DNA from: Candidatus Electrothrix yaqonensis | Lineage (GTDB): Bacteria; Desulfobacterota; Desulfobulbia; Desulfobulbales; Desulfobulbaceae | Assembly: GCA_047651235.1 (NCBI GenBank) | Contig: CP178758.1 | Span: 3,330,001-3,362,000 of the forward strand | DNA: 32,000 nt | Reading direction: 5' to 3' | Shown: positions 1-32,000 of the stretch, piece after piece | How the letters are laid out: each line of letters opens with the position of its first letter | Numbering within the stretch: position 1 is the first letter of the stretch | Program-made: the position numbers and the translations under genes | Notes under the pieces: generated by a model | Database searches by the model: none | What the model saw: only the letters and a program-made list of their open reading frames with translations | What the model was told of the DNA's origin: nothing

Positions 1-363
1 CTTCTGTTCTTCATAGACCTGCCTGGCTTTTTCCTTTTCCAGGACTTCGCCGTGAACCGGTTTGTTATCAATCCACATGATGAATTCAGCCACAGCGGCC
101 TGTTCAGGAATCGGAAAGGAGTAGATTGCCTCAAGGTCCCGGTTATGCGGATTATAAAAAATCTGCTCCACAGTGGTGATGGCATAGCCGTCCTCAATCA
201 CTACCTTCACCAGATGATCCTTGATCTCCAGAGCCGGAAGACTACTGTTTCGGGGTGTCAGCAGACCGGCTGCCGAGGCAGTGGCTGCCCAGAATACGGA
301 CCAGAGTGCAGCTGCAAAGCAGCAGATGAGCATGTTGCGTGTACGGTGTTTAACGTCTTGCAT
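1..363 (-). CDS. VIT-domain secreted protein, N-terminal part (gene continues past window start)
   Basis: Absent from the ORF track because it runs off the window. Minus-strand ATG at 363-361 has GGAGG (complement of 369-373) upstream. My translation: MQDVKHRTRNMLICCFAAALWSVFWAATASAAGLLTPRNSSLPALEIKDHLVKVVIEDGYAITTVEQIFYNPHNRDLEAIYSFPIPEQAAVAEFIMWIDNKPVHGEVLEKEKARQVYEEQK. This is a signal peptide followed by the beta-strand pattern ...V.I.DG.A.T.V.Q.F.N....LEA.Y.FP.P..AAV typical of VIT domains. It supersedes plus-strand ORF 52..402. Confidence 0.7.
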   Translation of the reverse strand, partial: MQDVKHRTRNMLICCFAAALWSVFWAATASAAGLLTPRNSSLPALEIKDHLVKVVIEDGYAITTVEQIFYNPHNRDLEAIYSFPIPEQAAVAEFIMWIDNKPVHGEVLEKEKARQVYEEQK

Positions 364-399
364 TGTTTCCTCCCTGCGGATTATAAAAAAATCAGGTGC

Positions 400-478
400 T
401 GAACAGTGTTCATTTTTAGGCCAAACAAAAACGAACACTGTTCATATAAATATATACCGCATCATTGAACAGTGTTCA
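400..478. promoter_or_regulatory. Three TetR-type operator palindromes in the divergent intergenic region
   Basis: TGAACAGTGTTCA occurs at 400-412 and 466-478, and CGAACACTGTTCA at 432-444. Half-sites are TGAACA / TGTTCA around one central base. All lie in the 206-bp gap between the VIT gene start (363, minus) and the TetR start (570, plus). Confidence 0.6.
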
Positions 479-569
479 ACTAAAAAAATTCCTTTTTTAT
501 ATTTTCTTGTGTAGCATGGCAAAGCAGATCTATAAATCGATCGGAAACAAGCAGAGGAGAAAAATACAG

Positions 570-1187
570 ATGGGTCGGACAAAAAAAGTAGAATACAAAG
601 AACTCCGTGAGCGTATTCTTACAGCGGCAAAGAATATGGTACGATGTCAGGGATCTGCCGCCCTGAGTATCAGAAAAATGGCTGCCGAAATCGGCTGCGC
701 AGTCGGGACAATCTACAATGTGTTCAGCAATATTGATGAAATCATCCTAACCATCAATTCTGCCACGCTGACAAAGTTGCAGGCCAGACTGCTGGCAGAT
801 GCCTGTTCAGAAGATGATGCCCTTACAGCCTGGGTCCGCCTGAGCCACTCCTATGTGGCCTTCTGCCGGGAGGAGTATCACCTCTGGAGCCTGTTGATTG
901 AGCACAGATTGGCACCGGATAATACGCTGCCTGCGTGGTATCAACAGCAGGTAGATGAGTTGTTTCTGCTGGTCAGCCGGATGGCGGAACCGTTAACAGG
1001 CGGGGATAAAAAAAAGGCGGAACGGGCTGCACGGGTGCTCTGGGCCGGACTGCAGGGGATCTGCTCCCTTGCAGTGAGCGGCAAGCTGGATGTGGTCCAT
1101 GCGGAACCGGCAGATGTGCTGGCTGAATCGCTGGCCCGCAATTATGCGCAGGGACTGATCCTGGAAAGTACCAGTCCGCTGCAGTAG
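570..1187 (+). CDS. TetR/AcrR family transcriptional regulator
   Basis: ORF 465..1187. Preferred start is ATG 570 (MGRTKKVEYKELRERIL...) with GAGGAG about 10 nt upstream. N-terminal HTH signature: AALSIRKMAAEIGCAVGTIYNVFSNIDEI. Confidence 0.85.
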   Translation: MGRTKKVEYKELRERILTAAKNMVRCQGSAALSIRKMAAEIGCAVGTIYNVFSNIDEIILTINSATLTKLQARLLADACSEDDALTAWVRLSHSYVAFCREEYHLWSLLIEHRLAPDNTLPAWYQQQVDELFLLVSRMAEPLTGGDKKKAERAARVLWAGLQGICSLAVSGKLDVVHAEPADVLAESLARNYAQGLILESTSPLQ

Positions 1188-1193
1188 GCGGGT

Positions 1194-3452
1194 TCAGACC
1201 GTTTTCTTCTGATGCGCATATCGATACCGTATTGGCATCATGCCGAACCAGGTAAGAAGCATGAGCGCAGCAGCCGGTACTATAAGCCACAGCCAGCCGA
1301 AATGCATGGTCAGCCAGGCAGCGCCGGTAATCGGAAGCAGAAGTATTCTGGTGGCAGAGCGCAGTGTACCGTTGGCGCTGATAACATCGGCGATCGGCGG
1401 TGAATAATGGTAATATAGGCGCACCAGAGCGCGGCCTGCAGAATTATGCAGCATAAACCGGTCCCGGAAATCCCGGAGGATTTTGACCGAAGGATGAAAC
1501 AGGGACCCAAAGGCTGCTGTTGCTACAAAGCAGGAGTCTGCCGTCTGAAAGGTGACCGAATTGCCGTAATATATTTTTCCGTCAGCAATGGCATAGGCCC
1601 GTGCGTAGAAAAAAGTGCCGGGTTTGAGATTTTCCAGTTTGCCGGTAAAGGAGCCTGTTCCCGAACCTTCGTCGGTGCTGCCTTGTTCAAGGAAATCGTC
1701 TTCACTGCTGTCTGTGTCAGTAGATGTTGACGTTGTTGAGCTGTCATCCTGAGCTATGGCGGTACTGATGAACAGACTTCCTACGCTATGCAGACCTGTC
1801 CGGATCAGATTACCTCCAGCTGCGTAGAATTCGGGAGCAGAAGATGTCGAGCTAGTTGTCTCAGAACTGTCGTCTGTCTCCGTACTGCTGTCACCAGATG
1901 TGGTATCAGTCTCCTCTGTAAAATCTTTTAGTACCGGATTGGGTGCCGTGCTGAAAACAATCCCGAACTGGGTAATACTATTCCCCAGGCCGTTGAAAAT
2001 CGTGGCCGGAATAAGCCCTGTTGTTCTGGTCACCTCATAGGGTGCTCCTGTCAGAATATACGAAGAGCTGCTGCCGGAACTCTGAGAGGAACTGGCAACA
2101 CTTGCCGCAAAAAGTGTATATTTGTTGACAGAAGCACTGGAAATTTCCAGAGCGCCCTTGGCCCCGACCACAACCACGTTGCTCGGAGATACCGCAGCAA
2201 GCGCAAAGGCATAGTCCTCCTCGTTGTCATGCTCAGTGTTTATAATTTCAACGACCGGCTGACCGGCTCCTTCCGTTTTTTTCACCTTTGTTTTCATTAT
2301 GTTTTCCTGAAACAGCGGCGTACTGTCTGCACTGCTCACACCTTCATCGACGGAATAGGTGACCAGTACAGCTTTCCGGCTGCCGTCCTCGGCAATCGTT
2401 ACACCGGTGGCTGCAATCACGGTTCCCGTATCGATCACCCCGTAGAGCACCATCTCATTCTCAGCGGATATGATCTGGACACCGTTCTTCCCGAACTTGC
2501 TGTCCGGCAGACCGCTTGCCGTGAACTGAAACAGGGCGCCGTGCAGTTTCTTTTCTTCCTCTCCTTTTTCGACGGAACCTGCCACAAGAATGCTGCCGTC
2601 CTCCCGAACAGTCATGCCGTATCCCGTACTGGCAACATTGCGGTCCGCCGGAAGCGCTATACCGTCGTAGCCGAATGTCGTGTCCAGCTGTCCGTCTGCG
2701 TCAAAGCGGAGCACCATGAGGCCGATGCTATCTGCCTCACTGTAGGAACCGGAAACAAGTATATGGCCGTCCTCGGTCAGCGCAACGCCTTCCGCATGCG
2801 CATCCTGTCCTACACCACTCAAAGAAAAGCCGGCATCGGCAAAGGACGGGTCCGGGGTTCCGTCCGCCCGGTACCGCGCTACCACAACAGTCCGTCCTTC
2901 GGCTCCCAGCGCGGAACCGGCAAGCAGAATGTGGCCGTCCGGCTGAATGGTCATGGCGATAATTTCATCGTCACTGCCACCCACTGCGGTCACCACCATG
3001 CCTTCCAGCCCGAAGCTCCGATCAAGAGAACCGTCCGGAGTATAGCGGACTACGGCGAAATCATTATTGCCCTCAGCATTACGACTGTATCCGGCAGCGA
3101 GGATTTTTCCGTCCGGCTGCAGGGCCAGGGCAAAAATTTCATCATCAGCAGTCCCGACGGCTGTGGAGACCGTGCCGTCAAAATTGAATGTTTCATCAAG
3201 AGAGCCGTCAGGAAGCAGGCGGAAGAGCATGAAATCCTTGTCAACTGTATTGGTTGTGAAACCACCCACCAGAATCCTGTCGTCCGGCTGTACAAGGACC
3301 GCGTTTGCCTGATCTCCGTACACGCCGATATCCACAGCGACCCGACCGTTATCCCCGAAATCAGAGTCAGGAACGATTGCACCGGCTGTGCAGCAGGAAA
3401 AAAGAATGAACAGAGAACAGAAAAGGGCAGGGCGGAGGCGTCGGATTTTCAT
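1194..3452 (-). CDS. Secreted delta-60-repeat (beta-propeller-like) protein with Ser/Thr/Asp-rich linkers and a Cys-initiated C-terminal membrane module
   Basis: ORF 1194..3494. Start moved to ATG 3452 (MKIRRLRPALFCSLFILFSCCTAGA, a signal peptide). It has tandem ~55-60-aa repeats of the form D.SFG..G.V....G..DD.A.A...QPDG.IL.AG......DFAV.R...DGSLD. The C-terminal 112 aa begin CFVATAAFGS...LRDFRDRFML...YYHYSPPIAD, followed by hydrophobic helices. Confidence 0.75.
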   Translation of the reverse strand: MKIRRLRPALFCSLFILFSCCTAGAIVPDSDFGDNGRVAVDIGVYGDQANAVLVQPDDRILVGGFTTNTVDKDFMLFRLLPDGSLDETFNFDGTVSTAVGTADDEIFALALQPDGKILAAGYSRNAEGNNDFAVVRYTPDGSLDRSFGLEGMVVTAVGGSDDEIIAMTIQPDGHILLAGSALGAEGRTVVVARYRADGTPDPSFADAGFSLSGVGQDAHAEGVALTEDGHILVSGSYSEADSIGLMVLRFDADGQLDTTFGYDGIALPADRNVASTGYGMTVREDGSILVAGSVEKGEEEKKLHGALFQFTASGLPDSKFGKNGVQIISAENEMVLYGVIDTGTVIAATGVTIAEDGSRKAVLVTYSVDEGVSSADSTPLFQENIMKTKVKKTEGAGQPVVEIINTEHDNEEDYAFALAAVSPSNVVVVGAKGALEISSASVNKYTLFAASVASSSQSSGSSSSYILTGAPYEVTRTTGLIPATIFNGLGNSITQFGIVFSTAPNPVLKDFTEETDTTSGDSSTETDDSSETTSSTSSAPEFYAAGGNLIRTGLHSVGSLFISTAIAQDDSSTTSTSTDTDSSEDDFLEQGSTDEGSGTGSFTGKLENLKPGTFFYARAYAIADGKIYYGNSVTFQTADSCFVATAAFGSLFHPSVKILRDFRDRFMLHNSAGRALVRLYYHYSPPIADVISANGTLRSATRILLLPITGAAWLTMHFGWLWLIVPAAALMLLTWFGMMPIRYRYAHQKKTV

Positions 3453-3595
3453 GGCATTTTCTGGGGAAACGGGAAAATTATACAAACAACACAATGAATA
3501 ACTGGAATAACTGAGACGACCTATTTTTATTAATACTGTATCAACAATATAATATACCTACAAGTTCTATTTACTTTCTGTCGGCTTTATTTACT

Positions 3596-4621
3596 CTATT
3601 TGCCGAAATGACAGGCCGGATATCGGCATTCTTTGCAGTTGCGGCATAAACCGCCGTGCCCCATCTCAGCGAACTGTTTCCGCCCGATGGTTTCTCCGGT
3701 CAGAATGCGGGGGAAAATCAGATCGAACACGGTGATTTTATGGAACATGCCGCAGGCAGGCAGGCCGATGACCGGCACTTTACCGATCCGGGCCACGAGA
3801 AACATGGCTCCGGGCAGCACCGGGGTGCCGTAGACCATATCTACAGCACCTGCTTCTCGAATCCCGGTGCGGGTCACATCGTCGGGGTCCACGGACATGC
3901 CGCCGGAGGTGATGATCAGGTCGGCACCGGCTGCCAGACAGAGGCGGATTTCATCGGCAATCCGGCCCATATCGTCGGGCGCCAGCCCCACTCTGACCAT
4001 CTCGGAACCTGCTTCGGCTATTTTTCTGCGCAGCACACCTTCAAATTTATCTTCAATCCGGCCGTAGTAGACCTCGCTGCCGGTGATCACCAGCCCTGCT
4101 TTCACTTTTTTCAGAGCCCGTACCTGGACAATTTTTTCTCCTGATTCGGCAATGGATACAGACTGCTGCACCAGATGCCGTTCTCCGACCAGCGGAATCA
4201 GCCGGCTGGCTGCCACCTGCTCTCCTTTTTTCACCAAGGTGTTTGTATGCAGGGTGGAGCACATGACCTCGCCCAGCAGGTTAAACTGCAGCAGGGCTTT
4301 TTTATTGATTTTCAGCAGGCCGTCATGGGCGGCCCTGAGAGAAATTTTACCTTCCACCACGTCATCGGAATACTCAATCCCCTCGCCGGCAAGGGCTGCG
4401 GCCAGTACACAGGCAGCCTCGTTTTCATGGATTTCCTCCTGGGAGAGTTCAAGGACATAAATGTGTTCCTTGCCCAGACGGCGCAGGTGATCGATATCCT
4501 CCGGCCGAATGATATGCCCTTTTTTAAAGGCACGGCCCTTGAATTTTCCTTTGACGATTTCAGTGATGTCATGCGGCAGGACCATACCCGCAGCCTGATC
4601 AACCGGTATACGTTTTTTCAT
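3596..4621 (-). CDS. Molybdopterin-binding (MoeA/MoaB-fold) domain protein
   Basis: ORF 3596..4891. Start moved to ATG 4621 (MKKRIPVDQAAGMVLPHDIT...). MoCF-binding type core: LVITGSEV...DLIITSGGMSVDPDDVT...PVLPGAMFLVARIGKVPVIGLPAC. Cys-rich tail: CRNCKECRYPAC. Confidence 0.65.
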   Translation of the reverse strand: MKKRIPVDQAAGMVLPHDITEIVKGKFKGRAFKKGHIIRPEDIDHLRRLGKEHIYVLELSQEEIHENEAACVLAAALAGEGIEYSDDVVEGKISLRAAHDGLLKINKKALLQFNLLGEVMCSTLHTNTLVKKGEQVAASRLIPLVGERHLVQQSVSIAESGEKIVQVRALKKVKAGLVITGSEVYYGRIEDKFEGVLRRKIAEAGSEMVRVGLAPDDMGRIADEIRLCLAAGADLIITSGGMSVDPDDVTRTGIREAGAVDMVYGTPVLPGAMFLVARIGKVPVIGLPACGMFHKITVFDLIFPRILTGETIGRKQFAEMGHGGLCRNCKECRYPACHFGK

Positions 4622-4826
4622 GGTTTCTGCAGATTTTGTTTCTGTTCTGCCGGCAGCGGATTTATTCTTTCTTCTTATAGTACTTTTCGGGTAGTATACC
4701 GGCTGTACTGGCTGTACCGATATGCTACATGTACAAGAAAATGTATGCTGATTTCGCAGCTTCGTCAAACCGGAACTGCCCGGATTGGGGATTGGACAAA
4801 ACATACACATACCACAGAACGACATT

Positions 4827-5009
4827 ATGATCAAACAGGAACTCCTTGATATCCTTGCCTGCCCGAAATGCAAAGGCTCTGTCCGGCTCAATGATGAAAA
4901 CAGTGCACTGATCTGCCCGGCCTGTCGGCTTTCCTATACAATTCGTGATGATATCCCCATCATGATCATTGAGGAAGCCCTGCCGCTGCCCGAAGAGCAG
5001 AATCTCTGA
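4827..5009 (+). CDS. Trm112/YcaR (UPF0434) family small zinc-ribbon protein
   Basis: ORF 4785..5009 with start at ATG 4827. MIKQELLDILACPKCKGSVRLNDENSALICPACRLSYTIRDDIPIMIIEEA matches the CPxC...CxxC...Y.I.dgIP.ml pattern. Confidence 0.8.
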   Translation: MIKQELLDILACPKCKGSVRLNDENSALICPACRLSYTIRDDIPIMIIEEALPLPEEQNL

Positions 5010-5044
5010 TCACCCCCTTTTCTTCGTTCCTGCACCCGGCTTCT

Positions 5045-6196
5045 ATGGATCTCCTCGCTGCTCTGTCCGACATATTCATCCTCTGGTTCGACACCTTTGT
5101 GCGTGAACTCGGACAATATCATTTCGGTGACCGTTTTACGATTATCTGTATTTATATTGTTCTGAGCAAAGGAGCAGATATTTTTATCAGCAGAGTGCTG
5201 CTCAGAATAGCCATCCGCACTGTTTTTGATGTGGATGAATATATTGTCCGGTTTATCCATCGACCGGTCTGCGTGTCTGTTTTTCTGCTCGGCCTGCTGC
5301 ATGCTGTGCTGCTGGACCCGGCCTTTCCCGCTCCCTGGGCTGTTGTTCTGCCCAATAGTATAAAAACCCTGATGCTTATTGTCTGGTGGTTTGCCCTGAT
5401 CCGGCAGATCACTATTATGAACGAAAGCAATACGGCCTGGGCGCTGAAGGCTTTTGATAAAACAGCATTTTATATGCTGAAGAATGTCTCCAGGATTCTT
5501 CTTCTGTTTATCGGCATCCTCTGGGTGCTGATTATTTGGGAGGTGAACCTGACCCCGCTCTTTGCTTCGGCCGGGATTGTCGGCATTGCCGTCGCTCTGA
5601 CGGCAAAAGATACGCTGGCGAATTTTTTCGGCGGTATTGCCCTGTTTATTGATGCAGCCTACAAGGTGGGTGATTACATTGTTCTGGAAACCGGGGAAAG
5701 GGGCGAGGTGGCGGAGGTCGGTATCCGGTCTACAAAAATAAAGACCAGAGATGACGTGCTGATTACTATTCCCAACTCGATTATGTCCATGACCAAGATC
5801 GTCAACCAGTCGGCTCCTATGGTCAGCTTCCGGATCCGCATTGATGTCAGTGTCAGCTACGGCAGTGATCTACGTGTGGTAGAAAAAGCATTACTTCGGA
5901 TAGCGAACCAAAATACAGCCTTGGAAGAAAAGCCGGAGCCGAGAGTCAGGGTGCGGAGTTTCGGCGATTCAGGTATTCTGCTGCAGCTGCTGGTCTGGAT
6001 TCAGGAACCGGCCCAGCGCGGGCTGCAGACCCATAATCTGATCAAGATGATTCACATCGCCTTCAAAGAACAGGGCATTGAAATTCCGTTTCCGCAGCGG
6101 GATGTAAATTTGGAGTGGCAGCACGGTGATGCGGAACATATCCTTCAACCGGAACAGGAGCAAGCGCATGAACACCAGCACCAGCATGACACCTGA
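5045..6196 (+). CDS. Mechanosensitive ion channel (MscS family)
   Basis: N-terminal TM helices are followed by LFASAGIVGIAVALTAKDTLANFFGGIALFIDAAYKVGDYIVLETGERGEVAEVGIRSTKIKTRDDVLITIPNS, the MscS pore helix plus beta-domain signature. Confidence 0.85.
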   Translation: MDLLAALSDIFILWFDTFVRELGQYHFGDRFTIICIYIVLSKGADIFISRVLLRIAIRTVFDVDEYIVRFIHRPVCVSVFLLGLLHAVLLDPAFPAPWAVVLPNSIKTLMLIVWWFALIRQITIMNESNTAWALKAFDKTAFYMLKNVSRILLLFIGILWVLIIWEVNLTPLFASAGIVGIAVALTAKDTLANFFGGIALFIDAAYKVGDYIVLETGERGEVAEVGIRSTKIKTRDDVLITIPNSIMSMTKIVNQSAPMVSFRIRIDVSVSYGSDLRVVEKALLRIANQNTALEEKPEPRVRVRSFGDSGILLQLLVWIQEPAQRGLQTHNLIKMIHIAFKEQGIEIPFPQRDVNLEWQHGDAEHILQPEQEQAHEHQHQHDT

Positions 6197-6464
6197 CAGC
6201 ACCACAGTTGTTTTCTATCATTCCAAGCTCTGACCGCGCTGCATATCGGTACGCCGTGAGCTGACCAGACTGGAGCAGGAATTTCCCGAACTGCGGATTG
6301 AAAAAGTGGACATCCTGGCCAGTCCGGGCAGGGCCCTGCAGCAGGGCATCATGATGATTCCGGCCTTGCAGGCCGGGGAGAAAAAATTGAGCGGGATTTT
6401 TCTCAGCGCAGCTAAGGTCAGACGGTTTGTGCAGGAAACTCTGACTGGCGAGGATGGAGGATGA
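6186..6464 (+). CDS. Thioredoxin/glutaredoxin-fold protein with in-frame UGA in the CxxC motif (selenoprotein candidate, U-P-R-C)
   Basis: Not in the ORF track. Reading from ATG 6186 gives MTPDSTTVVFYHSKL[TGA 6231-6233]PRCISVRRELTRLEQEFPELRIEKVDILASPGRALQQGIMMIPALQAGEKKLSGIFLSAAKVRRFVQETLTGEDGG, with stop at 6462-6464. The TGA sits where the first redox Cys follows beta-1. The cis-Pro motif (MIPAL) is present downstream, and there are no other stops in frame. Confidence 0.6.
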
Positions 6465-6505
6465 CACAAGCCTTCTGTCGGATCTGACAGACCCGGCGTG
6501 AAAGA

Positions 6506-9500
6506 TCATTTTTTTTCTATCTCCGCCAGCGTCTTTTCTGCTTCGGGAAGGTAGCGGCTGCCGGAGGTTCTGAAGATATCCACCGCCTCGCGGACGCATT
6601 GCAGGGCTTCATCGCGCTGGCCTTTTTTCAGGAGGATTTTGCTTAGAAGGTGCAGAGCGATACCTGTCTGGTTCCTTCCACCATATTTCTTACTGATGAA
6701 AATGCTCTCCTCACATTTTTCTTTTGCAATATCAATATCATTTTTATGATAGTAGGCTTCAGCAATGGCTGTTAATGGAATTGCCTTGGAATACATTAAT
6801 TCTCTTAACGCCAAGCTCTCCTCTAGCGCGGAAAGGGCTTTATCATACTCTCCAAGAGCTATATAAGCTTTACCGAGATAGGAAAGGCTAACAGACGCAC
6901 CTCCTATCCTTTTCCTTTCTCTGTACATCCTTAAGCTTTCTTCAAAGAAAGACAGGCCCTTCCGGGCATTGCCCTTGAGCAAATAAATATCTCCAATATG
7001 GTTAAGAACCAAGGGGACACCGTAACCGTTTTTTCGTTTTTTTCTCCTTCTGAGTAAATCCTCAAAGAGTTTTAAAGACTCATCCAGTTTTCCTAACTTC
7101 TTATAAACAGCTGCTATGTCGTTTTGCCCAGTTTCAACCTTTAATGCTATCCCCAGTTGTTTCGCTATCTCGAAGGCATCATTATAATATTGCAAGGCAG
7201 TTTTTAATTCTGAACATTTGGTGGAATAAAAAAAGCCTAATTGCCCCAATGATGCCCTTGTTCCTAATATATCTCCATTTCTTTTCCTTAACCGTAATGC
7301 CTCCTGAAACTGCTCTAAAGTTTTTTCCAGTTCACCTGCCCGCTGAAAGGACAGTCCAATATCAGAGAGCATATCAGAGCGTCCAGAAAGATCGTCTGAT
7401 TGTTTAGTTGCTTCTATACTTTTCTCATAGAATTGAAGAGCATTGTTCACATCACCTGCATCTCTGTAGGTATCGCCGATATCCTGTAAGGCTCTGGCCT
7501 GTGCTAAAATATCTCCGAATTTCTTAGCCAACGCCAAACTCTCCATGCCTTTCTCAAGAGCAACAGCAAACTGTTTTTGCTGGCGAAGAACCTGCCCCAT
7601 CATACGTAATGACAGAGATTGACCAAGAAAATCATCTCCTTTCCTTGACTTCAGACTTTCCTCGTATACAGTCAAGGCTTCCTCCCATCTGCGTTGTACC
7701 TGAAAAGTCTTGCCCAATACCTTGATCAGTATCCGGCATTTGCTGGCCGTATCGCCCTCCTGCTCACAGATCGTAATGCCGTCCCTGCTGACAGCCTCTA
7801 TCTTTTCCAGTTCTCCGACGTTCCAATACAGCAGATACAGATCATACAGCACCTTGGCAAGTTCTCCGGTGTTCCGCTGAGATTTCTGCAAGGCAACAGC
7901 TCGTTCAAAATACTTTTCCGACTCACCCCACTCAGCTTCCTCATAGAGAAATTTCCCCAATGCATGACAAACCTTGCCTTCCCGTCCCTCATCCGGCACT
8001 ATCTGTAGAATTTCTTCTGCCTGTCTGCACCGCTCTACGGCCTTGTCCAGCCCTTCGCATGACCGCTCCAGCCAGCCCATCTCAACCAGCAGGTCAACCC
8101 GCAGCAGCAGGTGCTCTTCGGTCGGCTCCAGTTGTTCCAATGCGGTAAGGCCGTCTTCCAGCAAGCTCCGGCATCGCTCCAGATAGCCCCATTTACGCAG
8201 ATATTCAGCTATCGGAGCAAGCAGGGCTGCGGCTGCGGCGATATCCCCGGCCCGGAAGGTATGATAATGGGCCTCAAGCCGTTGCTGCACCTGTCCAAAA
8301 GTCGGCTTTTCCGGATTGAATTCCAGCTGCTCATAATACGCCGCCATTCGGACATGGCAGTCCCTGCGTTCATCAGCTGATATCCCGGCCCGGCTGAATT
8401 CCCGCACCAGGTCGTGCTGCCGGTACAGCTTTGTCTTCCGGTCAAAAATCACCAGAGCCTTCCTGGTCAGGGATTTCAGCAGTCCGGGAGCCTGCCTGTT
8501 TCCGACGAGATAAGAGATAACCTGCCGGTACATCGGTCGGGGCAGGACGGAAAGTTTGGTGAGCAGATCCCGCTCTTCCGTAGTCAGAGTGCTGCTCAGA
8601 TGGCGCAGGAGATGTTCAACCACATCCGTATCGTGGAAGAACAGAGTCCGGTCTTCAAGGATGTCTTCCAACGGCATGACCTCGGCCAGACTTGCCAGCA
8701 GCTCCATTGCCAGAGGGTGTCCGGCTGTGAGCCGACGGGCCTGTTCAAGAAGTTCCTGATCTTCCTCCACACCGAGGATCTGCAGCAGCTCCAGACTGCT
8801 CTTCGGATCAATATCCTCCAGGGTGTTTTTTGACTGGCAGGAAAAACAGCGGCAGAAAAGAGGCGTAACCCGGCTGACCAGCAAGGCTTTTGATCGATGG
8901 GTCTGGTCCAGCAGGCTACTGAACAGACAGCGTAATCCTTCATTGGCAATTTGACACTGCTCATCCAGGAGTTCGTGAAGATCGTCAAAGACCAGAAGGT
9001 ATTTCTGCTCCGCCAAGGCGGTAAGCAGGAAACTGATTTTGTTGGCAGCAGGGGCAGGATATTCTACCACCCCGCTTAGGGTTTGATCTCCCTGTTCCGA
9101 TAAAAAATAGGCCAGCTCTGCCAGCAACTGATCTAAGTCTGTTTCAGCGGAACATTTTGTCCAGTAAATTCCGGTAAAATCTGCCTCAACCTCCTCGGCA
9201 ATTTTGGCAGCTAAAGACGTCTTGCCGATCCCGGCCAGTCCGTCCACGACAATGATGACCTTTTGCTCATCCCGGAGATCGGCCCGCAACTGGGCCCGTA
9301 TTTCCCTGCGGTCAACAAAATGCCGTACCTGCGGACGCAGGCAGTAGGTCGTGGGGCGTTTACCGGGTGATGTCGGTTCAGTCGGAGACGATTCCGGCGC
9401 AAAAGCAGGATTCCTGGCAATAACCAGTTCCCCCTGTATAAACGACCATCTGCCCGGTGTCTGCTGCTTGTCGCTCTCCATCTGTATGATCTGATCATGC

Positions 9501-10153
9501 GCATATTTATACAGATCATCCGCAGTGATGTTGCCATCCTGCGAGAGATCGGCTTTCCCGGTGCGCAGCCCCTGCACCAGAAATCTTGTAAAAACAGAGC
9601 AGAAAGGCGAGCCTGCCACCTTATCTCCTTCATAGGCATACTGAACAGCATCGCTGGCGGTAAGCACAACTCGACCGTACCCCGTTCCTTTAAAGGCCGC
9701 TTCTATCCCCGCATCAGTTCCGACTGCACCTTTGAAACCGGAAGTAAAGGCCCCGCTGTGGCAGCAGTCCAGAATCAGGACAATGCGACGGGAAAGGCAT
9801 TCATCCATCAGATCGGAAATGTAACCGGCAGAAACAGCCGTTGCCCGCAGCCGGTTCTGTTTTGTATTGGGCATTGCCAGATAGAGCTTTCCCTTCAGAT
9901 CCTTGACACCGTGTCCGCTGAAATAGAGCAGAATGAGGTCATCCTTCTTTTTCTCAGCAAAAAGTTCCTCAACCGCCTCCCGCACCACATGCGACGGTTC
10001 GTTGATCACCGTTTCAACAGTAAAATTTCCGATCCTGGGATCACGCAGAACATCAGCAAGAGCCTGAACATCGTTCTGCGGTGTTTCCAGCCGGGAAAAA
10101 AAGGTATCCTGATATTCGCTGCTGCTGATCAGCAGTGCTGAACGGGTTCCCAT
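6506..10153 (-). CDS. Caspase-like peptidase (C14) fused to a STAND/NB-ARC-type P-loop NTPase and a long TPR array
   Basis: 1215 aa. Caspase dyad: His in LLYFSGHG, Cys in LILDCCHSG. Walker A: VVDGLAGIGKTSLAAKIA. Walker B: YLLVFDDLHEL. The C-terminal ~600 aa consist of repeated 40-aa TPR-like units (A...Y..A..I....GD..G.A..L..LG..Y). Confidence 0.9.
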   Translation of the reverse strand: MGTRSALLISSSEYQDTFFSRLETPQNDVQALADVLRDPRIGNFTVETVINEPSHVVREAVEELFAEKKKDDLILLYFSGHGVKDLKGKLYLAMPNTKQNRLRATAVSAGYISDLMDECLSRRIVLILDCCHSGAFTSGFKGAVGTDAGIEAAFKGTGYGRVVLTASDAVQYAYEGDKVAGSPFCSVFTRFLVQGLRTGKADLSQDGNITADDLYKYAHDQIIQMESDKQQTPGRWSFIQGELVIARNPAFAPESSPTEPTSPGKRPTTYCLRPQVRHFVDRREIRAQLRADLRDEQKVIIVVDGLAGIGKTSLAAKIAEEVEADFTGIYWTKCSAETDLDQLLAELAYFLSEQGDQTLSGVVEYPAPAANKISFLLTALAEQKYLLVFDDLHELLDEQCQIANEGLRCLFSSLLDQTHRSKALLVSRVTPLFCRCFSCQSKNTLEDIDPKSSLELLQILGVEEDQELLEQARRLTAGHPLAMELLASLAEVMPLEDILEDRTLFFHDTDVVEHLLRHLSSTLTTEERDLLTKLSVLPRPMYRQVISYLVGNRQAPGLLKSLTRKALVIFDRKTKLYRQHDLVREFSRAGISADERRDCHVRMAAYYEQLEFNPEKPTFGQVQQRLEAHYHTFRAGDIAAAAALLAPIAEYLRKWGYLERCRSLLEDGLTALEQLEPTEEHLLLRVDLLVEMGWLERSCEGLDKAVERCRQAEEILQIVPDEGREGKVCHALGKFLYEEAEWGESEKYFERAVALQKSQRNTGELAKVLYDLYLLYWNVGELEKIEAVSRDGITICEQEGDTASKCRILIKVLGKTFQVQRRWEEALTVYEESLKSRKGDDFLGQSLSLRMMGQVLRQQKQFAVALEKGMESLALAKKFGDILAQARALQDIGDTYRDAGDVNNALQFYEKSIEATKQSDDLSGRSDMLSDIGLSFQRAGELEKTLEQFQEALRLRKRNGDILGTRASLGQLGFFYSTKCSELKTALQYYNDAFEIAKQLGIALKVETGQNDIAAVYKKLGKLDESLKLFEDLLRRRKKRKNGYGVPLVLNHIGDIYLLKGNARKGLSFFEESLRMYRERKRIGGASVSLSYLGKAYIALGEYDKALSALEESLALRELMYSKAIPLTAIAEAYYHKNDIDIAKEKCEESIFISKKYGGRNQTGIALHLLSKILLKKGQRDEALQCVREAVDIFRTSGSRYLPEAEKTLAEIEKK

Positions 10154-10566
10154 CAGCTTTCTTCCTGTGCCGTTGATGTGTTCTCTGCAGGCAGCTGATT
10201 GAGCCGTTCAATCAGCGTTGTAATTTCGTCTTCGGTATACCGCTTTTTGGGCGTGAACTCGGCCTTGGCTCCATTCGGGGCTTCCACTGATACCTTGCGG
10301 GTGCCACCGACCCACTGCTGCAGCAGACTGATAAGGCCGGGAATCGCTGCCACTCCAATTGCCAGTACAACAGCTCCGGTTGTGAGTGGTTCACCCTTGG
10401 CTCCCTGAGCGCTCTTTTCCTTCTTCACTTTTGCCCGGTTAACGGATTCGATATCGAACCCTCTGAGCTGTCCGATCAGAGTCAGGGTCAGCTGTTCTAT
10501 CTCTATCTCGTCCGCATCGTCTTTATCCACCAGTATCCGCAGCTCCACAATACCACTGTCCGCCAT
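10153..10566 (-). CDS. Small membrane protein resembling effector-associated constant component EACC1
   Basis: 137 aa. Acidic N-terminal strand region (VELRILVDKDDADEIEIEQLTLTLIGQLRG), then one hydrophobic helix (TTGAVVLAIGVAAIPGLISLLQQWV), then a short beta-rich tail (RKVSVEAPNGAKAEFTPKK...LIERL). Its TGA overlaps the caspase gene ATG by 1 nt (TGATG at 10155-10151). The family name is from recollection of the EACC1 layout and was not searched. Confidence 0.55.
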   Translation of the reverse strand: MADSGIVELRILVDKDDADEIEIEQLTLTLIGQLRGFDIESVNRAKVKKEKSAQGAKGEPLTTGAVVLAIGVAAIPGLISLLQQWVGGTRKVSVEAPNGAKAEFTPKKRYTEDEITTLIERLNQLPAENTSTAQEES

Positions 10567-11149
10567 CTCCGCCTCCTGCGTAAGTCTTCATTTTTTAAAG
10601 TAAGGATTCAATTTTACGAAGGTATTGCAGGGATGTCAAGGAAATCGAATTGATACGGCACAGACGGGCAATCTATGAGAAATCTTGTCGTTGTCTGTCA
10701 AACACTGTATCGTTTGACGATTCCTCCTGCGGGATGCAATCCCGGACAGCAAGTCTCCGGATATATTCCCGTCAGGGCAGTTCTGACCACCTCTGTTTTG
10801 CTTTTCGTCTTGGTTTCGCTCAATATAGCGATTCGGAGAAAATCGGCATTCGCCGCATCGGCTACTGGTTTTCGGGAAAGATAATATTTTTTCCGGCAGA
10901 ATATTGACACAGAAAAGAAGTGAACTTATCTTTTCAGTCAAGAGAGAGGAGGGGATAGAATAAATTTACACAGCTCTTTCAGAGGAAAAAGAAAGCAGGA
11001 TATAACGAATAAACTTTCACGCAGAACAGACATGGAGATACGTGAGGTTTGAAATTATTACTGCATATTTACTGCTGATATTTTATCAGATTTTGACTGT
11101 TGTTACAACTATCATCAAATCCGACAAAAATCTGTAAAGGAGGAACGCT

Positions 11150-11581
11150 ATGAGTATTTCAGTATGGGATCCCTTTCGGGAAATGGAAGCATTGCTGGAT
11201 CGCTACAGCAATGCACGAAAAAGTGCGGCAGGTGACAACAGGCAGATAGAAGCCGGAGACTGGATGCCTGTGGTTGATATCGCAGAAACAGACAATGATT
11301 TTATCGTCAGGACTGAGCTGCCCGGTGTTGACAAGGATCATGTGCATGTCAACATCAACAACGGCGTACTGACCATCAAAGGTGAGAAGAAAACCGAAGC
11401 CAAGGATGCAAAACGGCACCGGGTCGAATGCGCCTACGGTTCCTTTGTCCGCAGTTTCACCCTGCCGCAGGATGTGGATGTGGAGAAAGTGGAAGCCGGA
11501 TATAAACACGGTATCCTCAACCTGACCATTCCCAAGCAGGAAAAGGCAAAACCGAAACAGATTGAGGTAAAAGTCAATTGA
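11150..11581 (+). CDS. Small heat-shock protein (Hsp20/alpha-crystallin family)
   Basis: 143 aa with AGGAGG RBS. WDPFREMEALLDRY...WMPVVDIAETDNDFIVRTELPGVDKDHVHVNINNGVLTIKGEKK...ECAYGSFVRSFTLP...GILNLTIPK is a canonical ACD. Confidence 0.9.
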   Translation: MSISVWDPFREMEALLDRYSNARKSAAGDNRQIEAGDWMPVVDIAETDNDFIVRTELPGVDKDHVHVNINNGVLTIKGEKKTEAKDAKRHRVECAYGSFVRSFTLPQDVDVEKVEAGYKHGILNLTIPKQEKAKPKQIEVKVN

Positions 11582-11600
11582 TGTCAATTGATCCGCAACA

Positions 11601-11634
11601 ACCTGAACAGAACCTGAACAGAATCCTGTTCAGG
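11601..11634 (+). other. Inter-cistronic hairpin with duplicated 5' arm between the two Hsp20 genes
   Basis: ACCTGAACAG ACCTGAACAG AATC CTGTTCAGG. The 9-bp stem CCTGAACAG (11613-11621) / CTGTTCAGG (11626-11634) has a 4-nt loop. A second copy of the 5' arm at 11602-11610 could pair alternatively. No U-tract follows. Confidence 0.4.
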
Positions 11635-11700
11635 CTGACTGAAACGGTTCATTGTCCAACTGATATGATCTGTATAACGAAAGATAAAAGGAGGGGAATT

Positions 11701-12141
11701 ATGAACCTGAGTGTTTGGAATCCGTTCCAGGATATGGAGGCATTGTTGGATAGATACGGCAAATCGGATAGGCAAACTACGGCTGCCGGAGAGAGGAACA
11801 AAGCCCTTGAAGTCGGCGACTGGATGCCGGTGGTGGATATCGATGAAACCGACAACGAGTTCATCGTCAGAGCTGAGCTGCCCGGCGTGGACAAAGAGAA
11901 TGTTCAGGTCGCGGTTGACAATGGCATCCTGACCATCAGGGGGGAGAAGAAAAGCGAGTTCAAGGATGAAAAGCGGCATCGGGTTGAATGCGCCTATGGC
12001 TCCTTTGTCCGCAGCTTCACCATGCCCCGGTATGTGGATGTGGAAAAAGTGGAAGCAGCCTATAAGGAAGGTATCCTGAGGCTGACTATCCCGAAGGAGG
12101 AAAAGGCCAAACCGAAACAGATCACGGTGAACGTGCAGTAA
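11701..12141 (+). CDS. Small heat-shock protein (Hsp20 family), paralogue of 11150..11581
   Basis: ORF 11578..12141. Start at ATG 11701 (MNLSVWNPFQDMEALLDRY...) with AAAGGAGGGG RBS. Same ACD layout as the upstream gene. Confidence 0.9.
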   Translation: MNLSVWNPFQDMEALLDRYGKSDRQTTAAGERNKALEVGDWMPVVDIDETDNEFIVRAELPGVDKENVQVAVDNGILTIRGEKKSEFKDEKRHRVECAYGSFVRSFTMPRYVDVEKVEAAYKEGILRLTIPKEEKAKPKQITVNVQ

Positions 12142-12200
12142 GGCAGTAACTGATCAGGGCAGCACGAGCACAACCTGCTGTCCCCAATCCTTACAGTTTG

Positions 12201-12270
12201 CCCTGAACAGCATGGAACGCAATGTTGCAAGCCTCTGCGCTCCTGCCTGTTCAGGGTATTTTTTGTTTTT
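12201..12270 (+). terminator. Intrinsic terminator after the second Hsp20 gene
   Basis: CCCTGAACAG (12201-12210) pairs with CTGTTCAGGG (12248-12257). An inner imperfect helix (GGAACGCA / TGCGCTCC) lies between the arms. It is followed by TATTTTTTGTTTTTTT. Confidence 0.6.
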
Positions 12271-12295
12271 TTGGGAGGGAAGAAGCGGAGGAAAA

Positions 12296-13372
12296 CTACC
12301 GGTCCACGTCCATGCTGGTTTTCAGGTAATTATAGTCTGAAATAATCGTCCATTGCCGGGCCTTTTTCATGAAAGCCCGCTGGGAAGAGAGAATCTCTTT
12401 GAATAGAGGATTCTCCGCAGCATAGCTGTCCAGCAGCTCGTCAGTTGCCTTTTTCATGGCCTTGAGTACAGGCTGGGGAAAGGTTTTCACCTTGATTGCA
12501 GGATATTCCGTCTTCATCTTGTCCCAAGCTTCGGCACTAGCGGCAAAATTTTCAAAGTACATATCTGCAGCTCCCGCTTTCATGGCGGCCTGCAGGATCG
12601 CCTGATGCTCTGATGACAGCTTCTCATAGGCCCGTTTATTGATCAGAAATTGCATCTCGGAGGCCGGTTCATGCCAGCCGGTATAGTAATACGGAGCCAC
12701 CTTATGAAATCCCATCTTGATATCCATTCCCGGCCCGACCCACTCCAGGGCATCAATGGTGCCCCGGTCCAATGAGGTGTACAACTCCCCGGCCGGAATA
12801 TTGGTGACATTGACGCCCAGCTTGGCAAAGACCTCTCCGGCAAGTCCGGGAATCCGCATCTTCAGGCCCTTCAGATCATCCAACGAGCTGATCTCTTTTT
12901 TGAACCAGCCCCCCATCTGCACACCCGTGTTGCCGCCCGGATAACTGAGCACCTTGAAGCGGTCATAAACCTGCTGCATGTACTTCATACCGCCCCCGTA
13001 ATAAAACCAGGCATACTGCTCGGCCGTGGTCATGCCGAACGGGAGGGTAGTGAAAAAGATCGTATTGATATCCTTACCCTTCCAATAATAGGAACCGCTG
13101 TGGCCCATCTGATACTGCCCGCCCTTGACCATATCCAGGACAGCCAGCGGCGCCTTGTGCTTCTCTCTGCCCTCCACCCGGATGATGAAGCTGCCGCCGC
13201 TCATCTTCTCGACCATCTTTGCCACTTGAGCAGGCGGCGAGGCCAGCGGCGTCAGGGTTGAAGGCCAAGTTTCGGCCAGCTTCCATTTCACGATCTTCTT
13301 GGCGGCAGCAGGGGCTGCTGCGACCAGTACGGCAAGCAGCAACAGACTTATTCGGATAAGTTTCATTTTCAT
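12296..13372 (-). CDS. TRAP transporter substrate-binding protein (DctP-type), orphan
   Basis: 358 aa with signal peptide MKMKLIRISLLLLAVLVAAAPAAA. The body is typical of TRAP periplasmic binding proteins (KWKLAETWP...YYWKGKD...GGNTGVQMGGWFKKEI...LKGLKMRIPG). No DctQ/DctM membrane genes are in the window. Confidence 0.8.
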   Translation of the reverse strand: MKMKLIRISLLLLAVLVAAAPAAAKKIVKWKLAETWPSTLTPLASPPAQVAKMVEKMSGGSFIIRVEGREKHKAPLAVLDMVKGGQYQMGHSGSYYWKGKDINTIFFTTLPFGMTTAEQYAWFYYGGGMKYMQQVYDRFKVLSYPGGNTGVQMGGWFKKEISSLDDLKGLKMRIPGLAGEVFAKLGVNVTNIPAGELYTSLDRGTIDALEWVGPGMDIKMGFHKVAPYYYTGWHEPASEMQFLINKRAYEKLSSEHQAILQAAMKAGAADMYFENFAASAEAWDKMKTEYPAIKVKTFPQPVLKAMKKATDELLDSYAAENPLFKEILSSQRAFMKKARQWTIISDYNYLKTSMDVDR

Positions 13373-13520
13373 ACGGCCTCCTGATTGATTGGTTCATACG
13401 ATATCGGGCGGATGGTTCGGCTGGACAGTTCGGCAATACAGCCATGCACGGCATGATAATAGAATGGCTCCGGTTCAGCAAGGCCGGTCTATTCTTATGA
13501 ATATCCCTGCACGTCCCCTG

Positions 13521-15275
13521 TCACCGCCGGGCACGACCTTTCCTGCTCCGCTGCACTGGCCCGGTCAGCACAGCCTTCTGCCGCTCCCGCGCACGGTTGT
13601 CTTTCTCCACAAGGCAGGGCTGGCCGGTAAAAGGGTTCTCGCCGGTCCAGTACATCAGGGTGGACCAGGTTGATGGCGTGGGCGTGAAGATCTGCACCTG
13701 GCGGGGGAGCACCTTCAGCTCCCTTTGCGCGAACTGCTTCAGCGCCTGCATATCCTGCTGCCGACAGCCGGGATGGGCGGCAATGATATAATAGGTGAGG
13801 AACTGCTTCAGGCCTTCCTGAGCGGTCATGCGCATGAACAGCTTGCGGAAGCGGACCAGGCTCTCCCGGCCCGGCTTGCCCATGCAGGCCAGTACCTTAT
13901 CCTGACAATGCTCCGGAGCCACCTTCATCTGGCCGGAAACATGATAGCGCACCACCTGACGCAGGTAGTTCAGGCCGTTCTTTGTATCCTCCAGGATCAG
14001 GTCGTAACGGATGCCGGAAGATACCACCACCTGCTTTATCCCTTTTAGTTGGCGCAGTTCCTCCAGCAGGCGCAGCTGCTCGCCATGATCCACCTGCAGG
14101 GCCTTGCATTTCTGCGGGAACAGGCAGCGTTTGTCCGGGCAGCAGCCCTTACTCAGCTTCTTTCGGCACTCCACTCCGTACATATTTGCGGTCGGGCCGC
14201 CCACGTCGTGGATTCTCCCCTTAAAGGCCGGATGGGCAGTCAGGCCACGGGCCTCTGCAATGATCGACTTCTGGCTCCGCTGAACAATGGTCCGGCCCTG
14301 ATGCACGGCAATAGCGCAGAAATTGCATTCACCGTAGCAGCCCCGGTGGGTGGCCAGGGAGAAGCGGATCGTCTCCAGAGCCCGGACTTCCCCCTGCTTC
14401 CGATGCACAGGATGGAGGTCCAGCTGATAGTCCAGGCTATGAACATGATCCAGCTCTTCCGTGGACAGATGCGGCTGAGGTGGGTTCTGGATCAGCCAGC
14501 GGGTACCGTGCAGCTGGGCCAGACCTCGCGCCGTGATAGGATCATTATTCGCGTAGAACAGACTGAACATCCGGGTGAATGCCTTCTTCGCCTGCTGGCT
14601 GCTGCCGGAGACCTCCTCAAAGGCGGGCAGCTCAAGATAGTCAGCCGGGCGCTCCGACGCGGCATAGCAGAGGCCGCGAACCCGGCGTGGGTTTTTACCA
14701 TCCCGCAGGCAGACGGCCAGCTCCAGCACAGCCCGCTCGGCCATGCCGTAAAGCAGGTAATCAGCCTTGGCATCCAGCAGGATAGAGCGGCGCACGCTGT
14801 TGCCCCAGTAATCATAATGGGCAATGCGGCGCAGGCTGGCCTCGATACCGCCGAGGACAATGGGGCAGGTGTTTTTGAACTTACTGCGGATCAGGTTGGC
14901 GTAGACCAGCACAGCCCGGTCCGGTCGGCGGGTATTCTCACCGCCGGGGGTGTAGTCATCCTGTTTGCGGCGTTTGCCCGAGGCCGTGCGGTTGGCCACC
15001 ATGGAATCCACACAGCCGCCGCTCACGCCCCAGAAGAGCCTGGGTTCACCGAGGCGGCAGATGTCATTACCCTGCACGTCGGGCTGAGCAATGATTCCCA
15101 CCCTGAATCCGGCGTCCGCCAACACCCGGCCGATCACGGCGGTCCCGATAAACGGGGAGTCGATATAGGCATCGCCGCTGACCAGGATGATATCCGGGCG
15201 GTCCCAGCCGAGCCGGTGCAGCTCATCTCCTGTGGTCGGGAGAAAGGTCTGTCCTGTCCTGTTCTGCTTGTGCAT
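13521..15275 (-). CDS. ygiQ: YgiQ family radical SAM protein (UPF0313)
   Basis: ORF 13521..15497. Start moved to ATG 15275 (MHKQNRTGQTFLPTTGDELHRLGWDRPDIILVSGDAYIDSPFIG...), which matches the usual YgiQ N-terminus. Radical-SAM cluster motif: CYGECNFCAI. Confidence 0.85.
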   Translation of the reverse strand: MHKQNRTGQTFLPTTGDELHRLGWDRPDIILVSGDAYIDSPFIGTAVIGRVLADAGFRVGIIAQPDVQGNDICRLGEPRLFWGVSGGCVDSMVANRTASGKRRKQDDYTPGGENTRRPDRAVLVYANLIRSKFKNTCPIVLGGIEASLRRIAHYDYWGNSVRRSILLDAKADYLLYGMAERAVLELAVCLRDGKNPRRVRGLCYAASERPADYLELPAFEEVSGSSQQAKKAFTRMFSLFYANNDPITARGLAQLHGTRWLIQNPPQPHLSTEELDHVHSLDYQLDLHPVHRKQGEVRALETIRFSLATHRGCYGECNFCAIAVHQGRTIVQRSQKSIIAEARGLTAHPAFKGRIHDVGGPTANMYGVECRKKLSKGCCPDKRCLFPQKCKALQVDHGEQLRLLEELRQLKGIKQVVVSSGIRYDLILEDTKNGLNYLRQVVRYHVSGQMKVAPEHCQDKVLACMGKPGRESLVRFRKLFMRMTAQEGLKQFLTYYIIAAHPGCRQQDMQALKQFAQRELKVLPRQVQIFTPTPSTWSTLMYWTGENPFTGQPCLVEKDNRARERQKAVLTGPVQRSRKGRARR

Positions 15276-15417
15276 GCAGTGTCCTTCAGTGTCTTTATCG
15301 CTACATCCTTGACAGCTTATCCTCTCAAGCTGGACCGGTTCTGTCAGGCATTCTTTGCCGGAAACATGACCCTCGTCCATCGTATCCCGACAGGGTGGTG
15401 ATAAACCGGACACCCCC

Positions 15418-15569
15418 GCCCGGCGATAAATCGCCGGGCTATTATCGAATGTCCCTGACGGGACAGGAGCAGCGTCCCGGAGGGACCGCACGAACATAGC
15501 CCACCGTTTTAACGGTGGGCGGCCTGTGTATACCCGGCATTATTCATGGGCAGGCACGGGGACCTGCCC
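15418..15569. repeat. Cluster of five short GC-rich perfect hairpins (REP-like)
   Basis: GCCCGGCGA-TAAA-TCGCCGGGC (15418-15439); GTCCC-TGAC-GGGAC (15451-15464); GTCCC-GGA-GGGAC (15474-15486); GCCCACCGTT-TT-AACGGTGGGC (15499-15520); GGGCAGG-CACGGGGA-CCTGCCC (15548-15569). They lie between the ygiQ start and the IS end. Confidence 0.5.
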
Positions 15570-15757
15570 CTACGCCCCCTGCCGCTTTGCCCGCACCCGT
15601 GCCAAATCCTTATAGCATCATCTTAGATAATTCTACTTTGGCACTCACAAAGGCTGTGGTAATAATTTGCAATTCGGTTGTTTCTCATATGCGAAATCAA
15701 TCGAAGCTTGCCTCTTTTCATGCCGTTGACGAAGCTGTCTTATAACTTCATCTTCGT

Positions 15758-16632
15758 TTACATCTCGACGTGGAAAATTGACTTGAGTAATGTTGTTATA
15801 TCAGCGCAACTCAATAACGGGACACCGACTTGATGGTATAATCGTTGCTCGACCATAAACAACATGGCCATCATGACCATAGTCATATGATGATGCCAAG
15901 CCAGCCATCCCCGAGCCTGATAATCACCCATTCCACATTCATTTTTTGCATCCTGAAATGGCCGTTCAACCCAATATCGTTGAGCTTGCATATATGCAAG
16001 TCGTCTTGTTGACGTGTTACTTTCCGCATTACTTAGGCTATATTTAATTTTTTTCGGGGACTTAACCTCACGTCTGACAACTAATTCTACTTTGGTGACC
16101 ATACCATTAACTATTTAATAATATTAATAATACTAAAAACAGGGGTTTTTAAATACTTAATAAAAATAAGCTAGTTATGTTTATGATCGCCAAAGTAGAA
16201 CTACTTGACAGTTGTCGGTTTTACCAAGCTGCCCGCACCATTGACGAGAAACCCCAACAGACATTTTACCCTTTTTGGGTATCCCGGATTCATCAATAAA
16301 AAGAGCGCTATCTTCCTTTCCTCCAAAAATGTTATCCGCATCTTTAGCTACTTGGTTGTTTACAGGACGCCAATCCCAGTTCGAGTCGGAAAGAAAATAC
16401 TGGAGGGGCTCATATTTAACGCCCGGAACCTTTTCCTCCATACGTTCCATGTTTTTTTGTCAGCCTGGAATAAACCTTTCAAGTATTGGAATGCTTTATC
16501 TGACAAACTTACCGTATGTCTCTTAAAAAAATGATGATATCTTTCGTGAAAAGACGTAAGTTGCCGGGCGATGCCGGTCAACTCAAAGAATTTGTCATGG
16601 GGACTTCTTTTTTCGGGGCTGGGAGCGTTCAT
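15758..16632 (-). pseudogene. IS701-like DDE transposase, disrupted
   Basis: There are three fragments. The first two are ORF 16360..16632 (...YHHFFKRHTVSLSDKAFQYLKGLFQADKK) and ORF 16181..16450 (MERMEEKVPGVKYEPLQYFLSDSNWDW...ALFIDESGIPKKGK...GKTDNCQV). They are out of frame at a run of 7 A (complement of 16452-16458), where 8 would restore ...ADKKNMERMEE. The third is ORF 15758..16102 (...YSLSNAE...RYWVERPFQDAKNECGMGDYQARGWLAWHHHMTMVMMA). The segment that should carry the second catalytic Asp is missing. Confidence 0.7.
16084..16201 (+). mobile_element. 118-bp MITE (copy 1) sharing the IS701-like terminal repeats
   Basis: Ends are ATTCTACTTTGGTGACCAT... and ...ATGATCGCCAAAGTAGAAC, with an AT-rich core. 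It is flanked by TA/CTA on both sides (16081-16083 and 16201-16203), consistent with a target duplication. It lies inside the transposase pseudogene. Confidence 0.7.
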
Positions 16633-16840
16633 AAAAAGAATAAAGTTATAATCAGGGCGATTGACGGGTATTTTTTTGATAGCTGTTATCAGGTGCTAGC
16701 TTGATCAAAAAGCGATAAAATTTTCCTAATGAAAGATACAACTTTATCCGGATACTGCAAGAAGTTTTTACAAATAGATCAAAAGGTTATGGTTGCCAAA
16801 GTAGAATCAATCAGACCGTAATAACGGCAATGCGTTGCTT

Positions 16841-16878
16841 AGCCCTGAGTCCTCCCCGGATTCAGGGCTTTTCTTTTT
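16841..16878 (+). terminator. Intrinsic terminator-like hairpin
   Basis: AGCCCTGA (16841-16848) pairs with TCAGGGCT (16862-16869), followed by TTTCTTTTT. No intact plus-strand gene lies upstream, so it is probably a relic of the pre-IS context. Confidence 0.45.
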
Positions 16879-16918
16879 GTCCCGCCGCCTTCAATGCCCT
16901 GTTTTTCCTTCGTCGCTG

Positions 16919-16947
16919 TTGACACATATACTTTGGAGCTTTATCAT
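16919..16947 (+). promoter_or_regulatory. Sigma-70-like promoter facing the AAA+ ATPase gene
   Basis: TTGACA (16919-16924), a 17-nt spacer, then TATCAT (16942-16947). It is 88 nt upstream of ATG 17035 and lies outside the left inverted repeat. Confidence 0.45.
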
Positions 16948-16977
16948 GCAAAATACACTGAACATTATCTTGTTTTT

Positions 16978-17069
16978 TGCAGGGCCTCTACAACGGATAC
17001 AACATAATATCTTTCAGCAAGGACGGAATAATCAATGGACTCTGACAGCGGCGGCTTTCTGCCGATCAA
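16978..17069. repeat. Left copy of the 92-bp inverted repeat (junction of 381-aa-like gene end and AAA gene start)
   Basis: Reverse complement of 28318-28409 with 87/92 identity by hand alignment. The perfect 51-bp core is 17004-17054. It encodes an orphan GLYNGYNIISFSKDGIINGL* (16983-17045) overlapping ATG 17035. Confidence 0.85.
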
Positions 17070-19002
17070 ACAGGCTGAACTGGAAGAACAGATCAAAAAG
17101 GCATCCGCCTTTCTCCGGCGGGCTTCCTGGCACCCCAGAGTAAAAAAGGAACGCCTCCGGGAATCAGCCAATGCCCATGAGATCATCAGGAGTATCACCA
17201 ATGCCTCGGCCCAGGAAACGTCCAGCATTGCGGACAAGGCGAAACAACTCAGTGATGACCCGCTGCTGATTTATCATCCGGATGTCGCTTTTTCTATGAA
17301 TGCGGTGCGCAAAGGGATCGCGCTGGGCATGCATACGGCCAACCTGTATTCCAAGGCCTCCAATTTTTATACCCTCAAGGCCCAGCAGGCTGACGGCGCC
17401 CTGAAAAATAATCCCGAAGCCCAGACCGAATTCCGACAGAAGAATATCACCACCTCGGCGGTGCTGCTCTTTGTCACGGCCAATTATATCGTCTCCGCTT
17501 TGAGTGACTACAAAAGCGAAGCTCTGGATTCGATACAGGTCAGTTTTCCCGGTCTGCCCGAAGAACTGCATCTGGCCAATTATATCCATGCCCTCAACTA
17601 TCTGCTGTACTATCACGGCTTTTTTCTCAATGCGGACAACATCCGGACCCCGCTGGATGTTGTCAAACTGACCCAGCTTTATTACCAGGAAGTGCTCAAT
17701 GAGATAGAGTTTATCCGGGATTCCCTCAAGTATACGGAACCCTTTGAGAGCAAGGGCTACAAGCTGGAAGGCGAGGACTTTGTCATTGAAGGATTCACCG
17801 CCCATACCGTGCAGGTGAGTGGCAGCGTGGATTTCAACCGCCTGGAATGGGGAGAGATTGTCGGTAATACCATGTACAAGCACAGCTCAAAACGGACCAT
17901 CCAGTTCCTGATGTGCTATGACGTGGAGCGGAAAAAGAATCCCATCAATGAGCTGGGCGGCTTCCCTGCTGTGACCATGGAGTACGGTCCTGCCGGAACC
18001 GGCAAAAGCATGGGCATCTCCGCGACCGCAACCGAACTTCACGACCGCTGTACGGATCTGGGCATCAAGTTTTTGTATCATCCCATCCCCCAATCGGTTG
18101 TCTCCACCTATCAGGGCGGCAGCAGCGAGAACATGGAAAAATGGTTCCGCTCCGCCACCTCACCGGACATGATTATTTATGCCCCCATTGATGACGGCGA
18201 CGGCAAACTCCGCGACCGGGGCGCACGGGGTACGTCCGCCGGGGTGATTGAGGTGGTGGAGAGCTTTCTGGTCAACACCGAGGGCGCTTCGGCAGCCAAG
18301 CAGGGCAACCGGCTGATCCAGATCTACACCAATCTGCCGGAAACTCTGGATAAAGCCGTGCTGTCCCGCGTGCAGAAACGCTCCCTGCTTGCCGGAGCCA
18401 CCACTGTCGAGGATTTTCTGGATCAGGATTATATCTGGTGGCAGACCTATGAGACTATGGTGCCCGGTTTTGTGGATATGCAGCATCCGGAAGAGTACGA
18501 GTTCATGTCCGCTCAGGAAATTGCCGACCGGATCAGCGAAAAATATGATGAACAGGGCGAAGCTCAGGTCTACAAAATCAAGACGATTATCGAAAAAACC
18601 ATGCAGGAGCACAGTATTGAAGAGCATCTGTTCTTTGCCCGGCTCTTTCATACTATCAAAGCCGAGTTTCCCGGCTTCACTTCACGGGATGTGCGGAACA
18701 TCCAGACTGCCGTCAATACTCGGCTGACGGATTTTGATTTTCCTGCTGAATGGATGAATGATCATGCCTGCTTTTTCGCCGGATCTTATGATGAAAAACT
18801 GAGCATGCTCAAGGAGCTGATGAAGGCGAATATGCAGGGCCTGTCGTTCGCCAGTATCCGCTTTCAGGAGGTGGTCCGGTATCTGGACAATATGGCCATG
18901 ATCGTGGACAAGGATTTTGAAAACAAGGTGGCCCAGCGTATGGAGGAATATCGGGTGGAACAGGAGGCCCGGCGGCGCCTAGCGGAAATAACAGCAGCCT
19001 GA
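17035..19002 (+). CDS. AAA+ ATPase (classical AAA, SpoVK/CbbX/EccA-like) with large helical N-domain and C-terminal extension
   Basis: 655 aa. Walker A: EYGPAGTGKSMG. Walker B region: MIIYAPIDDGDGKL (Asp-Asp instead of Asp-Glu). Sensor-1: IYTNLPETLD. LSRVQKR resembles the SRF-type arginine motif. About 310 aa of helical sequence precede the ATPase and about 200 aa follow it. Confidence 0.85.
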   Translation: MDSDSGGFLPIKQAELEEQIKKASAFLRRASWHPRVKKERLRESANAHEIIRSITNASAQETSSIADKAKQLSDDPLLIYHPDVAFSMNAVRKGIALGMHTANLYSKASNFYTLKAQQADGALKNNPEAQTEFRQKNITTSAVLLFVTANYIVSALSDYKSEALDSIQVSFPGLPEELHLANYIHALNYLLYYHGFFLNADNIRTPLDVVKLTQLYYQEVLNEIEFIRDSLKYTEPFESKGYKLEGEDFVIEGFTAHTVQVSGSVDFNRLEWGEIVGNTMYKHSSKRTIQFLMCYDVERKKNPINELGGFPAVTMEYGPAGTGKSMGISATATELHDRCTDLGIKFLYHPIPQSVVSTYQGGSSENMEKWFRSATSPDMIIYAPIDDGDGKLRDRGARGTSAGVIEVVESFLVNTEGASAAKQGNRLIQIYTNLPETLDKAVLSRVQKRSLLAGATTVEDFLDQDYIWWQTYETMVPGFVDMQHPEEYEFMSAQEIADRISEKYDEQGEAQVYKIKTIIEKTMQEHSIEEHLFFARLFHTIKAEFPGFTSRDVRNIQTAVNTRLTDFDFPAEWMNDHACFFAGSYDEKLSMLKELMKANMQGLSFASIRFQEVVRYLDNMAMIVDKDFENKVAQRMEEYRVEQEARRRLAEITAA

Positions 19003-19089
19003 GATGAAATTGCTCAAGGAAAAAAACTTGCGTTATTAAGGAACAACTCTAATTATCACACGGAACGCGACAAGTTGTAGGAATATCTT

Positions 19090-20154
19090 ATGAAAAAAAA
19101 GAATAAGCACCTCTGTGACTATCTTTATACGGACACCAGAAAGATTCTCTCCGTGTACAGCCAGCTGACCGGGGCGGTTGTTGCCGCCGGAGAATCCGTG
19201 TATACGACGGCCAGTCAGGCGGAGAATAAAAAGAAATACGATTTCAAGATATTCAAGAACGTAAAGAACGATGCTGACGGCAGCACCCAGGATAAGCAGG
19301 GCCTGCAGGAGCAGGTCAGGTCGCACCATACCCTGTTCCGGGAGCTTGAAGAGGAACTGGTGCATCAGGGATATCTGCTCGATTTATCTGGTAAAGAAAT
19401 GGCCAAAAAGATTCAGGACAAGGAATTCAGAAAGACGTTAAAGGATACGTTCTGTGTCAGAGTGACAGGAAGATGCGTCATCGAGCATTACGAGAGGATG
19501 AAAAAAATCTCCGAGTCGTTTCCGAATATCGCCGCGCTCATTAACCAGAGCAATAAAGCAGCGGTGAAAAACACGGAAGCGTATAAAAAACTCGTCGAAC
19601 AAATTAAAACCAAAGAGGCTGAAGTCGCAAGAATCAAAGACAGAAATGCCAGAAATATACAGCAGGCTCCATTAAAAGAACAAAAAAAACGGCTGACAGC
19701 GCTGCTGGAAGAGCAGACCACGGCCGGCATGGTTGAGCAGTGGGTTCTTGACGGCCTGAAAACCTGGATCGATACCTTCATACCGGGAATCATTAATCTG
19801 CGGGTCTATCCGGCGCAGGAGCACATGGATGTACAGGTGTTCGGACATCTGAAGCAGGATAATTTCTTTGACATGGATATCAGCGGATTCCACTTTACCT
19901 ACGGCTCAATCCCGACCGAAGAGATGACGATGATCGGTATTGTTACTTCCGTACCCAACCCGGAGGATGCTGAGTTCAATCCCCATCAGGAATTCCAGGC
20001 CGGTGAGCTGTCGAGCAGGGAAGCTGTGGAGCGCGGCTTCCGTGGTGTCTTCCGGGGATTTGATACCTTTGAACAGATGGTACGCACCTGCAGATATCCG
20101 AGGGTGCTGGTGTATCCCCTGCTGGTGTACCGGCAGATGGGGGCGAAGAAATAA
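19090..20154 (+). CDS. Hypothetical 354-aa protein (no family recognised), downstream partner of the AAA+ ATPase
   Basis: Long ORF with uniform coding character. N-terminus: CDYLYTDTRKILSVYSQLTG. Central Lys/Glu-rich helical segment. C-terminus: ...CRYPRVLVYPLLVYRQMGAKK. A diverged copy of the C-terminus survives at 22353-22439. Confidence 0.7.
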   Translation: MKKKNKHLCDYLYTDTRKILSVYSQLTGAVVAAGESVYTTASQAENKKKYDFKIFKNVKNDADGSTQDKQGLQEQVRSHHTLFRELEEELVHQGYLLDLSGKEMAKKIQDKEFRKTLKDTFCVRVTGRCVIEHYERMKKISESFPNIAALINQSNKAAVKNTEAYKKLVEQIKTKEAEVARIKDRNARNIQQAPLKEQKKRLTALLEEQTTAGMVEQWVLDGLKTWIDTFIPGIINLRVYPAQEHMDVQVFGHLKQDNFFDMDISGFHFTYGSIPTEEMTMIGIVTSVPNPEDAEFNPHQEFQAGELSSREAVERGFRGVFRGFDTFEQMVRTCRYPRVLVYPLLVYRQMGAKK

Positions 20155-20169
20155 TTTTTCTGATCAAAC

Positions 20170-20212
20170 GCGGATCTTCAGCCCGAAGGATCACCTTGGA
20201 CTGAAGATCCGC
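20170..20212. terminator. Hairpin between convergent genes (probable bidirectional terminator)
   Basis: 12-bp perfect stem GCGGATCTTCAG (20170-20181) / CTGAAGATCCGC (20201-20212) with a 19-nt loop. It lies between the stops at 20154 (+) and 20224 (-). Confidence 0.55.
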
Positions 20213-20223
20213 CTCCCTTCTAT

Positions 20224-22167
20224 CTATCCTTCTGTCTTTACGCCCTCTACCTCTCCTACCTCCTCTTCCTGCACCAATCTGCCCTTACACGCCTCCAGAA
20301 TACTTGCCAGCATTTGACTGTAGGACATGTCCTGCAGCGCAGCCATCTTGGCCAGGTGGCCGTCCCAGCACCAGCCCGGATTGGGATTGACTTCCAGCAG
20401 TCGAGGCGTACCGTTGTCGTCCACGCGCCAATCAAAGCGGGCATAATCACGGCACTCCAGGCGTTCAAAGAGCTTGACGCAGCTTGCACCCAGGAAGCGC
20501 TCCACATCTTCGGACAATTCTGCCGGAATGGATGTGATTTTCCAGTACGGTGAATCCGGATTCCATTTGGCCTCGTAGCCGCAGATTCTGGGCAGGTCTT
20601 CAGGCAGGGCTGAATAGTCTTCCTCAATCACGGGCAGTATCATATATGAGCTGCCCGGATTACCGACAATCCCCACGCTGATATCCTTGCCGGTGAGGAA
20701 CTCTTCAACCAGGATGGGATTGTTATACCCGAATTTATCCCGGATCCCGGTCACGGCACTTTCCAGAGTTTCCAGATCATAGCAGACATTGCTCTGGGTA
20801 ATACCGAAGCTGGAGTCCCCGAAATTCGGCTTGACAATCACCGGAAAGGTGAGCGGAAATTCAACAAACTGGATATCCTCCGGTTTGATCATAAACGCAC
20901 CCGGAACCGGGATATCCATTTCCGTGGCAATCCCCCGGATCAGCGACTTGTCGTAGCAGTAGGCCAGGCATTGCGGAGTACCGCCGGAATAATGCATACC
21001 CAGCAGTTCCAGCAGAGCAGCCACATGCAGTTCCTTGGTCGCCTCATTCTGAAAGCCTTCATCACAGAGATTGAACACATAAGTGCATTTCCCCTGGAGC
21101 TTGATCAGATCCTGAAGCAGAGTATCGTGGTTGTACAGATAGGTGAAATTGCAGTTCGGGATCTCTGCCAGGGCCTTTTTCAGCTCATTGATGGTATGGA
21201 AATCGTCGTCATCAAAATTAGCTCCCGGCTTGACCACATCTGTTTTGCCTGGATCGCCCAGCAGAACAACGACTGAGTCGGCTACATCGGGACTTTCACG
21301 GACTGCGGACCATTCTTTGTGGGCTACCCCGGTTATTACCACCCGCCGGGCCATCATACCTAAGTCCTGGTTCCGTTTTGATTCTGCTGCAACCTCTGTG
21401 CAGCTCCGGCAATCCCTGAAACCTGCCTTGGACAGCAACGTGTCAAGCTCCTCTATAGAATAAAGGCGTTCTGCATAGAACTGATCCGCAATCACGCCTT
21501 TGGTCACATGGGTGATCACTTCTCTGGAAACCAGCCGTTCCCGATTTTCTGAGAGCGAACGCTCCCGGCAGACAAAATAATTCTTATCTATCCACTCCCA
21601 GCTGCGGGCATCAAAATGCTCGCGCATATATTCACCGTCCGTGATATCAATGAGCAGTCTGCCGTCGGGCCGCAGAATGCGCATAACCTCTTTCAGAATT
21701 CTGGCATCATCCTTACTGGAGTCAAAATAGCCGAAGCTGTTGCCTGCAATGATCACCGCATGGAATTCATCGGTTGGAAAAGGCAGTTTCCGGGCATCAC
21801 CTTCTTTAAAAAGGACATTCATCCCTTCAGTCCTGCTGACTTTTCTGGCCCGGTTGATCAGGTAATGGGAACGGTCCAGGCCGACAACATTGCTGTACCC
21901 CCTGCGGGCTATCTCCAGGGTATGCCGTCCCTGACCGCAGCAGAGATCCAGGATTTTACTCTCCTTGGGCAGATCAAGGGTATTGAGAAAAATATCCACC
22001 TCTTTTTTAGTGATTTCCTTATCTTCAACCACATCACCGTCGGTACGCAGATAATTGGCATTAAAGAGATGCCGCCACCAGTCAGCCTTGACGTAGCTTT
22101 CCAGGTTATCAACCGGCCCCAGCACCTCAACGATCTTTTTAGTTCTGCTTTTTTTCGGCTTTGCCAT
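20224..22167 (-). CDS. Fusion protein: class I SAM-dependent methyltransferase (N) + D-Ala-D-Ala-ligase-like ATP-grasp ligase (C)
   Basis: ORF 20224..22197. Start at ATG 22167 (MAKPKKSRTKK...) with GAGGGA RBS. MTase motif I: ILDLCCGQGRH. Post-I: VVGLD. ATP-grasp signatures: FPVIVKPNFGDSSFGI, ILVEEFLTGKDISVGIVG, ARFDWRVDDNGTPRLLEVNPNPG. Confidence 0.85.
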   Translation of the reverse strand: MAKPKKSRTKKIVEVLGPVDNLESYVKADWWRHLFNANYLRTDGDVVEDKEITKKEVDIFLNTLDLPKESKILDLCCGQGRHTLEIARRGYSNVVGLDRSHYLINRARKVSRTEGMNVLFKEGDARKLPFPTDEFHAVIIAGNSFGYFDSSKDDARILKEVMRILRPDGRLLIDITDGEYMREHFDARSWEWIDKNYFVCRERSLSENRERLVSREVITHVTKGVIADQFYAERLYSIEELDTLLSKAGFRDCRSCTEVAAESKRNQDLGMMARRVVITGVAHKEWSAVRESPDVADSVVVLLGDPGKTDVVKPGANFDDDDFHTINELKKALAEIPNCNFTYLYNHDTLLQDLIKLQGKCTYVFNLCDEGFQNEATKELHVAALLELLGMHYSGGTPQCLAYCYDKSLIRGIATEMDIPVPGAFMIKPEDIQFVEFPLTFPVIVKPNFGDSSFGITQSNVCYDLETLESAVTGIRDKFGYNNPILVEEFLTGKDISVGIVGNPGSSYMILPVIEEDYSALPEDLPRICGYEAKWNPDSPYWKITSIPAELSEDVERFLGASCVKLFERLECRDYARFDWRVDDNGTPRLLEVNPNPGWCWDGHLAKMAALQDMSYSQMLASILEACKGRLVQEEEVGEVEGVKTEG

Positions 22168-22201
22168 GTTTTTTGTCCCTCTGCGCCTGTTGCGCAAAAA
22201 A

Positions 22202-22229
22202 ATGCTGCCTGTTCAGCAGCATGAACAGG
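22202..22229 (-). promoter_or_regulatory. Two mutually exclusive hairpins plus U-tract in the leader of the methyltransferase/ATP-grasp gene
   Basis: The minus strand reads CCTGTTCA TGCTGC TGAACAGG CAGCAT TTTTTT. One structure is the terminator-like stem ATGCTGC/GCAGCAT (22222-22202), followed by the complement of the A-run 22196-22201. The other is the competing 8-bp stem CCTGTTCA/TGAACAGG (22229-22208). The ATG is about 30 nt downstream. Confidence 0.4.
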
Positions 22230-22304
22230 CCCGATATACGGGCGTGCTCCAACGCGCGTGCGCCGGATACGAACACCTGCTCTGATGTTTCCCTTTACAC
22301 GACA
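22227..22304 (+). repeat. 78-bp direct repeat, copy A
   Basis: AGGCCCGATATACGGGCGTGCTCCAACGCGCGTGCGCCGGATACGAACACCTGCTCTGATGTTTCCCTTTACACGACA has one mismatch to 23400-23477. Weaker similarity continues about 24 nt further. The internal hairpin GGCGTGC-N10-GTGCGCC has two G.U pairs that only work on the plus strand. Confidence 0.8.
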
Positions 22305-22352
22305 GCACGGCTTTCAGCCAGTAAAATGACAATGGAAACAGAACCGGACTGT

Positions 22353-22439
22353 ATTTTTCAAGGACAGAATAGTGGGTACCTGCAGACCTACAGATACCCG
22401 AAGGCGCTGGTGTCTCCACTGCTGATGTATCACCTGATG
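22353..22439 (+). pseudogene. C-terminal remnant of a paralogue of the 354-aa gene
   Basis: IFQGQNSGYLQTYRYPKALVSPLLMYHLM compares with VFRGFDTFEQMVRTCRYPRVLVYPLLVYRQM at 20050-20142. Nucleotide similarity is roughly 80 percent over the last ~50 nt by eye. There is no upstream coding continuation. Confidence 0.5.
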
Positions 22440-22558
22440 TGTCAGGTCGTCTTTCCTGTTTTTCCTTGACTTTTCTGTTTCAGGGTGTTCTGTTCCGGGC
22501 ATCCGATAAAAACGGGTTGAGCGGAATTTATATCAAAACAACTGAAAGGAATTTGGCG

Positions 22559-23335
22559 ATGCGACATAGAATACGCTTTCCAAAAAGAGATACAGAAACT
22601 CTTGGACAGGATGAAATATTTTTTTATTTGATGAATCCATCCGGCAGCGAAAAAATTCGTTTCCATGATTATGACCTTATTTACAGCAGACCGAATTTAT
22701 ATGAACAGCTGTTTTATGAACGGCTTCAGTGTCAGTCGCCGATAAAGGTAACGGAAATTCTGGAACATGCTCTTAATCAGTCAGAGCATAATCTCAGCGA
22801 ACTGAGAGTGCTGGATTTCGGCGCCGGAAACGGTATGATGGGAGAGACGTTAAAAAATCAGGGCGTTGCGAGGCTGATCGGTGTGGACATCATCCCGGAA
22901 GCCAGGGAAGCAACGGAAAGAGACAGGCCGGGGATATACGATGCATACTATGTTGCTGATTTCTGCAATCCTGATGAAGAACTTCATGAGGAAATAGCCT
23001 CATGGATGCCGGACTGCCTGACAACAGTGGCTGCCCTCGGATTCGGAGATATTCCGCCTCAGGCCTTTTTCAGAGCGTTTAATCTTATCCGGAGCAAAGG
23101 CTGGGTGGCGTTCAATATCAAAGAGACGTTTTTAAGTCACTCTGATACTTCGGGGTTTTCCCGCATGATCCGCGAGCTGATGTTTTCGGAATATTTTCAT
23201 GTCTACCATATGGAGCGGTACCGCCACAGGATGTCGATGGACGGCAAGCCCTTGTACTATTTCGGAGTTGCAGGAAGAAAGAACGCTCACATCCCCGATA
23301 CGTTCTTATCGGAATATAATCTCCACGGCTGTTGA
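22559..23335 (+). CDS. Class I SAM-dependent methyltransferase
   Basis: ORF 22439..23335. Start at ATG 22559 (MRHRIRFPKRDTE...) with AAAGGA RBS. Motif I: VLDFGAGNGMMG. Post-I: LIGVDI. N-terminal segment: IRFHDYDLIYSRPNLYEQLFYERLQCQSP. Confidence 0.8.
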   Translation: MRHRIRFPKRDTETLGQDEIFFYLMNPSGSEKIRFHDYDLIYSRPNLYEQLFYERLQCQSPIKVTEILEHALNQSEHNLSELRVLDFGAGNGMMGETLKNQGVARLIGVDIIPEAREATERDRPGIYDAYYVADFCNPDEELHEEIASWMPDCLTTVAALGFGDIPPQAFFRAFNLIRSKGWVAFNIKETFLSHSDTSGFSRMIRELMFSEYFHVYHMERYRHRMSMDGKPLYYFGVAGRKNAHIPDTFLSEYNLHGC

Positions 23336-23399
23336 ATCTGTTGTTTCCTGCGTGATGATTGTTCCGGGAAAATCCTGTAATATTGTCCTTGAAGCAGCT

Positions 23400-23477
23400 A
23401 GGCCCGACATACGGGCGTGCTCCAACGCGCGTGCGCCGGATACGAACACCTGCTCTGATGTTTCCCTTTACACGACA
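23400..23477 (+). repeat. 78-bp direct repeat, copy B
   Basis: Same sequence as 22227-22304 except T/C at the ninth base. It lies 65 nt after the methyltransferase stop. Confidence 0.8.
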
Positions 23478-23730
23478 ACTGCGCTGTCTACCAGCAAAAT
23501 CCATCGCTCAAAGACACAGGCCGATCTTTTTTTGTCCTGCAGATCTGCCGCGTTCTGCAACTGCAGGACAGAACAATGAACCGGCGGCCCGCAGTTCGTT
23601 CAGAACCCGAATATTCCTTGATGTTACCCGGTGACGGTGTAAATATACATCTGTGCCGAATACAGTAAAGCGGTACCTCAGGGGGAGGGCGGGGTGACGC
23701 CCGGTCGGGAGGGTGAAGCGGAGGGGATTG

Positions 23731-24310
23731 ATGGAACTGGAACTGCTCGGACAGATCTGGCAATGGATTGCGGAGGCTGAAGCATGGGAATGGGTGTTCA
23801 GCGGGGTCGGGCTGCCGATAGCCGGATGGCTTATCCTGCGTTACCGAAGAAAGCCCCCTGCTCCGCAGGACACCGCCCCGCCGGTCAGTAACACCTTTAC
23901 CAGCAGCGGCAGTGGTGATCAGAACATTGCACAGGGCGATCATCCCATCGGCAAGCAGGTTAACCTCAATGCGGAAGAGATCACCTCACCGCAGCAGGAG
24001 GCAACGGGCCACCACAACGTCTTCAGCCAGACCGGCGATGTCCGTTATGAGGAACATCACCACCACTACGCCCGCACCGAACAGGGTATCCCTTTGCAGC
24101 GGCCCAGGCAGGCCGAGCATCTTGTGGGCAGGGAGAAACTGCTCAAGGAAGTACTGGCCGCGCTCCGGCCCGGCAGGGCGGTAACGCTCTGCGGACCCGG
24201 CGGCATCGACAAGACCGCGCTGGCCTCCAGGGTTGCCTGGGAGCTGAGTCCTGACGGCCAGCCCCCTGCCCTGTTCCCGGACGGCCTGATCTTCTACTTG
24301 TCGCGTCCCG
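23731..24310 (+). pseudogene. N-terminal stump of a membrane-anchored STAND (NB-ARC-type) NTPase, truncated by IS insertion
   Basis: MELELLGQIWQW...GVGLPIAGWLILRY is a TM helix. It is followed by a low-complexity linker, then LVGREKLLKEVLAAL..GRAVTLCGPGGIDKTALASRVA (Walker A). The reading frame runs into the IS end (TGTGA at 24311) and stops there. Confidence 0.65.
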
Positions 24311-25405
24311 TGTGATAATATACCTGCGAGAAGTTGGCCCTTGTTTCTTGCCCGTGAACGTATAACCGTTCTTTTATCAGAACATAAACTGCCCGGTTTA
24401 TCATCATGAATATCGCACTGCACAAAAGAGCGCGTACAACCCCGGCTGTCCGCCGGGAAATTCAGCGCTCAGAACTTTCCGAACGTAAGTTGTCGGAAAA
24501 ATACGGCATCAGCAGAAGTACGGTCCGGAAATGGAAATACCGTGATACCGCCGACGATTTTTCGCACAGGCCGCATAATCTGCACGCGACGCTCACGGAT
24601 CCGGAAGAAGCCGTGGTTGTTGAGCTGCGCAGAACGCTCCTTCTTCCGATTGACGATCTCCTTGTTGTTGTGCGTGAATTCATCTGTCCGCATATGTCGC
24701 GCTCCGCCCTTGACCGCTGCCTGCGGCGGCACGGAGTCTCAAATCTGAAAGAGCTGATCCCGGCGGAGGAAAACGAAGAGAACCGTCCGAAAACATTTAA
24801 AGATTACGAACCTGGTTTTGTGCATGCCGATATAAAATATCTCCCGCGGATGCCGGACGAAACGGAGCGGAAATATCTTTTTGTCGGCATCGACAGGGCC
24901 ACCCGGTGGGTGTACATGGAGATCCGGGCTTCGAAAACTGCGGAATCCGCCCGCTCTTTTCTGAATAATCTCATTGGGAAGGCCCCGTTCATGATCTCAA
25001 AAATTCTCACCGACAACGGGAAGGAGTTCACCGACCGTTTCTGCCCGTCCGGAGAGCGTGAACCGACCGGAAATCACGTATTTGATCGGAAATGCGGGGA
25101 GAACGGCATTGAGCACCGTCTGATAAAACCGCGCAGACCGCAGACAAACGGCATGGTCGAGCGCTTCAACGGCAGAAGTAAAGAAGTTGTTCAGCAGACA
25201 AAGTTTGAATCGTCCCGTCAGCTTAAGGAAATACTGCTGCAGTATCTCCGTATTTACAATCACCATATTCCGCAGAAAAATCCCGGTCATATCACGCCGG
25301 TTGAGGCTCTGAAAAATTGGCGGAAAACGCATCCCGATTTATTTAAAAAACAGGTATACAATCAGTCGGGGCTTGACACGTATGTAGTAAAGTGACTTGT
25401 TCACA
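24311..25405 (+). mobile_element. IS481-family insertion sequence (apparently intact)
   Basis: Ends are TGTGA... (24311) and ...TCACA (25405), enclosing a complete transposase gene. The boundaries are approximate and I could not identify a target duplication. Confidence 0.7.
24406..25395 (+). CDS. IS481-family transposase (HTH + rve integrase core)
   Basis: 329 aa. N-terminal HTH: LSEKYGISRSTVRKWKYR. DDE core: FVHADIKYL...LFVGIDRATRW...ILTDNGKEF...RPQTNGMVERFN. Confidence 0.9.
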   Translation: MNIALHKRARTTPAVRREIQRSELSERKLSEKYGISRSTVRKWKYRDTADDFSHRPHNLHATLTDPEEAVVVELRRTLLLPIDDLLVVVREFICPHMSRSALDRCLRRHGVSNLKELIPAEENEENRPKTFKDYEPGFVHADIKYLPRMPDETERKYLFVGIDRATRWVYMEIRASKTAESARSFLNNLIGKAPFMISKILTDNGKEFTDRFCPSGEREPTGNHVFDRKCGENGIEHRLIKPRRPQTNGMVERFNGRSKEVVQQTKFESSRQLKEILLQYLRIYNHHIPQKNPGHITPVEALKNWRKTHPDLFKKQVYNQSGLDTYVVK

Positions 25406-25644
25406 CCTCCTCCGACAGAAATGCCTTAGGCCTGCACGTTATTGCTGTAATCCGACTTCGAGATCCCGTTCCAATCCGGTCGTACTGACCGGAACGGCTC
25501 TTTCTGTTTTCGTCCGGATGCGCCGGGTCGTTGAAAAATTACGATCAGGGATGAGGATGGGTATTTTGTGCGTCTGGGGACCAAGGTCAGCGGGAAGATG
25601 CTTGAGAAGAAATAGAGTTGACGGAGGTCGGGTGCAGCGGCTGG

Positions 25645-26070
25645 TTATATACCCTGTCGTGGCGGCGGGGAAATACCGCAGCTTGAATCGCTAAGTTCTC
25701 GGAAAAGGGTCCCCTCCGATCTGGATGAAACTGTGTAAGTTTCGGTTAGGCTACATAGAATATTATTTCCCGAGTCAACTGCCTGTATTTGAAAATCTAT
25801 TGGTCCCGTAGGTATATTCTGGATGGTACATGAATAGGTAATAGCGGAAGAATCGAAAGTCATGGGAATGCTTGTGCCGTAAAAAACTTGCCTATGGGTT
25901 AAAGAGAACTTTACGGTACTGATAGCGATTGCACCCGAGAAGTTGTCGACTGTCACGGTTATGGTGACATCCTGTCCACCACTGCTGTGAGGAGGAGAAT
26001 CTACACTACCACAGGACGAACATTGTAAGGCTGCTATTGCAGCCATAATAAACACAAAAGTTATTCGCAT
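25645..26070 (-). CDS. Small secreted protein or lipoprotein, beta-sandwich-like
   Basis: ORF 25645..26130. Start at ATG 26070 (MRITFVFIMAAIAALQCSSCGS). It has a signal peptide with a non-canonical lipobox-like LQC, followed by alternating beta-strand pattern. It is the last gene of the AT-rich cluster. Confidence 0.55.
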   Translation of the reverse strand: MRITFVFIMAAIAALQCSSCGSVDSPPHSSGGQDVTITVTVDNFSGAIAISTVKFSLTHRQVFYGTSIPMTFDSSAITYSCTIQNIPTGPIDFQIQAVDSGNNILCSLTETYTVSSRSEGTLFRELSDSSCGISPPPRQGI

Positions 26071-26151
26071 CGTCGTTTTCTCTCTATTAGGGCAGCAAGA
26101 ATGCTTTGCTATTGACCAAAGCATTCCCATGGTACAGTCACTTTGACCAAA

Positions 26152-27153
26152 TTATTCATCCTCTTGTTCGTAGGTTTCGGTGTTGGCCAAGTCCATAGAT
26201 TCGTCATTGGGCATCACCGGTACATCTGAAAGAATCTTGTAGTTCGCTTTCGGATTCTTCAACACAGGGATAATCCAATCGCCATCATAGGACGTTCCGT
26301 CGTACTGCGCAACCTCTCCCAATGTAAAGAGTGCCGGTTCAATCGTTGTCCCGTCATCATATAAAATATACCTCGCATCGGTAACATTGAGACTGTCAAC
26401 AAGATCTTTTTTCGACTTTTTGTAGTGACGAGTGAGCATCTCCTTGACTTGTTTTTTGACCTGTGTTTCAGATAGATAATCGTTCGCATCAAATTTCAGA
26501 TTCTTCGACATCTTGGTCCATTTTTTGATGAGTCCGGCAAGTTCACCATCCTCGCCAAGAGTGACGACCATGCGTGAGTGACCAACAACTGGAACATCCT
26601 TTATGCGACGGTCATAATATACGGTGACCAGTTTCTTGTAGTCCTGAGAAGTCCCGTCTTCACTATTGTACACTGCTTTATTCACACCGCCCACATGCGC
26701 AAGCTTAAGTTCGCTACGGATTGATCCTTTGAGGATGCCCAGGTCGGCCATATGCTTTTTGGCAATCCGCACCGCTTCGTTCTTTCCTGGCAGGTTGCTG
26801 GTATCTCCATCACCTTCGTACTTCTTGGTTCCCTTGTTGAAAACAACATCATCGCCTTCCAAGGCAAGGTATCCCGCTGGGTCGTTCTCGACGCTAAAAA
26901 GCTGCTCGGATGCACCTGTCTTAGAGTTATTTTCGGATAGAGTGACATCGGTATAGGAGCTTATTCTTTCAGCCCAGCCTTTTGTTTTTTTTTGTTTGGA
27001 GGATTCTTGTTCGAGCATATACTCAAACCCTCCTCCGTCCTGGTGTAGACCGTTCTCAACGTCAATCTGCATATTATCGACATTCACCTCTTGAGCATGA
27101 ACATTCGCCACGCACATGGTGGCTATTGCGGCAAACGTAATGATAGCTTTCAT
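26152..27153 (-). CDS. Secreted 333-aa protein of unknown function
   Basis: Signal peptide MKAIITFAAIATMCVANVHAQE with AAAGGAG RBS. Lys/Asp-rich body. The segment NEAVRIAKKHMADLGIL resembles propeptide/PepSY-type helices (weak). Confidence 0.65.
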   Translation of the reverse strand: MKAIITFAAIATMCVANVHAQEVNVDNMQIDVENGLHQDGGGFEYMLEQESSKQKKTKGWAERISSYTDVTLSENNSKTGASEQLFSVENDPAGYLALEGDDVVFNKGTKKYEGDGDTSNLPGKNEAVRIAKKHMADLGILKGSIRSELKLAHVGGVNKAVYNSEDGTSQDYKKLVTVYYDRRIKDVPVVGHSRMVVTLGEDGELAGLIKKWTKMSKNLKFDANDYLSETQVKKQVKEMLTRHYKKSKKDLVDSLNVTDARYILYDDGTTIEPALFTLGEVAQYDGTSYDGDWIIPVLKNPKANYKILSDVPVMPNDESMDLANTETYEQEDE

Positions 27154-27181
27154 TGTTTTCTCCTTTCTGGATTTTTTTGGA

Positions 27182-27919
27182 TTAGTACTGGTACCAATTA
27201 ACTAGGTAGCTTGGGTTCGGCTCATCAGGGGCATGAGAATACTTGTAGCGATCATTTTGTACACCTGGAGTCATCACGGCAGAACCGAACTCAGCAAGTT
27301 TTTCCCACCACCAGAAACCGGTGTGATAACCTTCGGCGTTGATAGCATCGAACCACGACTGCCAAACTAAATTGTTACCAGCCATTCGTGCGCCAAAGTA
27401 GTTAGAGATGTCGTCTGCGGTGGAGATTACCGCATTGGTTCTGAATCCAAGAGCTTGATGGAGTCCGTCGAAGATACCGGTAGATGATTGCCAAGGTGAC
27501 CACCAGTCACTTCTTTCCAGAGAGCTGGGGATTGTCTGACATGAGTGAAAAACGATGAACTCTGTGTCGTTATCTCCATAGCCACCATTGGATGACCAGC
27601 CAACATTTCCCAAGTTGATATACGTAGATGCACCGCTTCCTGCACCATTGGAATAGACCCCGATGAGGTACTGGTTTCCATGACCACAGTAGTAGGCGAA
27701 ATCCACGCTGTCGACAAAGCCGTTGTTGGCCAACGTAAACATGGGCTCGCTCGCCCAATAGTATTGCTCATAATCAAAATGCTTGATGAAGTTGTAGACA
27801 ACTCCGGGGGTTGCAGGATCGTTGCCACAGTACCCTCCTTCTTCCCACGCCAGAGCATGAGCCGTGGACGACATAGTCAACAACAGGCCAGCGGTCATAA
27901 GAATGGATGTATTTCGCAT
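27182..27919 (-). CDS. Secreted 245-aa protein with clan-CD-peptidase-like His/Cys arrangement
   Basis: Signal peptide MRNTSILMTAGLLLTMSSTAHA. A hydrophobic strand then His-Gly (VDFAYYCGHGN), followed by a second hydrophobic strand ending in Cys (TEFIVFHSCQT). This order (His before Cys, each after a beta-strand) is that of caspase/gingipain/legumain-type enzymes. Trp/Tyr-rich C-terminus. Confidence 0.6.
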   Translation of the reverse strand: MRNTSILMTAGLLLTMSSTAHALAWEEGGYCGNDPATPGVVYNFIKHFDYEQYYWASEPMFTLANNGFVDSVDFAYYCGHGNQYLIGVYSNGAGSGASTYINLGNVGWSSNGGYGDNDTEFIVFHSCQTIPSSLERSDWWSPWQSSTGIFDGLHQALGFRTNAVISTADDISNYFGARMAGNNLVWQSWFDAINAEGYHTGFWWWEKLAEFGSAVMTPGVQNDRYKYSHAPDEPNPSYLVNWYQY

Positions 27920-27960
27920 AGTTTTCCCCTTCTATGAATAAATATTTGTATTTGATACTA

Positions 27961-28078
27961 TTTCTACTTTGGCGATCATAAACATAACTATCTTATTTTT
28001 ATTAAGTATTTAAAAACCCCTGTTTTTAGCATTATTAATATTATTAAATAGTTAATGGTATGGTCACCAAAGTAGAAC
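27961..28078 (-). mobile_element. 118-bp MITE (copy 2), inverted relative to copy 1
   Basis: Reverse complement of 16084-16201 with only a few mismatches (e.g. CTATCTT vs CTAGCTT, TAGCATT vs TAGTATT). It is flanked by TA/CTA (27958-27960 and 28078-28080) and sits 42 nt upstream of the 245-aa gene start. Confidence 0.7.
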
Positions 28079-28304
28079 TATTCTTGACTCATTATGGAGT
28101 GCTCTACATTTTTGGATCACCTCCTCTTATCTCTACAGTCGTAAGTTCTCTGGTGACTTGCATTGCAGGATTTAGGTTGAAACTTACAGGGGGGGTAACC
28201 TTCCTGTTAATAAAAAAGTATTTATATCAGCATGATCGGTAACAATTGTTATTCCCGTGCAAGGTTAAAACCCCTATAGAATTTGATTGCATAATCTCAA
28301 TAAA

Positions 28305-28352
28305 CTACAGGGTCATCTTGATCGGCAGAAATCCGCCGCTGTCAGAGTCCAT
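28305..28352 (-). pseudogene. Orphan 5' end of the AAA+ ATPase gene
   Basis: ATGGACTCTGACAGCGGCGGATTTCTGCCGATCAAG... gives MDSDSGGFLPIK, then MTL and a stop. The first 12 codons encode the same peptide as 17035-17070. It overlaps the 381-aa gene stop by 11 nt. Confidence 0.6.
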
Positions 28353-28409
28353 TGATTATTCCGTCCTTGCTGAAAGATATTATCTTGTATCCTTTGTAGA
28401 AGCCATGCA
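28318..28409. repeat. Right copy of the 92-bp inverted repeat
   Basis: Reverse complement of 16978-17069. The perfect core is 28333-28383. It contains the true 3' end of the 381-aa gene. Confidence 0.85.
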
Positions 28410-29487
28410 CATGCTGATGCAGCTTATAGGGCATAATCGCTATCTTGCGGATAAGGGAGGCCTTCTGTGCTTCCAGTTCGTTGAAAACCGAATATTCATC
28501 AACATCGGTTGGCTTTGGAATATAAAAGCGTTCCCTGACCCGCTCTCCGGTTAAAATATTGCCGAGCGCCTGCTGATCCTTGATCACAGTCTGTCCGGCG
28601 GAAAAGACAAACTGCTCGGTCAGATGAAAGACAAATTTTCTCCCCTCATCTCCTGCTGCGAACAGCTGTTCTGTTTCTTCCGGCAGATTGACGGAAAAGG
28701 ACTGGGAATAGATCGGGCCGATGCAGATACGCTTGAGCATCTTGGGGTGAACAGATTCAAGCCGCTGGTCAATCGCCATAGCCACAATACCTACTGCCGG
28801 GGCCCGTGCGCCCTCCGAACGGATAACCTCCATGAAGCGGTCAAAAGCCTCCTGTTTTTTTTGACGCAGGGGTGGCTCGTCTCTGTCCTGCTTAAAATCA
28901 AGCAGATAAATATAGGGTCTGTTGCTTAGCTTATCGTAGCAGGCCCAGTAATACAGATACCGTCTTTTCTTTCTGTCTCCTGTCTGCAGGGGGATCAGCT
29001 GTCCCTCATTAAAAAAGAGAAAAAGGTTTTCCCGGATCAGCCCCCTGCGGTAGACATTATCCGCCATCCTGGCCAGCAGTTCTTCAGGTTCTTTGCGCTT
29101 TTCCAGAAGAGAGGAGAGGATCTGCTCTTTCAGTTCCTGCCCTTTATCTTCAGGAGCCTGTTCATTCTGCCGTAAAAGATCGGTTTCAAGCTGGGCGATT
29201 TCATAAAAATTGACAAAGCCGGAGTCGCTTTTGTCGATTTTCAGGCTGTCCGAAGAATTGAAGAGATATTTAATCCGGAGAAGGTCAAAAGTATAGGAGA
29301 GTTTTCTGAGGAAGGTCAGGACAATATCATGCTCTGTCACGGCCTCCTGTTCCCTCTCCTTTTTTAACGCATAGAGCTGTTCAACCGCCTTGAATGCTGT
29401 CAGGGTCTTGGTCATGTACTTGACATGCTCCTCCCGTTGCTCCAGGGCAACCAGATCATGGAGTGAGTACTCATCCCAGTTCAACAT
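28342..29487 (-). CDS. Hypothetical 381-aa protein (no family recognised)
   Basis: Long ORF 27 nt downstream of the 455-aa gene. Helical N-half. The C-half has RRYLYYWACYDKLSNRPYIYLLDF and ends GFYKGYKIISFSKDGIINGL. No TM segments or signal peptide are apparent. Confidence 0.7.
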   Translation of the reverse strand: MLNWDEYSLHDLVALEQREEHVKYMTKTLTAFKAVEQLYALKKEREQEAVTEHDIVLTFLRKLSYTFDLLRIKYLFNSSDSLKIDKSDSGFVNFYEIAQLETDLLRQNEQAPEDKGQELKEQILSSLLEKRKEPEELLARMADNVYRRGLIRENLFLFFNEGQLIPLQTGDRKKRRYLYYWACYDKLSNRPYIYLLDFKQDRDEPPLRQKKQEAFDRFMEVIRSEGARAPAVGIVAMAIDQRLESVHPKMLKRICIGPIYSQSFSVNLPEETEQLFAAGDEGRKFVFHLTEQFVFSAGQTVIKDQQALGNILTGERVRERFYIPKPTDVDEYSVFNELEAQKASLIRKIAIMPYKLHQHVHGFYKGYKIISFSKDGIINGL

Positions 29488-29514
29488 GTCGGCAACAGCT
29501 TCTTAGATAAAAAA

Positions 29515-30882
29515 TTAGGCAAAAAGATTCTCGTCATGATCAACCGATGCTGCTGCACCGGAACCGCCTGCTCCGGCAGAGCTGCTGCCGTCTTCCCTGT
29601 AAGTGAATTCAGAAGCGCTCAGGGGATCAATACCGTAATTGCGGATCATCTCCTCGCGCAGCTCGGCTTCATCCTCGCTCAGATCCGCCGCGTGTTTGGC
29701 CAGGGCCTGGGCAACATTGGCCCGCCGGCGGATCTGTTCCGGAGTCAGCTTCATCTTTTCGATATAGGCAGTGTCGGAAGCAACGATGATTTTGGCCACA
29801 TTCTCCATCTGGCGGGCATTTTTCTCGTCCGTCATGGTGTCCACATTCTGGGCGATTTCCTGATCCGCTGCCGCCTTGAGCATTTCCAGATAGGACTGAT
29901 CCTTGACCAGATCCTCCTGCAGCTTGGATTTCAGGGTGGCAATCCACATCTGATGATTGCTGAGCAGCTTCTGCTGAGCCTCCTGGTGGGCTTCATGCTC
30001 CTGAATGGATTTTGTCTTTTCATCCAGAACAGCCTGCACAACCTTGAGTTTCCCCCGATTCTCCTGCAATTCGGCCCGGAGCTTGGAAACCTTGGCAAGC
30101 TGGGCCGTATGTTCGGCTGAACCGGTCTCAAAGGAATCAATCGCCAGTTCTTCGTTCTGCACCTCGCTTTCCATCTGCTCCACGATTTCCACCAGCTTAG
30201 TGGCCCGTTCCGATGCCTCGTTTTTGATCTCGAATGCCTTTTCTTTCCGCGCTTTGATCGCCTCCAGCTGGTTGCGGATGCTGGAAGTCCGCTCCGTCAT
30301 AATATCAATGGTCTTCTGGCCCATAACCTGGACAACATTCAGGGTCTGTTCAATATCAGCGGACATGAGCCGTTCCCGTTTCATGGTTTCCGCCTTTCTT
30401 TTGGAATTCACCATCAGGTGCTCCGCATCCCGCATATTCTCTTCCGCAGCTTTAACCTTACCTTCCTTGCCCCAGCCGAGGCCCAGAAATCCCGTATAGG
30501 CATTGGCCTCTTCAAGAACTTTCTGCGCCTGTTCAAAAGCGGTCTGCGCATCACTGACCAGTTTTTTCTCTTCGTCAGAATCTTCAACCAAGGATTGAAA
30601 TTCTTTATCCATACCGTCGATTAAGACTTTCATCCCGTAGACGGCCTTGGCCATGTCCTTCTCATCGCTCTGGATGGCCTGACGGATCGTATTGATCTTG
30701 GAGGCCAGAATCTCTTCCCGTTTTGCTCGTTCTTTTTCGTCCGAGATCTTTGAAATTTCCTCATGCTCTCTGTCCAACTCCGCCAATCTGGAGACCACAT
30801 CCACCGGGCCTTTGGCCATATTGTTTAAATTTGAGGTGGTGTTGTCCACCAGACTGGCAAACAGGTCTTGACTCTGCGACAT
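29515..30882 (-). CDS. 455-aa all-helical/coiled-coil protein (no family assigned)
   Basis: GGAGGA RBS. Lys/Glu/Gln-rich heptad-like sequence runs throughout. One Gly/hydrophobic break (AYTGFLGLGWGKEG). Disordered Ser/Gly/Ala tail. It is the first gene of the minus-strand unit. Confidence 0.7.
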   Translation of the reverse strand: MSQSQDLFASLVDNTTSNLNNMAKGPVDVVSRLAELDREHEEISKISDEKERAKREEILASKINTIRQAIQSDEKDMAKAVYGMKVLIDGMDKEFQSLVEDSDEEKKLVSDAQTAFEQAQKVLEEANAYTGFLGLGWGKEGKVKAAEENMRDAEHLMVNSKRKAETMKRERLMSADIEQTLNVVQVMGQKTIDIMTERTSSIRNQLEAIKARKEKAFEIKNEASERATKLVEIVEQMESEVQNEELAIDSFETGSAEHTAQLAKVSKLRAELQENRGKLKVVQAVLDEKTKSIQEHEAHQEAQQKLLSNHQMWIATLKSKLQEDLVKDQSYLEMLKAAADQEIAQNVDTMTDEKNARQMENVAKIIVASDTAYIEKMKLTPEQIRRRANVAQALAKHAADLSEDEAELREEMIRNYGIDPLSASEFTYREDGSSSAGAGGSGAAASVDHDENLFA

Positions 30883-30936
30883 GGTTCAATCCTCCGGAAA
30901 AAAATTATGACGAAATTGAGTACGGACGCACTCACT

Positions 30937-30952
30937 TGCAATTCTGTATCCA
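30937..30952 (-). promoter_or_regulatory. Sigma-54 (-24/-12) promoter candidate for the 455-aa gene
   Basis: The minus strand reads TGGATACAGAATTGCA. This gives GG and GC with the canonical 10-nt spacing of TGGCAC-N5-TTGCA. It is about 55 nt upstream of ATG 30882. Confidence 0.45.
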
Positions 30953-31045
30953 TTTAATTAATGGAAATGAACCGGATACGCAAGAGAATTCAACAGCAGG
31001 GGTACGGATGACTCTGCAACTGGCCGGACCACGGAATACGCATTT

Positions 31046-31087
31046 GACATTGTTTGACACAGTGACAGCGCGTTTTCACACAATGTC
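31046..31087. promoter_or_regulatory. Inverted repeat, possible upstream activator site
   Basis: GACATTGT (31046-31053) and ACAATGTC (31080-31087) flank 26 nt. The extended arms are GACATTGTTTGACA / TTTCACACAATGTC. It lies 95-135 bp upstream of the sigma-54-like element and also upstream of the divergent cyclase gene. Confidence 0.3.
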
Positions 31088-31215
31088 CTGCTGATCCGAC
31101 ACGTATTTACCGTTGTTCATTTGCAAAAAATTAGGTAGAGTCTGCGATGCTGCTGCAGGGCCGGGGTCAGGCAGTCACCGGTTGCTTCAGGGGGAATCCT
31201 TTTCGTTTTTTCCGT

Positions 31216-32000
31216 ATGTTCCGTAAAATAAAGACATTGAGGCGAGCTGTACATCAGGTGTCGGGAAATCAAATACAGGAACAACTTTTTGCGCAGCACC
31301 CTGTTTTTCTTCATTTCCGCAGTCCGGCTCTGGAAAATGAATTCAAGCGGTTTCAAAGCAGTGAGACCCTGATATTTATCCGTGCCGGTTTCCTTTTCGG
31401 AGCGCTCACCCTGACCGGCAATATCGTATTGACCTATGTTATTGCCCCGCAGTATTTTTATCCGGTTCTTCTAATCTTCAGCAGTTTCTATCCGCTGTAT
31501 TTCTTCGGCTTCTACTCAACCTATTACGAAAAATATAGTAGTCATTACCAGTACATCACATCTGCAGCCTTACTTGTTATAGCCCTGTCAATGTTCCTGT
31601 GGGCACCTGTTCTGTCCGAAGAAAAAGCACATATTTTTCTCCTGTTCGGCGAACTGGGATGCCTCTTTGTCTGCTTCTATGCCGGGCAGCTTCGTTTTAC
31701 TTTTTCTGTTCCGACATCGCTTGTGTTCATGGGAACCTATCAGGTGTACCTTATATATTCCTCTCATCAATGGGATGATATCATCATACTCTCCTATGTG
31801 ATCTGGCTGATGGAAGGCATTGCCTGTTTCAGCGGATTTCTTCAGGAACGAAATATCCGTACCCTGTTTCTGCAGAAAAAAATCATCAATGAACAACAGG
31901 TACAGTTAAATCGGGAATATCAACGTTCAGAAGACCTCCTGCATAACATCCTTCCTCACGCTGTTGCCGAGCGCCTCAAAGACGACCAGACCGTCATTGC
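31216..32000 (+). CDS. Membrane-bound class III adenylate/guanylate cyclase, 5' part (continues past window end)
   Basis: Open frame (frame 1) from the stop at 31132-31134 to the window end, so it is absent from the ORF track. Candidate starts are ATG 31216 and ATG 31147. It has several hydrophobic helices, then a coiled linker, and ends ...REYQRSEDLLHNILPHAVAERLKDDQTVIA. That is the characteristic entry into a cyclase catalytic domain. Confidence 0.7.
   Translation, partial: MFRKIKTLRRAVHQVSGNQIQEQLFAQHPVFLHFRSPALENEFKRFQSSETLIFIRAGFLFGALTLTGNIVLTYVIAPQYFYPVLLIFSSFYPLYFFGFYSTYYEKYSSHYQYITSAALLVIALSMFLWAPVLSEEKAHIFLLFGELGCLFVCFYAGQLRFTFSVPTSLVFMGTYQVYLIYSSHQWDDIIILSYVIWLMEGIACFSGFLQERNIRTLFLQKKIINEQQVQLNREYQRSEDLLHNILPHAVAERLKDDQTVI

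Follow-up and report, generated by a model that had tools for sequence, protein, structure and literature searches.

An EACC1/caspase-STAND gene pair in a cable bacterium, probably a protease-gated suicide module

What do two tightly linked genes of the cable bacterium Candidatus Electrothrix yaqonensis do, and which of their products would kill the cell? They lie in the window, a stretch of 32,000 nucleotides (contig CP178758.1, positions 3,330,001 to 3,362,000) to which all coordinates below refer. An earlier note, made from the sequence alone, had described them as a 137-aa EACC1-like protein coupled to a 1215-aa caspase-STAND-TPR protein, and both open reading frames (ORFs) are found where it had put them. 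We consider that the locus is, with a probability of about 0.7, a suicide module of two genes, gated by a protease and belonging to the EACC1/caspase-STAND type, in which EACC1 is cut into a pore-former. The pair and its expression signals are as follows.

10153 to 10566, minus strand: EACC1-family small protein, 137 aa (ORF; GenBank XOF33417.1, 'hypothetical protein')
6506 to 10153, minus strand: caspase-NB-ARC-TPR protein, 1215 aa (ORF; GenBank XOF33416.1, 'caspase, EACC1-associated type')
10151 to 10155, minus strand: TGATG stop/start overlap of the EACC1 and caspase genes (direct sequence reading)
10572 to 10577, minus strand: Shine-Dalgarno sequence AGGAGG of the EACC1 gene, 5 nt from its ATG (10566) (direct reading)
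10611 to 10639, minus strand: TTGACA-17 nt-TAAAAT, candidate sigma-70-like promoter of the two-gene operon (consensus match alone)

The larger product thus already carries its family name in GenBank (as Ca. Electrothrix sp. YB6). At the junction, ...GAAAGC TGATG GGA..., base 10153 belongs both to the stop codon TGA and to the start codon ATG, as the earlier note had read it. This one-base overlap occurs in this genome only, the orthologous loci having spacers of 6–16 nt, and the conserved feature is tight same-strand operon linkage rather than overlap. The promoter candidate (11/12) is the top consensus match in 6000–11200 and precedes the EACC1 start by ca. 45 nt. Linkage of the small protein to caspase-STAND genes, on which the earlier note had staked its reading, is kept in related loci, with the EACC1 gene directly 5′ of an N-terminal caspase gene in nine of 11 distinct ones. 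Decayed copies also occur, as a truncated orphan EACC1 (L004/L005) and an inverted caspase fragment (L013), and would fit the idea of an evolutionary remnant without activity; however, both ORFs are full-length here, all catalytic and nucleotide-binding motifs are intact and expression signals are present, which makes this idea scarcely credible. The pair is divergent to two hsp20 genes, an adjacency kept in no other locus examined.

The combination of caspase and EACC1, which the earlier note believed never to have been dissected, has been analysed experimentally in the KrEACC1/KrAvs12 pair from Ktedonobacter racemifer (Evans et al., bioRxiv 2025, 10.1101/2025.11.14.688446). In that work caspase-Avs12 cleaves EACC1, and the C-terminal fragment permeabilises membranes; trigger-dependent toxicity of the Ktedonobacter pair requires EACC1 and the catalytic Cys, and is abolished by deletion of EACC1; cleavage was obtained in vitro, the C-fragment alone is toxic, and liposomes leak only after cleavage. 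KrEACC1 itself is described as an autoinhibited monomer, whose non-toxic N-fragment pairs with the C-terminal strands (Evans et al.). Because caspase-Avs12 cuts EACC1 and the C-fragment permeabilises membranes, we assign by analogy the role of executioner (a pro-toxin) to EACC1 and that of activating transducer to the protease. This reverses the roles in the earlier note, where the protease was the effector and EACC1 a 'constant component' partner.

The 1215-aa protein is divided as follows.

9413 to 10153, minus strand: EACC1-associated C14 protease domain, residues 1–247, with H81, C131 and the S1-pocket candidates D28, D129 and E175 (NF047832, Peptidase_C14, alignment, AF2)
9338 to 9412, minus strand: Pro/Ser/Thr-rich linker, residues 248–272, sequence NPAFAPESSPTEPTSPGKRP, the protease/sensor recombination junction
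8345 to 9337, minus strand: STAND nucleotide-binding oligomerisation domain (NOD) of NB-ARC type plus winged helix, residues 273–603 (NB-ARC, NACHT, PDB alignment, motifs)
6509 to 8344, minus strand: TPR-like repeat sensor, residues 604–1215 (TPR_12 in 8 stretches, TPR_MalT)
6854 to 7606, minus strand: low-GC3 block in the C-terminal TPRs, codons ca. 850–1100 (GC3 scan)

Its protease domain matches Pfam Peptidase_C14 at residues 4–207 (55 bits), and the protein passes the NCBI curated model NF047832, 'caspase, EACC1-associated type', with 167 bits against a cutoff of 140; each of the five orthologous partners tested passes it too. The intact His/Cys dyad claimed earlier is present, with H81 (SGHG) and C131 (DCCHSG) aligned to H415/C464 of MALT1 and C131 also to C152 of KrAvs12; H81, D129 and C131 are invariant across 42 sequences. 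In the AF2 model of the domain (pLDDT 80) the top 29 Foldseek matches are all to MALT1 (E 1e-11). The predicted S1 pocket is acidic and MALT1-like, and suggests basic P1 specificity.

Given its resemblance to MALT1 and metacaspases, which have many substrates, the protease might instead kill through broad proteolysis of cellular proteins, like promiscuous prokaryotic caspases, EACC1 being mainly a membrane adaptor or decoy; bacterial caspase-like defence proteases of the PCaspase type are indeed cited as a separately characterised class (Evans et al.). However, toxicity of the Kr system is lost on EACC1 deletion, and strict gene pairing together with a family-wide loop motif in EACC1 (see below) points to one dedicated substrate, so that we regard broad proteolysis as quite improbable.

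Only the linker of ca. 25 Pro-rich residues (248–272) separates the protease from the NOD, which leaves no room for an adaptor domain. The earlier note was therefore right about an extreme N-terminal protease lacking an adaptor, but this arrangement, which it had singled out, is the canonical form of the system (Kaur et al. 2020). Identity to L006 is 86% in the caspase domain and ca. 20% past the linker; EACC1-caspase module and NOD-TPR sensor have been reshuffled by recombination independently of one another.

The NB-ARC-like NTPase and the ca. 600 aa of TPRs proposed earlier are both recovered. NB-ARC scores 50 bits in Pfam (residues 295–490) and NACHT 37 bits, and residues 273–603 align to PDB 6mfv (PH0952, a STAND protein with a TPR sensor; E 2e-25). 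All NOD motifs are present: Walker A (305–313), Walker B (386–391), sensor-1 R428, GHPLA (478–482) and QHD (579–581), with the GxP and MHD-like motifs intact. The sensor scores 161.6 bits for TPR_12 over eight stretches and 77 bits for the MalT-like TPR region (TPR_MalT), and orthologues diverge most in its C-terminal part (48–55% identity). GC3 drops to 0.32–0.41 in codons ca. 850–1100, against 0.53–0.68 elsewhere in the gene, and the same dip occurs in the orthologues L001 and L007; no repeat or DGR template pairing with this block was found.

Membership of the small protein in the EACC1 family is less direct. Against Pfam EACC1 (PF19953) it scores only 16.2 bits (E 0.011), under the 23.6-bit gathering threshold, although the model is matched by eight of its nine close homologues and by 30 of 105 wider relatives. 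A profile search with the family retrieved 649 cluster representatives, and the family profile aligns to KrEACC1 with an hhalign E of 4.4e-4; a shallow profile, from close homologues only, gave no significant match (E 0.41). Because its relatives match PF19953 and the profiles match each other, we place the 137-aa protein, by transitivity and on sequence grounds, as a divergent EACC1, which bears out the EACC1-like label of the earlier note. Its parts are as follows.

10432 to 10566, minus strand: residues 1–45, acidic beta-alpha-beta unit, predicted autoinhibitory N-fragment (AF2 strands 6–15 and 39–45, helix 20–35)
10387 to 10404, minus strand: G55-A-K57-G-E59-P60 motif, predicted protease cleavage site (conservation, AF2 loop, hhalign)
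10309 to 10386, minus strand: residues 61–86, conserved hydrophobic segment, small-residue-rich, with T62, G64, P76 and W85 (Kyte-Doolittle, conservation)
10198 to 10308, minus strand: residues 87–123, beta-beta-alpha C-terminal unit (alignment conservation; AF2 strands 90–95 and 101–105, helix 112–123)

AF2 predicts a compact alpha+beta monomer (pLDDT 83.4, pTM 0.74), a small ferredoxin-like fold that has no significant structural neighbour in the PDB; a domain search found no gasdermin match. N-terminal strands pack against C-terminal strands in the model, and residues 1–45 are predicted to act as an autoinhibitory fragment, like the KrEACC1 N-fragment. The acidic N-terminus described earlier is confirmed (residues 1–40: pI 4.05, 11 D/E). 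Conserved residues include G64 and W85 (both at least 90%) and, in the C-terminal unit, R90, APNG (96–99) and E103-F104. Residues 61–86 are strongly hydrophobic (19-residue Kyte-Doolittle maximum 2.36); however, the AF2 monomer buries them in the compact fold, as a strand (63–71) and a helix (72–85), so the single TM helix of the earlier note probably fits the activated state only.

This segment also bears on the model of Kaur et al. (2020), put forward for the whole EACC1 family, in which EACC1 is a constitutive single-pass membrane sensor that responds to perturbation of the membrane by activating the caspase, whose auto-processing releases the C-terminal domains as effectors. The segment is indeed strongly conserved, TM-competent and small-residue-rich, but the predicted monomer is soluble rather than TM-anchored, and the C-terminal part of the large protein, a STAND NTPase with TPRs, resembles a sensor and switch rather than an effector. 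Moreover, the Ktedonobacter protease has EACC1 as its substrate, the C-fragment of EACC1 suffices for toxicity and the trigger is a STAND-sensed phage protein, and we find the model very improbable for this locus.

Where would the protease cut? The sole flexible loop of the model, residues 46–62 (block pLDDT 57, its only low-confidence loop), holds the GAK-G-[D/E]-P motif, which is family-wide and the most conserved stretch in an alignment of 105 EACC1 relatives. K/R occupies position 57 in 102 of the 105, with a small residue (G/S/A) next to it on the C-terminal side; D/E stands at position 59 in 90, and position 60, which would be P1′ of a cut after E59, is most often Pro. Given the acidic, MALT1-like S1 pocket predicted for the protease, we favour K57|G58 as the predicted cut, with E59|P60 as the alternative; kinship with MALT1 and metacaspases, the match of D28/D129 to MALT1 D365/D462, K/R at 57 and Pro at 60 all argue for K57 as P1. 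The hhalign alignment pairs K57 with R42 and E59 with D44 of KrEACC1. Counting against K57, Evans et al. place Kr cleavage at Asp49, a site based on an AF3 model and termed 'putative', and Asp49 aligns with T62 here.

The mechanism that we propose builds on direct observations: the two genes are paired, carry intact motifs, belong to their families and stay linked across loci, their modules have recombined, and the candidate cleavage loop has been located and is conserved. At rest, the large protein would be an autoinhibited STAND (NLR-like) ATPase. Avs12 senses a phage portal adaptor/tail connector, and in Avs proteins with TPR sensors the binding of a single phage protein is followed by oligomerisation; by analogy, the C-terminal TPRs would bind a specific protein ligand, most likely from a phage, and STAND and Avs biology suggests that this would lead to nucleotide-dependent NB-ARC oligomerisation. 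The oligomer would cluster the N-terminal paracaspase-like domains and thereby activate the H81/C131 dyad, and the protease would cut the co-expressed EACC1 in its exposed G-A-K57-G-E59-P loop; cleavage is known for the homologous pair, and the exact site is predicted. The cut would free the acidic beta-alpha-beta unit that masks the hydrophobic core, and the C-fragment (ca. 8.3 kDa) could then, on the precedent of KrEACC1, oligomerise in and permeabilise the inner membrane, killing the cell and aborting infection. The general NLR-like logic of the earlier note finds support in family membership, linkage and the caspase/NB-ARC/TPR architecture, and the locus would be an intact but ordinary cable-bacterium example of a known bacterial cell-suicide module, with a presumptive anti-phage role.

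The same biochemistry could also answer an endogenous trigger, the TPR sensor responding to a stress or developmental cue so that single filament cells undergo programmed death; the outcome could then be 'ghost cells' or a controlled break of the filament rather than phage defence. Cable bacteria do contain metabolically dead ghost cells, and published work notes caspase-domain genes in them, although virus lysis, predation and mechanical damage are other proposed causes. There is also a statistical association of EACC1 systems with multicellular prokaryotes, which make up 650 of 671 organisms. Fusions of EACC1-caspase to DnaK-like chaperones have suggested stress sensing (Evans et al.), and the pair adjoins the hsp20 genes, has no known defence gene at its flanks and lies in no recognisable defence island. 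Against this, the hsp20 adjacency is peculiar to this locus, all tested TPR-like STAND sensors respond to phage proteins, and rapid shuffling of sensor and effector modules is typical of conflict systems. We consider an endogenous trigger unlikely, and retain a phage-triggered suicide module as the preferred reading.

Compared with known systems, the locus has the anatomy described by Kaur et al. (2020), with a 5′ EACC1 gene, a 3′ gene for an extreme N-terminal caspase followed by variable domains that include STAND NTPases and repeats, and a multicellular bacterial host, the systems being sporadic in proteobacteria according to their listing; the mechanism proposed there has been superseded by experiments and fits the STAND-TPR architecture poorly. 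KrEACC1/KrAvs12 likewise forms a two-gene operon, with EACC1 5′ of an N-terminal caspase-like domain, STAND NTPase and helical-repeat sensor. For both proteases the best NCBIfam match is NF047832, and both conserve the dyad and an LDCC motif; the alignment of the EACC1 proteins stays in register for 71 columns, with an autoinhibited-monomer topology predicted for both. Nevertheless, the proteases are only 24% identical, and KrAvs12 (399 aa compared) shows no similarity to the 1215-aa protein outside the caspase core. KrAvs12 scores 83 bits (sub-cutoff) for NF047832 against 167 here, and KrEACC1 28.2 bits for Pfam EACC1 against 16.2. The C-fragment is basic in Kr (pI 9.5) and acidic here (pI 5.0), and D28 and the E175-bearing insertion of the predicted S1 pocket are confined to the cable-bacterial clade, with A/S replacing D28 in the comparison with KrAvs12. 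At 24% identity and with differing predicted S1 positions, mechanistic details may not transfer from KrAvs12.

Avs/bNACHT proteins share the tripartite build, in which the effector is at the N-terminus, the STAND NTPase in the centre and a TPR-like sensor at the C-terminus, with an effector interchangeable on a conserved sensor. However, the comparison with these families suggested by the earlier note gave no match of the pair to PADLOC Avs or bNACHT models, no solved Avs structure is among the PDB sequence matches of the 1215-aa protein, and its NOD is of the NB-ARC/MalT-like type, closest to archaeal PH0952. The nearest solved relatives of the protease are MALT1 and metacaspases (clan CD, C14; sequence E 6e-5, Foldseek E 1e-11, TM ≤0.73), with the dyad and the acidic S1 residues D28/D365 and D129/D462 matched in MALT1, at 18–22% identity and with STAND-TPR here instead of the death/Ig domains of MALT1. 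In bacterial gasdermins the inhibitory piece is C-terminal, whereas in EACC1, a much smaller protein (137 aa), it is N-terminal. The analogy with gasdermins, drawn by Evans et al., lies in the logic of the pair: an NLR-like or repeat-fused caspase-like protease strips an inhibitory segment off an adjacent pore-former, leading to permeabilisation and abortive infection.

The gene pair is as described in the earlier note. Both ORFs lie on the minus strand, and the one-base TGATG overlap can be read directly from the sequence, with base 10153 belonging to the stop of the small ORF and to the start of the large one (junction AGC TGATG GGA). A ribosome-binding-type sequence and a promoter-like match precede the small ORF, as follows.

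10153-10566, minus strand: small ORF, 137 aa, GenBank XOF33417.1, annotated as 'hypothetical protein'
6506-10153, minus strand: large ORF, 1215 aa, GenBank XOF33416.1, annotated as 'caspase, EACC1-associated type'
10572-10577, minus strand: AGGAGG, 5 nt before the first ATG of the small ORF
10639-10611, minus strand: sigma-70-like match TTGACA-17-TAAAAT, the best of the region (11/12)

GenBank holds both proteins exactly, under the cable bacterium Candidatus Electrothrix sp. YB6, and no second copy of an EACC1 or caspase gene was found within the window. The pair is a real and intact EACC1/caspase-STAND-TPR pair and had been correctly recognised. It adds one more example to a type of system that was predicted in 2020 and of which a homologous pair was characterised biochemically in 2025; the large gene was already rightly labelled by the NCBI pipeline and, in itself, the locus matters little. 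Its modest value lies in a re-annotation of the small gene, evidence for recombination, a predicted cleavage site and a connection with the biology of cable bacteria.

The N-terminal protease of the large protein passes the Pfam Peptidase_C14 profile, a search that the earlier note had proposed (residues 4-207, 55 bits versus a cutoff of 21.4), as well as the curated NCBIfam model NF047832, 'caspase, EACC1-associated type' (residues 5-222, 167.3 bits versus a cutoff of 140), which is also passed by all five orthologous partners tested, with 151-178 bits. The catalytic dyad is indeed intact, and consists of H81 in SGHG and C131 in LDCCHSG. These residues align with H415 and C464 of MALT1, and C131 also with the catalytic C152 of KrAvs12, the protease of the Ktedonobacter racemifer pair (Evans et al., bioRxiv 10.1101/2025.11.14.688446); both are invariant in an alignment of 42 sequences from the two clades of EACC1-associated caspases, cable-bacterial and Ktedonobacter-type. 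Modelled with AF2 (pLDDT 80.3, pTM 0.82), residues 1-270 show the caspase/hemoglobinase fold, and comparison of the model with the PDB using Foldseek retrieved 192 matches at E<=1e-3. The top 29 were all MALT1 (E ~1e-11, TM up to 0.73); next came animal caspases, legumain and metacaspase-9. Additionally, D28 and D129 align with the acidic S1 residues D365 and D462 of MALT1, and a manual alignment indicates that E175 may be the counterpart of MALT1 E500. Two features are characteristic of the cable-bacterial clade.

10070-10072, minus strand: codon of D28; the cable-bacterial clade of EACC1-associated caspases has Asp at this position
9620-9631, minus strand: codons of E175-K178, a four-residue insertion (EGDK) unique to the cable-bacterial clade

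The Ktedonobacter-type proteases have A or S at position 28 and lack the EGDK insertion, which suggests that the S1 pockets differ between the clades, and that the two might therefore really differ in specificity.

The NB-ARC-like P-loop NTPase and the TPRs proposed for the rest of the large protein were also borne out. Pfam NB-ARC matches residues 295-490 with 50.4 bits (cutoff 23.5) and NACHT gives 37 bits, while the TPR array is long, with TPR_12 in eight stretches (162 bits) and also matches to MalT-like TPR. All the STAND motifs were found, at the following residues.

305-313: Walker A, GLAGIGKTS
386-391: Walker B, LLVFDD
425-428: LVSR, with the sensor-1 Arg (R428)
478-482: GxP motif, GHPLA
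579-581: MHD-like motif, QHD

Residues 273-603, the nucleotide-binding oligomerisation domain (NOD), align with PH0952 (PDB 6mfv, E 2e-25), an archaeal STAND protein of known crystal structure whose sensor consists of TPRs; from the behaviour of the STAND family, we infer that the protein would undergo ligand-induced, nucleotide-dependent oligomerisation. Only a Pro-rich linker of about 25 aa (residues 248-272) separates the protease from the NOD, and there is therefore no adaptor (EAD/death-like) domain, in agreement with the earlier reading. In the suggested comparison with the Avs and bNACHT families, the large protein matched only the generic 'caspase' and 'TPR' models of PADLOC and no Avs, bNACHT or NLR model at E<=1.

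A block inside the C-terminal TPRs (6854-7606, minus strand; codons ~850-1100) shows a GC3 of 0.32-0.41 versus 0.53-0.68 in the rest of the gene. A recent horizontal import of this block was ruled out, since the same dip occurs in two orthologues (L001, 6391-10047, and L007, 1518-5033) that are only ~50% identical in the block, and its low GC3 is thus maintained. We also ruled out the action of a diversity-generating retroelement on the TPRs, as neither a template/variable repeat pair nor a reverse transcriptase was found.

Assignment of the 137-aa protein to EACC1 is less direct. In a search with Pfam EACC1 (PF19953) it reaches only 16.2 bits (E 0.011, profile positions 25-106 of 107) versus a cutoff of 23.6, and its identity stands through its relatives and its gene linkage. 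The close homologues retrieved by a word-indexed search were only nine and came exclusively from cable bacteria or related metagenomes; PF19953 matches eight of them (best E 2.4e-5). The profile of these nine homologues, compared with 1.84 billion cluster representatives, matched 649 at E<=1e-3; of these, 99 reached E<=1e-10. Among 105 aligned representatives, 30 match PF19953 at E<=1e-3 (best 2.2e-10), and several show EAD7, EAD1 or CHAT fusions, of types already described for EACC1. KrEACC1, the small protein of the Ktedonobacter pair (sequence from Table S1 of Evans et al.), passes the Pfam cutoff with 28.2 bits and aligns in hhalign with the 105-sequence profile (E 4.4e-4, 71 columns), staying in register across the hydrophobic segment and the strand after it; its match to the shallow nine-sequence profile of close homologues was not significant (E 0.41). 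Because of these intermediate sequences and profiles, the match to KrEACC1 and the gene linkage, we file the 137-aa protein as a divergent EACC1; the outcome that the earlier note would have taken as a refutation, neither a profile match nor a conserved linkage to caspase genes, was not observed.

Kaur et al. (2020) define EACC1 as a short N-terminal alpha+beta region, a single conserved hydrophobic segment that includes a patch of small residues, and a short C-terminal alpha+beta region, and the 137-aa protein has this architecture as judged from hydropathy, charge and AF2 secondary structure; its residues T62, G64, P76 and W85 are conserved. The AF2 model, built with the 105-sequence alignment (pLDDT 83, pTM 0.74), predicts the following elements.

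6-15: beta1
20-35: alpha1
39-45: beta2
46-62: loop, of low confidence (block pLDDT 57)
63-71: beta3
72-85: alpha2
90-95: beta4
101-105: beta5
112-123: alpha3

Residues 61-86 are hydrophobic (Kyte-Doolittle maximum 2.36), and the model predicts this segment to lie buried within a compact fold, as one strand and one helix, which would fit a soluble pro-toxin. The comparison of the model with the PDB yielded no match at E<=1e-3, the best hits being generic ferredoxin-like folds (best E 5e-3, TM 0.4-0.55), and the Pfam search of this protease substrate did not retrieve any gasdermin family. The gene of this predicted executioner is still annotated as 'hypothetical' because EACC1 proteins of the cable-bacterial clade score too low for the Pfam threshold; profiles from this clade recover ~650 cluster representatives.

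Scans of genome and metagenome contigs with narrow peptide patterns, which gave only 2 and 3 loci, respectively, contributed to a comparison of eleven distinct loci. In nine of them, EACC1 is located directly 5' of the caspase ORF, on the same strand and either overlapping it or separated from it by 6-16 nt. Besides the window, the nine comprise Desulfobulbus sp. TB, the two Electronema species Ca. Electronema aureum and Ca. Electronema nielsenii, and five metagenomic lineages. The two unlinked loci are decayed copies. In one of them (L013, 5001-6935), EACC1 is intact and the caspase is present as an inverted, 5'-truncated fragment located 0.6 kb downstream, beside an Mrr-like nuclease gene. 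The other (L004, 6001-6336, and L005, 240-575) is a C-terminally truncated orphan EACC1 near Uma2 or VapB genes.

These loci offer a clean natural example of two-way shuffling, a phenomenon already described for such systems by Kaur et al. and Evans et al. On the one hand, a single EACC1-caspase module appears on different sensors. The closest relative of the module in the window is that of Desulfobulbus sp. TB (75% identity for EACC1, 86% for the caspase domain), which is followed by an unrelated STAND C-terminus with ~20% identity and only a weak NB-ARC match; three other lineages have a short caspase protein (~410-650 aa) without any recognisable domain after the protease. On the other hand, one NOD-TPR sensor is found under caspase, CHAT or EAD8 heads. 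The NOD-TPR of the window is 57-70% identical to those of Electronema and one metagenomic lineage, for whose caspases identity is only 58-60%, and the nearest homologues of the sensor region have as head a caspase (60% identical), CHAT (67%), EAD8 (55%), none (45%) or TIR (28%), with NF047832 matched only by those headed by a caspase. The recombination junction is the Pro-rich linker, and the shuffling in both directions supports that the TPR-NOD part is sensor and switch and that EACC1-caspase is the effector cassette.

The neighbours of the pair are of housekeeping type (TetR, a beta-propeller protein, a MoCF-biosynthesis protein, Trm112, MscS, two Hsp20 genes, DctP and a radical SAM enzyme) and, beyond one generic methyltransferase match, PADLOC identified no defence model near it; the hypothesis of a defence island was consequently ruled out. 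The genes flanking the pair are different in every orthologous locus. The two Hsp20 genes are tandem duplicates sharing 300 nt at 80% identity and are divergent from the EACC1 operon.

11150-11581, plus strand: first Hsp20 gene
11578-12141, plus strand: second Hsp20 gene

As their adjacency is kept in no orthologous locus, we consider it a coincidence and discard a functional link.

Elsewhere in the window, two pairs of inverted repeats (16082-16203/27959-28080, 122 nt, 97%; 16978-17069/28318-28409, 92 nt, 95% complementarity) enclose ~11.8 kb with an AAA ATPase, a DUF6414 protein, a methyltransferase fusion, an rve integrase and unannotated ORFs, and this segment may be a mobile or invertible element. 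The AAA ATPase (655 aa, 17035-19002, plus strand) and the DUF6414 protein (PF19952; 19090-20154, plus strand) look like a two-gene unit, without any PADLOC match. There is also an ORF-poor stretch of ~1.5 kb (15500-17035), with short direct and inverted repeats at 16074-16211 and a GC content that drops to 39% in 16001-17000; neither this stretch nor the rest of the window gave any match in Rfam or tRNA scans. The methyltransferase gene (20224-22197, minus strand) encodes an unusual protein in which a SAM-methyltransferase domain is joined to a D-Ala-D-Ala-ligase-like (ATP-grasp) C-terminus, and the rve-family integrase/transposase (24406-25395, plus strand) adjoins a block of five ORFs (25645-30882, minus strand), only one of which has a Pfam match (DUF6345).

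Kaur et al. (2020) described the EACC1-caspase pair as 'System 4', in which as many as 50 different domains can stand at the C-terminus, STAND NTPases and repeats among them, and which has a strong tie to multicellular prokaryotes (650 of 671 organisms). The statement in the earlier note that the caspase/EACC1 combination had not been dissected is outdated, because Evans et al. (November 2025) did so with the Ktedonobacter racemifer pair: together with a phage tail connector it was toxic only with EACC1 and the catalytic Cys152, and purified protease split EACC1 into two fragments. Toxicity resided only in the C-terminal fragment and only cleaved EACC1 caused liposome leakage. They describe EACC1 as an autoinhibited monomer, in which the N-terminal part and two C-terminal strands together build a sheet. 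This reverses the proposed role of the protease as the effector, since the toxic part is the C-terminal fragment of EACC1. A 2026 preprint reported that each TPR-like Avs sensor binds one phage protein and then oligomerises, the ligand of Avs12 being a portal adaptor. By homology, the window pair would have an anti-phage role. Binding of a ligand to the TPRs would license the oligomerisation of the NB-ARC domain, the N-terminal protease domains would become active by proximity and cut the EACC1 loop 46-62, and the freed C-terminal fragment, of ~8.3 kDa, would permeabilise the membrane; cleavage to a membrane-permeabilising C-fragment has been shown for KrEACC1 only.

The predicted cleavage loop contains the most conserved motif of the EACC1 family alignment, G55-A-K57-G-[D/E]59-P60. 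Position 57 is K in 97 of the 105 sequences and R in five; 102 have G, S or A at position 58; position 59 holds D in 63 and E in 27; and P occupies position 60 in 48. We favour K57-G58 as the scissile bond because the nearest solved relatives of the protease, by sequence and fold, are MALT1 and the metacaspases, which are specific for basic P1 residues, because D28 and D129 align with the acidic S1 residues of MALT1, and because the residue at P1' would then be small. Cleavage after E59 is disfavoured, since in about half of the family P1' would then be Pro, which is unfavourable there for caspase-family enzymes. The family-wide conservation and the MALT1-like S1 pocket make cleavage at K57-G58 a testable prediction.

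A study of cable bacteria described 'ghost cells', metabolically dead and unexplained, and pointed out that the caspase-domain genes of these organisms await functional study. Caspase-linked cell death is a matter of speculation among cable-bacteria researchers, and the pair provides a concrete candidate for it; that a caspase-gated pore contributes to ghost cells is plausible, albeit speculative. We consider unlikely the more specific reading that the module is the ghost-cell executioner, in which a phage or an endogenous stress would trigger a paracaspase-like cut at K57-G58, with Lys/Arg rather than Asp at P1, and the released fragment would drain one cell of the filament, with the shared periplasmic conductive fibres still functional. 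Were it true, the Asp49 cleavage rule from the Ktedonobacter model would not be general for EACC1, and filament integrity in a multicellular bacterium would have a caspase-gated pore among its physiological determinants.

The module resembles bacterial gasdermin systems in logic only; the EACC1 model shows a small ferredoxin-like fold, and no gasdermin family was matched. In the comparison with the Ktedonobacter pair, which covered the first 399 aa of KrAvs12 (WP_040441935.1), the caspase core is the only part of the large protein that aligns. Homology searches showed that relatives of the KrAvs12 caspase domain have many different C-termini, including fusions to WD40, Ser/Thr kinase, TPR, TIR, AAA+/Clp, FGE-sulfatase and HTH domains (P0167-P0286), which illustrate on a large scale the rule of a constant module with a variable partner. 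In the hhalign register of the small proteins, D49 of KrEACC1 lies opposite T62, R42 opposite K57 and D44 opposite E59. Our prediction of a cut at K57-G58 thus differs from the sole published cleavage-site assignment, Asp49 of KrEACC1, which Evans et al. (2025) call 'putative' and which derives from an AF3 model rather than from Edman or MS mapping, the fragment masses that they quote being the theoretical masses for a cut at Asp49.

What the first reader, a model, noticed from the sequence alone, without database searches (positions are those of the whole stretch)
16978..28409. 92-bp inverted repeats made from a gene-gene junction bracket 11.2 kb and split a translationally coupled operon (fossil or switchable inversion)
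16978-17069 is the reverse complement of 28318-28409: 87/92 identical, with a 51-bp perfect core at 17004-17054 / 28333-28383. The repeat is not an IS end. It is the 11-nt overlap junction between the 381-aa gene and the AAA+ gene.

- The right copy holds the real 3' end of the 381-aa gene (...GFYKGYKIISFSKDGIINGL*) followed by only MDSDSGGFLPIK-MTL*.
- The left copy holds an orphan GLYNGYNIISFSKDGIINGL* followed by the complete 655-aa AAA+ gene, which starts with the same MDSDSGGFLPIK.

Flipping 17070-28317 would give a contiguous minus-strand operon: 455 aa, 381 aa, AAA+, 354 aa. As sequenced, AAA+ and the 354-aa gene sit behind a sigma-70-like promoter (16919-16947) that lies outside the repeat. 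In the flipped state the same promoter would face the secreted-protein cluster (27919 down to 25645). A second, interleaved inverted pair (the MITE copies at 16084 and 27961) shows the region has rearranged more than once. No invertase gene is visible, so any switching would have to be RecA-type or use a distant recombinase.
Basis: partly seen in the sequence, partly recalled or inferred. Interest (0 to 1): 0.8.

Follow-up and report, generated by a model that had tools for sequence, protein, structure and literature searches.

The report
Old duplicated gene junction, flipped once
The 92-bp inverted repeat is real, but it is an old duplication of a gene-gene junction that brackets a variable gene island in many cable bacteria as a direct repeat, and in this genome one copy was turned round by rearrangements whose edges carry insertion-sequence ends, so this is ordinary genome plasticity with one unusual detail and there is no evidence of a designed switch.

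Summary
Observation confirmed: 16978-17069 and 28318-28409 are 92-nt inverted repeats made from the 381-aa/AAA+ overlap junction.

Interpretation partly supported. The window is from the closed, Nanopore-assembled genome of Candidatus Electrothrix sp. YB6.

- In Desulfopila and several metagenomic relatives, the genes for the 455-aa, 381-aa, AAA+ and DUF6638 proteins and two further proteins form one contiguous operon.
- In at least four other Electrothrix lineages the same junction is already duplicated, as direct repeats. The order is 381, J1, variable cargo (toxin-antitoxin pairs, enzymes; 1-10 kb), conserved terminator plus promoter, J2, AAA+. The duplication therefore pre-dates the inversion and was not made by it.
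- The two copies share lineage-specific substitutions, which points to gene conversion.
- In YB6 only a 2.2-kb block (16809-19026: terminator, promoter, J2, AAA+ and a 7-codon DUF6638 stub) is inverted. It abuts an IS701-like end without target duplication on one side and lies 26 nt from a lone IS481-type end on the other.
- The 354-aa DUF6414 gene is not the native fourth gene.
- The MITE pair are independent insertions.
- Homologous flipping across the 51-bp core is possible but untested.

Interest is modest.

The parts
28318..28409 (-). J1: the right repeat copy. It holds the true 3' end of the 381-aa gene plus a remnant of the first 12 codons of AAA+, which runs into MTL*.
   Evidence: Orthologous J1 remnants occur in L002, L004, L005, L006, L008, L009 and L012.
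16978..17069 (+). J2: the left repeat copy. It holds an orphan copy of the 381 tail, which now serves as the 5' leader and ribosome-binding region, plus the true start of AAA+.
   Evidence: The same left edge is seen in L004, L006 and L011.
16809..16893 (+). R: a conserved repeat unit containing an intrinsic-terminator hairpin (16841-16869 followed by a T tract). It marks the distal edge of the island in all relatives.
   Evidence: nhmmer: one copy in the window, three in L011, one each in L004, L006, L008 and L010
16919..16947 (+). P: a sigma-70-type promoter (TTGACA, 17 nt, TATCAT) that drives AAA+ independently of the 455 and 381 genes. Its core, GTCGCTGTTGACACATA, is invariant in five genomes.
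17035..19002 (+). AAA+ ATPase gene (655 aa, classic Cdc48/Vps4-type AAA domain at residues 317-449). It is intact.
   Evidence: 77-88% identical to full-length orthologues
19004..19024 (+). Stub of the DUF6638 gene: ATGAAATTGCTCAAGGAAAAA, encoding MKLLKEK. Homology to relatives ends about 19026.
19052..19080 (-). Lone 29-nt end of IS481 type. It matches the left end of the IS481-family element at 24291-24319 at 26 of 29 positions and lies 26 nt beyond the right edge of the inverted block.
   Evidence: I5; 0 matches expected by chance
15628..16807 (-). Degenerate IS701-like element (DDE_5 and DDE_Tnp_1 fragments). It has no target-site duplication (flanks ATAA and TCAA). Its right end lies 1-2 nt from R, which is the left edge of the inverted block.
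   Evidence: homology of L011 to the window begins at 16809
16082..16203 (+). MITE copy nested inside the IS701-like element (flanks CTAA and CTAC).
27959..28080 (-). Second MITE copy, a simple insertion with a perfect CTAT/CTAT target duplication. It is not an inversion breakpoint.
28187..28317 (-). Xa: about 130 nt of non-coding sequence distal to J1, shared with E. gigas. It shows that the right side (381, J1, Xa, cargo) keeps the arrangement seen in relatives.
28342..30882 (-). The 455-aa and 381-aa genes, the first two genes of the conserved six-gene operon. Neither has a known domain.
19090..20154 (+). 354-aa DUF6414 gene. It is accessory and is not found next to AAA+ in any relative.
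24291..25425 (+). IS481-family element. The transposase is at 24406-25395 (NCBIfam 243.6 bits against a cut-off of 224). It truncates a P-loop NTPase gene (23713-24315). The right end of the element was judged by eye only.
25645..27919 (-). Cargo genes downstream of J1, Xa and the MITE: a DUF6345 protein with a signal-peptide-like N-terminus, a 333-aa protein and an Ig-like 161-aa protein. They run in the same direction as the 455 and 381 genes.

Best explanation
**Ancestral state (shown).** The ancestral locus is a six-gene operon: 455 aa, 381 aa, AAA+, DUF6638, a ~200-aa protein and a ~520-580-aa protein. The 381 and AAA+ genes overlap by 11 nt.

**The duplication (shown).** In an ancestor of several Electrothrix lineages, at least 118 bp of that junction (window equivalent 16978-17095) became duplicated around inserted DNA. 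The result was 381, J1, cargo, R (terminator), P (promoter), J2, AAA+. How the duplication arose is unknown.

**What happened afterwards.**
- Shown: the cargo has turned over repeatedly. It now holds toxin-antitoxin pairs, enzymes or secreted proteins and is 1 to more than 10 kb long. The J1 distal edge has been eroded to different points in different lineages.
- Shown: R, P and J2 stayed fixed and restart transcription of the downstream half of the operon.
- Inferred: J1 and J2 are kept alike by gene conversion, because they share lineage-specific substitutions.
- Inferred: recombination between them can delete the island. L003 lacks it, while L011, which is 94-98% identical, has it.

**The YB6 rearrangement.**
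- Inferred from the scars: a separate rearrangement associated with insertion sequences inverted the 2.2-kb block of R, P, J2, AAA+ and the DUF6638 stub. It also removed the rest of DUF6638 and genes 5 and 6 from this neighbourhood.
- Shown: the left edge of the block touches an IS701-like end that has no target duplication. Its right edge lies 26 nt from a lone IS481-type end.

**Consequence.** The old direct repeats thereby became the 92-bp inverted repeats. They now bracket the cargo plus AAA+ and could in principle flip that 11.2 kb by RecA-type recombination across the 51-bp identical core. That would be a by-product and not a designed switch, and it would not rebuild the ancestral operon.
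For: **Contiguous operons without duplication**
- L003, L007, L013, L014 and L015.

**Direct-repeat arrangement with the same R, P and J2 module**
- L004: 1.17 kb of cargo carrying a HigB/HigA pair.
- L006: 5.1 kb of cargo.
- L008: 9.9 kb of cargo.
- L011 with L005: a 3.9-kb array.
- The R, P and J2 alignment has invariant promoter columns.
- The sequence distal to J1 is shared with E. gigas.

**Gene conversion between the copies**
- Core identity within one genome is 65/66 in YB6, 64/66 in E. gigas and 63/66 in E. aarhusensis.
- Between species it is 58-63/66; the E. aarhusensis pair (63/66) only equals its best between-species value.
- Both E. gigas copies carry AGACAC and GGTTTTTTG, which no other genome has.

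**Edges of the inverted block in YB6**
- Homology starts at 16809 and ends about 19026.
- The DUF6638 stub encodes MKLLKEK.
- A lone IS481-type end lies at 19052-19080, and the IS481-family transposase is identified.
- The IS701-like end is at 16807, with unmatched flanks.

**Other support**
- No DUF6638, gene 5 or gene 6 is present in the window.
- No YB6 protein appears among the 32 DUF6638 homologues.
- The assembly is closed and based on long reads.
Against: - The exact path of the YB6 rearrangement cannot be reconstructed from 32 kb. An in-place inversion alone does not explain why the IS701-like element and a radical-SAM gene, and not the rest of DUF6638, now lie beyond R. At least one more event, either a deletion or a second inversion, has to be assumed.
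- The lone IS481-type end is a 29-nt match and might be something else.
- Island loss in L003 rests on a short-read metagenome-assembled genome. An assembler could in principle have skipped a segment bounded by repeats.
- The evidence for gene conversion is a handful of shared substitutions in 66 nt.
- The mechanism that first duplicated the junction is unknown.
- YB6 is described as early-branching. Sharing the module with other species therefore implies either great age or horizontal exchange, and this was not resolved.
Confidence: 0.7

Rival explanations
1. A single inversion in the YB6 lineage split a translationally coupled operon. Either it occurred between the 92-bp repeats, or it created them as an inverted breakpoint duplication through staggered breaks at the junction.
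For: A staggered-break inversion with one 92-nt stagger would give exactly the order A, J', B, J, D seen here (my own reasoning). The 381-AAA+ overlap is intact in relatives.
Against: - The duplication, with the same J2 left edge and the same upstream terminator and promoter, exists in at least four non-inverted genomes.
- The sequence next to J1 (Xa) and the sequence next to J2 (R and P) are each shared with relatives in which the copies are direct.
- The block that is actually inverted ends at IS scars, not at the repeats.
Confidence: 0.04
2. The 11.2-kb segment flips today by homologous recombination between J1 and J2. The population would then hold two states: AAA+ on its own promoter, or AAA+ coupled to 381 with promoter P reading into the secreted-protein genes.
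For: - The 51-bp perfect core is longer than the minimal length usually needed for RecA-dependent exchange (established knowledge from E. coli).
- The copies show concerted evolution.
- The same repeats in direct orientation appear to have deleted the island in L003, compared with L011.
Against: - There are no read data.
- A single consensus orientation was assembled from deep Nanopore data.
- No recombinase is present.
- Short-repeat recombination is rare.
- The flipped state lacks DUF6638 and genes 5 and 6, so it would not restore a working operon.
Confidence: 0.15
3. J and/or R are attachment sites of a site-specific cassette-capture system that is integron-like or Xer/dif-module-like and uses a recombinase encoded elsewhere. 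The YB6 inversion would then be a product of that recombinase acting on inverted sites.
For: - L011 shows an array of three cassettes: a 394-aa protein, a HEPN/MNT pair and a HigB/HigA pair. The last two are each followed by a ~93-nt R repeat containing a hairpin, the first by a degenerate R with a promoter copy.
- Toxin-antitoxin cargo is typical of chromosomal cassette arrays (established knowledge).
- The J2 and R-P edge is fixed across species.
Against: - No integrase or recombinase is found in the window or in any cargo.
- The J1 distal edge differs between lineages: window equivalents 17048, 17055, ~17059, 17069, 17073 and 17095.
- R looks like a plain intrinsic terminator and lacks the RYYYAAC / GTTRRRY ends of attC sites (by eye).
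- One cassette is on the opposite strand.
- R is not repeated in the cargo of the other loci or of YB6.
Confidence: 0.08
4. Assembly artefact: the inverted orientation is a misjoin at the repeat.
For: Repeats are classic misassembly points. The Logan short-read contig L001 breaks inside the repeat core, at 17025.
Against: - The genome is closed and circular, assembled with Flye from Nanopore reads of a clonal enrichment and checked by read mapping.
- A 92-bp repeat is far shorter than the reads.
- The IS scars and the DUF6638 stub are independent evidence of real rearrangement.
Confidence: 0.03

Closest known systems
Genomic islands bounded by direct repeats that copy the end of the target gene (attL/attR of integrative elements)
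   Same: In relatives a variable accessory island is flanked by direct repeats derived from the insertion point. The interrupted genes stay intact because each repeat supplies the missing end. The island appears to be lost precisely in one lineage.
   Different: No integrase is found in any island. One repeat edge varies between lineages. The repeat spans a gene-gene overlap and not a tRNA or a single gene end. A conserved terminator and promoter travel with one repeat and re-drive the downstream genes.
IS-mediated inversions and adjacent deletions in bacterial chromosomes
   Same: One edge of the inverted 2.2-kb block abuts an insertion-sequence end and the other lies 26 nt from one. One IS lacks its target duplication, and neighbouring operon genes are missing.
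   Different: No pair of full IS copies brackets the block within the window, so the event cannot be assigned to a simple IS x IS exchange.
Invertible DNA switches (Hin, Fim, shufflons, Bacteroides invertons)
   Same: Inverted repeats bracket a segment whose orientation would change which genes lie behind a promoter.
   Different: There is no invertase. The repeats are leftover coding sequence 92 bp long. The segment is 11 kb of unrelated cargo. The same repeats are direct in related genomes, and both orientations have not been observed.
Inversions with inverted duplications at the breakpoints (staggered-break model, described for Drosophila inversions)
   Same: The layout of one sequence present at both ends of an inverted segment, in opposite orientation, is what that model predicts.
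   Different: Here the duplication is older than the inversion and is present in genomes that are not inverted.
Chromosomal integron cassette arrays and clusters of attC sites without an integrase
   Same: In L011, toxin-antitoxin cassettes are separated by a repeated ~93-nt hairpin-containing element.
   Different: There is no IntI and no attC end motifs. Cassettes lie on both strands and carry their own signals. The array form is seen in one lineage only.

Membership tests
Site-specific invertible switch | A serine or tyrosine invertase gene lies in or next to the invertible segment | tested here: not met
   Pfam and NCBIfam scans of the large ORFs (about 90 aa and longer) that I took as genes across the window found only IS701-like fragments and an IS481-family DDE transposase.
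Site-specific invertible switch | Both orientations are present in the population | not testable with these tools
   No read data are available. The only short-read contig, L001, ends inside the repeat core and carries no orientation information.
Site-specific invertible switch | The inverted arrangement of the repeats is conserved in relatives | tested here: not met
   The repeats are direct in L004, L006, L008 and L011, and absent in L003, L007 and L013-L015.
Breakpoint duplication made by the inversion itself | The duplication is found only in the inverted genome | tested here: not met
   The same duplication, with the same J2 edge, occurs in non-inverted genomes.
Integrative island with att repeats | Direct repeats derived from the target flank the island | tested here: met
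   J1 and J2 are direct in L004, L006 and L011, and L008 shows J1 with the co-oriented R-P module at its contig end. They are inverted only in YB6.
Integrative island with att repeats | An integrase is encoded at one end of the island | tested here: not met
   None is found in the cargo of L004, L006, L008 or L011, or in the window.
Integrative island with att repeats | Repeat boundaries (a common core) are fixed across independent islands | tested here: inconclusive
   The J2 left edge is fixed. The J1 distal edge varies from window equivalent 17048 to 17095. This could reflect later erosion.
Integron cassette array | IntI integrase with an attI site, and attC sites with RYYYAAC / GTTRRRY ends | tested here: not met
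   No integrase was found. The R sequence was read by eye and lacks those ends. No attC model was available to run.
IS-mediated rearrangement | IS termini lie exactly at the edges of the rearranged block | tested here: met
   The IS701-like end is at 16807 and homology starts at 16809. The IS481-type end is at 19052-19080 and homology ends about 19026.
IS-mediated rearrangement | The IS involved has lost its matching target-site duplication | tested here: met
   The IS701-like flanks are ATAA and TCAA. The uninvolved MITE keeps CTAT/CTAT.
IS-mediated rearrangement | A partner IS copy carries the reciprocal flanks | not testable with these tools
   This needs the rest of the 3.74-Mb YB6 chromosome.

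The most novel reading that the evidence does not exclude
The duplicated junction, together with the R and P module, is a dedicated platform that captures and exchanges gene cassettes inside a conserved operon of cable bacteria, using recombination at J and/or R. In YB6 the platform has been converted into a reversible 11-kb inversion that toggles AAA+ between its own promoter and coupling to the 381 gene.
Probability: 0.07. Interest if true: 0.7.

Novelty: new variant of a known kind. Interest (0 to 1): 0.33.

Why it matters
- **A caution for sequence-only scans.** The case shows how a striking inverted repeat built from coding sequence can arise without any switch. An old direct duplication around an accessory island was converted to an inverted one by a later rearrangement whose edges carry IS scars.
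- **A recurrent hotspot in cable bacteria.** The comparative result identifies an island hotspot inside a conserved six-gene operon of unknown function in cable bacteria. A portable terminator and promoter module keeps the downstream half expressed, and the flanking repeats show signs of gene conversion. This is useful for annotating Electrothrix genomes and for anyone studying this AAA+/DUF6638 operon.
- **Limits.** It does not open a long-standing question.

Tried and rejected
- **MITE x MITE recombination as the cause of the inversion.** Flipping 16204-27958 would give a direct J1...J2 layout. I rejected this because the right MITE has a perfect CTAT/CTAT target duplication. In the present state the IS701-like element also reads through once the nested MITE is removed.
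- **Staggered-break origin of the repeat.** Rejected because of the direct-repeat relatives.
- **attC or dif-like reading of R and J.** No convincing motif was found by eye, and no recombinase was found.
- **Rfam and tRNA scans of the window.** Nothing was found.
- **Synteny of window flanks with relatives beyond the operon.** None was found.
- **Exact-protein look-up of the 381-aa protein.** It is not on record.
- **Literature on DUF6638, and on cable-bacteria transposases.** Nothing was found.
- **Orientation-specific evidence from Logan contigs.** This is impossible, because the 51-bp identical core exceeds the k-mer length and the proteins are identical in both states.

Full report
**1. 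Observation**

The repeat is real. The repeat finder gives arms 16978-17069 and 28318-28409, 92 nt, 95% complementary and 11,248 nt apart. The alignment shows the long identical core. The promoter-like site 16919-16947 scores 11 of 12.

The window comes from Candidatus Electrothrix sp. YB6. The 381-aa protein is 100% identical to a YB6 protein on a 3,738,687-bp contig. That genome is closed and circular, assembled with Flye from Nanopore reads of a clonal enrichment and polished with Illumina reads (PMC12093952). A misjoin at a 92-bp repeat is therefore unlikely.

**2. Gene content**

| Coordinates | Strand | Product |
|---|---|---|
| 17035-19002 | + | Classic-clade AAA ATPase, nearest solved relatives Cdc48, Vps4 and spastin |
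| 19090-20154 | + | DUF6414 protein |
| 28342-29487 | - | 381-aa protein, no known domain |
| 29515-30882 | - | 455-aa protein, no known domain |

Between the repeats lie two methyltransferase genes (one also carrying an ATP-grasp domain), a P-loop NTPase gene cut by an IS481-family element (transposase 24406-25395, 243.6 bits against a cut-off of 224), and three genes for likely exported proteins.

Left of the repeat is a degenerate IS701-like element (15628-16807) with a 122-bp MITE nested in it. A second MITE copy sits at 27959-28080. No recombinase other than the DDE transposases is present among the large ORFs scanned across the window.

**3. Relatives: the operon**

Loci encoding homologues of the 381-aa protein were fetched from genomes and metagenomes.

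- In Desulfopila sp. IMCC35008 (L007), an Electrothrix MAG (L003) and three more distant contigs (L013-L015), the genes are contiguous and co-directional, and 381 and AAA+ overlap.
- The conserved unit has six genes: 455, 381, AAA+, DUF6638 (about 417 aa), a ~200-aa protein and a ~520-580-aa protein.
DUF6414 never follows AAA+ in any relative.

**4. Relatives: the duplication is old and normally direct**

| Locus | Species | Cargo between J1 and the R-P module |
|---|---|---|
| L004 | E. aarhusensis | 1.17 kb, HigB/HigA pair |
| L006 | E. gigas | 5.1 kb, including a BrnT toxin |
| L008 | closest relative of YB6 with context (381 protein 91% identical) | 9.9 kb of enzymes |
| L011, with L005 | E. 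marina-like | 3.9-kb array |

In L004 the order is 381, a truncated AAA+ start, the cargo, a terminator hairpin, a promoter, an orphan 381 tail and then the complete AAA+ gene. The 137 nt upstream of that orphan tail match window 16841-16977. The other three lineages have the same layout with different cargo; the L008 contig ends inside the promoter, so it shows J1, cargo and a co-oriented R-P module but not J2 itself. L012 has a J1 remnant and more than 10 kb of other genes.

The terminator and promoter alignment has an invariant GTCGCTGTTGACACATA core in five genomes. The J2 left edge is the same everywhere. The J1 distal edge differs: window equivalents 17048, 17055, ~17059, 17069, 17073 and 17095. 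Two lineages share the longest version, so the original duplication was at least 118 bp.

YB6 and E. gigas also share about 130 nt beyond J1. The duplication therefore pre-dates the YB6 inversion and was not produced by it.

**5. Concerted evolution and island loss**

- In the 66-nt core, the two copies within a genome match at 65/66 (YB6), 64/66 (E. gigas) and 63/66 (E. aarhusensis). Between species the figure is 58-63/66, so the E. aarhusensis pair only ties with its best between-species value.
- Both E. gigas copies carry AGACAC and GGTTTTTTG, which no other genome has. These include changes in the non-coding copy that mirror coding changes in the other copy. This is best explained by gene conversion between J1 and J2.
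- L003 lacks the island, while L011, which is 94-98% identical to it, carries it. This fits precise deletion by J1 x J2 exchange. The caveat is that L003 is a short-read MAG.

**6. What is inverted in YB6**

- Homology of the window to relatives on the AAA+ side runs from 16809 (L011) to about 19026.
- Immediately after the AAA+ stop codon, the window keeps ATGAAATTGCTCAAGGAAAAA. This encodes MKLLKEK, the N-terminus of DUF6638. The sequence then diverges.
- At 19052-19080 there is a 29-nt sequence matching the left end of the IS481-family element at 24291-24319 at 26 of 29 positions, in opposite orientation and with no IS body attached.
- On the other side, R begins 1-2 nt from the right end of the IS701-like element (16807). 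That element's flanks (ATAA and TCAA) do not form a target duplication.
- DUF6638, gene 5 and gene 6 are absent from the window. No YB6 protein appears among 32 DUF6638 homologues.

Relative to every other Electrothrix locus, YB6 therefore differs by inversion of a 2.2-kb block (R, P, J2, AAA+ and the stub), with IS scars at or beside both edges and with loss of the downstream genes. The right side (455, 381, J1, Xa, cargo) is in the usual arrangement.

The MITE pair is not involved. The right copy has a perfect CTAT/CTAT duplication, which a MITE x MITE exchange would have broken.

**7. Mechanism and its limits**

Shown:
- the ancestral operon;
- the shared direct duplication with its terminator and promoter module;
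- the variable cargo;
- the edges of the inverted block and the IS ends there.

Inferred:
- gene conversion between the copies;
- island loss by repeat exchange;
- IS mediation of the YB6 event, together with at least one accompanying deletion.

Unknown:
- how the junction was first duplicated. Integration of a circular DNA carrying a copy of the junction, or a tandem duplication followed by replacement, are both possible, and no integrase is found;
- the exact order of events in YB6.

The present inverted repeats, with a 51-bp identical core, could support rare RecA-type flipping of 17070-28317. It would not restore the six-gene operon, and it could not be tested here.

**8. An array variant**

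L011 shows the island as three cassettes: a 394-aa protein, a HEPN/MNT pair on the opposite strand and a HigB/HigA pair. The HEPN/MNT and HigB/HigA cassettes are each followed by a ~93-nt R copy; the 394-aa cassette is followed by a degenerate R and an extra P copy after it, and a further full R copy then precedes the HEPN/MNT cassette.

This resembles cassette arrays. However, it lacks an integrase and attC-type ends, and it is seen in one lineage only. I keep a site-specific cassette system as a low-probability rival.

**9. Verdict**

- The reading as a fossil inversion of a coupled operon is right in spirit, because the junction is native and the AAA+ gene has been turned round. It is wrong on the origin of the repeats, the breakpoints, the fourth gene and the meaning of the MITEs.
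- The reading as a switch is unsupported.
- The finding is a variant of known phenomena: an accessory island bounded by target-derived repeats, plus an IS-associated inversion.
- Its mildly unusual features are a portable restart promoter and concerted evolution of the flanking repeats inside an operon of unknown function in cable bacteria.

Noticed in passing
L011:1-5971 (metagenome contig Ga0316189_10020570): The island between 381 and AAA+ is an array. It holds a 394-aa gene, a HEPN/MNT pair and a HigB/HigA pair. The two toxin-antitoxin cassettes are each followed by a ~93-nt terminator-containing repeat R (copies at 1935, 3055 and 3976); the 394-aa gene is followed by a degenerate R. There is also an extra copy of the promoter at 1849-1894.
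   Followed up: partly
window 22227-22327 and 23400-23500: A 101-nt direct repeat, 91% identical with an ~80-nt near-perfect core, flanks the 298-aa methyltransferase gene (22439-23335). There is no Rfam match and its origin is unknown.
   Followed up: partly
window 23713-24315: The 5' part of a P-loop (STAND/AAA_16-like) NTPase gene is cut off at the left end of the IS481-family element (24291). The remainder of the gene is not in the window.
   Followed up: no
window 6506-10153 (-): A 1215-aa protein combines caspase (Peptidase_C14), NB-ARC/NACHT and TPR domains. This is a STAND-type architecture of the kind linked to conflict or cell-death systems.
   Followed up: no
window 28187-28317 and L006:11180-11316: About 130 nt of non-coding sequence just beyond J1 is conserved between YB6 and E. 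gigas, although their cargo differs. It has promoter-like and RBS-like features (CTGATATAAATA, ACAGGAGG).
   Followed up: partly
L004:12370-14348: In the E. aarhusensis MCF draft, the AAA+ gene is split into two ORFs (403 and 256 aa). This is either a frameshift or a sequencing error.
   Followed up: no
L003:14364-17862: A second insertion of about 3.5 kb lies between DUF6638 and gene 5 of the operon in this Electrothrix MAG. Other junctions of the operon therefore also accept insertions.
   Followed up: no
window 15628-16807: After the nested MITE is removed, the IS701-like element reads as a single 190-codon frame that lacks the middle of the DDE domain. The MITE sits exactly where the internal deletion is.
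   Followed up: partly
window 11150-12141: Two adjacent HSP20 (alpha-crystallin) genes lie in tandem. Desulfopila locus L007 has a homologous gene at about 4250-4560.
   Followed up: no

Follow-up and report, generated by a model that had tools for sequence, protein, structure and literature searches.

The ATPases most closely related to the one analysed here are the classic-clade AAA unfoldases, such as the D2 domain of Cdc48/p97, VAT, Vps4/CdvC, spastin and the ATPase module of FtsH. Three further described systems are relevant for comparison. Dodola combines a DUF6414 protein with a ClpB-like ATPase (Millman et al. 2022, as summarised in bioRxiv 10.1101/2024.10.26.620412; PMC11514479). The ESCRT-III/Vps4 and PspA-associated AAA+ membrane-remodelling operons (PMC11237479) have an arrangement analogous to the one described below, in which a single operon brings together membrane proteins, a classic AAA ATPase and a long helical protein with a conserved peptide at its C-terminus. 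EACC1-caspase modules act as protease-effector modules (eLife 2020;9:e52696; bioRxiv 10.1101/2025.11.14.688446). In this paper we compare these systems with a locus in a 32-kb window, by which we mean the whole stretch of DNA that was analysed. With good confidence we interpret its ATPase gene as the third gene (g3) of a conserved six-gene operon (g1 to g6) which has been broken twice in the window, the adjoining DUF6414 gene as unrelated to this operon, and the operon product as a putative membrane machine. The two adjoining genes are as follows.

17035 to 19002, plus strand: g3, intact gene of a 655-aa classic-clade AAA ATPase (Pfam AAA, PDB matches, orthologues)
19090 to 20154, plus strand: intact gene of a 354-aa DUF6414 protein from a solitary, context-hopping subfamily, outside the AAA operon (Pfam PF19952)

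Both open reading frames are real, as the preliminary description of this DNA had proposed. Residues 317-449 of the 655-aa protein match Pfam AAA (PF00004; E 3.6e-10, 40.8 bits, gathering cutoff 21.2), and the Walker A motif GPAGTGKS at residues 318-325 fits the pattern GxxGxGK[ST]. We judged conservation within the ATPase family from a cross-phylum alignment of 15 sequences. Invariant in this alignment are G318 and G321-K324 of Walker A, I385-D386-D387, the sensor 1 residues T432-N433, and S444-R445 together with R449, the two arginines of the second region of homology, a region that lines up with the TNRP...LLR region of FtsH. An aromatic pore loop, ST[YF]QGGS in the family, lies at the expected position. 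The ATPase therefore has the same AAA core, Walker A, sensor-1 asparagine, arginine pair and aromatic pore loop as the classic-clade unfoldases, and the AAA core, the GPAGTGKS, TN and SR motifs and the atypical Walker B that had been read from the sequence are all present. The grouping with SpoVK, CbbX and EccA that had been suggested does not hold, as none of these models matches the ATPase at E<=1. At this threshold the only matching NCBIfam models are CdvC, CDC48 and Orc1/Cdc6, and the PDB matches are Cdc48 D2 (E 1.9e-8), VAT, Afg2, Pex6, spastin and Vps4/CdvC instead; FtsH aligns with an hhalign probability of 96%.

In several respects the ATPase differs from the classic-clade unfoldases. 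It has a single AAA module, embedded between an N-terminal domain of about 300 aa and a C-terminal domain of about 200 aa; both are kept within the family and neither has a match in Pfam or PDB. It has no MIT, CDC48_N or protease domain, and its pore loop reads Ar-Q-G and not Ar-hydrophobic-G. A further difference is the Walker B, which follows the pattern [IV][YF][AG]PIDD[AG][ED] across the family. The catalytic glutamate of the hhhhDE consensus is absent from the family motif YAPIDD[AG][ED], and the odd Walker B is a family-wide trait and no local mutation. Its register against FtsH and Cdc48 is ambiguous, with two possible alignments. In ungapped HMM alignments to both, the canonical D-E faces P384-I385 and the second D of DExD faces D387, whereas a shift by two residues sets YAPI-DD-[AG]-[ED] opposite IIFI-DE-I-D. 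If the proline and isoleucine truly fill the D-E positions, the ATPase may hydrolyse ATP poorly or work as a switch. The identity of the protein is 86-92% to Electrothrix orthologues, 76% to Desulfopila and 38-47% across phyla, at 98-100% coverage, and the family occupies at least 531 loci in a collection with one genome per species.

The neighbourhood of this family is well conserved. Of 66 related loci with sufficient flanking sequence, drawn from many phyla, 62 have a complete operon with g1 to g6 in order, the ATPase being gene 3; three of the other four carry g1-g4 and one carries g1-g5. When the neighbours were clustered independently, all against all, these six families again came out on top, in 66-81 of 81 loci; the next commonest neighbour reached only 21 of 81. 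The same layout is seen in the called genes of Desulfopila and of one genome each from Bdellovibrionota, Bacteroidota (a MAG) and Patescibacteria, where a DUF6638 gene comes right after the AAA gene. The range of the operon includes Flavobacteriaceae, Chitinophagales, Patescibacteria, Trueperaceae, Bdellovibrionota and Desulfobacterota. This patchy spread across phyla at about 40% identity indicates that the operon has been transferred horizontally, as defence systems typically are. Two of the partner genes are present in the window.

29515 to 30882, minus strand: g1, 455-aa soluble coiled-coil protein, first gene of the operon (Desulfopila identity, synteny)
28342 to 29487, minus strand: g2, 381-aa soluble protein, second gene of the operon (Desulfopila identity, synteny)

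The first of these has 78% identity to Desulfopila g1 across 428 aligned residues. Its C-terminal part carries a YGID(P) motif that is almost invariant (residues 416-419), and in 70 of 81 loci an orthologue stands upstream of the AAA gene. Among 16 g1 orthologues no Pfam family is matched repeatedly at E<=10, and the best PDB match is a keratin coiled coil at E 0.004. The g2 protein is 66% identical to its Desulfopila counterpart and was found in 79 of 81 loci. An exhaustive HMMER search with g2 gave 277 clusters, in which the full-length matches are all about 350-415 aa long and no larger fusion protein containing g2 occurs; it matches no Pfam family and no PDB sequence. In intact operons g4 is DUF6638 (about 416 aa), which has no sequence match in PDB and whose AF2 model (pLDDT 90) has no PDB match with Foldseek. 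No transmembrane helices are predicted in g1-g4. About three are predicted in each of g5 and g6, and g6 additionally has a K/R-rich N-terminus and a C-terminal domain of about 420 aa which we would place outside the cytoplasm. None of the partner proteins has a recognisable fold or family, and apart from the generic AAA domain we found no known function, no mention in the literature and no related solved structure for any component of the operon.

In the window g1 and g2 are intact, yet they lie on the opposite strand to g3 and 9.3 kb away. The features around the first break are listed here.

16978 to 17069, inverted repeat: junction segment copy A, in which the final 19 codons of g2 overlap the genuine AAA start
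28318 to 28409, inverted repeat: junction segment copy B, duplicate of the g2 3' end and g3 5' start
16082 to 16203, inverted repeat: left copy of a 122-nt MITE-like element, amid IS fragments
27959 to 28080, inverted repeat: right copy of the 122-nt MITE-like element, which carries terminal inverted repeats of its own
15758 to 16102: transposase fragment DDE_Tnp_1
16181 to 16450: transposase fragment DDE_5

The two junction segments form a 92-nt inverted repeat with 95% identity, in which 28318-28341 is a 24-nt remnant of the AAA gene start. With tblastn, AAA residues 1-12 are found at 28352-28317 and g2 residues 356-381 at 16965-17042. The two MITE-like copies are 97% identical over 122 nt, and the terminal repeats of this element are seen in the repeat families D3 and I4. 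Flipping 16204-27958 restores g1, g2, an insertion and g3 on one strand, with an insertion of about 1.2 kb still between g2 and g3. The arrangement of the repeats clearly points to an inverted segment, 16204-27958, bounded by the two inverted MITE-like copies and parting g1-g2 from g3. Other Electrothrix genomes show related events. The junction segment occurs as a direct repeat around insertions in E. aarhusensis and E. gigas, direct duplications of the g2-g3 junction surround insertions at loci L005, L010 and L012, and at locus L009 the junction is uninterrupted. The preliminary description had already proposed an inversion that parts the AAA gene from the 455-aa and 381-aa genes, on the evidence of this junction, and had seen STAND NTPase genes and IS elements around the locus. 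We found the inversion, and the locus is surrounded by mobile-element debris and STAND/caspase genes.

The second break lies downstream of the ATPase gene, where two short features are found.

19004 to 19024, plus strand: g4 (DUF6638) stub, first 7 codons MKLLKEK (comparison with L005 9982-10002)
19052 to 19080, repeat match: copy of a terminal inverted repeat, IS481 type, at the rearrangement junction that follows the g4 stub and precedes the DUF6414 gene

The window is colinear with E. aarhusensis L005 over 16841-19024 (7810-10002 in L005). The g4 stub begins 1 nt past the AAA stop codon, as in intact operons, and homology ends after the stub. No other traces of g4, g5 or g6 were found by tblastn in the 32-kb window. 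A 24-nt core of the IS481-type repeat matches 24296-24319, ahead of an rve-family transposase gene (24406-25395), giving two matches in the window where none is expected. The repeat is absent upstream of DUF6414 in relatives, and no second copy of the 29-nt repeat was found in other loci. As a clue to the exact mechanism of g4 truncation this repeat copy is thin, and the limits of a full IS cannot be defined. The operon copy in the window may be impaired, or it may still work with g4-g6 supplied from another part of the genome.

The 354-aa protein, for which the preliminary description had no name, belongs to Pfam DUF6414 (PF19952; residues 8-302, E 8.7e-15, 55.6 bits against a cutoff of 25), and PF19952 is present in all full-length homologues listed for it. 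These homologues, with 47-79% identity, come from Electrothrix, Xanthomonas, Lysobacter, Sideroxydans and Halopseudomonas. The subfamily has no conserved neighbour. No neighbouring family occurs in more than 4 of 81 DUF6414 loci, the operon genes are near DUF6414 in none of the 81, no ATPase is conserved beside it across them, and the five contexts examined gene by gene are all different. DNA homology of the window's DUF6414 gene to its relatives is limited to the open reading frame. The AF2 model (pLDDT 73.7) has no PDB or viral fold match. We also considered whether DUF6414 could be a diverged DUF6638, which was rejected at an hhalign probability of 0.1%. Because this subfamily is solitary in 81 loci, with no operon families nearby, the comparison of loci argues strongly that the pairing with the ATPase is an accident of rearrangement. 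The closest named homologue (Ca. E. aestuarii, 76% identity) is followed immediately downstream by genes for an EACC1 protein and a caspase, and the window itself carries an EACC1-like and caspase-STAND pair 9 kb away. The window's DUF6414 gene differs in having no adjoining EACC1 or caspase gene, and the association was seen in one context only among those examined gene by gene. DUF6414 is probably a component of a conflict system which has no partner at its present locus.

The preliminary description had joined the AAA, 354-aa, 455-aa and 381-aa genes into one four-gene conflict or stress module in which the 354-aa protein is cognate to the ATPase. The two genes of the pair do share a strand, DUF6414 starting 87 nt downstream of the ATPase gene, and the gap contains no terminator-like site; STAND genes, caspase genes and IS elements are nearby. 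The junction repeat, which carries the 3' end of the 381-aa gene and the 5' start of the AAA gene, indeed ties the AAA gene to its two proposed partners, adjacent and in the same order in 70-79 of 81 loci. This link does not extend to the 354-aa gene. The native downstream gene persists as the 7-codon stub, followed by the IS end copy; AAA and DUF6414 co-occur neither in the AAA loci examined, where DUF6414 is absent, nor in the DUF6414 loci; and the conserved module counts six genes, without DUF6414, which is not homologous to the DUF6638 of the operon. A four-gene module is therefore scarcely credible. That the pair is a variant Dodola-type anti-phage system seems highly improbable to us. 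In its favour, a DUF6414 gene adjoins an AAA+ gene in the window, as in Dodola, but this adjacency is unique to the window, lies on a rearrangement junction and involves the g3 orthologue of another operon, from the classic AAA and not the Clp clade. No PADLOC model matches the 655-aa or the 354-aa protein at E<=1, and none of 57 members of the solitary DUF6414 subfamily has a DolA-named match at E<=10, although the PADLOC v2 set may lack a DolA model. Reading the pairing as mostly an accident of rearrangement averts a false annotation as a four-gene defence module or a Dodola variant.

A different question is whether the six-gene operon itself serves in phage defence or abortive infection, the window holding a decaying copy of it in a defence island. 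The patchy spread, the toxin-antitoxin and IS insertions throughout the cable-bacterium locus, and the proximity of the EACC1-like and caspase-STAND module and a second STAND fragment would fit this idea. Against it, none of 5027 PADLOC models matches an operon component. Furthermore, the operon is found in Flavobacteriaceae at a syntenic locus across many genera, amid housekeeping genes, and its neighbours in Patescibacteria are housekeeping genes as well; the neighbours in these groups include porin, acyl-CoA dehydrogenase, RNase HII, AnmK, sigma-70 and Obg. The conflict or defence role suggested earlier is left without support from PADLOC and from this context, and we regard it as unlikely; a role in cell-envelope or membrane protein handling is more likely. 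The rearrangements could also be assembly artefacts, the true genome having an intact operon and the DUF6414 gene elsewhere. The breakpoints do fall on repeats (the 122-nt MITE copies, the 92-nt duplication and the IS end), which are classic sites of short-read mis-joins. The repeat at the g4 junction is merely 29 nt long, the window shows no sign of a collapsed repeat, and related Electrothrix assemblies independently have insertions and duplications at the g2/g3 junction, which makes this explanation very unlikely.

Returning to the six-gene operon as a non-defence system, we infer a membrane-anchored protein-remodelling machine. Its Walker A, acidic DD pair, sensor-1 asparagine, two arginines and aromatic pore loop suggest that the ATPase of intact operons might form a ring and thread or remodel a protein substrate. 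In this model g5 and g6 would form a membrane platform on whose cytoplasmic side the ATPase works, and g1, g2 and g4 would serve as scaffold, adaptor or substrate. A candidate for a peptide that docks on the N-domain of the ATPase is the conserved YGID motif in the C-terminal part of g1. The resemblance to the ESCRT-III/Vps4 and PspA-AAA+ systems is an analogy only. At sequence level Snf7, PspA and MIT have no match in the ATPase (E<=1) or in 16 g1 orthologues (E<=10), g1 is twice the size of an ESCRT-III protein, and the operon has three more proteins without counterparts.

The underlying value of the locus lies in the six-gene operon, which appears to be undescribed so far, having no match in PADLOC, PDB or the literature. 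We tentatively suggest that the intact operon encodes a new protein-extraction, secretion or membrane-remodelling system built on a membrane-anchored AAA+ machine, with soluble partners whose folds are unlike any solved structure. It is present in cultured marine flavobacteria (Maribacter, Polaribacter, Winogradskyella) and in Desulfopila sp. IMCC35008, so that an intact copy could be tested genetically if these strains are tractable. The family-wide DD Walker B offers a well-defined problem for biochemistry. In addition, the window illustrates how mobile elements reshuffle operons in an Electrothrix genome and are able to create deceptive gene pairs. In cable bacteria the operon locus is riddled with toxin-antitoxin and IS insertions.

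The 655-aa ATPase of the window (g3) belongs to a conserved operon of six genes (g1-g6), which is a real AAA+ system that apparently has so far not been described. Full-length homologues of g3, 38-92% identical to it, come from Electrothrix, Desulfopila, Trueperaceae, Bdellovibrionota, Patescibacteria, Bacteroidota and Gammaproteobacteria. When one genome per species was scanned, at least 531 loci of the family came up, and marine Flavobacteriaceae form the majority among the 80 matches listed. The same six genes are called in Desulfopila, a Bdellovibrionota genome, a Bacteroidota MAG and a Patescibacteria genome, where g1 is a coiled-coil protein of ~440-455 aa and g2 has ~360-390 aa. The ATPase is followed by g4 (Pfam DUF6638, ~416 aa), g5 (~175-200 aa) and g6 (~520-570 aa), and in the closest intact operons, those of Desulfopila and E. 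aarhusensis, g4 starts 1-2 nt past the ATPase stop codon. Searching all retrieved loci iteratively showed that 62 of the 66 with enough flank carry the complete set in order, the remainder having g1-g4 (3 loci) or g1-g5 (1 locus). In an independent all-against-all clustering, each of these six families turned up in 66-81 of 81 loci; the next commonest neighbour was present in only 21. The preliminary description had joined the ATPase, the 354-aa protein encoded just 3' of it, and the 455-aa and 381-aa proteins (g1 and g2) into a four-gene module. The tie to g1 and g2 holds, both from the repeat at the g2-g3 junction described below and from the fixed gene order elsewhere, which includes the 381-aa family; the conserved unit is the six-gene operon, without the 354-aa protein. 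At L040 (11947-12531) and in 13 other Flavobacteriaceae loci the ATPase and DUF6638 genes are separated by a gene for a NUDIX hydrolase of ~200 aa, and an HSP20 gene is found close to the Desulfopila operon (L006 1114-1602).

Residues 317-449 of g3 match Pfam AAA (PF00004) with an E-value of 3.6e-10, over the gathering score. Its nearest solved relatives in the PDB are Cdc48 D2, VAT, Afg2, Pex6, spastin and Vps4/CdvC, and its NCBIfam matches are CdvC, CDC48 and Orc1/Cdc6 only. Judged by these relatives, g3 is a classic-clade AAA ATPase, and its suggested placement in the SpoVK/CbbX/EccA group finds no support. The motifs that had been named for it are all there and contain invariant residues in an alignment of 15 family sequences from several phyla: G318 and G321-K324 in Walker A, T432-N433 in sensor 1, and S444-R445 and R449 in the second region of homology. 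Also invariant are I385-D386-D387 and Q360-G361-G362 of an ST[YF]QGGS pore loop. The atypical Walker B is real and is a trait of the whole family, with the pattern [IV][YF][AG]PIDD[AG][ED]. Ungapped alignments to Cdc48 and FtsH put P384-I385 opposite the canonical D-E. Shifted by two residues, YAPI-DD-[AG]-[ED] lies opposite IIFI-DE-I-D, and this register seems functionally the more plausible of the two.

Searching the window with the Desulfopila proteins by tblastn finds three of the six operon genes intact (g1, g2 and g3) and no trace of g4, g5 and g6 proper. Only a stub of g4 is left, which starts one nucleotide past the ATPase stop codon and whose homology stops after seven codons.

Remains of the operon and the adjoining DUF6414 gene in the window
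17035-19002, + strand, g3, ATPase ORF, 655 aa
19004-19024, + strand, g4 stub ATGAAATTGCTCAAGGAAAAA, the first seven g4 codons as in E. aarhusensis
19052-19080, copy of an IS481-type terminal inverted repeat, matching the repeat that precedes the rve-family transposase gene 24406-25395
19090-20154, + strand, DUF6414 gene ORF, 354 aa
29487-28342, - strand, g2, located by tblastn with the Desulfopila protein
30882-29515, - strand, g1, located by tblastn with the Desulfopila protein

The inversion reported earlier is real. The 3' end of g2 and the 5' start of g3 are carried together by a 92-nt inverted repeat (16978-17069 and 28318-28409). Two copies of a 122-nt MITE-like element, opposite in orientation, lie at 16082-16203 and 27959-28080, and flipping 16204-27958 brings g1, g2 and g3 onto one strand. 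The g2-g3 junction is uninterrupted in an uncultured Electrothrix (L009), and the same ~100-nt g2/g3 segment stands in E. aarhusensis and E. gigas as direct repeats around insertions (L005 6387-8036, L010 4837-10035, L012 8721-10036). The insertion in L005 is a Gp49/HTH toxin-antitoxin pair, and that in L010 is about 5 kb long. The junction is therefore a recurrent insertion hot spot in Electrothrix, and the state of the window is a further rearrangement of it. The g1, g2 and g3 of the window are full-length and keep every residue that is invariant in their own family alignments, which suggests either that the rearrangement is recent or that these genes function with g4-g6 encoded elsewhere in the genome. 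A promoter-like site upstream of g3 (16919-16947, 11 of 12 matches, a consensus match only) falls in a stretch that E. aarhusensis has as well, and consensus matching alone gave no terminator-like site between g3 and the DUF6414 gene. A nest of IS debris occupies 15630-16810, with a DDE_Tnp_1 fragment (15758-16102), the MITE-like element, which has terminal repeats of its own, a DDE_5 fragment (16181-16450) and another terminal-repeat copy (16783-16807). The inverted segment encodes, at 26152-27919 (-), a 245-aa DUF6345 protein and a protein of 333 aa that matches no Pfam family, both with a hydrophobic, signal-peptide-like N-terminus.

The IS481-type terminal repeat between the g4 stub and the DUF6414 gene matches the window twice where 0 matches are expected, and no copy was found ahead of DUF6414 in relatives. 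Within 23713-25395 (+), the element it matches has an inverted repeat at 24291-24319 ahead of the transposase gene and splits an ORF for a STAND-like NTPase (23713-24315). A matching right-end repeat is not present 3' of the transposase gene, the sole other copy being that at 19052-19080. BLAST found no copies of the IS and MITE sequences in any of the retrieved loci. The g4 5' region has an 11-nt match at 25430-25440, which was seen by eye as a possible reciprocal breakpoint and dismissed as chance.

The 354-aa protein had been said to match nothing nameable, but it matches Pfam DUF6414 (E-value 8.7e-15, 55.6 bits, cutoff 25). Its homologues are 47-79% identical; they come from Candidatus Electrothrix species and, with ~50% identity, from Xanthomonas, Lysobacter, Sideroxydans, Halopseudomonas and many metagenomes. 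As a partner of the ATPase it fails: none of the AAA loci examined has a DUF6414 gene, and none of g1-g6 is found in 81 DUF6414 loci, with at least 2 kb upstream in 30 and at least 2 kb downstream in 41. Its neighbourhood is not conserved, as the commonest neighbour family occurs in at most 4 of the 81 loci, and contexts viewed singly all differ (EACC1 and caspase in Ca. E. aestuarii, alone in Sideroxydans, TonB/ExbBD, an ANT-domain gene). DNA homology of the window to its DUF6414 relatives is limited to the ORF. The ATPase-DUF6414 pair is an ordinary artefact of mobile-element activity. According to a review, the Dodola defence system combines one DUF6414 protein with one ClpB-like protein (bioRxiv 10.1101/2024.10.26.620412; PMC11514479), and in the window the DUF6414 gene adjoins an AAA ATPase gene. 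PADLOC matches no model to this DUF6414 protein and finds no DolA match among 57 members of its subfamily. Because DUF6414 is independent of the ATPase, the resemblance is superficial, a coincidence made by the rearrangement.

A relationship of DUF6414 to DUF6638 was also considered and rejected (profile-profile probability 0.1%). Foldseek found no match in PDB or BFVD for an AF2 model of DUF6414 (pLDDT 73.7). A scan of viral contigs gave one match only, and DUF6414 is therefore not typically phage-borne. In Ca. Electrothrix aestuarii (L001 10001-12556, CP159373) the closest named homologue, 76% identical, is directly followed by genes for EACC1 and for a stand-alone caspase of 372 aa, a neighbourhood which suggests that DUF6414 can act as a third component, perhaps sensor or regulator, of a protease-effector module. 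The window has its own EACC1-like ORF of 137 aa (10153-10566, -; Pfam E-value 0.011, below cutoff; BLASTP against E. aestuarii EACC1 7e-7), immediately 5' of the gene for a caspase (Peptidase_C14)-NB-ARC-TPR protein of 1215 aa. By sequence, this pair (6506-10566, -) has the same EACC1-protease-STAND architecture that was recently shown to free a pore-forming toxin upon cleavage (bioRxiv 10.1101/2025.11.14.688446).

What might the six-gene operon do? Hydropathy predicts about three transmembrane helices each in g5 and g6 and none in g1-g4. K and R are abundant in the N-terminus of g6, which should place the ~420-aa C-terminal domain of this protein outside the cytoplasm. Because ATPase motifs are combined with soluble partners and two membrane proteins, we infer that the operon product would be a ring ATPase, anchored in the membrane, that acts on a protein substrate by remodelling or extraction, with g1, g2 and g4 perhaps as scaffold, adaptor or substrate. 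Besides AAA and DUF6638 the operon has no Pfam family. Profile searches gave no PDB relatives of g1, g2 and g4, and all-against-all hhalign no domains shared among the AAA, g1, g2, g4 and DUF6414 alignments. DUF6638 has no mention in a literature search, and its AF2 model (pLDDT 90.2, pTM 0.85) had no Foldseek match in the PDB (best E-value 2.9). The g2 proteins are a closed family of 277 clusters, with full-length members of ~350-415 aa and no larger fusion proteins containing g2. In g1 a C-terminal YGID motif is near-invariant; the idea that g1 is PspA/Snf7/TelA-like was rejected, since the consensus of weak Pfam matches over 16 orthologues was coiled-coil noise only.

The conflict or defence role first proposed for the ATPase module seems unlikely for the operon. 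For the four window proteins, PADLOC, PHROGs and NCBIfam gave only generic matches to AAA and a single PHROG without known function, PADLOC and Pfam gave DUF6638 as the sole match for g4, g5 and g6, and no component matches a PADLOC system. The genomic context is housekeeping rather than a defence island: in Flavobacteriaceae the flanks, syntenic across genera, hold porin, acyl-CoA dehydrogenase, RNase HII, AnmK, ABC-F ATPase and glutamate dehydrogenase genes, and in a Patescibacteria genome they include sigma-70, Obg and DedA/VTT genes.

Downstream of the DUF6414 gene and convergent with it lies the gene for a 657-aa protein in which a SAM methyltransferase is fused to an ATP-grasp domain of the D-Ala-D-Ala-ligase type (20224-22197, -). 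A weak match to the DUF6414 C-terminus at 22356-22439 (tblastn E-value 0.019, 34 aa) may be the 'decayed paralogue' of the preliminary description. At 22227-23500, 101-nt direct repeats (91% identical) stand on both sides of a 298-aa methyltransferase gene, and two tandem HSP20 genes (11150-12141, +) share a 300-nt direct repeat that is 80% identical.

Follow-up and report, generated by a model that had tools for sequence, protein, structure and literature searches.

Near one end of the window, the whole 32,000-nt stretch of DNA analysed here, part of the closed genome of Ca. Electrothrix (yaqonensis) YB6, two adjacent minus-strand genes raised the question of what their products are, with which partners they act and from which promoter they are read. 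Gene 1 ('cc', 29515–30882) encodes an all-helical protein of 455 aa that exactly matches the YB6 protein XOF33431.1 (ACL93V_15745), and gene 2 (28342–29487) encodes a soluble protein of 381 aa that is 100% identical to the YB6 protein ACL93V_15740. A sequence-only reading had described two such open reading frames separated by a 27-nt gap and had tentatively likened them to a sigma-54-dependent, psp-like unit working with an AAA+ ATPase. Both frames were recovered in the ORF list at exactly the same coordinates, and the 27-nt gap was confirmed.

Neither protein had a match in Pfam, NCBIfam, PADLOC, PHROGs or the PDB (sequence and fold), apart from a marginal match of the 455-aa protein to PADLOC DruC (E = 0.0086) in which no stretch passed. 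For the 455-aa protein, 27 homologues were found. The dN/dS values of genes 1 and 2 and of the AAA ATPase gene of the window were 0.05–0.15, indicating strong purifying selection; those of gene 1 were 0.05–0.09, and values of 0.05–0.10 were obtained even against the closest relative, with a dS of ∼0.5.

Genes 1 and 2 belong to a conserved six-gene operon

The identity of the 455-aa and 381-aa proteins was settled because synteny revealed a fixed operon. As its first two subunits, they belong to a conserved six-gene module not characterised before, which is ordered as helical protein, 381-aa protein, classic-clade AAA ATPase, DUF6638 protein and two membrane proteins. Gene 5 encodes a protein of ∼200 aa with 3–4 TM helices and an acidic cytoplasmic tail, and gene 6 a protein of ∼520–590 aa whose TM helices lie at the N-terminus and whose C-terminal domain is large; TM helices were predicted in both products at most loci. 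The complete set, arranged in this way, was found in Desulfopila (L001), at the loci L002, L003/4 and L005, in a gammaproteobacterial MAG (L018) and in Ca. Buchananbacteria (CPR, L020); its carriers include Desulfobulbales other than Desulfopila. Five of the six were detected at L017, Trueperaceae (L019) and Polaribacter (L021) have the first four in this arrangement, and the operon was intact at one Electrothrix locus (L012). The module occurs in at least five phyla: Desulfobacterota, Gammaproteobacteria, CPR/Patescibacteria and, with its first four genes, Deinococcota and Bacteroidota. In intact operons the stop codon of gene 2 overlaps the start codon of the AAA gene (ATCAATGGACTCTGA), which implies translational coupling in the ancestral operon. 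Besides the AAA domain, the module is marked by a single curated family, DUF6638 (PF20343), whose members in Electrothrix, Flavobacteriaceae and CPR bacteria are encoded by the fourth gene of the operon. Pfam lists this family with function unknown, and a full-text literature search returned no paper mentioning DUF6638.

The supposition that the pair belongs with an AAA+ ATPase was borne out, an AAA orthologue directly following genes 1 and 2 in at least 11 loci from five phyla. In the window, genes 1 and 2 are adjacent and in order, but the AAA orthologue (gene 3 of the module, 655 aa, XOF33423.1; 17035–19002, plus strand) is displaced and inverted relative to them. It was found to be 76% identical to the third gene product of the Desulfopila operon and 88% identical to that of an intact Electrothrix operon. 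Its match to PF00004 (E = 3.6 × 10–10) and its best PDB matches (Cdc48 D2, spastin and Vps4/CdvC) place it in the classic Cdc48/spastin/Vps4 clade. Across 11 family sequences from five phyla, the Walker A motif GxxGTGK was invariant, the pore loop read S-T-[Y/F]-Q-G, and the sensor-1 TN and the SR arginine finger were present; by these features, the protein looks like a working translocase. The Walker B motif was hhhhDD in 11/11 sequences, with DD instead of DE, and hydrolysis may therefore be slow or regulated. The N-terminal region of ∼300 residues gave no family match, MIT included, Pfam showing the AAA domain only, and no DNA-binding or sigma-54 interaction domain was found in the protein.

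Break-up of the operon in Electrothrix

The gene 2/gene 3 junction is present twice in the window as a 92-nt inverted repeat. Its right arm (28318–28409, minus strand) comprises the last 68 nt of gene 2 and a 24-nt remnant of AAA codons 4–12, and its left arm (16978–17069, plus strand), which is 95% complementary to the right arm, comprises what remains of the last ∼19 gene 2 codons and, after these, the true AAA start. On sequence comparison, this duplicated junction marks both breakpoints, and it proves that the AAA gene once adjoined gene 2. The duplication and the breakpoints are shared by the window and the loci L007, L013 and L015; the junction split is common to several Electrothrix species and evidently old.

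In a subset of Electrothrix, the operon was split by an insertion exactly at the gene 2/gene 3 junction, with ∼92 nt duplicated, and after this insertion the AAA-bearing side was additionally inverted in YB6. The insertion gave the AAA gene its own sigma-70 promoter, a near-consensus TTGACA-17-TATCAT sequence (16919–16947, plus strand; 11/12 matches) that is conserved upstream of the AAA gene in E. gigas and E. aarhusensis. A strong terminator with a 12-bp stem and a T run (16841–16869) lies upstream of this promoter.

In YB6, an IS481-associated break deprived the AAA gene of the DUF6638 gene and the two membrane genes that used to follow it. A solo copy of an IS481-family terminal inverted repeat (19052–19080; 29 nt, 90% to 24291–24319) is located 50 nt past the AAA stop codon, at the expected start of DUF6638, and the IS481-family element itself has its terminal inverted repeats at 24295–24326 and 25351–25382. 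A palindromic MITE-like element (27959–28080) was also found between gene 2 and the next gene, with a second copy at 16074–16211; the copies (122 nt) are 97% alike, and each is itself an inverted repeat. No DUF6638, p198 or p517 gene was detected in the window by tblastn, and the module is incomplete at this locus, genes 4–6 being missing downstream of the AAA gene. As no YB6 protein was seen among the 110 DUF6638 hits or the 12 Electrothrix clusters examined, YB6 appears to be without DUF6638, which, if right, would mean that genes 1–3 work without the rest of the module or that the module is being dismantled.

Through the split, the inversion and the IS481-associated break, genes 1 and 2 have become a transcription unit of their own. 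This corrects the logic of the annotation for this genome: what it lists as two 'hypothetical' genes and a distant 'AAA family ATPase' once formed a single operon. The 92-nt duplication of the junction, shared between loci, provides a clean marker of operon fragmentation in Electrothrix evolution.

Promoter of genes 1 and 2

Upstream of gene 1, a sigma-54-type promoter with exact –24/–12 spacing had been proposed. The motif is present (TGGATACAGAATTGCA; 30937–30952, minus strand), with TGG and TTGCA at the exact GG-N10-GC spacing, but the promoter role was not supported, because the motif occurs at chance frequency and is not conserved. Two TGG-N8-TTGCW cores were counted in the window versus 2.85 expected by chance. 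TGGATACAGAATTGCA has three mismatches to the –24 hexamer TGGCAC and therefore falls outside the 14 window sites with at most two mismatches from the full sigma-54 consensus, for which 18.9 were expected. In the closest orthologue (L008, 95% aa identity), where the upstream region is otherwise well aligned, the motif site reads AATGAATACTGTTTTATA; the GG is changed to GA and the TTGCA to TTATA, so that both invariant dinucleotides are lost. The motif was also absent from the orthologous loci L001 (Desulfopila), L002, L003 and L011–L015, and the sigma-54 GG and GC were unique to the window among the loci compared. No PF00158 activator domain was found in the 20 large window ORFs scanned. The motif is probably a chance match; less probably, it is a newly gained, lineage-specific sigma-54 promoter in YB6.

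A candidate sigma-70-type promoter block (30955–30983, minus strand), with a –35-like TTGCGT at 30978–30983 followed by an AT-rich stretch, is conserved in the promoter regions of all Electrothrix orthologues. Within it, CTTGC.TA and TT.ATTT..ATT were invariant across seven Electrothrix loci (alignment A4). In the window the candidate –10 hexamer (TAATTA) is weak, and no promoter was called there by the consensus scan. Judged from the sequence, genes 1 and 2 are most likely read from this conserved sigma-70-type TTGC(G/A)T block and not from a sigma-54 promoter.

The distal inverted repeat that had been noted exists (31046–31057/31076–31087; 12 nt, one mismatch, 18-nt spacer) and sits in the divergent intergenic region shared with a plus-strand cyclase-like gene, but it is not conserved, being missing in the closest relative L008. 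With the motif at chance level and lost in a 95%-identical orthologue, and with no PF00158 among the window ORFs scanned, the sigma-54/psp-like regulatory architecture was left unsupported, and the gene pair should not be annotated as a sigma-54/psp stress unit.

Structure and conserved parts of the two proteins

The 455-aa protein had been described as almost entirely heptad-like helix with one Gly-rich hydrophobic break and a disordered tail. Its helical nature was evident from the AF2 model (pLDDT 75), which is all helix across residues 2–416. Heptad periodicity was detected only at about residues 43–147 and 190–252, and the 3.5-residue periodicity was absent from residues 253–357, the most conserved part; since the periodicity is confined to two stretches, the protein is helical but not almost entirely heptad. 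The GFLGLGWG break (residues 130–137; codons at 30472–30495, minus strand) was modelled as a loop between helices 103–128 and 139–174, and together with alignment A1 this suggests that it caps a helical hairpin as a short, hydrophobic tip rich in Gly. The hydrophobic stretch is 8 residues long and not conserved in sequence; distant homologues have a short aromatic/hydrophobic loop at the same position (WNLFG, WFF, MALFG, GFFAR).

Across the Electrothrix/Desulfopila-clade sequences, the helical protein hardly varies in its C-terminal half (alignment A1). The disordered tail was found as described, residues 422–455 (29518–29619, minus strand) having a pLDDT of <50. It is preceded by the invariant motif NYGIDPxxxSxF, and G417, I418, D419, P420, S424 and F426 are invariant in the family. 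The tail has a recurrent acidic ...[DE]xNLF tip, with a terminal NLF, LF or VF in most members (alignment A1). Inspection of the translation revealed no N-terminal signal sequence.

In the 381-aa protein no motif had been recognised, and family and motif searches likewise found none; sequence, profile and structure searches gave no family or fold match. Its AF2 model (pLDDT 73.5, pTM 0.76) combines a helical part at the N-terminus with an alpha/beta domain in the order beta-beta-alpha-alpha-beta-beta. The 381-aa family comprises 378 clusters at 50% identity.

The suggested analogy of the 455-aa protein to PspA or ESCRT-III failed, no similarity to these or to TelA being obtained with Pfam, hhalign or Foldseek. 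None of the 24 family members matched PF04012 (PspA_IM30), PF03357 (Snf7) or PF05816 (TelA), even at E ≤ 1, and when the family profile was aligned to E. coli PspA with hhalign, the probability was 0.34%. The best 50 Foldseek/PDB matches of the model included none that was significant (best E = 0.013) and no PspA, Vipp1, ESCRT-III or TelA; TelA had no entry in the PDB profile search either. The ESCRT-III fold, an alpha1-alpha2/3 hairpin with an alpha4-alpha5 elbow of about 220 aa, was not found in the 455-aa protein.

Proposed function and alternatives

The best explanation, which we hold to be reasonably probable, is a split six-gene AAA module in which genes 1 and 2 are read from a sigma-70-type promoter and the products would form a membrane-associated assembly. 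An AAA-driven, membrane-associated assembly is our best guess from the architecture alone. The six products would come together in one membrane-associated assembly, where the helical protein might serve as the scaffold or client engaged and remodelled by the hexameric AAA ATPase. Its hydrophobic hairpin tip could touch the membrane or the TM partners, and the invariant NYGIDP...F motif and the acidic-LF tail are its likely docking elements. The operon might even be a new bacterial membrane-remodelling or membrane-complex-assembly machine, in which the ∼450-aa protein polymerises or docks at the membrane via its tip and a dedicated AAA ATPase recycles it via the C-terminal motif and tail, an independently arisen ESCRT-III/Vps4 analogue found from CPR to Flavobacteriia and cable bacteria; we consider this extended version rather doubtful.

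A sigma-54-dependent, psp-like envelope-stress operon, with the helical protein as a PspA/ESCRT-III analogue and an enhancer-binding protein at the distal repeat, would account for the TGG and TTGCA in GG-N10-GC spacing, a motif that precedes the gene 1 ATG by ∼55 nt and whose chance expectation in this single ∼330-nt region is only ∼0.015, for the 12-nt inverted repeat ∼95–135 nt further upstream, and for a partner ATPase of the Vps4/Cdc48 clade. Such an operon is nevertheless very unlikely in view of the window-wide chance frequency of the motif and its three mismatches to the –24 hexamer, its loss or absence in orthologous loci, the large window ORFs scanned without PF00158, and the failure of Pfam, hhalign and Foldseek to find PspA, Snf7 or TelA similarity. 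The patchy occurrence of the module across distant phyla, the repeated invasion of the Electrothrix operon by toxin-antitoxin genes (BrnT, HepT/MNT), IS and MITE, and the presence in the window of a DUF6414 gene and of a caspase-NACHT-TPR STAND protein are reminiscent of an anti-phage or inter-genomic conflict system, in which the role of sensor or motor would fall to the AAA ATPase, while the helical and membrane proteins, once activated, would act as membrane-damaging effectors; the weak, non-significant matches of the helical model to ClyA-family pore formers would fit as well. We regard this as unlikely, since there is no PADLOC model for the AAA ATPase, the 381-aa protein or the neighbours and only the marginal DruC match for the helical protein, and since the flanking genes in other genomes are ordinary metabolic/stress genes, not defence islands. 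The sequences are, moreover, unusually conserved for a defence gene (dN/dS ∼0.05), and the size of the divergence within Electrothrix and Desulfopila fits vertical inheritance.

That the 455-aa protein is an alpha-helical pore-forming toxin (ClyA/Hbl/YaxAB-like), secreted or inserting into membranes and assisted by accessory proteins, seems scarcely credible. The long helical-bundle model has a short hydrophobic hairpin tip, and Foldseek lists SmhB, AhlC, ClyA, PaxB, YaxA and MakA (E 0.09–0.43), but these matches are non-significant (TM 0.14–0.46) and interleaved with axonemal proteins, F-BAR and Rad50; the hydrophobic stretch has 8 residues of variable sequence, no signal peptide is present, and the helical protein is coupled to a cytoplasmic AAA ATPase. 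It is also highly improbable that in YB6 the operon was dismantled and the two genes are now decaying without a function. The window does contain two breaks in the operon and lacks DUF6638 and the membrane genes 5 and 6, no YB6 DUF6638 was among the hits and clusters checked, and several Electrothrix genomes carry genes 1 and 2 without an adjacent AAA gene. Against decay, the ORFs are intact with a dN/dS of 0.05–0.10 versus the closest relative, the junction split is old and common to species with all three genes still intact, and the AAA gene has gained a conserved strong promoter.

Five of the six module proteins have no curated family besides the DUF6638 placeholder and no solved relative, yet the gene order is kept across phyla, for all six genes in Desulfobacterota, Gammaproteobacteria and Patescibacteria and for the first four also in Deinococcota and Bacteroidota. 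Such a conserved set, in which a long helical protein is paired with a Vps4/Cdc48-type ATPase and accompanied by two membrane proteins, could represent a new class of bacterial membrane/envelope machinery, and as the module is found in cultivable marine flavobacteria, it may be directly testable.

Comparison with known systems

The ClyA family (ClyA, SmhB/AhlC, YaxA/PaxB, MakA) resembles the 455-aa protein in its elongated helical bundle with a hydrophobic hairpin tip and supplies some of the top Foldseek matches, none of them significant. In contrast to that family, the tip of the 455-aa protein has 8 residues and no membrane-spanning tongue, a secretion signal is absent, and the protein is encoded alongside a cytoplasmic AAA ATPase and DUF6638 instead of toxin components. 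Membership of the ClyA/Hbl/YaxA fold was rejected on the Foldseek values given above and their mixture with generic coiled coils.

The likeness to PspA/PspF lies in a helical protein tied functionally to an AAA+ protein in a possible membrane context. The module ATPase is a classic PF00004 AAA protein, in contrast to the sigma-54 activator PspF (PF00158); the genuine pspA promoter reads TTGGCACGCAAATTGT, whereas the motif upstream of gene 1 has no CAC and is not conserved. In the available part of a PSP-context survey, other AAA+ associations are described and nothing like the six-gene module is mentioned (PMC11237479).

Compared with ESCRT-III, the 455-aa protein is twice the subunit size and shows no Snf7/PspA sequence or fold similarity. 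Unlike Vps4, the module AAA has an N-terminal region without an MIT match and a Walker B DD instead of DE, and the module has four further conserved partners that lack an ESCRT counterpart. The likeness to ESCRT-III/Vps4 (CdvB/CdvC) consists in a helical-hairpin soluble protein with a flexible C-terminal tail encoded beside a classic-clade AAA gene, in the nearest curated or solved matches of the module AAA, which include CdvC/Vps4, spastin and Cdc48, and in the membrane proteins encoded in the same operon as the helical protein. Without membership of that family, the module might possibly work in the manner of such helical-polymer/AAA pairs.

A conserved six-gene operon

Two minus-strand ORFs of 455 and 381 amino acids, separated by 27 nt, were found exactly where the sequence-only reading had placed them: gene 1, encoding a helical protein (29515–30882, exact match XOF33431.1/ACL93V_15745), and gene 2 (28342–29487, exact match ACL93V_15740), the matched proteins being those of Candidatus Electrothrix sp. 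YB6. The pair had been taken for the other half of an AAA+ module, and this was borne out, since genes 1 and 2 precede the orthologue of the window's AAA gene in a conserved operon. They head the same operon wherever long contigs exist. In it the helical protein (438–478 aa) and the 381-aa protein are followed by an AAA ATPase (gene 3; ~650 aa, PF00004), a DUF6638 protein (gene 4; PF20343, ~416 aa), a protein of ~200 aa with 3–4 predicted TM helices and an acidic tail (gene 5), and a protein of ~520–590 aa with predicted N-terminal TM helices and a large C-terminal domain (gene 6). All six genes stood in this order in Desulfopila sp. IMCC35008, in three further Desulfobulbales-like contigs, in a GC-rich contig of metagenomic origin, and in MAGs of a gammaproteobacterium and of one Ca. 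Buchananbacteria (CPR) member. Another Buchananbacteria MAG carried five of the six, and Trueperaceae and Polaribacter MAGs had the first four in the same order. We regard it as very likely that genes 1 and 2 belong to this module. DUF6638 homologues are common in Flavobacteriaceae (Winogradskyella, Seonamhaeicola, Psychroserpens, Croceibacter) and occur also in Ca. Sungbacteria; a literature search turned up no paper naming DUF6638, and genes 4, 5 and 6 had no solved or curated relatives besides the DUF label.

The AAA gene of the window (17035–19002, plus strand) shared 76% identity with gene 3 of the Desulfopila operon and 88% with gene 3 of an intact Electrothrix operon. Its closest solved or curated relatives were Cdc48 D2 (E 2e-8), spastin, Vps4/CdvC and PEX6, which placed it in the classic clade of AAA proteins. 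Walker A (GxxGTGK), pore-loop-1 (S-T-[Y/F]-Q-G), sensor-1 (TN) and an SR arginine finger were conserved in 11 sequences from five phyla, and Walker B was always hhhhDD, not DE. By these motifs the protein looks like a substrate-engaging hexameric ATPase, whose hydrolysis is possibly slow or regulated.

The proteins encoded by genes 1 and 2

Purifying selection was strongly indicated for both genes, with dN/dS of 0.05–0.15 against four orthologues, the closest at dS ~0.5. Scans of both proteins against Pfam, NCBIfam, PADLOC and PHROGs gave nothing specific, the only matches being marginal ones to Rad50 coiled-coil and DruC. Member-by-member Pfam scans (E ≤ 1) of the families of genes 1, 2 and 6 pointed to no consistent family, and PDB sequence searches with single sequences and profiles for genes 1, 2, 4 and 6 gave no matches.

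A word-indexed search of 5.8 billion proteins retrieved 27 homologues of gene 1. The AlphaFold2 model (24 homologues; pLDDT 75, pTM 0.49) predicted helix over residues 2–416, with GFLGLGWG (residues 130–137) as a loop joining helices 103–128 and 139–174 and a low-confidence tail at 422–455, in line with the proposed Gly-rich break and disordered tail. The protein had also been described as almost entirely heptad-like helix. It is indeed helical, but a clear hydrophobic 3.5-residue periodicity was confined to residues ~43–147 and ~190–252, and none was found in the most conserved region (253–357); a long helical bundle therefore describes it better than a single uninterrupted coiled coil. The predicted hairpin tip is short and hydrophobic, a character that distant homologues keep without keeping the sequence. 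In the alignment the C-terminal half was nearly invariant among the Electrothrix/Desulfopila-clade sequences and contained an invariant NYGIDPxxxSxF, followed by the disordered tail, usually with an acidic-LF tip at its end.

The suggested likeness to PspA, ESCRT-III or TelA gained no support from Pfam, hhalign or Foldseek. None of 24 gene 1 family members matched the PspA_IM30, Snf7 or TelA Pfam models, even at E ≤ 1, and kinship with PspA was rejected, as aligning the family profile to E. coli PspA with hhalign gave 0.3% probability. Foldseek of the model against PDB gave no match at E ≤ 0.001. The best 50 matches were generic long-helix proteins (axonemal coiled coils, F-BAR, Rad50, chemoreceptors) and included ClyA-family pore formers (SmhB, AhlC, ClyA, PaxB, YaxA, MakA) at E 0.09–0.43 with low TM scores; no PspA, Vipp1, ESCRT-III or TelA entry was among them.

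For gene 2, 33 homologues were obtained from the same 5.8 billion proteins by word-indexed search, and a profile search gave 378 clusters at 50% identity, all single-domain and of ~340–415 aa. No motif had been recognized in this protein, and family libraries, PDB and fold searches likewise returned no significant match. The AlphaFold2 model (pLDDT 73.5, pTM 0.76) consisted of a helical N-terminal part and an alpha/beta domain; it had no significant Foldseek match in PDB or BFVD (viral structures). Weak matches to T-fold proteins (GTP cyclohydrolase I, DHNA, QueF-like; E 0.2–1, probability up to 0.63) were obtained. They fit the beta-beta-alpha-alpha-beta-beta order of the central domain (residues ~164–296), which matches the T-fold, and with the invariant residues Cys183, Asp185, Glu225, Arg228, Asp240, Arg253 and Cys255. 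A T-fold is thus a lead from the predicted model, not a finding.

The region upstream of gene 1

The sequence-only reading had placed a sigma-54 promoter and a distal inverted repeat upstream of gene 1 and had compared the arrangement to psp-like stress operons. The motif TGGATACAGAATTGCA (30937–30952, minus strand) does exist with exact GG-N10-GC spacing, ~55 nt 5' of the gene 1 ATG and also 5' of a GGAGG ribosome-binding site. However, the pattern TGG-N8-TTGCW occurred twice in the window against 2.85 times expected from shuffles. The only other match, TGGTATAATCGTTGCT (15834–15849, plus strand), lies within a degraded IS and therefore illustrates the chance origin of such matches here. The motif differs from TGGCAC at three positions (for comparison, the genuine pspA promoter of E. 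coli is TTGGCACGCAAATTGT) and thus falls outside the 14 window sites found within two mismatches of the full sigma-54 consensus, against 18.9 expected. In L008, the closest orthologous locus (95% protein identity), the intergenic surroundings align well, but the motif stretch is AATGAATACTGTTTTATATATGAG, with both GG and GC gone. The motif was also absent upstream of the orthologues in Desulfopila, at two further loci (L002, L003) and at five other Electrothrix loci, and no sigma-54 activator domain was detected in the 20 large window ORFs scanned. A promoter of this kind may have been gained specifically in YB6; going by the comparisons made, the motif most likely arose by chance, and the sigma-54 promoter should probably be rejected.

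In the comparative alignment, CTTGC(A/G)TA and an AT-rich block after it were invariant across the seven Electrothrix loci; they include a candidate sigma-70-type –35 element, TTGCGT (30978–30983, minus strand). This block was found by comparative alignment alone; a sigma-70 scan of the intergenic region upstream of gene 1 called no site. The distal inverted repeat is present, as a 12-nt pair with one mismatch, but it is not conserved, and the region also serves a divergent gene for a class-III-cyclase-like membrane protein. An Rfam search of the whole window gave no matches. The observation of the paired genes is real, but its psp-like regulatory reading is unsupported. In E. gigas AU1_5 (L015, ~8525–8590), about seven tandem copies of an ~8-nt unit, GCTGTATA/GCCGTATA, separate the conserved –35-like block from the ribosome-binding site upstream of gene 1; the array was absent in the other Electrothrix loci and is a possible phase-variable spacer.

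Breakage of the operon in YB6

In intact operons the stop codon of gene 2 overlaps the start codon of the AAA gene (ATCAATGGACTCTGA), implying translational coupling. In the window this junction is covered by a 92-nt inverted repeat with 95% identity between its arms (16978–17069 and 28318–28409): a remnant of AAA codons 4–12 follows gene 2, and the AAA gene has in front of it what remains of the final ~19 codons of gene 2. Identical breakpoints, flanked by the same inserted sequence, were found in E. gigas (5.1 kb, same strand, with BrnT toxin genes), E. aarhusensis (1.2 kb) and another MAG, while the junction is intact in the Electrothrix MAG L012, so the split goes back to an old insertion that part of the genus has in common. 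In YB6 the AAA-bearing side is additionally inverted, with 11.2 kb between the repeat arms. YB6 is a cable bacterium whose genome of 3,738,687 bp was closed with Nanopore and Illumina reads (PMC12093952). An assembly artefact as the explanation of the inversion was rejected because of this closed assembly and because the junction duplication recurs in independent Electrothrix assemblies.

The insert supplies the AAA gene with a near-consensus sigma-70 promoter, TTGACA-17-TATCAT (16919–16947, plus strand), which lies downstream of a strong terminator and is kept in three species. Near each breakpoint is a copy of a palindromic MITE-like element (16074–16211 and 27959–28080). Genes for DUF6638 and the two membrane proteins are absent from the window, and no YB6 protein was among 110 DUF6638 matches or the 12 Electrothrix clusters opened, which suggests that they were lost in YB6. 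A solo terminal repeat of an IS481-family element lies 50 nt past the AAA stop codon. The full element (24295–25382; 329-aa DDE transposase, 32-nt imperfect TIRs) is inserted right behind a 200-aa fragment (23713–24315) with the P-loop GPGGIDKT, which looks like a truncated STAND/NACHT-type NTPase. Within the 92-nt repeats, the 3' end of gene 2 and the 5' end of the AAA gene are both intact. If the repeats recombined, the 11.2-kb segment would be turned around and the ancestral joint transcription unit restored, so that the repeat pair could in principle be a reversible switch.

Several neighbouring features were also recorded. Directly after the AAA gene, beyond the solo repeat and at the place of DUF6638 in intact operons, is an unrelated DUF6414 gene (19090–20154, plus strand). 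The inverted segment also encodes a 657-aa protein in which a SAM methyltransferase is fused to a D-Ala-D-Ala-ligase-type ATP-grasp domain (20224–22197, minus strand) and an adjoining second methyltransferase (22439–23335, plus strand), possibly a small peptide- or metabolite-modification cassette. Three same-strand genes now lie downstream of gene 2 (25645–27919, minus strand), for a DUF6345 protein (245 aa, with a signal peptide), a secreted protein of 333 aa and a lipoprotein-like Ig-domain protein of 161 aa. They have no relation to the module and owe their position to the rearrangement. The minus strand showed no terminator-like site between gene 2 and the DUF6345 gene. In the degraded IS (15628–16807) the minus strand carries pieces of an IS4/IS701-like transposase (114, 89 and 90 aa). 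Terminal repeats of the TTCTACTTTGG type recur in this region, the MITE-like palindrome at 16074–16211 is nested within it, and its GC is low (0.39). A 1215-aa caspase (Peptidase_C14)–NB-ARC/NACHT–TPR protein is encoded at 6506–10153 (minus strand); this STAND-type architecture is typical of systems for cell death or conflict in bacteria. Two HSP20 small heat-shock genes in tandem (143 and 187 aa) lie at 11150–12141 (plus strand), and an HSP20 gene is also near the module in Desulfopila (positions 5597–6085 of that locus), which is probably a coincidence.

Possible role of the module

The constant gene order, the translational coupling of genes 2 and 3 and the two membrane products, together with the hydrophobic hairpin tip, near-invariant C-terminal half, NYGIDPxxxSxF and acidic-LF tail of the gene 1 protein, led us to propose that the six products may form a membrane-associated complex. 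In it, the AAA hexamer would engage the helical protein as its scaffold or client, the products of gene 2 and the DUF6638 gene would serve as adaptors or enzymes, and the TM proteins would provide the membrane anchor or output. This picture is speculative, and we give it a low probability. The main rival, that the module serves defence or conflict, would suit its patchy distribution and its invasion by mobile elements, but PADLOC gave no match beyond the marginal DruC, neighbourhoods in other genomes are ordinary and the proteins evolve very slowly.

In the proposed membrane-associated complex, the pairing of helical protein and AAA ATPase would act similarly to helical-polymer/AAA pairs, of which ESCRT-III/Vps4 is one, although the gene 1 family failed every test of ESCRT-III membership. 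In part of a published survey of PSP/ESCRT-type neighbourhoods, the AAA+ contexts are different and nothing resembles the six-gene module (PMC11237479). The module fits no characterized system against which it was tested; it is apparently an uncharacterized, new kind of system, kept across distant phyla and present in cultivable bacteria.
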